A stretch of DNA of 60,936 nucleotides, counting the filler, from Nemertoderma westbladi (lineage: Eukaryota > Animalia > Xenacoelomorpha), in assembly GCA_032718475.1 (NCBI GenBank). It is 3 parts of 3 records of this genome, joined end to end, with 100 filler letters (N's around TTAATTAATTAA, not from the genome) between each part and the next. Parts side by side here need not be neighbours in the genome. Positions count along the whole stretch, not along the records: positions 24,919 to 49,704 come from JAUCBJ010008003.1; 2 more parts are not named here. One strand, given 5' to 3'. Position 1 is the stretch's first letter, and every line of letters starts with the position of its first letter. Below the pieces are notes generated by a model. It searched no databases and was not told the DNA's origin. It worked only from the letters and a program-made list of their open reading frames with translations. A program made the translations under genes and the position numbers. Below, one piece after another: positions 1 through 60,936 of this stretch.

Positions 1-235
1 TTCTTCACAGTATTACAGAAGAAACTTTATTTAAAAAGGTGAAACGAAATCAGAAATCCAACCATCCATGTTATTGGCTATTTAATTGCCAGACCTCATA
101 TTGAGCATAGAGCAGTTATTATTCGTGATTTCGTGACGCCTGGTGGGTCCGTACTGTGGTAGACCCCAGAGCCAGAACATGGTACATACACCAGATACTA
201 GGCCTAATGCATGGATCATGGAATCGGAGACAATA

Positions 236-520
236 CTCACTTAACAAACGAAGCGTTGTACAGTACAATATACTTAGTAACATCTTACTACCAAAACCCA
301 GACAACCCTGCAGTCACAGCGGATGAATCCTATTGGGCGCTGCTGTTGTAGAACTGATCCGTCTGTGTGATCCTGTTCTATGGCAGCCAGCTGGCTGGTC
401 AGCCTTGATATTACGGAAGAGTCTGCTAAGAGAAACTCTTGATACTGTATTGCAGATGAATTGTGGGTTTAGGCCTACATGCGAACTGTGGCCGCGTTGC
501 GTTGCGTCCCGGTTGGGTTG
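236..520 (+). mobile_element. Degraded 3' remnant of an RTE-like non-LTR retrotransposon
   Basis: Translates to HLTNEALYSTI and VLWQPAG, matching HMTNAELYGTI and LFWQPTHG of the RT ORF at 14996-16282; boundaries approximate. Confidence 0.5.
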
Positions 521-1617
521 TATCATGACCTACTATAACATAGTAGGTGTAGCAAATGTTATAGTAGGTCATGGTTGTATCCTAATGATCTAGCCATGAC
601 TTACTGTTACTCTGTAGTACAGTAGGTCATTATGTAGCCGATTTAATGAGTTCTAATAATGATCGCATAATGATTTTAAAGATAAATTACTCAAATATGT
701 ATTCTTAATAAATATTCTAAATTATTATTACTTTATATATATATTCTAAATTGTAATTCTAAATATATTTATACCTCTTTTTCCAATGCAATAGGCTAGT
801 TCCCAATGCATTGCAATAATGATAATACAGGGTACACGTTCTAGATGCCTTCGCGCAGCATGAGGCTCAGTTATGATACAAATTAAAATTGAGCGATTCT
901 ACTGTACCACAAAATCGGAAGAAAAAATCAAAGAAGAGGGGAAAGATCCCCCCCTTCAACCTCCTTCTTACTGTCCTGATCTGCACCACCCCAACCCAAA
1001 GGCTCACAGGGGATTGATGTCAGGCAGGTATTAACAAAAAAATTATGTTTTAAAAGTAATATATTTTAAGCGTGGATGCGAACCAATTAGTAAGATATAT
1101 TAAACCTTACCTTAAGGGGGGGGGGGGGGGGGGGGGGGTGACTAAATCAGAAAAAAATCGAGTTTTCATTTTCAATCCCACCTGGTGCAGATTTTTATGA
1201 GGATTTCAAAACGTCAACATTTTTGTTATAGCTAATGTAGTTCAAAAGTTATGCAGGGCCGCATATTAAGGGGGGGGGGCAATTTTGAATTTTGCCACTT
1301 ACAGTATTTTTCCAAATGAATAACAAAAAGTTAGTGTGAAAGGAAATTTCCGGAAAAGTATATTTCATCCGTAGTTATGACCACATCTAAGTAGGAATCC
1401 CTTGTTTCTAGTGTTTACTCTACTTGTGTTTTAATATATATATGTTTTCAGAATTTGCTAAATATAATTAATAAAATAGGAAATTTCCGGAAAATGAATA
1501 AGAAATTTCCGGAAAAATGTATATATATATATTATATATGTAAATTATTGTGGGAAGATATAATCCTTGAATATATAAGAAACCGCCGTGGGAAAGGGAT
1601 CCAGTTTAGTGTATTAT

Positions 1618-2033
1618 ATATTTGTAAGCATAAAATAATAAATAAATATCAGAAAAAATTAATATATTACTTTATCACTAGCTTTCGATATAATATGTAT
1701 ATCTTTTTCAAGTGTTGAAAACCAACTATTTATAAATTAAATAAATTAATAACAATATAAGCACAATTTAAAATTCTCAAAATTTAAAACCTTTACCTTT
1801 AATACCTTTTTTTGTATACCTTTAAAGTTCAGGTATACAAACTTTCTAGAATTTTAAATTGTGCTTATGTTATTAATTTATTTAATTTATAAATAGTTGG
1901 TTTTCAACACTTGAAAAAGATATACATATTATATCGAAAGCTAGTGATAAAGTAATATATGTATTGTTTCTGAGGTCGATCTAGGTTTATTTAAAATAAT
2001 TTTTATTTTGTTTATTATTTTATGCTTACAAAT
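1618..2033. repeat. Long AT-rich inverted repeat (foldback/MITE-like)
   Basis: Arms ~1618-1780 and ~1848-2033 are reverse complements (ctttatcactagctttcgatataatatg / catattatatcgaaagctagtgataaag). Confidence 0.8.
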
Positions 2034-3212
2034 ATTATATTATTATATATATATATATAAGACTTTTAACGAAAACTACAGTATTATGTTTCTTCTAAAA
2101 CTTATCAAACTAAAACTAAAGGTACTGTACTTCTAAAACTTCTCAAACTAAAACTAAAGGTACTTCTAAAACTTCTTTGATTTGGGTTTTTGGTCGCTGA
2201 TTTCATTTCCGAAGTCAGTTTTAATTTTTCTTGAAGTCTATTATGTCTGTCTGTCTGTATGTCCGTTTGTCTGTCTGTCAAAATATAAGGAAAGCATTCC
2301 AACTACAGTAGATAACAGTTTTATTATGGGGGTTATCCGGGTTGCTGATTCCATTACCGACGCGAGTTTTCGTGTTTGATGTCATCCACAATGTCTGTTT
2401 GTCTATTCAGCTGTCGGTTATATTTTGACGGACAGATAGACAGTAATGACAGGACAGTCCATGACTCTGTCAAATGAGTAATGAGACTTAGAAATGAAAT
2501 CACCGACCCGGAACACCCTTCCAACAAAATTTTCAGCGCGGTTGTTTTTTCATTCTTTTTTTTCCATTCTATTTTTCATTCTAACATTTCATTGGAAGTA
2601 TTACACTAAGCTGCATACACGTTAAATATGGCCTATGCGTTTTCTGAAGAATGCTAATTTTAATTTTCAAAATGCAACTAGGCTTTTCTAAAAAGTTATG
2701 AATTATTGTAAAATTTGGCATGAATGATGATTGGGTGATTCTTAACACCCCCTTATTTTACCACTTTTTTAATTTTCTTTGTTATAGAGCTGAAATATTT
2801 AACAAAATGTGTAAATTTTTGGCCAAAAATGACGAAATCTGTCAAAAATACATTTGTTTTTTTGTTTTAATATAACAAAAATATAACAAATTTAACATAT
2901 GACAATGTTACAGCATATAAACATGTTACAAATATAACAACATTTTTTTTTTATATAAAATGTTTTTTATGTTTGGTCTTGCAGTATTCTGTTATCAGTT
3001 ATTGCTGTGTGTATTTGCTGTGTGTATTGCTGTATTATGAATTGTGCTGCGGTGTAAATTGCTCACGGTACCATACAGCCATACAGGTACCGGTACAGAG
3101 GCTGCAGTGTGAGTGCAGTGTAGTGCATACGGTAGTTGTAGAACCGGTACCAGAATAGAGAATACCAATAGGCCTACAGTCACAGTAGTGAGAGGACTTC
3201 TACGCAATCGTT

Positions 3213-3779
3213 ATGGGTATCGATATTAAACACCATCATGTGCGGAAAGTCGTCCGCAAGAACCCCAAGAGCGACGACATTTACCTCCGTCTGCTCGTAA
3301 AACTCTACAAATTCCTCCACCGACGAACGGGTTGCAAGTTCAATAAGATAGTACTGAAACGGCTATGTATGAGCCGAATAAACAGACCTCCTCTATCGCT
3401 GTCTCGACTCTCCAGACAAATGAAACGCGAAGGCCGTGAGGGTAAGGTTGCCGTGGTTGTGGGCTCCATAACCAACGACGTCAGACTTTACCGCGTTCCC
3501 AAGTTGACCGTTTGCGCTCTGCGGGTCACTGCAACAGCGCGCGCTCGTATCGTTAAAGCCGGCGGCGACATCATCACGTTCGATCAGTTGGCGCTTCGCA
3601 GCCCGAAAGGAAAGAACACGGTGCTGCTACAGGGCCCGAGGAAGGGACGCAAAGCCTTGAAACACTTCGGTAAGGCACCGGGAGTTCCGCACAGCCACTC
3701 AAAACCGCTTGTCAGAAGTAAAGGGAGGAAGTTCGAGAGAGCTCGTGGTCGAAGGAAGAGCCGAGGGTTCAAGGTTTAG
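3213..3779 (+). CDS. RPL18: 60S ribosomal protein L18 (eL18), intronless
   Basis: 188 aa with canonical eL18 motifs: [60 protein letters not shown]. Confidence 0.98.
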
Positions 3780-3987
3780 TTGGACGGCGTGACGACTTGT
3801 AGAAAGCAACGGACTCGGGCGGAGTTATTACTCAGTTTAATTCGGTTGTTGTTATATAGCTACGTATACCTGCATATTATATTTAAGGTTTAACAGCAGA
3901 ATAAGTAGAATTTATCTGTCGTATCTTTCGATGGTATGCGTGTATTTGTGGAATATATAATTAATTAATTAAACCGTGAAATCAGCT

Positions 3988-3993
3988 AATAAA
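3988..3993 (+). terminator. Candidate polyadenylation signal of RPL18
   Basis: AATAAA ~210 nt after the stop, followed by a T-rich tract. Confidence 0.5.
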
Positions 3994-4062
3994 ATACTTT
4001 TTTTGAGATTTTGTATCTTGATTATGTTTCCACAGTATTTATTTATAATAATGTTGTAAGAA

Positions 4063-4211
4063 GGCGGTGTAGCTCAGTTGGTTTAGCGCCGCCCTTACAA
4101 TCTATTGCCTCTACGTTCGAACCCCGCCAGGGTCCACTCAGAATCATGATTTCCAATCAAACAACCCTGCCACTCAGCCTTTGTTCCACTGGGGTCGATA
4201 AAATCAGTACC
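4063..4211 (+). mobile_element. tRNA-derived SINE head with a Nin/Deu-like central domain
   Basis: A box tagctcagttgg (4070-4081), B box gttcgaaccc (4115-4124), no intact anticodon arm; cactcagcctttgttccactggggtcgataaaatcagtacc (4171-4211) resembles the conserved Nin/Deu SINE core as recalled. Confidence 0.7.
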
Positions 4212-5275
4212 ATTTAAATTACTGAAAGCAAAACTACGCTCACCCCTACATTCGGGTAACAGCTATCGAAAGAAGGGACCTCGAGTCGCCTCAGGCTTCG
4301 GGCGACTGTATTTGCTTATCTCGAAAACACACCCGTTGAGTATCCGTTATTAGGGGTATACGAATAGGATCAACAGTGGATTTCAGAGTTAGATTTTTAT
4401 CGACAACCCCAGCCGATAGCACAATACTGCAATAGTGTGATCGGCCAAAGGGTGTCCAATGAACCCCCCGTCCATAAAAAATTTCATTTTGGTGTAATAT
4501 TGACCACAAAAATGAACAGAAGTCCAATAACTATATGGTGGCCCTGAACGGTCAATTTTTGTAATCTTTTTTTTTGTTCTCCCGACTTTTGCAAACTCGT
4601 TCAAACGACTTTACAAAACTCAAGGAAACAAATCTAATTGGCTGGAGTGGTTTCTATACCAACAAACACCCAATCAAGTTTGTTTCCCCGACTTTTGCAG
4701 TAGATGTAACTGTTATGGAGGAAGTTGGTTGGTTGGCTGGTTGGGAGCTAAAAGGAAAGTGATCGGCAAACGTGTAAAACACCGAACGCAACAACCCAAA
4801 GGCTCCTCTGTGTTGGCTGTAACCTATGAGGCAGGGAGGGCGCCACAATAACTCCCATGGTCGAACACACCGTAAGTAAACATCCAACCATTTTTCTTAT
4901 TTTTCTTTATTTTACTAATTAGCATTTATCATTAGCATTAAGCATTAATTATTAAGGGTAATCAGCTGTTATTTGAGTCGATTTTCCGATGGATAGACTT
5001 TAATTTTTATTGCGTCAAGGTCCTGGTAGGTTAAGTTTATTATAGTACAGTAGGCCTAGTAATATTATATTTATTACGCTATGGTTGGGCAACTCTATAA
5101 AATTAGCACGGTGTCGGTGTAGTTTAAAATACGTAAATAAGTAAATAAATGTTATTCGATAACGTGACGGGGTCGCCCCCTAGTGAGTTTACAACGCACT
5201 AATATATCTAGAATATCTTACAGTATTGCATTTATACAGACAGTAGGCCCTACATAATGATAATAAAGGATATAT

Positions 5276-6342
5276 CTTTTTACAGAATACAAGCGAACAC
5301 AGTAGAACACACTCGAACACACTCCAAAAACTGCAATCTAACACAGTCGAAAATAGAAAGAGCACAAAAAAATAACACCTGGTACCAACGTTTAGATAAA
5401 ATTAGCCACGCGTTGCCTTTCTATAAGAAAATTCCCGAAATTATTGAATAAAATTGTCGCGAAATTAAATATTCCTTTCTTATCAGATCAGGCCTGGCCT
5501 AAGCCGTGATCTAATAATTTAACATAGTAGTAGGCTAGGCCTAAGTTAAGTGTGGTTAGCACCGGGACAGAGATCCCTGCCAGGGTAGGTACCTAACCGT
5601 GACCCAGCTCTTTATATTCCAGTGCAGCAGTCCAGTACAGTACGTACGGTAATGGGCCTAACTTCTTAATTCATATCCTCAGCAATCAGTCCCAGACAAA
5701 GCTATTCCAGTACACAGCAGTCTTCAATGTCCGCTTTGCAGGACTTTGCTTTCGCCGTGAGCCGTCGACCAGCCAGTGCATAATCTTGTACTTTGGCAGC
5801 CTCATGGAGTGAATAAGCATGGTGGACAGCCCATGACTTTCTTGAGACGCATCTTAAAGGACACTGGCCTTGAAGATGCGGATGATCTAGCAAATGTCAT
5901 GGGTGATGTGGGGTGGTGCTGTGGTGATGGGAGTTGTGGCTGTTAAATTTTGTTTTGTTGACAAGCCGGCACAGCATTCTTAAAAATGCAGCTGCAATGC
6001 AGCATGCCGATCCTAGTAGTAGTAGTACACAGGCAAACAGGCCTATTAGCTAACCCGCTATTACTATATTTATGTGAAAGGTACGGTACCCGGTAGGCTT
6101 CCCTACATAGTTTGTTATACAGAACAGACAGCATAAGAAATTAATTTAATGTCGCGGCAATTTTATTCAATAATTTCGGGAATTTTCTTATAGAAAAGTA
6201 ACGCGTGACTAATTTTATCTAAAAGGCAGAAAGGTGGTACCCGGTGTTATTTTTTGTCCTCTTTCTATTTTCGACTGTGTTCGATTGTGTTCGGCAGTTT
6301 TTGGAGTGTGTTTGTGTGCGTTTGCTTGTGTTCTGTAAAAAG
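5276..6342. mobile_element. Inverted-repeat element with ~200-bp arms enclosing a LINE fragment
   Basis: 5276-5470 is the reverse complement of ~6143-6342 (ttctataagaaaattcccgaaattattgaataaaattg / caattttattcaataatttcgggaattttcttatagaa). Confidence 0.75.
5702..6027 (+). mobile_element. 3' end of an RTE-like LINE with (TAG)n tail
   Basis: RFAGLCFRR, LVLWQPHG and DTGLEDADDLANVMGD in broken frames; ends ctagtagtagtagt; same 3' sequence at 22497-22638 (-) and ~36031-36130 (+). Confidence 0.8.
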
Positions 6343-6873
6343 CTGATTATATTTCACTAACTCTGATCGTTTTTGTAGTAAGAACGCAAGTAAGAAACCC
6401 AGTCTGATGCACTTAAACGGTAATGGCGCTAGTCTACCTTCGAAAGAAGGCCGTTTGAGTGAATCTCTTATATTCCCTAATCCCCAAAGCTGCCTCGATC
6501 TGCTTAATAATTCGCTCAGTTTCTGACAGCAATTGATCATCTACAATATTTCACTAATATAAACAGTCCCTCGAGGGTGTGGCACCACAATACAATAAGC
6601 AAAAATGTCTAACTAATTAATTACGTAAGGGCTCAAGTCTGGAAATATATTTCCCTTTAGGGGAAATGTATTTTTACTGCTTGCTTGCTTATATTATTAT
6701 TATCGCTACGGTATTCAATTTATTGCTCAATTATATGCTCAATTTTGATACTATTGCTATTGAAAGCCTCGCTTGTATTACTGGTTGGAAATATCGCCAC
6801 ACGGTCATTATTTATTGTAATAGGGGTAAGACAACACATATAAATTTGACACGATCGTCCAGATTCTCAATAA

Positions 6874-7395
6874 TGTTCGGTTATAGAGACCTACATGATG
6901 GGTTTGGTGTCTAGAAAATGTCTTTAGTCTCGACGGAACGGCGATATTATATTAATCGAGTAACACAAAAGCAAATAAATTGAATTAACCGGTAGAATAT
7001 CAAATAAACAAATCAAATTATAATAATATTAAATATCACAAAGACAAATAAAGACAAACAAAGTAATAATTTCCAGTCATTTAAAGTTGACCGGGGTTTT
7101 TACTTCTTACATATGTAAAGGTGACTCTACAAAACAATTAAAGTAATGTGAAAAGATAGAGTGAGCCAATGCACATGGACAACAGCTTATATGGGGGCCT
7201 ACGGCCGTATACAGTAACACTGCCTAGACTTACAAATCAGAAATTCATGTTGGTTCAGCTGTGCATTTGTAACGACGCTAGGTGGCGTTCAAGTCATATC
7301 AATCAATTAACAAAGATTTAAAATATATAGGGCTATAAACCTAAATCGAGCAAAATAAGTAAACTACGACCTCAAATAACACTTTTGCGTCAACA
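6874..7395 (-). mobile_element. Candidate BEL/Pao-type LTR
   Basis: Minus strand reads ggaagcgg|TGTT...AACA (purine tract, then TGTT/AACA termini, ~520 bp) with an internal TATA-like catataag; partner LTR not seen. Confidence 0.5.
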
Positions 7396-7625
7396 CCGCT
7401 TCCATTCACTTAGCTCAGGCGGAACCCAATCATGGCAAAAACTCAAATTAAGTACAAAAATATATCTAGCATATAAAATGTCTCAGCTCGAGAACAAAAA
7501 TTAAGCTAAATTAATTATTTGGGACACCAATTACTTATTTTCGGTATATAATGTAAAAATAGGAATTTTACATGAGTCATATAAAGTAAAATGGCCGTAA
7601 CAAAAAGTAACCAGAAAAATAATGT

Positions 7626-10173
7626 TTATTTCTGGGTATTTTCTTCTTCGTGGGTCGCTTTGCGACGTTTCAATGGTGGAGAGCCATAACCGGGTACGGG
7701 AGATGGAGAACCTTGCACTTGTATTCCTTCAGTGGCGGAGGGGTGAAGTTCCAATGAGTCAGAAGGGGGTGCAACAGTTCGCGTAGTTGTTCCACCAGTA
7801 GATGTTCCCGGCTGAGAGTTGCTAACAATGGTCGAAGTGGAAACCGAATAATGTAACAATTTCACACCTTTACGGAGCGTCTTGGCTGGGGAAGACTGAG
7901 TAGAGAGGGAAAGTGCGGATTGTACCATCCGTTTCAAGATAGTGGTGGTAACTGGTCCCTTGAGAGTCTGGGACGAAGTTGCAATACCTCCTCGGTCAGA
8001 AGCGTACTTCATTGGTTTAACTGTTTCATCAGCGAGACTCGAGGTGTGTCCGAGATATGTAACACGATCGGAGGTCTGTAACAGTTCTGGATTCGCGGAA
8101 ACGAATTCGTGACTGAGATCCAGATCCTTTCTAATATGCTCAAGAAGATTATTATATGTAGTTAAATCTCCAGGGTTCATGCAACGGAGAAACATACACA
8201 CGTAATGAACATTAATGAGCTCCGAAACATTAAATAACAATTGATAATCAGGAAGGTTGGAACGTTGCACTTCAATCGCGGAAGCATAAGGATTGAAAGC
8301 AAAAACTCCGAAATAAGAGTGGGAAGATTCGTAACGTAATCGTGTGATTTGGTGCAAATCCACAGAGTGTTCCTACAATCTTATGTTTTTCATGAGAGAT
8401 GTCTCGTCATCCCTTTGAGTTGAGTCGAAAGAAAGGGCAGGATGTTGGATAATGTCCTTTCAATAAACATTTGTCACACTGTTCCGAGAATTGAGGACAG
8501 TTGAGAAGGTTTGGCTATATCAAATAGTCTACAATATGGACAGTGAAGTAGACAGTCAGAGCATTTAGCATAGACCTGACAAATCTCACCTGAAGGGGGG
8601 GTTTTGTAGGCGCGTGAACCACACTGAAGGCAATGCATCCTTCCCTGAGACACTGCAGAACAAAAAGCAAATTTCGTCAGGGGCTGCAGTCCAAGGTGCC
8701 ACGGAATGATGAATTCATCCATCATCTGGGGTAGGATCAATAACTGTGTAATCTTTTAAGTAAGAGGATAACTGTTTGTCTGATGTCTGTATAACTGACA
8801 TTGAGTAACCAGACTTAAGAATGGGACGTTCTAGAACAGTAGAGTGCAAGTTCTGATCATACACGTCCTTAAAGATAGCGAAACCTTTCCTATTTAATTC
8901 CTCAAAGCTGGTTGGACGTTTGTTTAATTGTCCCTTTAACATGGGGTCACGAGGGACGCTGATATTGGAATAAACGGCGCCAGGGGCAGTTAATGGACCA
9001 TTAAAACAATAACAGGAGTAGTTATCACCATACATATTTAAATAACGATTATACCGACCTTCCTTAAAGTCCCATCCGAGTTCGTGGAAGGATATATGTC
9101 TGATACCAGTGCGTTCCGCTCAATGCATTCCATTACCCACACATTCATAAATAACGTGGGACAAACCATGATCCTGGGCCCATGGAAGGATCATTTGCGT
9201 ATCTGCAAAGGGATAAGGGATATCCAACAAAGAGTCGGAGTCCTTATAAAGATCTGGATAGATCACAGAGCCGAGTTTACAGATCCTCTCGTTAAAGATC
9301 AAGTCCAGAACAGGTTGCGGTAACATCGAGGGTTTGATACCCAGAGCAGGGTGATGCTTGGTTTCAAGAACGTACCGATAAGATTTCTCGAATTGACCGT
9401 GTCGAGATAACATCTCCTGGAAGGATGGAGGTGTAAAGGTGGTGTTGGCATTCTGGGAGGTTTGCGTAAAAACATGTGTGGCTCCTGTTGAACAACGAAT
9501 ATGTATCAGCCAGGTCGAACTGAGTTCATTGTCCGATGCGGAACCTTTGTTATCATACAGCATTACGCAATATTGTTGGATGACCTCAAAGGTATTATTA
9601 AACTCGAGATATGCGACAGCTTCATCGACCTGACTGCCCATCATTGACTGTCTAGAGATCAGATAGAGCCTCGGGCGATAACTACCGATTTGTAGCCCCT
9701 GAACGTTTTCTACAACAGACGTTTCCTTTAACGTAGTAGATAGTTTGTCTTCTCGGAATCGGACGTCAATGTTCCAATGAATTGGCCGATCACTGATAAA
9801 GTTAGCGAGATTCCGAGGGGGCGCGGGTTTATCCTCAATAGTTTGTATATTAAAAGGTTTACAAAAGGTATTTAACTTTATTATATGTTCGAGATGCTTC
9901 TGCAGGGGCTCAATCTCGGCAATGTTGAGGGGATTAACTAAAGGTAGAAAATCCATGCTGCAGGCGGGATCCTCGGGTTTCATTACACATAATGTTGACC
10001 GAGTAAGACGAAATCCGGCGGTGGTCATGAATCCCATAGAACGGGGAACGGAGAGGACGTATTTTGAGGTTCTTATCCCGAATTAAAGTCTTTATTTGAT
10101 CAGCTCGACCAGGAGGAGCGATAATCCATTCATCGGTTTCATCTTGAATATGGCTTATATGGTTCTGCGTCAT
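7626..10173 (-). pseudogene. Frameshifted ~850-codon ORF of an unknown Cys/His-rich protein, paralog of 49805-50968
   Basis: Overlapping ORFs 9934-10173, 9120-10037, 8715-9035, 8474-8740 and 7626-8363; the last three align colinearly with the 49805-50968 protein (GYS..IQT, C.YCRL, GV.AF.PY, YVC.FLR, QPGTSTG, LHPS). Confidence 0.75.
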
Positions 10174-11625
10174 TAAGTCCTTCTATGGCCATTCCTTAGA
10201 TCCTGAAATGTTAGGCCTAAGGGGTAGGGCCAGGTTATACTTAAACCGGTAGTAGCATATTCTAAGTTCTATATTCTAACCAATACAGCAATATATCCTA
10301 ATAAATGAGGTGAGAATGAGAGTCAATAACACAAACATAGGCTGACTGGCGATAGTGTATTTTTTGCTAGTAATCTCTGGCGCTGCTTGGGGAGGTGGTT
10401 GATTGTTGCTTGCACCAATAATAGTTAAAGATTGTAACTGTGTAATGCTGATACAATTGCCCTGCAATCTAAATTATCCTTCACTCTATATCAGTTCAGT
10501 ATAGGCCTATAACTTTCCATTCCTACATTCAGACATATAATGAAAATCATTTCATCCCGTTTTTCATTAGGTAGGTCAGTTACTACCGGTAGAAACAATT
10601 TGGTTGAATCTCAACACGCGTTTTGGTTTTCTCAGTCTTTCTAAATTTTGACACAAATTCTATTTTTCTTCTGTCACGATGTTTCTCAAACTTTAATGCC
10701 CCCTTCCCCCTTGCCTGCTTGCTGCCTTGTGGTGGTGATGTTCACATTGTCAAATATAGCCGACTGCTAGGCCCTAAAACTTATGGGCCGACTTTTTTTA
10801 AATAGTGCACTGCTACACAGTGTAAAGGAATATAGATTACTCATAGTCATAATGGCCATATTCATTCACACTCACTATATTACAGTATTATGCTATTTGG
10901 GATAATCGATGATGGAGAATGTTTATGGCAGTAATTTTTTGATCCAAAAATGATAGGCCTATCTACTGATCTACTCAAGGCCAACTATACACAGGGCAAT
11001 ATTTGCAATAAGGCCTAATTCTAATGGTTGCCAAAAATGGCAATAATTATTTTAGGCACATTTCGGCCTAGGCCTATTGCTAAGAGAAATTCAGACGATT
11101 ATTTTTTTTCTTATAGGGTCAATTATATTTAAATTTCGCGCTCTTTTCACTTACTGACTTAGCTGCTTAGGTCTACCTATTTCTGTATTTTACCAAAATG
11201 CGATTTTGCTTCTGGCATCTGGGCGTGCGAAAATTACAAAAACCAAAATTGCCAGATTTGGCAATAAACATTACCATACTGCCATAGGCTGATAGGCTGA
11301 TAGGCTACTACCGGTATGTCTGTATGTGGCAACTTTTGAGTTTGCCAGATTTGGCCATTGTACCTAACTGTCAGCCACAGGCTGACAGGCCACAGCCTGA
11401 CAGCCAGTCAGCCAGTACCAGAGTACGCCATAAACCAAATATCGGTACCGGTCACGGTCACCGGTACTCCAATACTGCAATACCCTGAGATACTTGAGTA
11501 GGCCTACTTGTTTCCTGTTTGTACCTAAATCCAGAAATCAGTAAATAAGCGAAGGGCGACGACGACATACAGACTGACAGACATAGCGATAAAGGCGATA
11601 GGCACTCAACAGCTCAAGTTGCCGT

Positions 11626-11659
11626 ATGATGACAACCCCATTGGAATCTTATATTAACA
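11626..11659 (+). CDS. LSM8: LSm8 coding exon 1
   Basis: MMTTPLESYIN followed by a gtaagt donor (phase 1). Confidence 0.9.
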
Positions 11660-12177
11660 GTAAGTTCAAGTTATGCAGTACAGCAGTAGGCCTACAGGCT
11701 ACAGCTTACTGGCTTACATCAGTTATCACAGTATCAGGTTATGAGGCATGAGAAAGGTGTTCCAACGCCGATTTCTGCGCCTGGCAGATGGCACATTTCA
11801 GCATTTCTACACTGGTTGACTCGACTGGATTGTTGGATGCGCTTTTTGCTTACGCTCGCTCTTCTGTCATACAGTGTGACAGTCATAAAAGCATTATCTG
11901 AATTGTGCTAGCGTGAAATTTACAATATTTTGCCACCGAATCGAATTTTCGTCCTTATTTATCTTTTTCAATTTATATATTTTATTATAAAAAAACTTTC
12001 CCAATTGCATGATTGTCTAATATACTATGTATACCGACCAGTAGCCTAAGCGGTAGGGTAACTTGTTTGTACTTTATAAATATGAAATACCGGTATCTGG
12101 CTGGCACTTGTACTAGACAATACTTTCAAGACTACAAACAAACCAGCAAAGTTTAATTCTGTTTTTATTTTTTCCAG

Positions 12178-12346
12178 AACAGGTATCTGTAATTACTTCG
12201 GACGGAAGGGTTATCATTGGAACCTTTAAAGGCGTCGATCAGACTGTTAACATCATTCTTAAAGACAGCCAGGAGAGAGTCTACACCTCAGAGTTTGGCG
12301 TCGAGGAAGTTGCCTTAGGTCTATACATTATTCGAGGGGATAATGT
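12178..12346 (+). CDS. LSM8: LSm8 coding exon 2
   Basis: ttttttccag acceptor; KQVSVITSDGRVIIGTFKGVDQTVNIIL...VALGLYIIRGDNV (Sm1/Sm2 motifs); gtaagt donor. Confidence 0.95.
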
Positions 12347-13714
12347 GTAAGTGAATGCTCTGCCACTGTTCTATTGCTACTGCTCTATTGCTATGTAGTA
12401 CCGGTACGGTTAGCGTAGGTAGCCCTACTAACCTTACTTAAATATACCTGTATACTGCCGGTACACTAGACTACAACAGAGATCAGAGCTATGAGCTAAT
12501 GTAATTATTACCGGTACTTGGGAGAAAAAGTATCACATTTTTTCACTATTCTCGCTCGAGAATAAAATAATATATAAACTTATGGATGACTATCGGAATC
12601 CGTCGTGGCGGTGCACACATTGACATTTGGCGTACCGGTATGTACATTTCTTACAGTTGGATTTGGGTTGGGTTCTTACTATATATTGGATATTATAGTA
12701 TAAAGAAGGGCTTCAAAATTAAAATAGTTAGATAACGTTCTTCCTTTTTAAGCTCTCTCAAGTTGATCTGATCAAGTGAGACTATTTATAGATTTGATTA
12801 AAGCTTGCTAGATTAATGTTCCCGGGTATTGAAAACACAAATTTTACCCAGAGATCAGTGATTTTTCAAATTAAAAATATATATTTATCTTAAAGTACAA
12901 GATAAAATGAAAAATGAAGATTTTATCACAAAAATTATTTTACTATACTAATAATTACTTTCATTTTTAACTATTTTTAATACTCAGCTTCAACACAATT
13001 ATATAGCAACTTCTACCCTATTTTTAGTTATAGTTCATATGCGTACCGATGGTATTTTCGTATTGCAAAAATAAGACTATAAGTATGAAATACCCTATGT
13101 TATTGAGATAATGTTTATTGTTTTGGTTAGAAAAGCCCACCACTGTAACCTGCTCCTTTCCGTTAATTAAGTAATGGAGATTAGTTTATTGTTTTGGTTA
13201 GAAAACACCACCACTGTAACACCATCGGTACGCATATGAACGATAACCAAATTTGCACCTATAGAGGGTTCTCATTTAAGAATAAGGGTGCTTAATTTGA
13301 GCTCCCATAAAGTTTACATGTAAAAGTAAAGGCAGAGCTCTTTTCACCTTGTTGTAGGTTATATATTACGGCGACCAAATGAAGAGAACGAGCGTTCGAA
13401 TAGAGTCCTGCACCTGTGCACTAACTATATTCGTAAATGACCAAGTTTATAGTTACATTAGAATGTATATGATTTTAACAGTTGTTAATTAAGTGCCTTT
13501 TTTATTTAACAAAGTCCCTATGTAGCAAAACAAATTAATGTAACGTATTAACTAGAGTTGAAACAGAGACTTATCACTGATTTCTGTTCTCTGTATTCTC
13601 TGGGCAGTTTTTTGGCCTCCGGATATGTCTCTGGTTCCCGGGTATTGAAAACACACATTTTACCCAGAGATCAGTGATTTTACAAATTAAAAATATATTT
13701 ATCTTCCAATGCAT

Positions 13715-14765
13715 GCGAATTTAGTTCCAATGGATGCGAACTTAGTTCCAATGGATGCGAACTTAGTTCCAATGGATGCGAACTTAGTTCCAATGGAAGC
13801 GAATTTAGTTCCAATGGAAGCGAATTTAGTTCCAATGGAAGCGAATTTAGTTCCAATGGAAGCGAATTTAGTTCCAATGTTTCAGGTTTGGGGCGAGCCA
13901 CGTAGTTGGCGAAGAATCTGTTTAATGCCACTATTAGGTGGATGGGTAAATAATAATTGTAAATAACTAACCCAAACAACTCCCAACCTCCTAACCAAAA
14001 TAACCTTACAGCCTAATCCCAAGCAACGCCCAACCTCTTAACCCAAAAATTCAATTATTTAATCATTTAAAATGATATTCATAGTAAAAAAACAACGCCC
14101 AAGCTCTTAAATCAAATTACGCCCAACCTCCTAACCTAAACAACTGTTATTGTATTTGGTGTGCAAATGGCACAAAGTTCATGACTTGAGTATATACTAA
14201 CAATAAATACAGACTTAGTCAGTTAGTCAGTATCACTATCAGTATAGTCGTGATTAATAATATTTCAAAATGTGTAATTAACTTTTAATTCATTATTAAT
14301 ACTTCGTTTTTACAATTATTGTTGACCCTGACCCACCCCCAAATAGTGGCAATACGCAAAGGCTTCACCTTCTACGTGGATAGCTCCACGATTGAAACAT
14401 TGGAACTAAATTCGTTTGCAACGGAACTAAGTTCACATCCATTGGAACTAAATTCGCTTGCATTGGAACTAACAGACTAAGTTCGTATCTACTGGAACTA
14501 AATTCGCTTGCATTGGAACTAACAGACTAAGTTCGTATCTACTGAAACTAAATTCGCTTGCATTGGAACTAACAGACTAAGTTCGTATCTACTGAAACTA
14601 AATTCGCTTGCATTGGAACTAACAGAATAAGTTCGTATCTACTGGAACTAAATTCGCTTGCAATGGTACTAAGTTCGCTTTATAAAATTTACTTTGGAAC
14701 TAAATGCGTTTTAATTGAAACTAAGTTCGCCTTTGAAAATGTGCGATTGGAACTAAGTTCGTGCT
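13715..14765. mobile_element. Foldback-type element with arms built from 21-bp tandem units
   Basis: gaatttagttccaatggaagc repeats (13715-13880) recur inverted as attggaactaaattcgcttgc (14400-14765); lies in LSm8 intron 2. Confidence 0.75.
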
Positions 14766-14907
14766 ACCATACATTTATTGCAGTAAATATGTAGGCCATA
14801 CATTACTAATATTATAATATGTAGTACACTACACAGTCTATTATTTATATTAATAATGTATTTGTAATAATGTAATAATAATAATGTAATAATTTATTTA
14901 TTATGTA

Positions 14908-16265
14908 ACCAATTTGGACTAAAGGTCAACTAAAGCCTCTCCCCAAGAAAGGAGACCTCGGCATACCAACAAACTATCGTGGGATCTGTCTGCTTGTGGT
15001 AGCTGCCAAAATATACAATAAAATGATTCTATATAGGATTAGGCCTCGCATAGAGAAACTACTGCGTAAGAGCCAAAACGGATTTCGACCAAGTAGATCA
15101 ACAATAGCTCAGATACTTGCACTACGGAGACTGATTGAAGGAATTAAGTCAAAGAATCTCCCCGCTGTCATGACTTTTGTGGACTTCAAGAAGGCATTCG
15201 ACTCCATCCATAGAGGCAAAATGCTTGAAATCCTAAGAGCTTATGGAATACCAGAAGTAATTGTTGCTGGCATTGGATTGTTATATTGTGACACAGAAGC
15301 GCAGGTACTCTCACCAGATGGTGAAACTGAGTTTTTCTCAATCCTGGCTGGCGTACTGCAAGGTGACACATTAGCACCATTACTATTTGTAATTGTGCTG
15401 GATTACGCAATGAGGACGGCCACTAAGGGTGAAGACCTGGGATTCACACTTCAAGAACGCAGAAGTAGTAGATATCCGGCAACTACAGTCACAGACACCG
15501 ACTTGGCGGATGACATCGCCCTGCTCTCTAATACCCTAGCAGATGCACAGCTTCTACTAAATAAAGTGGAGAGGGCTGCTAAGGAGGTTGGATTGCATAT
15601 AAATGCTACAAAGACCGAATTCATGACCTTTAATGTTGATGGAAACTTGACAACCATTGATAATAATCAACTAAGGAAGGTCGATGACTTCCAGTACCTA
15701 GGATCATGGATAGAGAGTAGCAAAAAGGACATAGAAGTTAGGAAAGCAAAGGCTTGGGTAGCTCTATCAAAAATGGATACCATCTGGAAATCAGATCTCT
15801 CCAGGCACCTGAAGACTAAGTTCTTTCGAGCCACAGTGGAAAGTGTATTTTTATATGGGGGTGAGACCTGGACACTGACTAAATCACTTGAACAACGAAT
15901 TGATGGTTGCTACACAAGACTACTAAGGGCAGCCCTAAACATCAGCTGGAGACAACACATGACAAACGCCGAGCTTTATGGTACAATACCACCTGTATCA
16001 ACCACCCTCCGTGAACGCAGATTAAGATTCAGTGGGCACTGCTGGCGAAGTAAAGACGAGGTCATACCAGATCTACTTTTCTGGCAACCAACTCATGGAA
16101 AGCGTAGTCGTGGACGACCGGCCATAACATATATAGATCAACTTGAAAGGGATACTGAACTTAGGAGAAACGAAATTGCGACAACTATGGAGTTAATCGG
16201 GAAGCCTGGAAGGATCTCATTTCCACTGTCCGAGTTCGCTCGACCTAGGAGTAGTAGTAGTAAGT
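14908..16265 (+). mobile_element. 5'-truncated RTE-like LINE (reverse transcriptase) in LSm8 intron 2
   Basis: PKKGDL..NYRGI, QNGFR, FVDFKKAFDSI, GVLQGDTLAP, LADD (FADD expected), YLGS; apparent frameshift near the C-terminus; (TAG)n tail. Confidence 0.93.
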
Positions 16266-16654
16266 ACCACTACCAACACTAATAATGTATTAAAGTTCCA
16301 TTACTTATTGTATTGGCCCATGTGAAGAATACCAGACTTTCTACCGTTATATTTCACTTTGCAGTTACCCCCATATGAAGAATACCAGGTTTTCACCAAA
16401 AACACAGGTTAAAGAAGGGCTGAATTTAACCAAAACAATAAACGAATTAGTATATGTACAGGTTATAAGACAGAAATAAGCGCTATAAAACACTTAATAA
16501 AGATAAATTAAAAAAAATAAAAAATCTTCATATATAATATTCCAATAAAAAGTCGACCGAAAAGTGAAATCCTGGTATTCTTCACATGGGCGATTGTATT
16601 AGTAGGCCTACACCATGGACTGGAATATAAGGCCAAAAAAGTATAATGACACCC

Positions 16655-16685
<31 letters not shown>

Positions 16686-17173
16686 AACTTCGCCAAATCG
16701 CAGTGATATTTGTGATTAATTTATTTTTATTTTCTTACATTTTGTTACATCTGTAATAATTTAAAATCCAAATAGTTAGCATATGATGTAATTAATTATA
16801 AGTAAAGCGCAATATCTTTGCTTACAAGAACATATGTAATAATGTTATTATTTAAAAAAAAGTAGGTAAGGTAGTACATTTAATAACACGACACTAACAC
16901 GACATTTAATTTTTTCGCTTCTTGTTAATGGGGGGGGGGGGGGGGGGGGGGGGGCAACTCTCTCCTCGGGGCGCCACTACCTCTGGATACGCCAATGTTT
17001 ATACATCTTGATCTACCTACAAAATTACATAATATTGCACATTATTTTACTTTACATGTTACACATAATATTTATTCAAGAAAATATGGAACAAAAGTAT
17101 ACATTTTATCGACTACGTTCAACTTATTCTTTATTTACCGAACTTTGCTTATTGTTATTATGTTTGATTGCAG

Positions 17174-17264
17174 AGCTGTTGTTGGGGAACTGGACAGCTC
17201 TCTAGATAACACAATCGACCTGAAAAACATAAAAGCTGATCCGTTGAACCCCATAGTCCATTAA
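17174..17264 (+). CDS. LSM8: LSm8 coding exon 3
   Basis: ttgcag acceptor; AVVGELDSSLDNTIDLKNIKADPLNPIVH*; the three exons sum to 294 nt (97 aa plus stop), in frame. Confidence 0.93.
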
Positions 17265-17274
17265 AGATCCCGCT

Positions 17275-18939
17275 ATGACGAGTTGTTCCTCGTTGGAACC
17301 CACCCAGGACATGTGCTTCCTGGTGGACGACCTATCCGGCAGCGAGTCCCAAGGGGCCGACGAATGGGGCTGTCTCATCGTCCTACCCCGGTACAAGGTC
17401 AAGGGATTCCAACCACTGGGTCTCACTCGGGATTCCTATACCTTCGGGAGGGACCACAGCGGCTCAGTAGACTATTCCTTCGAAATGGCCGAGGCCGACA
17501 AACTATTCGTGGCCTACTCGAAACTCCACTTTAAACTCACCCGAGTCGTGAGCGGCACGAAAACCAAGGTTATAGTCGAAGACCACAGCAGCAATGGAAC
17601 CTTTATAAACGGAGACAAGATAGGCAAAGGGAAGACTCGCGAAATATTCAATAACTTCGAGATTTCTTTAGCGAAGGACGACAATAAAGTGTTTATGTAC
17701 CAAGATACTCGGGAGCAGACGCGCGCCGAGGCTGGGTTGCCGGCGGAAGTTGCGACCCGTTATACGTTGTGCAACAAACTGGGGGCCGGCGCCTGCGGGG
17801 AGGTCTTCCTGGCCTACTCGCGCCCGGACTGGGACCGGGAGTTCGCTATCAAAGTCGTACAGAAGCTAAAGTTCTCTATGGGGGGCACGGAGCGAGCCAA
17901 CCTGGCGGCGAGAGGGGTGCAGAGCGAGGTGGACATACTGAGGAGTCTGGAGCATCCTGGGGTGGTGCGCATACACGATGTGCATCAGAACGACGTAGCC
18001 TTCTACATCGTTCTAGAACACATGGCCGGAGGCGAGTTGTTCGATCGTATTGTCCGTAAGGAGAGACTCTGCGAGCCCTTAGCTCGGTTGTACTTCTACC
18101 AAATGGCTTTAGCGTTGGAATATCTCCATGATAAGTCGATAATACATCGGGATCTAAAGCCGGAAAACGTTCTGTTACTCGGCGAGGAGGATGAGACCGT
18201 AGTGAAACTCACCGACTTCGGATTGTCTCGGTTCGTCGGAGAGCAGAGTTTAATGAAGACTTTGTGCGGGACGCCGTCGTATCTGGCGCCGGAAGTCCTG
18301 CGGACTAACAGCGCGGGGAGCGCGGTCGTCGGTTACGATAAGCTCGTGGATTGTTGGAGCCTCGGGGTGATCCTGTACGCGATGCTCTCCGGCTATCCGC
18401 CGTTCTCGGAGGAGATCGAGGGTTTATCGCTGGTCGAGCAGATAACCCGAGGGGCGTATCAGTTCCACGCCGAGTCGTGGGGCGGCGTATCGCAGTCGGC
18501 GAAGGACCTCGTCAAGAAACTTATGACTGTGAACCCGAGACGACGGCTAACCGCCCAGAAGGCCGTCGCCCATCCGTGGAGTCGGGACGACGGGACCGTA
18601 GCCAGGGTTACCGAGCTGTGGGCTCGCGCCGCCATGCCGCCGCCCAGTCCCACGTCGTCGCCCTCCGGCGGGCGGAGTAAGAAGCGTCAGGCTGTGGACA
18701 GTCCGGATCGCGGTAAGGCGGTTCCCGTTAAGCGGACGTCCCCGGACACCCCGCTGCTCGTGGCCGACAAGGTCGGCATGACCTCCTTCGGGAAGGACTT
18801 TACCAAACGGTTGGACTTCGGAGCCAATGGGGTCATCTGCGGCAACCGGCGAGCGCCACCAAGCGGCGGTAAGAAGAACCTTCCTCTACGCAGTTCGGCT
18901 CGCATCGGCAATAAGAGAAATATCAACATCGACGACTGA
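17275..18939 (+). CDS. CHEK2: Checkpoint kinase 2, intronless
   Basis: N-terminal TQ/SQ motifs, FHA domain (FGR, YSKLHF, DHSSNGTFING), Ser/Thr kinase (LGAGACGEV, HRDLKPEN, DFG, SLMKTLCGTPSYLAPE). Confidence 0.93.
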   Translation: MTSCSSLEPTQDMCFLVDDLSGSESQGADEWGCLIVLPRYKVKGFQPLGLTRDSYTFGRDHSGSVDYSFEMAEADKLFVAYSKLHFKLTRVVSGTKTKVIVEDHSSNGTFINGDKIGKGKTREIFNNFEISLAKDDNKVFMYQDTREQTRAEAGLPAEVATRYTLCNKLGAGACGEVFLAYSRPDWDREFAIKVVQKLKFSMGGTERANLAARGVQSEVDILRSLEHPGVVRIHDVHQNDVAFYIVLEHMAGGELFDRIVRKERLCEPLARLYFYQMALALEYLHDKSIIHRDLKPENVLLLGEEDETVVKLTDFGLSRFVGEQSLMKTLCGTPSYLAPEVLRTNSAGSAVVGYDKLVDCWSLGVILYAMLSGYPPFSEEIEGLSLVEQITRGAYQFHAESWGGVSQSAKDLVKKLMTVNPRRRLTAQKAVAHPWSRDDGTVARVTELWARAAMPPPSPTSSPSGGRSKKRQAVDSPDRGKAVPVKRTSPDTPLLVADKVGMTSFGKDFTKRLDFGANGVICGNRRAPPSGGKKNLPLRSSARIGNKRNINIDD

Positions 18940-19034
18940 TGGCGCGACATATTGATCCTAAGTCGTTCCTTTGGTTGCCATGAGATCTCTTAGTTATGCA
19001 ACGGGGTATGAATGCTTGGTATTATTGCCTTAAC

Positions 19035-19040
19035 AATAAA
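19035..19040 (+). terminator. Candidate polyadenylation signal downstream of CHK2
   Basis: AATAAA ~95 nt after the CHK2 stop. Confidence 0.5.
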
Positions 19041-19689
19041 GATTAAACTGCAATACCCTACTTTCCTAATATTTAAAGGATTAGTCGTCGATAGTTTAAT
19101 ATTTTATTTAGTAAATTTGATTTTAATAATTTCTCGACTGACTCCTTTCTGTGCGTTGGCGGCGCTAACTGGTCCCACTACGGTGACTAATAATCACTCT
19201 CTTGCGAACTCAGTATGTTTACGGTTTACCTCAACACATTCTCAACACATTTCAACATATATTATAGACATGGTGTATAACTTAGCCGATTATAGTTGAA
19301 TCGTATCCTGATATGGAACTCATAATTATGGGATAACGAGTCTGATAGATATAGACTACCACTAGATTGAATTAAGTAACATTGTGATATAGCGAGTTAG
19401 TAGAACTACTTACTGGCGGCGTTCGAGATATGCAAAGTAAATGTAACTGGATATTTTTAGTTTTAGTTTGGATATTTTGGGTCGGGATCTATAAGTTTAT
19501 ATAACTTGAAGAGTCGTTCTCTTAAATATCATTTTAATACGATTGTGTATTGAAATTGATTTAAACTATATAGTATAATAGAATCGATATATAGAAAAAG
19601 CAGTCTGATCTGATAACATTATGGGAATTACACTATGCGAAATCGAAATACCGAACCAAAATAATAAATCAATAGTAAACACTAAGGCA

Positions 19690-20215
19690 ACAACCAGTAG
19701 CTAACCTATTGAGTATCGTAAACACTAAGGCAACAACCAGTAGCTAACCTATTGAGTATGTCGCTTAAACGCTCATGTTATAAAACCTCCTAGCAACACC
19801 CGTAGTTACAACACCCACCCACTAGGCCGACATAGAGCTTCCTGATTCACACAACAACCAGTAGCTAACCTATTGAGTATGTCGCTTAAACGCTCATGTT
19901 ATAAAACCTCCTAGCAACACCCGTAGTTACAACACCCACCCACTAGGCCGACATAGAGCTTCCTGATTCACACAACAACCAGTAGCTAACCTATTGAGTA
20001 TGTCGCTTAAACGCTCATGTTATAAAACCTCCTAGCAACACCCGTAGTTACAACACCCACCCACTAGGCCGACATAGAGCTTCCTGATTCACACAACAAC
20101 CAGTAGCTAACCTATTGAGTATGTCGCTTAAACGCTCATGTTATAAAACCTCCTAGCAACACCCGTAGATACAACACCCACCCACTAGGCCGACATAGAG
20201 CTTCCTGATTCACCA
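19690..20215. repeat. 121-bp tandem repeat (~4 copies), possibly within a minus-strand LTR (19544-20256)
   Basis: tagctaacct recurs at 19741, 19862, 19983 and 20104; the enclosing segment has tgtgt/acaca termini and is preceded on the minus strand by gggagcgg. Confidence 0.85.
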
Positions 20216-20244
20216 TGGTTGACTTTATTAGTAAGAGTAAATAA

Positions 20245-20433
20245 GTAGTGAACACACCGCTCCCACTGAAACCTAATAATTCATATTGACTTAGTGCTGG
20301 TAGACGGGTAGTGAACACACCGCTCCCACTGAAACCTAATAATTCATATTGACTTAGTGCTGGTAGACGGGTAGTGAACACACCGCTCCCACTGAAACCT
20401 AATAATTCATATTGACTTAGTGCTGGTAGACGG
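20245..20433. repeat. 63-bp tandem repeat, 3 copies
   Basis: gtagtgaacacaccgctccc starts at 20245, 20308 and 20371. Confidence 0.95.
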
Positions 20434-21120
20434 GCCTTAGCGTTTATTCATTCTACACTTTGTTATCTATTAGATTATTTTAAGGAACGTTAATCTTATC
20501 AGACTGATAATTAATTACAACCATTGTTATTGTTACTTAAAGGTTATCATCACCGATCCAATACTTAATTAGTTAGTAATAATTATTGTGCTGCTGATAC
20601 TGTTACCTAGTTTGTAATCATTCAGTTTTATCGTTTATTTTTCTCTGTGGGTTTATTATATTGTGATGTAACTGTAGGAAATGTTTATAGTTTTAACTTG
20701 CGTTCTGTGCATCGTCCCGCAATTGCAAATAATGCGCAATTCGCACGGTAGACTAGACTATGACTCACATTGTAACTGTGCTACCTAGAACCTACCCATT
20801 ATGACGGTATCAACTCTAAAACAACTGTTTCCAGTTGAATCTTCCGTACGCACGTTTATTTTATTTTCAGATAATTTCAGATTAAGTTTGTATATATTTG
20901 TTACTATTAAATTCCAGCGGGTTATAAATCTGAAACAATGTTTTATTTATTTCTCATTCGGGCGATGCTATGTGCGATGGCCAACTCACAAACCCACATC
21001 CTTGTTTTCTAAACAATATTTTACAGAAAATTGTCCCTTTATCGATCCCTACAATCTATCAATCCATTTACAGCTTTATTTATAATTATAATATTATGTT
21101 ATTATATAATAATAACACCC

Positions 21121-22115
21121 CCGTACACAGCAAGCCAAAACACATTAAATGTAGGGAAAACCGCCGTACACAGCAAGCCAAAACACATTATGTAGGGAAA
21201 ACCGCCGTACACAGCAAGCCAAAACACAAATGTAGGGAAAACCGTCGTACACAGCAAGCCAAAACACTTTAAATGTAGGGAAAACCGTCGTACACAGCAA
21301 GCCAAAACACATTAAATGTAGGGAAAACCGTCGTACACAGCAAGCCAAAACACATTAAATGTAGGGAAAACCGTCGTACACAGCAAGCCAAAACACATTA
21401 TGTAGGGAAAACCGCCGTACACAGCAAGCCAAAACACATTAAATGTAGGGAAAACCGCCGTACACAGCAAGCCAAAACACATTATGTAGGGAAAACCGCC
21501 GTACACAGCAAGCCAAAACACATTAAATGTAGGGAAAACCGTCGTACACAGCAAGCCAAAACACATTAAATGTAGGGAAAACCGTCGTACACAGCAAGCC
21601 AAAACACATTATGTAGGGAAAACCGCCGTACACAGCAAGCCAAAACACATTAAATGTAGGGAAAACCGCCGTACACAGCAAGCCAAAACACATTATGTAG
21701 GGAAAACCGCCGTACACAGCAAGCCAAAACACATTAAATGTAGGGAAAACCGTCGTACACAGCAAGCCAAAACACTTTGAATGTAGGGAAAACCGTCGTA
21801 CACAGCAAGCCAAAACACATTAAATGTAGGGAAAACCGTCGTACACAGCAAGCCAAAACACATTAAATGTAGGGAAAACCGTCGTACACAGCAAGCCAAA
21901 ACACATTAAATGTAGGGAAAACCGTCGTACACAGCAAGCCAAAACACTTTATATGTAGGGAAAACCGTCGTACACAGCAAGCCAACACACTTTAAATGTA
22001 GGGAAAACCGTCGTACACAGCAATCCAAAACACTTTATATGTAGGGAAAACCGTCGTACACAGCAAGCCAAAACACTTTAAATGTAGGGAAAACCGTCGT
22101 ACACAGCAAGCCAAA
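21121..22115. repeat. 42-43-bp minisatellite (~23 copies)
   Basis: Unit gtacacagcaagccaaaacacattaaatgtagggaaaaccgtc, head to tail, no spacers. Confidence 0.97.
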
Positions 22116-22496
22116 AGGGGCCATCCATAAATGACGTCATGCTGGACAGGGGGGGGGTTGGTATTTCGTGATGATTTGTGACGAGGGGGAGGAGGGGTGT
22201 CCGCAATATCGTGACGTCACATTATAAGTTTCCGATAAAATTACTGTATATATATTAAATACATAATGTAGTATACACATTATGTATTAACGTGTTTACT
22301 ATTAAACTATTACCTCTTACAATGATAACCATTAAAATCTTACCTTACGACCTCTACTGCCCTTCCATAATTGGTAAAATTAGAGAGCGTGTTTGTAAAG
22401 AATGTCATCTTTTTGCATCTAAATTTATATTAAAATTCTTACATCCCTTCATGGTAGCGGTAGTTCCAAAACCCGTTTTGATTATCAATCCCCTGC

Positions 22497-22638
22497 GACT
22501 ACTACTAGGATCGGCATGCTGTATTGCAGCTGCATTTTTAAGAATGCTGTGCCGGCTTGTCGACAAAATTGCGCCGCCACAACTCCATATCACCCATGAC
22601 ATTTGCTAGATCATCCGCATCTTCAAGGCCAGTGTCCT
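22497..22638 (-). mobile_element. RTE-like LINE 3' terminal fragment
   Basis: Reverse complement of the 3' end at ~5860-6027, including the (TAG)n tail. Confidence 0.8.
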
Positions 22639-24818
22639 TAGGCCGACATAGAGCTTCCTGATTCACACAACAACCAGTAGCTAACCTATTGAGTATGTCG
22701 CTTAAACGCTCATGTTATAAAACCTCCTAGCAACACCCGTAGTTACAACACCCACCCACTAGGCCGACATAGAGCTTCCTGATTCACACAACAACCAGTA
22801 GCTAACCTATTGAGTATGTCGCTTAAACGCTCATGTTATAAAACCTCCTAGCAACACCCGTAGATACAACACCCACCCACTAGGCCGACATAGAGCTTCC
22901 TGATTCACCATGGTTGACTTTATTAGTAAGAGTAAATAAGTAGTGAACACACCGCTCCCACTGAAACCTAATAATTCATATTGACTTAGTGCTGGTAGAC
23001 GGGTAGTGAACACACCGCTCCCACTGAAACCTAATAATTCATATTGACTTAGTGCTGGTAGACGGGTAGTGAACACACCGCTCCCACTGAAACCTAATAA
23101 TTCATATTGACTTAGTGCTGGTAGACGGGCCTTAGCGTTTATTCATTCTACACTTTGTTATCTATTAGATTATTTTAAGGAACGTTAATCTTATCAGACT
23201 GATAATTAATTACAACCATTGTTATTGTTACTTAAAGGTTATCATCACCGATCCAATACTTAATTAGTTAGTAATAATTATTGTGCTGCTGATACTGTTA
23301 CCTAGTTTGTAATCATTCAGTTTTATCGTTTATTTTTCTCTGTGGGTTTATTATATTGTGATGTAACTGTAGGAAATGTTTATAGTTTTAACTTGCGTTC
23401 TGTGCATCGTCCCGCAATTGCAAATAATGCGCAATTCGCACGGTAGACTAGACTATGACTCACATTGTAACTGTGCTACCTAGAACCTACCCATTATGAC
23501 GGTATCAACTCTAAAACAACTGTTTCCAGTTGAATCTTCCGTACGCACGTTTATTTTATTTTCAGATAATTTCAGATTAAGTTTGTATATATTTGTTACT
23601 ATTAAATTCCAGCGGGTTATAAATCTGAAACAATGTTTTATTTATTTCTCATTCGGGCGATGCTATGTGCGATGGCCAACTCACAAACCCACATCCTTGT
23701 TTTCTAAACAATATTTTACAGAAAATTGTCCCTTTATCGATCCCTACAATCTATCAATCCATTTACAGCTTTATTTATAATTATAATATTATGTTATTAT
23801 ATAATAATAACACCCCCGTACACAGCAAGCCAAAACACATTAAATGTAGGGAAAACCGCCGTACACAGCAAGCCAAAACACATTATGTAGGGAAAACCGC
23901 CGTACACAGCAAGCCAAAACACAAATGTAGGGAAAACCGTCGTACACAGCAAGCCAAAACACTTTAAATGTAGGGAAAACCGTCGTACACAGCAAGCCAA
24001 AACACATTAAATGTAGGGAAAACCGTCGTACACAGCAAGCCAAAACACATTAAATGTAGGGAAAACCGTCGTACACAGCAAGCCAAAACACATTATGTAG
24101 GGAAAACCGCCGTACACAGCAAGCCAAAACACATTAAATGTAGGGAAAACCGCCGTACACAGCAAGCCAAAACACATTATGTAGGGAAAACCGCCGTACA
24201 CAGCAAGCCAAAACACATTAAATGTAGGGAAAACCGTCGTACACAGCAAGCCAAAACACATTAAATGTAGGGAAAACCGTCGTACACAGCAAGCCAAAAC
24301 ACATTATGTAGGGAAAACCGCCGTACACAGCAAGCCAAAACACATTAAATGTAGGGAAAACCGCCGTACACAGCAAGCCAAAACACATTATGTAGGGAAA
24401 ACCGCCGTACACAGCAAGCCAAAACACATTAAATGTAGGGAAAACCGTCGTACACAGCAAGCCAAAACACTTTGAATGTAGGGAAAACCGTCGTACACAG
24501 CAAGCCAAAACACATTAAATGTAGGGAAAACCGTCGTACACAGCAAGCCAAAACACATTAAATGTAGGGAAAACCGTCGTACACAGCAAGCCAAAACACA
24601 TTAAATGTAGGGAAAACCGTCGTACACAGCAAGCCAAAACACTTTATATGTAGGGAAAACCGTCGTACACAGCAAGCCAACACACTTTAAATGTAGGGAA
24701 AACCGTCGTACACAGCAATCCAAAACACTTTATATGTAGGGAAAACCGTCGTACACAGCAAGCCAAAACACTTTAAATGTAGGGAAAACCGTCGTACACA
24801 GCAAGCCAAAAGGGGCCA
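22639..24818 (+). repeat. Direct duplicate of 19944-22123 (offset 2695 bp)
   Basis: Identical ORF translations at +2695; irregular minisatellite variants reproduced in the same order; runs into the contig end. Confidence 0.95.
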
Positions 24819-24918
24819 NNNNNNNNNNNNNNNNNNNNNNNNNNNNNNNNNNNNNNNNNNNNTTAATTAATTAANNNNNNNNNNNNNNNNNNNNNNNNNN
24901 NNNNNNNNNNNNNNNNNN
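24819..24918. other. Artificial contig linker
   Basis: N-run containing TTAATTAATTAA (stops in all six frames). Confidence 0.97.
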
Positions 24919-25600
24919 CACACTACTTATAGCGATATTCAGTTAATCATAGATCTGGAGTTTCCTCTATATTCCGACCTGTTCTGATATGAGAGGAGGG
25001 GACTTCCAGAATATATCCAGACTTATTATCGTCCTCTTCCTTAGGCGAAGGTCTAAGGACGGAATCTAATAGTTTGGAAGGTTCGCCTTGGTACCCTAAC
25101 ATATTTGCCAGCTCTCTAACACGGTACTCTGTCTCCCTTGTAAGCTGATGTTTTGCACCCAGGGTCGACTTATACAACTCCATGGTTGTTATCATTACAA
25201 GCAAGACGTCTTTCATCATGGCGACCTCCAACTCCTTTGGAATATCGCAGTCATCCACACCAACCTTGTTTATCAATGTTTCTATGCTTTCTTTTCGATC
25301 TGGTTTCTCATTTCTGGCGCGCCTTATACTTTTGTATTCCTTTTTTGATAAACCCCTTTAAAACGAATAAAGTTTTAATGATTTATTAAGTAATTAAAAG
25401 AGGACTTGGACTTTGTATTAACAAATCTAGAAAATGAAGCGAAAAAATGAATGCTATAGAATAATTGTCCATCTAAACTCCTGATTTTTGACTGGCAAGC
25501 GAAAAGTAAATTCACCCTCCTCTATAAATTTCATTTTGAAAGTACCAATAATGGGAAAGGTGCAGGTTAAGTCACACTGGGTAGTAAGGCCAAGGCCTAC

Positions 25601-25660
25601 CTTGTGTAGTGGTTGCTTTGAATTCACATCTCTCTGGAGGTTGTGGGTTCGATCCCCATA
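25601..25660 (+). mobile_element. Degenerate tRNA-like/SINE head
   Basis: A box-like tgtgtagtggtt and B box gggttcgatccc at tRNA-like spacing; no cloverleaf. Confidence 0.45.
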
Positions 25661-26037
25661 TGTGAGCATGACCTACATATATATATTACAAAGTTTGAGA
25701 AAGAATGCCCCTAAATGAGGAAAATAAGCAAGATACAGAGCTAGAACCTCAATGCAATTATAGGCCTATCGTATGATATCATTGGAAATTCTGATAAATG
25801 AGCAGCTGTTCAATGTCTGAGTACTACATTATAGTTATACGTGTTAGAAAAAACATAAATATTACTGTAGTATTGTTAATCAGTGAAATCGAATGAATAA
25901 ATTTATCACATTTGGAGTAAACATCATATTTGATATTTGGGAAATATATATAGTTCTAAACAATCAATAAAATAAATAGGAATACTTACGATCCAGACCC
26001 ACGTCCTTCTCGAGCTGAAATAAAAATAAAACAGCTG

Positions 26038-28256
26038 TGATACGTTACTGTTTGTGTGATACGTACCTGTTTGTGTGATACGTACCTGTTTGTGTGATAC
26101 GTTACTGTTTGTTTGATACGTACCTGTTTGTGTGATACGTACATGTTTGTTTGATACGTACGTGTTTGTTTGATACGTACCTGTTTGTGTGATACGTACC
26201 TGTTTGTGTGATACGTACATGTTTGTTTGATACGTACGTGTTTGTTTGATACGTACCTGTTTGTGTGATACGTACGTGTTTGTTTGATACGTACCTGTTT
26301 GTGTGATACGTACCTGTTTGTGTGATACGTACCTGTTTGTGTGATACGTACCTGTTTGTTTGATACGTACCTGTTTGTTTGATACGTACCTGTTTGTGTG
26401 ATACGTACATGTTTGTTTGATACGTACGTGTTTGTTTGATACGTACCTGTTTGTGTGATACGTACCTGTTTGTGTGATACGTACATGTTTGTTTGATACG
26501 TACGTGTTTGTTTGATACGTACCTGTTTGTGTGATACGTACCTGTTTGTGTGATACGTACCTGTTTGTGTGATACGTATCTGTCTGTGTGATACGTACCT
26601 GTTTGTGTGATACGTACCTGTTTGTGTGATACGTACCTGTTTGTTTGATACGTACCTGTTTGTTTGATACGTAACTGTTTGTTTGATACGTACCTGTTTG
26701 TGTGATACGTACCTGTTTGTGTGATACGTACCTGTTTGTGTGATACGTACCTGTTTGTTTGATACGTACCTGTTTGTTTGATACGTACCTGTTTGTGTGA
26801 TACGTACCTGTTTGTGTGATACGTACCTGTTTGTGTGATACGTACCTGTTTGTGTGATACGTACCTGTCTGTGTGATACGTACCTGTTTGTGTGATACGT
26901 ACCTGTTTGTGTGATACGTACCTGTTTGTTTGATACGTACCTGTTTGTTTGATACGTAACTGTTTGTTTGATACGTACCTGTTTGTTTGATACGTACCTG
27001 TTTGTTTGATACGTACCTGTTTGTGTGATACGTACCTGTTTGTTTGATACATACCTGTTTGTTTGATACGTACCTGTTTGTGTGATACGTACCTGTTGGT
27101 TTGATACGTACCTGTTTGTGTGATACGTACCTGTTTGTTTTATATGTACCTGTTTGTTTGATACGTACCTGTTTGTTTGATAAGTACCTGTTTGTTTGAT
27201 ACGTACCTGTTTGTGTGATATGTACCTGTTTGTTTGGTACGTACCTGCTTGTTTGATACATACCTGTTTGTTTGATACGTACCTGTTTGTTTGATACGTA
27301 CCTGTTTGTTTGATACGTGCCTGTTTCTGTGATACGTACCTGTTTGTTTGATACGTACCTGTTTGTTTGATACGTACCTGTTTGTTTGATACGTACCTGT
27401 TTGTGTGATACGTACCAGTTTGTTTGATACGTACCTGTTTGTTTGATACGTACCTGTTTGTTTCATACGTACCTGTTTGTTTGATACGTACCTGTTTGTG
27501 TGATACGTACCTGTTTGTGTGATAGGTACCTGTTTGTGTGATACGTACCTGTTTGTGTGATACGTGCCTGTTTGTGTGATACGTACCTGTTTGTGTGATA
27601 CGTACCTGTTTGTTTGATACGTACCTGTTTGTTTCATACGTACCTGTTTGTTTGATACGTACCTGTTTGTTTGATACGTACCTGTTTGTGTGATACGTAC
27701 CTGTTTGTGTGATAGGTACCTGTTTGTGTGATACGTACCTGTTTGTGTGATACGTGCCTGATTGTGTGATACGTACCTGTTTGTGTGATACGTACCTGTT
27801 TGTGTGATACGTACCTGTTTGTTTCATACGTACCTGTTTGTTTGATACGTACCTGTTTGTTTGATACGTACCTGTTTGTGTGATACGTACCTGTTTGTGT
27901 GATAGGTACCTGTTTGTGTGATACGTACCTGTTTGTGTGATACGTGCCTGTTTGTGTGATACGTACCTGTTTGTGTGATACGTACCTGTTTGTGTGATAC
28001 GTACCTGTTTGTTTCATACGTACCTGTTTGTTTGATACGTACCTGTTTGTTTGATAAGTACCTGTTTGTTTGATACGTACCTGTTTGTGTGATATGTACC
28101 TGTTTGTTTGATACGTACCTGTTTGTTTGATACGTACCTGTTTGTGTGATACGTACCTGTTTGTGTGATACGTACCTGTTTGTGTGATACGTACCTGTTT
28201 GTTTGATACGTACCTGTTTGTTTGATACGTACCTGTTTGTGTGATATGTACCTGTT
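26038..28256. repeat. 19-bp satellite (~115 copies) with higher-order structure
   Basis: Unit gatacgtacctgtttgt(g/t)t; variant tttcatacg recurs at ~27461, 27632, 27822 and 28012. Confidence 0.97.
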
Positions 28257-28655
28257 TTAAATTCACTATGTATTTTCTAAGTATGCGCTACGCCTACAGT
28301 AGTGTACACAGTTACAGTAGATACCAGTTGGCATATAGATGATTTATTCATTAACATAAATACGTACCGGGCCATTCTGACGATTCTGCGGGGCCTTTGA
28401 ACATTTGTTTAAACGATTTTTTCAACGAGCTAGGCCTAAAATAGTAACAACGATTATAGATACAACAGCCACTTAAAGGCGGGTAATTTAAACCAAGACG
28501 ACGCAGATTCCTACTGGGAACCACCCGTGTACACAGGCTGAAAGGATGATACTATATATCAGGACACCAAGAAATTGAACAGCTAAGGCGTGAAAATAGT
28601 GATAAAAAGTAGCTAAAATAAAAAAAATAGATAAAATAATTTTGTTCAGAAGTGG

Positions 28656-28760
28656 AAAAAATGAGTAATCACGTCACCGGGGGTTGAACCAGCGCTATAC
28701 GTATGTTTCGGCTTATCAGGCCTCATCAGTAGCGCTAACCAGTTCAGCCACTTGCCCCTG
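28656..28760 (-). ncRNA. tRNA-like Pol III transcription unit hosting a hammerhead ribozyme
   Basis: Minus strand: A box tggctgaactgg (28750-28739) with D-arm gct/agc; B box ggttcaaccc (28690-28681) in a T-arm gctgg/ccggt; TTTTTT terminator (28661-28656); TATA-like aatataag ~25-30 nt upstream. Confidence 0.75.
28691..28736 (-). ncRNA. Minimal type I hammerhead ribozyme
   Basis: agcgcta-CTGATGA-ggc(ctgataa)gcc-GAAA-c(atac)g-TA-tagcgct: complete conserved core, 7-bp stem I, 3-bp stem II, 2-bp stem III, GUA cleavage triplet. Confidence 0.88.
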
Positions 28761-30307
28761 ACATTTGCTCTCCCACCTACACTTATATTGAACAGGCAGT
28801 CTTAAGTCTTACTTTGGGTTTCATACATATATTTATTCATGGTAATTGTTCGTAAATTCACAAGCTTGCAACAATTAATGGACGGATCCATTGCTATCGA
28901 TATTGTTGTTGTAATAAATTACGCGCAATAAATGCCGGGCAGCCTAATAACGAAAAACGCAAAACGAAACAATGGGCAAAGTACACAATAGTAGTATATG
29001 TTAAAAAAACACTGTTTGTAGGAAATGTATTACAATATAATACAATATTACACTGGTCATCATTCCTCATTTACATCCAAGAGGGTCGAAAGAAATTTAA
29101 TAGTAACGCACGGAACTGATAATATGTAAGTATGTAACGCACGGAACTGACAATATGTAACGCATGGAATAACTTTGACGTCCAAATTCGGTACAAAGAA
29201 ACCCGAAAATGATAACACAAACAAATAGGGAGGGATCAAAATGCTCAAAACCCGAACTTTTAAAAGTTTGAAGTCACTAATCCAATTGGAAGAATAAAAA
29301 AAATAAACTTTTGTACAAAAAAAGTAACGCACGGAAAGTAACGCACAGAATCGAACAGGGGGTGCTAGAACTCCTATTTCTAACGGGATACACAAGGAAT
29401 GGATAGTGCAGATCGATTCCTTACCACTCAAAACATGGGGTTTCAAAAAAACCGCACACAAAAAGGACGATTATTAAGCATTTTAATGGAAGTTAATTTG
29501 CACTTCTTAAGATTTTTTTTTGTGGCATGTTGCACGACACATTTTTAAAGTTTATCAAATTTATTGAAGGATCCAATAACGTTAGTTTAAACGCAACAAA
29601 ATATGTGATTTAATATATGCTTTACACAATAGCACAAAAAAAATCGGAAAATTGAAACATTTTTTTGAAGTGAAAAATGTTACACCTTTTCAATAATGCC
29701 CTCTTCTCCTACAATTATAAACGAAATAAAGCGAAATTTTGCTGAAAGCATGTCCAAATGCTCCCTATGGAGTATCTGAATTCTACGATTATGATTGGTC
29801 ATTCTATAATTAATTTAACTGTTGCTAGGCAACCAACAGGTCCCTCGCAACCAAAACCTTGCATACACAATTAGGTCCGATAATAAACCTACTATCATCA
29901 AAGTTTCATCCAATACCATCAACATTAAGTGCAAGAAGTTGTGTGTACAAACAAACACGCGTGAGAAATAAGGACATCCAATTCTTGGATCCATTCATAA
30001 TCCAATTCTTGGATCCGTTCAAAAATAACAATAGTGATGTTCCAGAATAATTGAATTATTGTGCAATCAGCTGTGATTCAATCAGAAATTAATAAAATTT
30101 ACAATTACCTGTCGTGCATTAAATATTATCTCGGTAACTAGACGTAACATACAATTTTATAAATAAATATATCTAAGGTAACTGATGCAGAAATTATGCA
30201 TTTGAACTGAAAGAATGTTTTATCAATAAAACGAACAGACATGATGAATGTGGCGACAATTATAATAAAATTAATATTAAAGTGAAGCACTGACAACCAC
30301 ACAAGTA

Positions 30308-30418
30308 TATAAGTAGTGCGATGCTAAATTGCGAACTTTTTCAAGCACAATAATATTGGAGTTATTATTGTGCTTGAAAAGTTCGCAATTTAGTGTACGA
30401 ATGGTCGCACTACTTATA
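30308..30418. repeat. ~110-nt hairpin
   Basis: taagtagtgcga..ctaaattgcgaactttttcaagcacaataat / attattgtgcttgaaaagttcgcaatttag..tcgcactactta. Confidence 0.8.
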
Positions 30419-30442
30419 TTTGCAGTATTCTACTTGTACTTA

Positions 30443-31239
30443 CTTACTGGTAATAACGGGCCTAGAGACTAGAGTGTAACTTACGGGCCTAGAGACTAGT
30501 GTAACTTACTGATAATAACGGGACTAGAGACTAGAGTGTAACTTACGGGCCTAGAGACTTGTGTAACTTACTGGTAATAACGGGCCTAGAGACTAGAGTG
30601 TAACTTACGGGCCTAGAGACTAGAGTGTAACTTACGGGCCTAGAAACTAGAGTGTAACTTACTGGTAATAACGGGACTAGAGACTAGAGTGTAACTTACG
30701 GGCCTAGAGACTAGAGTGTAACTTAGGGGCCTAGAGACTAGAGTGTAACTTACGGGCCTAGAGACTAGAGTGTAACTTACGGGCCTAGAAACTAGAGTGT
30801 TACTTACTGGTAATAACGGGCCTAGAGACTAGAGTGTAACTAACTGGTAATAACGGGCCTAGAGACTAGAGTGTAACTTACTGGTAATAGCGGGCCTAGA
30901 GACTAGAGTGTAACTTACGGGCCTAGAGACTAGTGTAACTTACTGATAATAACGGGACTAGAGACTAGAGTGTAACTTACGGGCCTAGAGACTAGTGTAA
31001 CTTACTGGAAATAACGCACCTAGAGACTAGAGTGTATCTTACTGGTAATAATGGGCCTAGAGACTAGATTGTAACTTATGGGCCTAGAGACTAGAGTGTA
31101 ACTTACGGGCCTAGAGACTAGAGTGTAACTTACGGGCCTAGAGACTAGAGTGTAACTTACGGGCATAGAGACTAGAGTGTAACTTACGGGTCTAGAGACT
31201 AGAGTGTAACTTACCGGCCTAGAGACTAGTGTAACTTAC
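30443..31239. repeat. 27/37-bp composite minisatellite
   Basis: Core ctagagactagagtgtaacttac separated by gggc or tggtaataacgggc. Confidence 0.95.
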
Positions 31240-34200
31240 GATAATTTATAGGAACTCGACTCTTCGTTGCCTTTGGACGCATTGCTCATCTCATCAATCG
31301 GATTAATATCACGTTGTGGTGGCGGTGGCGTGGTTCGCATTATCGGTATCCCTCTGTTTGAAAAGAAACAGCAAAAGTTTTAGAAATTATCAGTCTTCCA
31401 TATACTGGAGGAAGGGTTGTTGAATAAATTGCGCAATTTCATCTGCGCAGCGCTGATGTGAGGCAGAAACGTTTTCGCACAGCCGAGGTTCAACACCCAG
31501 GGACTTCACTCTATTTTTTATATTTATGTACTTTTTATTTAATATAAAATTAAACAATTTTTACTTACAAGGATAGTGTTTCCTGACGATCACTCTTCGA
31601 TACATCTATAAAATAAACAAACATCTCATTAGTCGCTATAACATTATAATTATTAGGGATAGAGTTCCGTATCGCACTACATTTTTAAAACATATATTAT
31701 TGGTACTATTACAACGTTGAAGAATTCTAGAACCATAGAAAAGTATTATATACTATTTTAGAACATAAACAAATTAAAATATATAATGTTCTAGAACATA
31801 TAGCTAGTTTTTTTTAATTTTTAAAAGCTAGTAGATTTTAAAAAAATTATTTTTAAATAGATTTCTGAATACATGAATATTGATCCGTATCTATTGAATA
31901 TTAATGTAACTAATTAGATTAATTATCCATTGGGTATTGGCTTTTGTTTGCCTTTAATATCTCATGGAATCAGTTAAGTTTTCCTTTTCTTATCTGTCGC
32001 CTCCACGTTTATTCTGTTAGGTTTTCGGAGAAATTGTCTTCATAGTTTCCGCTCCTCACACAAAGCTCTGGCGTCGTATATTTTCCCAATTTTTATCCGT
32101 ACCTTGTCTTTTAATTTCCTTAATTTGACTTTTGTGCATTTCGCACCCCAAACATTTTTTTACAATTTTTTTAATTACTAGCAATTTTAAATTTGAAAAA
32201 TAATTAGCTACATGTTCTAGAACATTAATTTTTTTATTTTATTTACGTTCTAGAATGGTGTATAATAATTACATTTTGTTCTAGAACTCTACAATGTTGC
32301 CATGGTAACAATGACTTATGTTATAAAATTGTAGTGCTATACTAAACGTCGGCACCACTGTGGAGTGGGTCACCATTTTAATTTTTTTTTATTGTGTATT
32401 TTAACCGATATTATAAGTGTACTAAGTTTATTTAAATATTGTTTCCAACTACAACACAATTCTAGAACGTTTATATTCATTTCATATTTTAAAGATTCAT
32501 TTGTGTTTTTTGACATTATGAGTAGAAACATTCAAAGACATTTATATTCGAGACAGTCCACTGATTTAAATATTATAGAAATTTCCCAAAATTTAAAAGA
32601 TGAGGGGAGTGCGATAACATTTGCACAATCCTGTGGCCTGTTACCCATACCCACTAGTAAAAGTTCTTGCAAACATGTTGGTTGTAGCTACTCTGCCCAC
32701 ATTTTTAGACGTACAAAACACGGAGGTACTTGTCTAATGTGGCGTTGCAAAGGGCCACAAAGACACCAATTATCGGCAAGAAACGGGACGTGGTTTGGTG
32801 CATCTAAACTACTAGTATCCCAGATTCTATGGATTACGTTTATGTTTCTTCAAGACATTACTTTGAACACAGCACACCTGATGCTCAATGGAATGATCGG
32901 AGGAATCAACGACCATACATTCGTTGATTGGCATAATTTCATTCGGGAACTAATGAATAGTGACATGCATAACGCTGAGCCAATGGGGGGAGTTGGGATG
33001 ACAGTCCAGATCGACGAATCGATCTTTCGCGGTAAGCGTAAGTATAATCGTGGGAGGAAGCTGCTCGGGGATGTAACAAGAAGGAGAAAGATCTACAATA
33101 AACGAGTCAAAAAGATCTACAATAAACGAGTCGGTCAATTCAATACATCGGCAAGGAATTATGGTAAACGGGTAAATGGACCGTGGATTTTCGGAATTGT
33201 ATGTAAATCCCCAGGTGGCCAAGTGGATGTCCGATTGTTTTATGTTCAACGTCGAAACATGCTGACCTTACGCCCAATAGTGGAAGCCAACGTTAAAGGA
33301 GGGACCCTAATCCATAGTGACGAGTGGGCCGCTTACTGTGGTAAGACTGTGGGAATCACTAGCAAGACAAGGCCATGGAGGGCCCTCGATGGCAGCGGCA
33401 AGTATTTACACGAAAGTGTGAACCATAGTATCAAAGGCCGATTTGTGAACATTGTCACGGGCGCCCATACGCAGCGGATTGAAGGAATATGGTCCCACGC
33501 CAAAACAACGATCATGAGGAAAAAGAGGGGAACGAAGAACTTGTTGCTCGAAAACCATCTCGCCGAGTTTCGTTGGAGGATGCTGCACAAAGTTTCTCCA
33601 TTTACTGATTTAATCGATTTAATCAAGAAATCATTCCCTACACAGTGACTCAAGCAACATTTCAAATTCACTTATTCTAATAAACAAAACTAATGTTTAT
33701 AGTGTGTGTAAAAAATAGTAAATATATAATTGTATAAAATTAAAAAATAAATGGTGACCCACTCCACAGTGGTGCCCTAAACGTCTAGAGTTCCATATGC
33801 AGTCGCATTTTTGATATTTTGATATTAATGAATGAAATGATGTACTTATTGCGTAGTAATATCACCATTGACTTCATTGCAACATTAAAAAAAATATTGT
33901 GTTCTAGAACATTAGCTAATCGACTTGCTAGTACTTTTTCAAAACATGATTTATTATATATAAATTTTTTTTTGAAATTTCAAAAAATACTGCAATTTTT
34001 TTGTGTTCTAGAACATTAGTAGACATGTTTTTTTATGGTAGCTAGTGTTTTTTACTAGCTAGTATTTTTTGTAATTATAAAAAAATGTGAAAACATTGAT
34101 ATTTCAGGTTTAAACTGTTGCAGAATATATTAATGACCAAAAATATTGATGATATTATAGCATTTTACATTTTTGCATGGTAACAATGATTTATGTTACA

Positions 34201-34689
34201 GTATAAAAATGTAGGTTTTTTTTAATTACCGGTACTAGCCATTATAAATTTGAAAAATGACTAGCTATATTTTCTAGAACATTATATTATTTATTTTATT
34301 TATGTTCTAGAACTCTACAATGTTGCCATGGGTTACAATGATTTATGTTATACAAATGTAGTGCTATATGTAATATAAATATACTATTGAAAATGAAATT
34401 TTCATTGAAAAAGTTATTGTAGAAACTAAAATTAGCTAATGATTGTGTTCTAGAACACAATATTTTTTTGAAAAATGTTGTGAGGAAGTCAACGATGGTG
34501 ATTTAGTTCTAAATTAGACATAATATATGCCTATATATTTCATAAAAAATTTTTAGAAAATGCGACTGCATACGGAACTGTTCCCTACGAAACGTTACCA
34601 AATATAATTCGAGGAGGTGAACGCATACTGCACTAGTATCCGCGAGTTAGTTTCCGTGATTAGTAAGTAAAATATTTCCTACCTGACAT
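31240..34689 (-). CDS. Putative 5' part of an unidentified spliced gene (coding segments 34689-34683, 31605-31569, 31353-31240)
   Basis: Canonical yag/gt(a)ag sites; the joined exons read open as MSDVSKSDRQETLSLGIPIMRTTPPPPQRDINPIDEMSNASKGNEESSSYKLS; no homology recognised. Confidence 0.35.
32351..33776 (+). mobile_element. Full-length Merlin (IS1595/IS1016-like) DNA transposon
   Basis: Perfect 28-bp TIRs ggcaccactgtggagtgggtcaccattt; 9-bp TSD ctaaacgtc (32342-32350 / 33777-33785). Confidence 0.95.
32518..33648 (+). CDS. ISXO2-like DDE transposase (Merlin)
   Basis: Likely start ATG 32518 (MSRNIQ); N-terminal Cys motif; VQIDES, IHSDEW and HTQRIEGIWS catalytic motifs; RGKRKYNRGR; no stops. 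Confidence 0.93.
   Translation: MSRNIQRHLYSRQSTDLNIIEISQNLKDEGSAITFAQSCGLLPIPTSKSSCKHVGCSYSAHIFRRTKHGGTCLMWRCKGPQRHQLSARNGTWFGASKLLVSQILWITFMFLQDITLNTAHLMLNGMIGGINDHTFVDWHNFIRELMNSDMHNAEPMGGVGMTVQIDESIFRGKRKYNRGRKLLGDVTRRRKIYNKRVKKIYNKRVGQFNTSARNYGKRVNGPWIFGIVCKSPGGQVDVRLFYVQRRNMLTLRPIVEANVKGGTLIHSDEWAAYCGKTVGITSKTRPWRALDGSGKYLHESVNHSIKGRFVNIVTGAHTQRIEGIWSHAKTTIMRKKRGTKNLLLENHLAEFRWRMLHKVSPFTDLIDLIKKSFPTQ
33788..34580. mobile_element. MITE with agttccgtatgcagtcgcattt TIRs
   Basis: TIR pair at both ends; paralogous to 36170-38848. Confidence 0.75.
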
Positions 34690-34919
34690 GATTTCTCACG
34701 CTGCTGCTGTTGCCGATTCGCTGAAACACTAATCTATCACAGAAGGGATGTTAATACTCCTGTCGATATTTGTAAAGATTACAAAGTGTTGGCGGCATTA
34801 CTATGTTATGGATACCCACTTTTTGTGGGGGGTACCCATAACATAATAAATAGTGCCGTGTTGGCTAGAAAAAATTCCGTAATATATAAACGGCTCATAG
34901 CGTACTCTATTTGCTAGCG

Positions 34920-35815
34920 TGCAGCCTTCATAATTTATGGAGGCTGGATTATAACTGTACTGTGCTGTAATTATACTAGTAGAACTGTAAACTATAATTG
35001 TACTGTGTGTGTGCAGGCATTGGGAGAGTTATATACATTTTCATTTGTTGCAATTTGGTCAACGGACGTAATTGAAAACTCCTCGTTTTAAGCAAGATAC
35101 TAAATTTTATGGTAGCTAGTGTTTTAGGTAGGTTTAGCTAGTAATTTCAACACTGGTTCCGACATCCTACTTCCCTCTATAAATATTTTTTAGTAGCTAG
35201 TTTTTATTACTATTTGTATAGAAAATGTTCCAGAAGATATTAGCTATTCATTTTTAAAAAAAATGTTCTAGAACGAATATTTATTGTTCTAGAACATTAA
35301 AAAAAAATCTGGATTCGATTTAAAACGTATGGAATCGTCCTAAAATGTGTTTAAGATCAATAACATAAATTGTGAAAAAAGATATTGTGAAAAAATTTAT
35401 TTGAAAAAAAAAAAATTTTGAAATTTTTTTTTATTGATTTTAAACACGTTAGAACGATTCCATGCGTTTTAAATCGAATCGAGCTTTTTTTCTAAAAAAT
35501 GTTCTAGAACAAAAAATATTTGTTCAAGAACATATTTTTTTTTTAAAAATGAATAGCTAACATGTTCTGGAACATTTTCTATACAAATAGAAATAAGAAC
35601 TATCTACTATAATATATTTATAGAAGGAAGTAGGATAAAACACTAGCTATCATAAAATTTAGTATCTTGCTTAAAACGAGGAGGCTTCAATTACGTCCGT
35701 TGACCAAATTGCAACAAATGAAAATTTATAGAACTCTCCCCATGCCTGCACACACGCAGTACAGCAGCACGCTACCGCTTATATAATCCAGCCTCCATAA
35801 ATTATGAAGGCTGCA
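34920..35815. mobile_element. Near-fully palindromic MITE
   Basis: gcagccttcataatttatggaggctggattata / tataatccagcctccataaattatgaaggctgc, with pairing extending inward ~400 bp. Confidence 0.85.
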
Positions 35816-36130
35816 TAGATGGTGTTCCCCCTGAGGTCTTTAAAATACCTGAGTGTTTAAAGCTCATCTATCCCATCATAGTAGACAATTAGACATGTAC
35901 CGAACAACAAGAGTCCCACAAGAAATGAAAACAAATAAGTTGGTGCCAGTTCCCAAGAAGGGCAACCTAACACTCTATGGTTCTTTTCGGGGAATCTCAT
36001 TGATCTTGATTGCTGCAAAGCTATACAATTTATGGGTGATAGGGAGTTGTGGCGGCGCAATTTTGTCGACAAGCCGGCACAGCATTCTTAAAAATGCAGC
36101 TGCAATGCAGCATGCCTATACTAGTAGTAT
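35816..36130 (+). mobile_element. Internally deleted RTE-like LINE fragment
   Basis: DGVPPEVFK and LVPVPKKGNL..FRGISL..AAKLYN joined directly to the 3' tail sequence. Confidence 0.75.
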
Positions 36131-36169
36131 GCTTGCAAGGCCTTTAATAGAGTACGCTATGAAACTGCT

Positions 36170-38848
36170 AGAGTTCCGTATGCAGTCGCATTTGATATTT
36201 TGATATTAATTAATGAAATTATGTAGTTTTTGCATAGTAATATCGGTACTAGTGTGTTATAGGTACACCCCCCTCAAAATTTTCATTATAACAAATTTTT
36301 GCCAATTTTTTTGTAAATATTCTAGAACATGTCATATGTTTAATAATTTATATAATAAAATATTCTAGAACAAATATTCTTTGTTCTAGAGCCAATTTTT
36401 AAAAAAACTTACAATTATATTTTTCATTAGTGATGTTGTATTTGATATCGAGATCATTTTAAGTTCTATTAATTTCTATTATTACAAGTTGTAAAAATGA
36501 CTGATTTGAGTTTAGAGGAATTAATAAGTATTATACAGAAGGCCTATAAGTCTGCAATGTAATTAATTTCTGAATATATGACCTAATACAGTGAATTCCT
36601 TCTTTTAAAATTAGCTATTAAAAAAATACTAGCTATACCGCACCCACCCACTCACCTTGCCAGCTACGATAAAAATTAGATTAATCAAATTTTACAAAAA
36701 TTAAAAAAAATATATTTTATTTTACTAGAAAGGCATTTCCTAAAGGAAATGCAACCACGAAGCTAAGGAAAATTAAACAAAGGGCCACAATTTGGTTTGT
36801 TGCTTAGCCTAGTTTAGTAGCATTTGCCAATAAATAACTTATATTCCCATGGAAACTAGAATTCTCTGGAACTGTTGGTTTTACCTTTGAAAAATGATTC
36901 AGTCCAGATTGTGGTTCAGATAATACATATACCGAGTTTCAGAAATTATTGTAGTTTATGCCCAAATTACCGATTTTCTATCAAAATGCATCTGTTTGCA
37001 GTGGTTGTCATGGAAACTGCAAAATAGAACAATGTAATTCGGATGCAGAATAAGTCATATAGTGGGGGTAGGTCTTGGTCCCAAGTCATAATACTATTAA
37101 CTTGTGTTTAAAATTATCATTTTAGAAATTTTAACATCTGTTTAGTCTTGTTGCTATGGTAATTGGATTGTGTAATTAACCTCGAATGGATTGTATATGG
37201 ACCTTACAGATGAGTTGTAAAACCCCAAATTTATATTTATTACATTATTTTGCTACAAATAGAGTATTGAATTTAGACTTGAATGAAATAGACTTTAATA
37301 AACTCCAGGTACCATGGTAACAAGATATTTCTGGAACGTTTTCAGTTTCACTAAAAGTTCCAACTAATGGTCCAGATAACACATTCCCAGTTTCGTAAAA
37401 TTTTATCGCGAAGTCTATGTCCAAATGAGTTATTTTTGTATAAAAACATCTGTTTTCAGCGGTTGTCATGGTAACTGCAAAATTAAACAATGAAATTCGG
37501 ACGCGGAATAAGTTATATAGTGGGGGTAGGGGTTGGTCCCAAGTCATAAATAACACCTTGTCCTTAGGCTTCAAATTAACATTTTATAAATTTTAACATC
37601 TGTTTATCCCGGTTGCCCTGGATTTTCTATTTAACCTCAATCGGCTCTGCTATGGACCTTATAGTTGTGTTGAGAAACCCCAAGTTTATATGTATTATAG
37701 TTTTCCTACAAATAGAGTTATAAATATTGACTTGAAATACATAGACTTTTTTCTAAGTCCGTTGCCATGGAAACCAGATTTTTCCTGGATATGAGACCCA
37801 TCCCACACGACGCGCCTTGATGAGTTGTATATACATGCAAAATTTCAGGGTACTTTTAAAGGCTAGTTTTTTCACCTATCAAAAAACACTAAATCTGCCC
37901 CATACAAGTAAAATAGCCCACTATGAATAGACCATCTCAGCTAAGGAAAATCTTTCTTAGCGAAAGTAGTTGATTTTCCTTAGCTTCGTGGATATTTTTA
38001 AAAAAATGTTTTAGAACAAAAATTATTTGTTCTGAACATTTTTTTTCCAGTTCTGGTTAGCGAAGATGTTCTAGAACATTATTTAAAAGTAAAAATAGTA
38101 CATTAACTTTTTATTTTTTTTAATTGAAATATTTGTTCTAGAACATTTATGAATTTTTTATAAATTAGCTAACATGTTCTGGAACATGTTCATAAGAAGA
38201 AATAGCAAAAACTAGCTAGTAAACAATTTTTTTAGGGGTGTGTACCTATAACACACTAGCACCGTAATATCAACATTGACTTCATTGCAACATTTAAAAA
38301 AAATATTGCCTTCCAGAACATTAGCTAATCGACTAGCTAGTAATTTTTCAAAACATGATTTATTATGTATAAACATTTTTTTTTTAATTTCTAAAAATAC
38401 TGTGCAATTTATTTATTATTTATTTATTGTGCACTAAAAATGCACAATTTATTTGTGTTCTAGAACATTAGTAGATATGTTTTTTATGGTAGCTAGTGTT
38501 TTATTACTAGCTAGTATTATTTGTAATTATAAAAAAATGTGAAAACATTGATATTTCAGGTTTAAACTGATGCATATACCGTAATGAACAAAAATATTGA
38601 TGATATTATAGCAATTTCCATTTTTTGCATGGTAACAATTATTTATGATATAAAAATGTAGTTTCATTTTAAATTACTAGCCATTTTAAATTTGAAAAAT
38701 AACTAGCTATATGTTCTAGAACATTACATTTTTTATTTTATTTATGTTCTAAAACAGTGTATAGTAATTATATTTTGGTCTAGAACTCGACAATGTTGCC
38801 ATGGTAACAATGATTTATGTTATATAAATGCGACTGCATACGGAACTG
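36170..38848. mobile_element. Three-layer nested MITE stack
   Basis: Outer agttccgtatgcagtcgcattt element; inner 36245-38263 with GG-starting TIRs and 8-bp TSD gtaatatc; innermost ~36755-37990 with ccacgaagctaaggaaaat TIRs. Confidence 0.8.
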
Positions 38849-38888
38849 TTCCCATATATAAACAGTACAGAACATAAAAACAGGTACA

Positions 38889-39627
38889 GGTACTAGTAGT
38901 GTAGCCCGTGTCACCATTATTCTGCATTTCTTAATAGCTCTTTTTAGTTATTGATTTATTATGTTGTTGTGGAAAATATTTTGATTCATTAGACAATAAA
39001 CTTAATGAAGTTTTTAGTGTTTTCAATGGTAGCTAGTGTTTTTAAATAATACGATCAAATAAAATTTGAATAATACCAAACAATCCTGTTTTGGGCTATT
39101 GATTTATGTTCTTGAATATATTTTGTCTAGTTACAATTTAAATATTAGTGGTAGCGTTAGTAGTTTTCAATGGTATTTACTGTTTTCATAAATAGTAACT
39201 ACCGTAGTGTTTTTATAAAATACCACAAAATCTTAATTTTTTTAAAAATAATTAAAATAATGTCATTTGCGTTTCAATAATCTCGCCGAGTTCCGTTGGA
39301 GGCAACTCTACAAAGAACCTCCCTTTACTGACTTGATTGAAATTGTTAGGAAAGAATATCCATAGTAAAGTAGGCATGTCTTATTTATTTATTTATAAAA
39401 AGAGACTAGTATACTAGTATAGTATACTAGAAAACTAGAAAAATAAATATAACGTGATTTATACAAAAATAATTTTATAGCTATGATGAAAAACAGACTA
39501 GCGACCATCGAAAACACTATTATTAAACATGTAATGTGTTCACACTATGTTCCAGAACATAAATCAATTAACATAAACAGCTATTAAAAAAAAACATGTT
39601 AATGGTGACACGGGCTACACTAGTACC
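38889..39627. mobile_element. Merlin-like MITE
   Basis: TIRs ggtactag..tgtagcccgtgtcaccatta / taatggtgacacgggctacactagtacc. Confidence 0.7.
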
Positions 39628-39774
39628 CAAGAAACGTGCTCGCAGTACAACAGACCCGCTAATAGTCTAGTTTTGCAGTTTCGGTAATTTATTTGTGGAC
39701 AACTCCAAAAGATATAGCTGTAGTTTACAAAAATTGTTCTAGAATATATATCATTAAGTATGCTGTCGCGTTAT

Positions 39775-39900
39775 GATTTCTTGAATTTATAGCAATAGAA
39801 AAACATGATGCTGGGTATTTGTTTGAAGTTATAATAGAGAATGCTTGACGAATATCGTCTATCTATAGATGATTGCCGAGGACAGAGTTATGATAATAAC
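39775..39900 (+). pseudogene. hAT transposase fragment
   Basis: FLEFIAIEKHDAGYLFEVI then, after a frameshift, LSIDDCRGQSYDN, a motif typical of hAT/ZMYM1-like transposases. Confidence 0.65.
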
Positions 39901-41253
39901 GAACCTGTCTTTAGACTGGGTAGTTTTTGTCTAAAGCTGAGGCCGGCAAAAACACGATGGATATATTTACCTATATCACTCACTATATATGTCTATATTT
40001 ACCTATATCACTATATATGTCACTATATCACTCACTATGTATGTTCACCAAATGGCTTGAAACCACTTGCATGCATTGTAAAATTGTAAACGCAAGTATT
40101 TATCAATTGTTGTCTAGTTGTTGAATAAAAAAGTTGGGAACGATTCGAAGTGCGATATTCGAAATATTTGCATATTTTCAACATTATTGAACGCGAAATT
40201 AAATACCCACAACTCCCTTGCTTGAAATGTTTTTCAGGTGATTGATATTTAGCAATTATTATGAGGTTACTTACTACTGAAATCTGATAGAATGCCAAAC
40301 ATTAATAGCTTAGTAGGTTTTGTTTATCTGGGACGTTTACAACAGCTGTCGATTAAACTAACAATACCAGAAACTAAACCAGGGTACCAGCCGGGTACCA
40401 AAAGCTGTTTGATAGACTCAATGGTACATATCACCAAATTTCATAGGAGTTTTGTACATTATATTGTTAAATTGGTTGCTTCCGATGTTATTTTTTAGGC
40501 TAAACTGATATTACGTAGAATTAATTAGTGTTCTATACTTTTATTATCTAATACAGTACATTCATCTCTGTTCAGGCATTTAGCAAGAAAATCTAAACGG
40601 TAAGGCTTGGAATGTATTTTATTCTTAAATTGTTATTTTTGATCAGAATATCCCCCAAAACCGGCAGAAAAAGGACCAAATTTATTAAATTTTATTACAT
40701 GAATCGAAAGTGCATCGAAATAGAAAAGGTTTGCACGCAATTTGAGCAAAATCCATACAGACACTCACAAATTATTGCAACTTTAGTGTCTACAAGAAGT
40801 ACTCCAAATCGGAACTCACTATCCAATATTGGTTTGTAGTTGAGCCTGATCTCTACTTAAATAAATAAATATTCCATAACATAAAATTATTTAACACACA
40901 ATTTAACATTGAGTAAGGCAGCATCAGGATTTGAAAGGTACAATAATTTGAATCGCTCCGTAATTATGGAAGCAATTTAGTAAATATTCAATTTCTTTTG
41001 TAACACACTACTTCGTTCTATATCTTTAAGTAAGAAAAAAGTACCTATTTAAGAATAAAATTATGTATTTATTACATGGGAAAAAAACTTTTTTTCAATA
41101 TTATCTCGACCCTTTATTAACCTCGCTTGCGCACGTTAAATAAAATACCTCGAGAATAATTAAAAAAATAGTTATACTTTTTTCCCATGTAATAAATATT
41201 TGTTTTATCTGGAATGGTTTTTTAAAACTTGACAGTTAAAATACTTTAACAAT

Positions 41254-46164
<4,911 letters not shown>

Positions 46165-48341
46165 GTAAGTTATGTACTGTAAGTGAATAACAAGTAGTAA
46201 TGTAGTGCAGTTTTATTAAAACAAGCTTGGCTCAGCCATGTTGGCGAGTAATACATGGGGACATGCGCGAAATTAACAAAACATTTAAAAATAATTTGCC
46301 AACTAACCTGTTTCATCACATGTAATAATGTTAAAAAAAAACATAGAAAAAAAAATTAAGCAAAATTCGACCGGAGCGTTCTCGAGATATAATCCGTCAA
46401 AGTTTTCATATTTGCAAAGAAGAAATACTATGTGGGGGGGGGGGGGGGGGGGGGGACGATTTAAGCTTATTTCCCATGTATTTCTATGACAACAAAAGTA
46501 GTACCATTATTCGTGAACTGTGCAGTTGTATTGTAGATGCAAGGCCACTATAATAATTATTAAGGTGGCCTTGGTTGATGCGTAGATTTGTCAACAATAT
46601 TATTATTACTGTACTACAAGTAGCTACTTTTGTAAAACAATCCTATGAATTAACCTTTATATTTTCCGTCACTACAAAGTACACAGTGAACTAATCTACA
46701 TCATAACGCCTACGTGTTTAGTTTGCATGTCGTTGACCATTTTGCACCAGAGGCATTAGTATAGAACGGGTTACAAAAGTGGTGTTTTCACTTTTTGTTG
46801 TTTTAAATGTTCTAGAACATGTTAGCTATTGATCAAAATATAATAATTTATGTTCTAGAACAAATGTTTTCTGTTCTAGAACAATTTTTATAAATTTTTT
46901 AATTTCAAAAAAACTGATTGAAATTTTGGTTATTACCGGTACTGTGTTACTCGACCCACTTTTTGGACAAATATTACTTGCATGTGTTTTTATACTGGCT
47001 AGTTTTTGTTAGTTTGTTTTTTGAAAATATTCTAGAGCATAAATTTTCTAATTATTTTGTTTAAAAATAATGTTCTATAACAAATATAATTGTTATTCTA
47101 GAACATTTTATAAAAATATTAATTGATTAGGCCTAAGTGTTAAAAACCATTCATTACAACAAATTAATTATTATGGTAGCTAGTATTTTTTTGTAGTAGT
47201 TATTATTTTATTGTTATCTCGTTTAAAAAAATTTAAGCAAAATTATGTAATAAATTATAAATTACAGTAGATTGGAAATAAAATATTTTTTAAAATGTTC
47301 TAGAACAAAATATATTTTTATATAAAATCGCTAAATATATGTTGTAAAACATTTTCAAATAAAAACTAACTGTATTAAAAAAATTTTAATGTTCTAGAGC
47401 GAAATATATTTATTCTAGAATAAAATATATTAATATAGGCCTATCTATATTTTCTTAATAATATAGCTACTATAATTATAAAAAACATGCAAGTAAAATT
47501 GGGTCGAGTAACACAGTAATACCGTAATTTTGTGATGTTTGCTTTATTTGAATTTGGAGTGAGGCGAGCGAGCCGCACGTAAGTCCAGGTGAGCCTTGGC
47601 ATAGCGGTACAATTAGTGAGCCGTCCGTTGTTGTTGGCGAAAATGTTTGAACACTAATGAGTCGTTCACTCTTTTATCAAATGGAACCAAACTTAGTACA
47701 CATCTATCTATCAAAAGTTTGGAAATTTTACACACTGACAGACCTCAATAGTTCCTCTGACTGCCGCTAGTGGGTGAATGACGGTGAATGACTAGCTCAC
47801 TAATTGTACTGCTATGCTGAGGCTCATCTGCACTTACGTGATGCGCGAAGTCCCCATGTAAGTGTTTAATACAATCTATACAATACCGAAATAACGACAA
47901 GATATGCTTTTTAAAAAAAAGCTAAATAGATGACTATAATATTATTTTTTGCAACAATTACAAAACATATCAAAAATTACAACATGTTTTTAAAATAAAA
48001 AAATATTGTAGAACATAAATTTTTATTTTAATCTATAGATAGCTAACACGTTCTCCGTTCTCGAACATTCAAAACAACAAAATCTGAATATGCTATCTAG
48101 CATAAAAGTACAGTTAAAAATCCAACAATGTAGCCATGGGCGGAACGGTCCCCGAAATTTTCTGTTTGCCCAGTTTCCATGGAAACGCTCCAGTCGATTT
48201 TCTGACCTTTTTATGGTATAATACCACTTTATTAAAAAAAATTCGGCGCCGAAAAAATAACACTAATGCGGTTCCGTCTATATTTAGTATTCCATGGTTA
48301 AAACATATGAAATAAATATTGTTTGTGCAATTATATTTCAG

Positions 48342-49704
48342 AAACGAGTTGGAAAAGTCAGAAATAGAGATCGAATGTGGCTGAGACGACAGCTAGAAAC
48401 GCCTGCCGAGAATTTTCAACGTCTATGGAAGATGCGAAATGGAATACGAGCAACACGAGAATGCGAATCAACTGCTAAGCGAACCCAGCGTTTACAGATG
48501 ATGAGGAAGCATTATCATGTTAAACTCAGTTCTGAATCAACTGCTGCGAGAACCCATCGCCTACAGATGATGAGGAAGCATTATCATGTTAAACTCAGTT
48601 CTGAATCAACTGCTGCGAGAACCCATCGCCTACAGATGATGAGGAAGCGTCAGCATGTTAAGCTCAGTGCTGAATCAACTGCTAAGCGAACCCATCGTCT
48701 ACAGATGATGAGGAAGCATTATCATGTTAAACTCAGTTCTGAATCAACTGCTAAGCGGAACCCATCGTCTACAGATGATGAGGAAGCATTATCATGTTAA
48801 ACTCAGTTCTGAATCAACTGCTGCGAGAACCCATCGCCTACAGATGATGAGGAAGCGTCAGCATGTTAAGCTCAGTGCTGAATCAACTGCTAAGCGAACC
48901 CAGCGTCTACAGATGATGAGGAAGCATTATCATGTTAAACTCAGTTCTGAATCAACTGCTGCGAGAACCCATCGCCTACAGATGATGAGGAAGCGTCAGC
49001 ATGTTAAGCTCAGTGCTGAATCAACTGCTAAGCGAACCCAGCGTCTACAGATGATGAGGAAGCATTATCATGTTAAACTCAGTTCTGAATCAACTGCTGC
49101 GAGAACCCATCGCCTACAGATGATGATGAAGCGTCAGCATGTTAAGCTCAGTGCTGAATCAACTGCTAAGCGAACCCAGCGTCTACAGATGATGATGAAG
49201 CGTCAGCATGTTAAGCTCAGTGCTGAATCAACTGCTAAGCGAACCCATCGCCTACAGATGATGAGGAAGCGTCAGCATGTTAAGCTCAGTGCTGAATCAA
49301 CTGCTAAGCGAACCCAGCGTCTACAGATGATGATGAAGCGTCAGCATGTTAAGCTCAGTGCTGAATCAACTGCTAAGCGAACCCATCGTCTACAGATGAT
49401 GAGGAAGCATTATCATGTTAAACTCAGTTCTGAATCAACTGCTGCGAGAACCCATCGCCTACAGATGATGAGGAAGCGTCAGCATGTTAAGCTCAGTGCT
49501 GAATCAACTGCTAAGCGAACCCAGCGTCTACAGATGATGAGGAAGCGTCAGCATGTTAAGCTCAGTGCTGAATCAACTGCTAAGCGAACCCATCGTCTAC
49601 AGATGATGAGGAAGCATTATCATGTTAAACTCAGTTCTGAATCAACTGCTGCGAGAACCCATCGCCTACAGATGATGAGGAAGCGTCAGCATGTTAAGCT
49701 CAGT
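48342..49704 (+). CDS. Exon 2: 23-aa (69-bp) STPR-like tandem repeats, truncated by the contig end
   Basis: atttcag acceptor, phase 0; repeats ESTAxRTxRLQMMRKxxHVKLS(S/A); one extra G at ~48757 shifts the frame. Confidence 0.6.
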
Positions 49705-49804
49705 NNNNNNNNNNNNNNNNNNNNNNNNNNNNNNNNNNNNNNNNNNNNTTAATTAATTAANNNNNNNNNNNNNNNNNNNNNNNNNNNNNNNNNNNNNNNN
49801 NNNN
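49705..49804. other. Artificial contig linker
   Basis: N-run containing TTAATTAATTAA. Confidence 0.97.
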
Positions 49805-50968
49805 ATCCCCACCGGTTATTCTGTCGTAGAAATTCAGACGATAGGTCCACTTGAGGAGACGGCCATGCCTACCTCAACTATACAAGGGGAAGACGAACCC
49901 ATATGTTTAGAATCGGAAGAGATTCAGCCCCCCACTTCTCGGAGTAGCGATAGCGACTATATATTGGAATGGTATCAAGGTCCACAGTGTCTTACTGCGT
50001 ATGATTATCGCCACGCCAATTATGTTTCTCGGCAACGTTGTCGGCTGTGCGCATCGAGAGACCATATTACGTCTATGGACACCAACGATCTCTGTTCCTA
50101 TTTCCACGAACAACCGTCGATGGAAATCTATTGTGCATATTGTCGGCTTAATAATTTGCACATTTTTGCTGTCTGCCCCCAATTTATGACTCAATGCCAT
50201 CATTGTCAATTAAAAGGACACGCCAGCTTTGATTGTCCCTTTAACCATGATTTAGAGAGCGTAGATGAAATGATTGTACTACGTTATATCAGAGCCTGGG
50301 AAGCGAACGCTGATTTACATTGTGATTCACGCCATCGCTATTATCCTGGACGCGCTTACGAAGGAGTTTATGCGTTCCATCCTTATTTGTTTGCCTCCGT
50401 CGAGCAGAAATCGCGCCTATCAAGTTATGAACTATTGAAGCGCGTTGGAGAATGTATTTCAACCAAATATGTATGCAAATTTCTCAGGAGCATTAATCCG
50501 AGTGACATCCATTCTTACAACTTAATAAACTTTATCCGTCAAGACCCTGCCTATGGAGACTTATTTGTCAACTCACACCCTGAGTTACAAGAAGTATATC
50601 GACGGCCTTACGAGTACCGAGCCCGCGAACGCGAGTTGGAAAGAACCATTAAACCAAGGAAGTTTCTAACTACCTATGGTCCACCCACGGCCCTCGTGCA
50701 GACCACTCGTACAGGACCCGTAAGAGCGGCTGTCTTGAAACGAGCTCTCAAAGCCGTTAGACCCCTCTCCCCGGACGTTGATGTCAATCAACCCGGTACT
50801 TCGACCGGCGAATATACCGATCGCAATCCCATACCTTCTGATGCAATCATATTGCACCCTTCACCCAGGAGTTATAGCCCTCCTCGTAAAGTGGCTCGCC
50901 CCAAAGAGAAAAGGACTCTTGCTAGCTTTAAAAAATTGCGTAAACGCCGTCCGCGCAAGAAAGACTAA
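49805..50968 (+). CDS. 5'-truncated ORF of an unknown zinc-knuckle protein
   Basis: Open from the contig start (IPTGYSVVEIQT...); CxxC pairs, CHHCQLKGHASFDC (CX2CX4HX4C), basic C-terminus KKLRKRRPRKKD; paralog of 7626-10173. Confidence 0.8.
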   Translation: MPTGYSVVEIQTIGPLEETAMPTSTIQGEDEPICLESEEIQPPTSRSSDSDYILEWYQGPQCLTAYDYRHANYVSRQRCRLCASRDHITSMDTNDLCSYFHEQPSMEIYCAYCRLNNLHIFAVCPQFMTQCHHCQLKGHASFDCPFNHDLESVDEMIVLRYIRAWEANADLHCDSRHRYYPGRAYEGVYAFHPYLFASVEQKSRLSSYELLKRVGECISTKYVCKFLRSINPSDIHSYNLINFIRQDPAYGDLFVNSHPELQEVYRRPYEYRARERELERTIKPRKFLTTYGPPTALVQTTRTGPVRAAVLKRALKAVRPLSPDVDVNQPGTSTGEYTDRNPIPSDAIILHPSPRSYSPPRKVARPKEKRTLASFKKLRKRRPRKKD

Positions 50969-52949
50969 CTGTTTAGAGTATTTTTATATTTTAGAAACTG
51001 TGATTTTGTATATTTTATAGACTTAAATCCCATTTTCTGGGAGCGGTGTAAAAGCTTGTGTGGGATAACTGATACGTTTGCCTTTGCTGGCCAGTTCCCC
51101 CCCAGTCGCTAGAATACTCTCAAAGGGATTTATAACTAAAATAGTGCAAGCTACCAGCTTATTGGCTGATGTGCTGTGTGGAGATATCTGGGCTCAGTTT
51201 AATCGGCCAACTAGCTTAGAGAGGTTGCTTTAGCCTTGCTGTCCGTATCGGCCAATAGAATTTGAGTGGGCGTTAATTTCGACCTATCCCAGGGCTACTG
51301 AACTGAATTTCCTATCTCACTGCTCATCCTCTGTGTTGGACGGGAGCTTCGGGGAATAAGAGTTTTTGGTATACTCGTATAGTGGTAGTAGTCATATGAT
51401 TTTATATGATTCTGTTGTTGTGTTCCCATTTTCGCCATAACACCGGCTTTTTGGGAAGAACTCTAGTAAAACTGCTTAAATTATCGAAAGTATAAACTGT
51501 TACCTACCGATCAATCTAATCAATCAACCTACCTATTAATCATATTGTTTGTACTGTTATTTTACCGTCAGTTATTAATTGTACCTATTTGTTGATGGAA
51601 ATATTGCTCTTTGGATAATACGGATAAATCACCAAAATTTCCCAATTTTCTTGATACACTACAGGTTAGAGAGACCGGCTATACATAACAATTGCGATTT
51701 ATATCAATTTGGTGTGTATTGAATCTAATGTTATTTAGCAGACACTACATGAGTCAATTACTGCTCTCTTTATGTGTGATCAAATATACTGACGGTCGGC
51801 AGAATAGTGTGTATGATTGTGATTGGTAACAAAGTATTTCCTAAAGAATACGCTTTATACTTTAATCATAAGCGGTATCGTTGCGTTTTAGTATAAGTCT
51901 TAGTTCTGTTTAAATAGATAAAGCGCCACGTCCTAAAGGAACTGTTAATATTTCCCGAAAGCCAATAATATCTGTCAGAGATTAATTATTAACGATCTAT
52001 CGAATAATACAGTAGGTATACACTGCAACCTTACACTGCAATAATACAATTTAAGCATCCGAATTCAGCCTCCCGGGTGTAGATCCATCGGGTGAATGAT
52101 CGCGCATGGGCTGCCTTCGGCTAATGTTTTGCGTATTAGCATAAAATATTGTCGTATGCTAAAGTGGTTTTAATTAACTAAAAGACATATAAATTTTGGC
52201 AGGTTAAACTGCTAAAGGTCTTCAAAAGCGCGAACAGTAACAGTTTATAATCTTATTGCAGTAGGCAATAAGGTTGCAAAATACCGTAGTGACTGGTAAA
52301 ACTGAACCGGTGCTTCTGTAGGTCAGTAGGCCTAACTGTCATCACCGGTACCGGTACTGCTGTACAAGTACATTAGTACACAAGTACACAAGGAACATTG
52401 TTCATTGGTGGAGCTGGGTTCATCAGCATGTTCATTGAGATCAGGTTTATCCTGAAAGGGTTCGGGTTTGTCCAGGCCAGGTTCATCGGAGAAGAACTCG
52501 TCAGTGCTGGATTTGTCAAAGCTGTTATCTGCAAAGCCTGTACTTCCAGCGCGCTCGATGGTTGTGATGCAGACTCCCTTGCTGTTGTGTGCGGTTCGCC
52601 CGTCGGGCCCGTCGACTTTCATCAGGGCATGGTTCAGTAGGTTTGTTTGTTTGGTTTGTCATAGGGTTTCTGGTCAGATAATACTGTTGAAGGTGTTCTT
52701 TGTATCTATGAGAAACATACACCCTGTAGTTGGTTCATCATAGCTTCATCATTGCATGAACAGCGCTTTCTACACCAGCTTTGACTCTGGCACATAGCTG
52801 GTCGGCTCGACATTCTGTGGTAAAATCTGTCATAGTGGTAGAGGCTAAAATTGGTCGAACTCCAGGCCGTTTGCCGAAGACAAAATTTATTATTGCCATG
52901 CAACGACTTTCCCACTGCCCCATGTATGTCTTGCTATCTTTTGCCCCAA

Positions 52950-54150
52950 TCCTCCCACTGATCCTGAATTCCACGGATCTCACCTTCATATCCTCTCCAG
53001 GGTAGCATTCTACTAATCTGGCTAACCTCCATTGAGTATCAATGATGGTGACATCCGTCACTATAATCAAATCGCGCTTCCTTATCTTCTTCCCTATGGT
53101 TCTCTTTCCAGTTGCTTCACTTATGTAGTATTGGTAGGTACTCTTGGAGCCACCTCTCCCAGTAATCTGTTCCAATCGTGTTGGCCACCTTCCAACTCTG
53201 CTTCTTGTATATATCGTCCTTATCGATATATTGCATATTGAACTCAACTGGCCTCTCCTTAGGTGCGCCAGTGGCAGAGCCTCCAAGGACTCTGGGTAAT
53301 CATTCAAGGGGCATAGCAGTCTGCTGTTGATCACCTACTCGCACCTCTCCAGCACTGTTCTTGTTCGGGACTCTTACACTTTGCCATGCCATTATAGCAA
53401 TTTTTTTATATAATAAAATGATCTTAAAATATTTGTTCTAGAACAACATAATGTAATAAATAAATAGAAAATATGTAGTAGAACATTAAAAAAAAGTAAC
53501 AAAAACTAGCTAGTACAAAACATTTATAAAAGATAAAATGCAATTTTAAAGTTAAAAAAATTAACAAATTAGCTAGAGCTTCTAGAAAAAAAATTTTTGT
53601 TCTAGAACAACATTTTTTTATTAAATGAATAGATAATATGTTCTAGAACATTTAAACAAAAAAGAAACAAAAACAAGCTAGTATAAAAAATTTATACAAA
53701 AATAACATACAATAAAAAATTAAAAAAAAATTAGCTAGTGCTATTTTTGACAAAATTATTTGTTCTAGTACAACATTTTTATATTAAATGAATAGATAAT
53801 ATGTTCTAGAACATTTAAAAAAAAAAGGAACAAAAACTAGCTAGTATAAGAAATTTAAACTTAACAAAATGTAATTGTACGTAGAGTATATTACAATCTA
53901 AATATAATTATATTGAATATATAGATGGCACGGCAAACTGTAAGAGTGCCTCTTAGGTATATGTTCTTAGTATATCCTCCGTCACCACATGGTTAAGGAG
54001 CGTTGTCATTAGCCGTTTGGCACTACGGACTAACAGCTCCACACATCCCAACATGTGTGGTGCAAATGGTGTCCTCCTCTCCCAAGTTATAAGGCACTTC
54101 CGTATTGTGCTGTGCCCTTTACCTCCTCTCCCTCCAGGATGTGGAAGCCT
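52950..54150 (-). mobile_element. Decayed BEL/Pao integrase region, interrupted by a MITE (~53367-53950)
   Basis: ITWERRTPFAPHMLGCVELLVRSAK, INSRLLCPL and WRLARLVECYPGEDMKVRSV are BEL/Pao integrase and C-terminal motifs; the MITE has TIRs ctcttacactttgccatgccat / atggcacggcaaactgtaagag. Confidence 0.8.
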
Positions 54151-55507
54151 CAGACAGCTGTCGCTTGATTTGTTACAAGATTTCTAGCTTGACATCTGGT
54201 TGTTTATCCTCTATGGCCTCCGTGAATTCCTGGGAGTTCGATTGGAATTTCAATATGTTGAATCCTGATTTATTCAGGATGACGCAAACTTCTATCTATT
54301 TCCTCGACAGAGTTCCTGGAATCCATCCCATCGTCTCCTCCTTGTATTTGACCGTATCCCTCACTGCTGTGGTTGTTGTAAAAGCTTATGATTTTGCACC
54401 CATGTTCTGCACAACCATCTTGGGTGGTATAGTTGATGGTTCCTCATCGTCATCATACCATAAGAAGCATTGACTGTCAGTATCTTCATCTGTCACTCTT
54501 AAAAATTCATTCGATATCGCTGGTGAAGGCATGCTTCCTGTATCGGATTTCAAAAAAGTAGCCTTTCAGTACCGTTGCATCACTGCTTCCCACAAAGTTA
54601 TGTCTCTCTCACTGGGGGGTTCCCGGCGAATTGCTCGCCCTCTCAGAACCCTGGTGCGAATCACCGAGTTCGATCATCGTTGTTTGGAGTTCGCAGTTAT
54701 ATACTGTGATGGGATCTGTGTTGGCCCCAGATCCCGACAGTTTGACTTTGTGGTGAGTGCTTTCACTTACGCATTACTAGCTTTGCCCATAGGGCTGGTA
54801 TAAGTAACTAGAGTTTGGGTGTGATCTTGATGTTATTTGTCTCAGTCAATCGATTGCATGGTTACTGTTAGCCTAACTAATATATAACGGACTCGCACAG
54901 TGACAGTGGATAGCGAGGTTGAGGTATAAAACTTTACACTCACCACTGCTGTTAGTTATCAACTAACTGCTATAGCAGAGTGGCCTAGCTAATATATGTA
55001 TTGCATAATTGGCGGCCATTAGGCCAATGCACCAATAATGTTTACCTAAGTGTTGATCTATCCCTTGATCAACCTGGCATTAGTATAGCCTGGGTCACCA
55101 TTTTTAAAGATTTTTTAAAATATGGTTTTTATGGATTATTTCATGTGTAAATGTTCTCTAAACATCTTCTAAATGTTTTTCAATAAAAAATGTATGTTCT
55201 AGAACATTAGCTATAAATATCTAATATCAACCAATAATGGTTAAATCAAGACCAGAATTGGGTTTGTGTAGTATACCAGCCGGCCAGTTGTTTATTATAT
55301 ATATATCCTCCAGTCAGGCCATGGCCTCCTTAGGCCCATACTACACTACTCCCTTCCTTACTCAAAACAAAAAAACTATATAATAGATATAACAAAGACA
55401 AATGGTCATAGAGTTAATGATAACAGTTATGGTTAGAGTCCATGCCTCAATATGTATATATATAGTCCTAATAAGTCCTTGTTAACAGTTCTATCCCTCT
55501 GTTAGAG

Positions 55508-58045
55508 TCAATCCTCGAATCCCAGGTATTCGGGAGGTCGACGTTGGCGTGATGGATATCGTTTACTCCCACAACAGCTCTCCCATTGCGAGGTAGCGAT
55601 TTCTGTAGTGTCTTGAGCTTCTCCAGGATCTTCTGGGTTGGTCTCATTGGGCATTTGGTTACCACAACTTGTGGATGGTGCAAATATGCCAGAGGGTATC
55701 TGTCGCTGATACTGAAGTTGGTGTGGTTCTGCGACTGGGCAAATCATACGGCGATTTCTAGTGATAATTTTACCAGTAGGACTCTCCAATATAGCTTTAT
55801 TGCCAATGGAGCCTTTAATCCGATGGCCCTGATAAGAGTATCCACGATTATCAAAAATTTTCACCATTACTGGATGCTGCTCAGGAATAGGGTCCAACAA
55901 TCTGGAACTATGCTGTCGATCATAATCACGAACAATGCGCTTACGGTTTTTCACATACTTAGCTGATGGGGTTGCTGGAGATCCAATCACTTGAGGAAGA
56001 TGAGTTGGAGGGAAGCGGGAAAGGTGTTGAAACAACACTATTGATGGAATTTCTCCAGTTATCCGATGAGGAGCATTCCTCAATGTGAATAATACTGTAG
56101 AAAGGCGGGAAAGAAATGACCCCCCTTGGTCTGAAGAGGCTTTCATCATCTTCTTAATGGTGCGATGGCAATGTTCAACCATACCATTTGATTGTGCATA
56201 TCGTGCTGATATTTCAACAAGTTTGCAGTTGATTGAATGTAAATATGCTCGGAACTCTTCCAATCGAAACTCCTGTGCATTATCAGTTACAAGTGCCCCA
56301 GGACCAACTAGAGATTTGGGGACCCCAAAACGAGCAAAAATTGTATTTAAATGACTGATGATGTGCCTACTCTTGGAACTTGTAATCGGTGCTACTTCTA
56401 GGTACCGGGAGCCATAATCAATAAGGCTCATACAGTTCTCTCCTTCGATGTTAACACAATCAATAGCTAACTGTTCCCAGGGCCCAAACACATCAGACTG
56501 AGTCATTGGTTGTGTTGGTGGAAGATCAGCCACTAACTTGCACTGATGGCAGGAAGAAACATATTGGCGGGCTGCTTGGGTTATCCCAGGCCACCAAACA
56601 TTGTTGTTGAGAATATCTGTAACTCTAGTGACTCCTGGACGTCCCTCATGGGCCAGTTTAACAATTGTTGGGCGTAATGACTTAGGAATGACAATACTAT
56701 GTCCACGTAATAATAATGGGTAACCTTCAATAACAGTGACTGATAATTCAGAACGTATATAGTAATAAGTTGATTCTCCAGAGTACAAACGATTCCAATC
56801 TTCATGGAGAAAACGTTTAATCACTGGGGAAATTTCAGAACAAAATTCACTCTCTTTCGCAACAGTGATAGGATCAATAAGGCGGGATTCTGTAACCACA
56901 TTAACATATGAATTGGGACATTCCAGTGGCTCCAAATTAACATCTGGTTTCTCAATCTCAGGAAAAGTACGAGAAAGTGTGTCAGCAACAACATTCTTAC
57001 TTCCGGGGATATATTGGATGGTGAAACTGTAAGCTTGTAGTGCCATGAGAAAACGTACAATTCGTGGAGGACAAGTATCAAGTGGTTTAGAAAAAATAGA
57101 CTTCAATGGAAGATGATCGGAAAAAACTGAAAATGTAATTCCAAATAAATATTGTCGGAATCTAGTGACTCCAAAGACAATTGCCAGAGTTTCCTTTTCA
57201 ATCTGTGGATATCTTTGCTCAGCAGACGTGAGTGAGTGACTAGTAAAGGCAACATGCTTAGTTTCTCCGTTATCATTGGTTTGAAAGAGTGCAGCACCTA
57301 ATCCACATGGAGAAGCATTACAATGGATAGAAGTCTTGTGACTTACATCATACAATTACAGAGTCGGTGCCTGTGTAAGTCGATCCTTTATTGCCTCAAA
57401 TGCTAACTGGCATGAACTGGAGCAGTGGAATAATGTGTTAGATTTCAACAGGCCACAGATAGGAGCAGTCATTTCACTGAATCGAGGGATGAACTTGCCC
57501 AAATATGTTGCCATTCCCAAAAATCGTTTACATTCCGTGACAGTTGAGGGTGCTGTCATATTCTCTATTGCTGTCACTTTATCGGGATCTGGCCTCAATC
57601 CTTTGCCTGATAAGAGATGGCCCATATATAATATCTCTGGTTTATTAAATTCACATTTGTCTTTATTCAGTTTAATAGACATGTCATCACATCGCTTGAG
57701 GACTCTATCCAAAATAGTGTCATGATCAGATTGGCATTTTGCATAAATCAAATGTCATCTTCAATCACAGCACATCCTGAAATATCAGCTAAGGCATTCG
57801 ACATAGTACTGTGGTAATCTTCAGGTGCATTGGCAATGCCAAAGGGAAGACGTATGTATCTATAAGTGCCAAAGGGAAGTATGAAAGTTGTCAACCGACT
57901 AGATTCTTTATCCAATAGTATCTGGTGAAAACCAGAATATGCATCCAATTTTGAAAAAATCATACAACCTGCAGCTTTAATAAATAGTTCTTCTGGGGTT
58001 GGGATAATTACCCGACGGCGAATTACTGCCTTATTAATTGCCGGA
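55508..58045 (-). pseudogene. Gypsy pol (RT-RNase H-integrase) with stops and frameshifts
   Basis: FSKLDAYSGFHQI, RLPFGIANAP, IEDD, CNASPCGLGAAL, EKETLAIVFG, SDHLPL, VTDN, QSNGMVE; domain order RT-RH-INT. Confidence 0.92.
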
Positions 58046-58479
58046 TAAGTTGGTCTCGGTTTAGTCAGTCAGTGTCCAACCACAATCACCAATATATATC
58101 AGAGTCACTACATATTTCTCAATGTTTGGATCAATTATCGATGGGGCTCCTCTTCCAAATTGTATATTTGACGATTTATAGAATTTAACCTGTGTCTCGC
58201 GGTTATAACCCAGCGTCATCGTAATAGGTACCGCCTATAATATAAATGATACAAATACTGGAATATATATTATATATATAGTTCTGTAGTTATGCCTAAA
58301 GCGTTCCAGGTTCTGCTGGCTAGCTGGCTTATAAAAAGTACTGTTTAGACATATCACAAAAGATAGACAAGTAGGCTTGGCGAGCCTTTATTGGTAATAA
58401 TAATAAGCAAACAATTTATGCAATAGGCAATCAACAGCTAGCAACTTTTGAAAATTTGGTGACGCTTGAATCTGTCTAT

Positions 58480-59080
58480 GCAGTCCTGCAAAAGCGGAGG
58501 CGGCTCCGCCCTAGAGTCAAGCTAGGGGAGATTGATGGAACTCCTCCAATTTTGTATAGAGTCTGATTAGAGATGTGTTCATTGTACTTGAAACAATGAA
58601 CCCGGCGCAGCATTCTTGTGAAAGTACCATCCAGATATTTGGTATCCTCAGCAGTTAGAGCTCAGCATGGACTCCCATAAGAGTAATGGCACTATTGCTG
58701 CTCTTAACAATCGAACCTTAAGGTTATGTTTTATTCTATCAGTCTATGGGACTTCCAATTCATGGACAGACTATTTAACGCTGCGCCCATGCCTTCCCCT
58801 TACGTATCCGAAGGTCATCACCTGACTTTCTGATCCATGATCCCAAGTAACAGAAGTCATACACGTGCTCAAGAAAGTTCCGTTGCGTTTGTCCATAGAG
58901 CTTGTGCACTTACGATCAGACATTTCTTGAGGGCTGTCTAGGTTGACTGTGATTATTTTGGTCTTCTTGGAATTTACAAAAAGACCAGACACTAGAAGCA
59001 ACCTGCTCCAATTGGCAGAGAAGCCTTTGGACTCCCTCTAGTGATTCTGACAGTACCTCTAAGTCATCAGTGATCAAAGT
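58480..59080 (-). mobile_element. Degraded RTE-like LINE fragment inside the Gypsy element
   Basis: GLFVNSKKTK, DFCYLGSWI and DGTFTRMLRRV in shifted frames; boundaries approximate. Confidence 0.75.
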
Positions 59081-60936
59081 CTATAGGCTATTGTACAAAG
59101 TCAGATATTAATTCTATAGTTTGTACCAATGAAATTTAAATTTGTCCGTAATTTGACCATGGTGTCCGGAATTTGATTTGTCCGGAATTTGAAGAGTTAA
59201 CCCTACCAAATAATAATATTACGAAATATTTAATATCCAGTTCAGTTTAGCCAGTAATTAAAGCAGGAATTGCAACAATATCATAACCAATTACATTAAA
59301 ATCTAATCCAACAATGCCAGAACACCAAGGACTGCGGGGTACCGGTACGGTTGACAGGTAGATAAGCCTACATACTGCGCCAATGTAGTATACCAGCCGG
59401 CCAGTTGTATATTATATATATATCCTCCAGTCAGGCCATGGCCTCCTTAGGCCCATACTACAGTTTTTTAGGAAATTATGAAAGGATTTCATATTATTTC
59501 ATCAATTGTTGATAAAATAAATAGCTACATGTTCTAGAACAAAAATTTCAGGAATTTTTTATTGGAAAATAAATTTAGAAAAAAGATGTTTAGTGAACAT
59601 TTATTTAACATGAAATTAATCTACAAAAACCATAAAAAAATATATATTTTAAAAAATCTTGCAAAATGGTGATCCGGGCTATACTAAAGCCTAAAACCCT
59701 AAGGTTTTACTTTTTTGCATCTATCACATTAAAGTTTTTTATATGATAGACCAAGGATGGGGCAACAAACCTATCAGGCTAAATTTCGTGAAAATCATTC
59801 TGGGACGCTAGGTGGCTCTGCAAATTTATGTTATTTTCTAGGTTTTGTTATAAATAGTAATAAATTTTAGTAACGAAAATTTCAAAAAGTTGTCTGTTAC
59901 TTTTATGCAGGGTTGCTATTTAGACACCCACAAAAATTTTCAGACTAATTGCTCAAAAATTGAAGAAGGTTTCGTAGTTGATACTACTTTGTTTTGGGCA
60001 CACCATGGAATACTAAATATACATAGTATTTATAGTACTGTATATTTAGTATTCCATGGGCACACCCACCCAAAATTTTTTACTAGCTAGTTTTTGATAC
60101 TTTTTTAAAAAATGTTCTAGAACATATCGTCTATTATTTTTTTCTATAAGAAATAATTGTTGTTCCAGAACAAAATTAATCAATTAGGTTTTTTTGTTTT
60201 TATCAAAGCTAGAAAATATAATAAAAATTTAATAAAAATTAAAAATATTAATGTACTATTTTTATTTTTTAATAATGTTCTAGAACATGTTAGCTATTCA
60301 GAACTAGAAAAAAAAGTTCTAGAACAAATACAGTAGTTTTTGTTCCATAACAGTTCAAAAAATCTAAAAAAAATTTTTTTTTTATTTTATTTAGAATTTG
60401 TTTCATATAATTTTTAATCATTGCTGGCAAGATTAATAGCCAATTAAAATTAAAAAATTAACTGTATTGAGGTCATGATAATATTCAGAAATTAATGATA
60501 TGCTTAGAATACGTATACTGTATAATATTCATTATTTAGCAGACAGCGGTAATATTTTCTGATCAAATCCAACAGAGCAAAATTGCACTTTCCTCACACA
60601 TTAAGTTCTTACACAATTCCGCTATACTCAAATCAGTCATTATTTACGTGTAAGCAATCTTGGTTGTAGAAATTCGAATATTCTAGAAAATTCAATTTCC
60701 TTGACATAAAATAAAACACAACTAACAAAAAATAAAATTCGTAAGCTTTTTTAAAATTTGTTCTAGAACAAAAAATAGGTGTTCTAGAACATTTTATTAT
60801 TTTTTTTCAAATGTATCTCATATTCTAGAACATTTCATATAAAGAAATAGCAAAAACTAGCTGGTAAAAAAAATTTGAGGGGGGGTGTACCTATAACACA
60901 CTAGTACCCCAACATATAGTGCATAGTACTGCAAGT

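Follow-up and report, generated by a model that had tools for sequence, protein, structure and literature searches.

A hammerhead motif between the A and B boxes of an abundant tRNA-like repeat, a candidate non-LTR retrozyme, in Nemertoderma westbladi

A complete type I hammerhead motif lies on the minus strand at positions 28740–28687, between the A box and the B box of a tRNA-like unit, in a 60,936-nucleotide stretch of DNA from Nemertoderma westbladi (assembly GCA_032718475.1; the window, in which the locus falls within JAUCBJ010008003.1). Rather than a lone non-coding RNA, the locus represents a single copy of a short repeat that is very abundant. Judging from its sequence and from the joints between its copies, it is probably a dispersed copy of a tRNA-derived non-LTR retrozyme, predicted to be copied and inserted by the enzymes of Penelope-like elements (PLEs). 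All element features given below are on the minus strand.

The motif was the single match of a type I hammerhead descriptor in the window when both strands were scanned. In the order of the RNA, sequence reading gave the 5′ strand of helix I (28736–28730), the catalytic core CUGAUGA (28723–28729, also found by the descriptor), helix II with loop II (28710–28722; 3 bp in this copy, resembling an anticodon stem-loop), GAAA (28709–28706), a 2-bp helix III closed by a tetraloop (28706–28699), the GUA triplet (28700–28698), and the 3′ strand of helix I (28691–28697). Reading, descriptor, and alignment to the Rfam family Hammerhead_HH9 agree on the segment from GAAA to GUA (28698–28709). The 3′ strand of helix I is also a 7-nt direct repeat of 28737–28731, and 28737–28730 is a palindrome in itself. 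Two additional T residues directly after the A box (28737–28738) had been left out of the initial annotation. With them, the HH9 alignment and the repeat search place a loop 1 bulge UUA, putatively from an old D loop, together with the 5′ strand of helix I at 28730–28738. The core elements CUGANGA, GAAA, and NUH thus follow each other in type I order. To assess chance occurrence, the 50,095 bases of the window outside tandem repeats were put through 1500 dinucleotide shuffles, and the results were scanned. Any loose hammerhead match appeared in 138 of them, a helix I of at least 7 bp together with a helix II of at least 3 bp in two, and a helix I of at least 8 bp in none; the observed locus reaches 11 when G-U pairs are counted. 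As the only such descriptor match in the window, equaled in 2/1500 shuffles, the annotated hammerhead with full core on the minus strand was borne out, with a predicted cut after GUA (28698/28697).

The Rfam comparison envisaged in the initial annotation gave a divided result: no match at the gathering level, and relaxed-level matches to Hammerhead_HH9 (18 bits, E 0.015; gathering 52) and Hammerhead_3 (21.7 bits, E 0.063; gathering 48.5), both scores being far below gathering. Aligned to HH9, the locus shows a 6-bp helix I, the UUA bulge, and a distal helix. A canonical animal type I hammerhead is described as having a helix I of 6 bp with loop 1, a helix II of 4 bp, and a helix III of 1–2 bp with a palindromic loop (PMC4209133). 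These sizes are found here with the family-majority letters only; in this copy, helix II has 3 bp and the palindrome is 6/8. The architecture is that of canonical animal type I, and the label "minimal, PLE-type" was dropped. A type III reading with a cut after GUC at 28760 was also considered and is weaker, its first helix I pair being a mismatch.

The tRNA-derived part extends over 28673–28762, with a 4-bp acceptor-like stem (28762–28759 with 28676–28673) and decayed D and T stems. A pattern scan placed the A box at 28739–28750 and the B box at 28680–28690, 48 nt after the A box, and this pair at the hammerhead locus was the only one found in the window by the pattern. A run of six T (28656–28661), read as a predicted Pol III terminator, lies 19 nt further on. 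With boxes flanking the motif and T6 downstream, the hammerhead is nested in a tRNA-type internal promoter, as annotated. Both boxes of a classical tRNA SINE are present at a spacing of 48 nt; in the SINE consensus, 30–35 nt separate them (PMC8969392). A classical tRNA SINE starts 10–15 nt before its A box; the family homology here extends to 28807, 57 nt before that box. A TATA-like motif had been noted as well. This copy indeed carries an upstream TATAA (28787–28783), which differs by one letter from the family loose-end consensus and is not a family feature.

ARAGORN reported no tRNA at the locus, where the cloverleaf of a tRNA gene is lacking: the D stem retains two of four pairs and the T stem three of five. 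Forced into a cloverleaf, the RNA reached −13.6 to −15.6 kcal/mol, compared with −26.9 kcal/mol for the forced hammerhead and −29.1 kcal/mol for the free fold. The suggested competition between tRNA-like and ribozyme folds was rejected on these pair counts and on the much weaker energy of the forced cloverleaf; in the modeled folds, the cloverleaf is decayed and does not compete with the hammerhead. A-box bases 28746–28740 instead pair with the B-box region as a distal extension of helix I, with pair probabilities of 0.73–0.99 for six of the seven pairs. For this copy, the probabilities were 0.66–0.96 in helix I, 0.81–0.99 in helix II, and 0.01 in helix III. Its free fold pairs across the core, which is thereby buried, and lies 2.2 kcal/mol below the hammerhead fold. 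The whole unit folds no more stably than shuffled sequences (z 0.05; another estimate, −0.5 to 0.8). We infer that the tRNA features seem to have been retained as promoter boxes in the DNA and reused as a scaffold for the ribozyme.

Contigs from four DNA runs (X1–X4; three samples, three studies) were compared with the window over 28290–29190. Summed contig depth in X1–X3 was 85,000–275,000 over 28662–28754, against 23.5–40.4 in the left flank. At 28724–28754 it was 85,000–238,000, with ratios to the left flank of 3,600–8,200; the overall depth ratios of 1,900–8,200 are sums over overlapping contigs and not copy numbers. In the four runs, 36, 38, 38, and 4 contigs, respectively, ran past 28640 into other sequence. 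Dozens of loci are thus seen directly, and we infer that the family likely has hundreds to thousands. The assignment to the SINE/retrozyme class made from the sequence is supported.

Depth jumps and contig matches delimit this copy of the repeat at 28640–28807 (~168 bp), and the annotated limits of 28656–28760 were too short. About 14 more letters beyond 28640 are shared among the loose ends, giving a unit of ~170–185 bp. The family reaches ~45 nt upstream of the tRNA-like start. In this traveling 5′ flank (28763–28807) lie the TATAA and the upstream arm of an inverted repeat, and the flank pairs in the folded unit with the 3′ flank (28640–28655), to which it is complementary. The inverted repeats are subterminal: family sequence continues for ~14 nt beyond one of them and for ~12 nt beyond the other. 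Since the flanks belong to the mobile unit but fall outside the Pol III transcript predicted for it, the idea of a stand-alone unit of ~100 nt was abandoned. The GC content of the unit is 46% by hand count, and the element is, like a retrozyme, a non-coding repeat of 150–450 bp with a type I hammerhead and a GC content below 50%. No further family copy was found in the window, and no target-site duplication was seen around this copy; a 9-nt direct repeat (28574/28787) was taken as chance.

Other repeats surround the element. A 19-bp satellite of ~117 copies (26036–28257) lies just to its left, and further repeats lie beside it at 28876–29030 and 29041–29190 (X1 summed depth ~850–3,600 and 160, respectively); an opposite-strand joint 28876/28997 recurs in three runs. 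The window also contains a 113-bp near-palindrome (30307–30419) and a 765-bp region with a 78% inverted self-match (34999–35763), MITE-like, a 27-bp-based array (30441–31240), a 4.4-kb (GCT)n array (41383–45795), and broken pieces of an LTR-element pol (55508–58068). Two 2180-bp stretches (19944–22123 and 22639–24818) are 100% identical, the second ending at an N gap, and likely represent an assembly duplication. Open reading frames without a Pfam match were found at 7626–10082 (−) and 49757–50968 (+); visible motifs shared by the translations of 7626–8372 and 49757–50968 suggest a repeat-borne protein family. The genes for eL18 (3192–3779) and Chk2 (17257–18939) are intronless open coding sequences, either retrocopies or signs of an intron-poor genome. 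In an eL18 tree of 43 rows including the window (33 picked by named taxon among 120 matches listed, plus 10 others), the window fell outside a supported 33-row clade of sampled protostomes and deuterostomes and near corals and some of these others, a placement that rests on one short protein with bootstrap not settled.

The contigs also show where this copy departs from its family. At 28713, the majority letter (82–99% of depth) gives helix II its fourth pair, and at 28704 the majority letter (92–98% of depth) turns 28706–28699 into a perfect 8-nt palindrome. At 28743, a frequent letter (5–56%) agrees with the A box and leaves a G-U pair in place. Loop II reads GAU in this copy and GUU in 50–61% of the depth in X1–X3 and 8% in X4. 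Two observations speak against strict selection: at the base of helix II, the conserved pair is replaced by G-U in 35–45% of the depth in X1–X3, and one X4 contig (29% of the depth there) has four extra letters beside the core. Among the variants listed (40 of 65 rows), 16 variant places fall within 28640–28780, and none of them hits the 12 core or the 12 helix I positions; the probability of this by chance is 0.22 for the core alone and 0.04 for core and helix I together. From these letters, the family ribozyme is predicted to be better than that of this copy. The two private changes would weaken helices II and III, and this copy probably cuts weakly or is a dead end.

The palindrome of loop III, annotated as a possible 6/8 pairing between two molecules, was confirmed and becomes 8/8 with the family-majority letter at 28704. 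That dimerization is obligatory seems doubtful. In invertebrates, according to Cervera and de la Peña, helix III typically has 2 bp and a tetraloop; they report monomers that cleave efficiently in a coral (~0.8 per minute) and more slowly in a mussel (~0.1 per minute), and an axolotl ribozyme that cleaves weakly as a monomer and strongly as a dimer (PMC7229834). Dimer dependence is therefore possible and not required.

Joints between copies bear on how the family moves. Twelve were listed inside the element, namely seven opposite-strand joints, three local duplications of 36–43 nt, and two deletions. Four of the seven (28702/28779, 28730/28801, 28732/28776, and 28769/28807) are necessarily 5′-to-5′, and because the lengths of their sides cannot fit upward (X1 depth is absent at 28817–28847), both pieces must run toward the 3′ end of the element. 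The layout is that of an inverted, 5′-truncated copy head-to-head with a forward copy. At two of these joints, the short side reaches 28640–28641; both recur in X1 and X2/X3, that is, in two samples of two studies, and are therefore not library chimeras. The 5′ ends at the joints vary (28753–28807). An inverted, 5′-truncated partner at the 5′ end is a characteristic structure of PLE insertions (PMC8557442) and is what we observe, although copies nested in one another give similar joints and may be what the opposite-strand joints reflect instead. A PLE protein family was not detected among the nine window ORFs scanned. No whole-unit head-to-tail joint occurred among the 12 listed, a kind of joint that short contigs and the divergent ends of this copy would hide; an 8-letter word common to the loose-end consensuses of both termini is a hint of tandem arrangement only. 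Depth does not change across the cut site; most copies therefore span it, as expected of re-ligated or uncut templates. Mobilization of the family by a PLE reverse transcriptase/endonuclease is, in our view, likely.

Two other modes of spread were weighed against it. The repeat could be a DNA-mobilized element of the MITE or Helitron type that carries the Pol III hammerhead cassette as cargo, the ~105-nt RNA being a terminal product with no role in movement. The mutually complementary flanks outside the predicted Pol III transcript, the T6 run, and an IS1595-type transposase in the window (32335–33648) would fit such an element. Its inverted repeats are subterminal and not terminal, however; the 5′ ends at the joints vary, no target-site duplication is seen at this copy, and inverted 5′-truncated partners are a PLE trait, which makes this account unlikely. 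An ordinary LINE-mobilized tRNA SINE with a passenger hammerhead, perhaps inserted between the 7-nt direct repeats and perhaps trimming or limiting the RNA, would explain the A and B boxes, the direct repeats around the core (in one contig, precisely the 40 nt separating these repeats, which form helix I, are missing), and the steep drop in depth upstream of the tRNA start; an RTE-like reverse transcriptase is also present in the window (14909–16282). The depth drop is confounded by the mismatches of this copy in that region, though, and the ~45 nt by which the family precedes the tRNA start would not be held by a SINE transcript. There is no A-tail, and the inverted partners share the 3′ end. 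We regard this second account, too, as improbable.

The activity and the nature of the RNA may also be questioned. If the ribozyme were a catalytically dead or never-active relic, its motif would be inherited without selection in a repeat that spread for other reasons. The buried core in the free fold of this copy, the common G-U pair at the base of helix II, and the non-significant conservation test for the core alone (0.22) point in this direction. Against it, the majority letters improve the ribozyme, core and helix I together are free of any variant among those listed, and the C of a CpG varies in 35–45% of the depth while the adjacent catalytic G is not among the listed variants; a relic is thus very unlikely. 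A conserved single-copy host RNA with a regulatory ribozyme, such as a vault-like or tRNA-like Pol III gene, would account for the A box, the B box, the T6 run, and the upstream TATAA of this copy. The very high number of heterogeneous copies largely refutes it for the family, and the private changes in this copy and a TATAA that is not the family letter also count against it, leaving it extremely improbable.

For the preferred reading, a retrozyme moved by PLE enzymes, we propose the following cycle. The A and B boxes would recruit Pol III at the DNA level, and transcription would start near 28762. In the RNA, a hammerhead would form in which the paired boxes make up outer helix I, and cleavage would follow GUA at 28698, in the monomer or in a dimer joined by the palindromic loop III. 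A hammerhead cut leaves cyclic phosphate and 5′-OH ends. A monomer transcript of ~28762–28658 (105 nt) would stop at the T6 run and lack both flanks; it could therefore not template the whole unit, and the source RNA would have to arise by read-through, either of source copies in tandem or of transcription begun at a host promoter. The T6 run speaks against Pol III read-through and is the weak point of the cycle. Two cuts would free a piece of unit length in which the B box precedes the A box. A promoter-competent template would be restored only if RtcB re-ligated this piece into a circle or if the RNA escaped cutting. The PLE reverse transcriptase/endonuclease would then copy this template into new sites. 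Several of these steps have counterparts elsewhere: RtcB circularizes retrozyme monomers in vitro (PMC7229834), Sm-alpha propagation is thought to need tandem read-through (PMC6765202), and animal retrozymes, often monomers with a widely varying monomer share, are argued to be non-autonomous derivatives of PLEs (bioRxiv 10.64898/2026.07.22.740005).

The ribozyme was annotated as standing in place of the anticodon arm; the likeness of helix II suggests that it may rather have been built around that arm. Eukaryote-type tRNA-Asn(GUU) genes from giant-virus contigs are collinear with the element over the A box, D-arm strand, anticodon arm, and T loop. Helix II plus GAAA can be aligned to the Asn anticodon arm with agreement at 14 of 15 letters; the alignment has two one-base gaps, which lie opposite each other and form a new pair. 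Random helices II reached an equally good score in 216 and 185 out of 20,000 trials and, when given a hammerhead-like loop bias, in 865 out of 20,000, so that the likeness to an Asn/Ile anticodon arm (p 0.01–0.04) is suggestive only. A search pattern combining the D-arm word with the letters after helix II, chosen with a likeness to tRNA-Asn already in view, retrieved 24 loci: 17 tRNA-Asn, one tRNA-Ile(GAU) with an Asn-like body, and six non-tRNAs. On a phage contig, a tRNA-Ile(GAU) agrees in its body with the tRNA-Asn genes of the giant-virus contigs, which points to a shift of anticodon. An independent pattern without helix II gave 119 mostly phage loci (40 Ile-GAU, 23 Asp, 22 Ile-UAU, 11 Met, and 7 Asn), so Asn is not singled out; the two arms from this set that scored best were Ile-GAU and Asn-GUU. 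Counting against a tRNA origin, the first pattern was directed at tRNA-Asn from the outset, the loop consensus of Rfam Hammerhead_3 is similar too, this copy carries the minority variant at its last loop letter, and the 7-nt direct repeats are consistent with the insertion of a ready-made ribozyme. We therefore put forward as a tentative and rather doubtful proposal, drawn from these alignments, that the ribozyme was made from a tRNA-Asn(GUU)-type SINE by two short insertions. The old anticodon stem-loop would have become helix II, the bases following it GAAA, the D loop loop 1, and the A and B boxes outer helix I; the promoter would be cut beside the old anticodon arm and restored only on rejoining by RtcB.

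To our knowledge, the promoters of animal hammerhead repeats are mostly not known, and the origin of natural hammerheads is open. In the present element, one short sequence would be a promoter in DNA and a ribozyme scaffold in RNA. With the predicted cut between the promoter boxes, only re-ligated circles or uncut RNA would give promoter-bearing copies, which offers a direct test of spread through circles. The inverted 5′-truncated partners would provide structural support for the mobilization of retrozymes by PLEs, for which the arguments so far have come mainly from co-occurrence and from homology of pLTRs. Should helix II prove to be an old anticodon arm, the family would map a path from tRNA to ribozyme, along which the de novo origin of a natural hammerhead could be traced.

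A hammerhead placed between A and B boxes was not described in the portions of the literature covered by our search, outside which lay the original Sm-alpha paper and the cnidarian retrozyme sequences of PMC7229834. Searches with a hammerhead-then-B-box pattern covered collections that contain little animal DNA: 26 loci in viral contigs, none hammerhead-like on inspection (zero loci once the D-arm word was added), 101 loci in metagenomes, none with a helix I of more than 2 bp, and three loci in prokaryote genomes, none with a helix II or a B box.

Among known systems, animal non-LTR retrozymes share with the element a non-coding unit of 150–450 bp, a canonical type I hammerhead, self-paired ends, common monomers, and likely mobilization by PLEs (PMC7229834; bioRxiv 10.64898/2026.07.22.740005). 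They are known as tandem arrays and circular RNA, whereas the element is known from DNA contigs only. The accessible text of the preprint (bioRxiv 10.64898/2026.07.22.740005) contains no mention of tRNA, Pol III, B box, or anticodon, and the tRNA passages available from PMC7229834 deal with tRNA processing and ligases. PLEs share the inverted 5′-truncated partners and the palindromic helix III (PMC4209133; PMC8557442). Compared with the minimal hammerhead of PLE pLTRs, characterized by a helix II of 7–8 bp, a helix I of 4–5 bp, and an unpaired nucleotide 5′ of helix II (PMC4209133), the element shows none of these features, and it has no ORF. Helenus TRIMs likewise have a tRNA-derived promoter inside the unit, with an upstream flank and a lost cloverleaf; they differ by two LTRs, a PBS, a PPT, and 4–5-bp duplications, none of which is seen in the element, and the available description of Helenus includes no ribozyme (PMC10886601).

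The comparison with Schistosoma Sm-alpha made in the initial annotation is supported. Sm-alpha and Sj-alpha are, like the element, high-copy tRNA-related repeats that combine a Pol III-type promoter with a type I hammerhead (PMC6765202; PMC2770079). Sm-alpha was linked to tRNA-Gln (PMC6765202; PMC2770079), whereas the element resembles Asn/Ile. In Sm-alpha, the promoter is followed by the hammerhead (PMC6765202), an order that the element does not have; here, the ribozyme lies between the boxes, the boxes serve as helix I, and the predicted cut splits the promoter. On the best reading, this nesting of the ribozyme inside its promoter is what is new in the element relative to Sm-alpha-like retrozymes.
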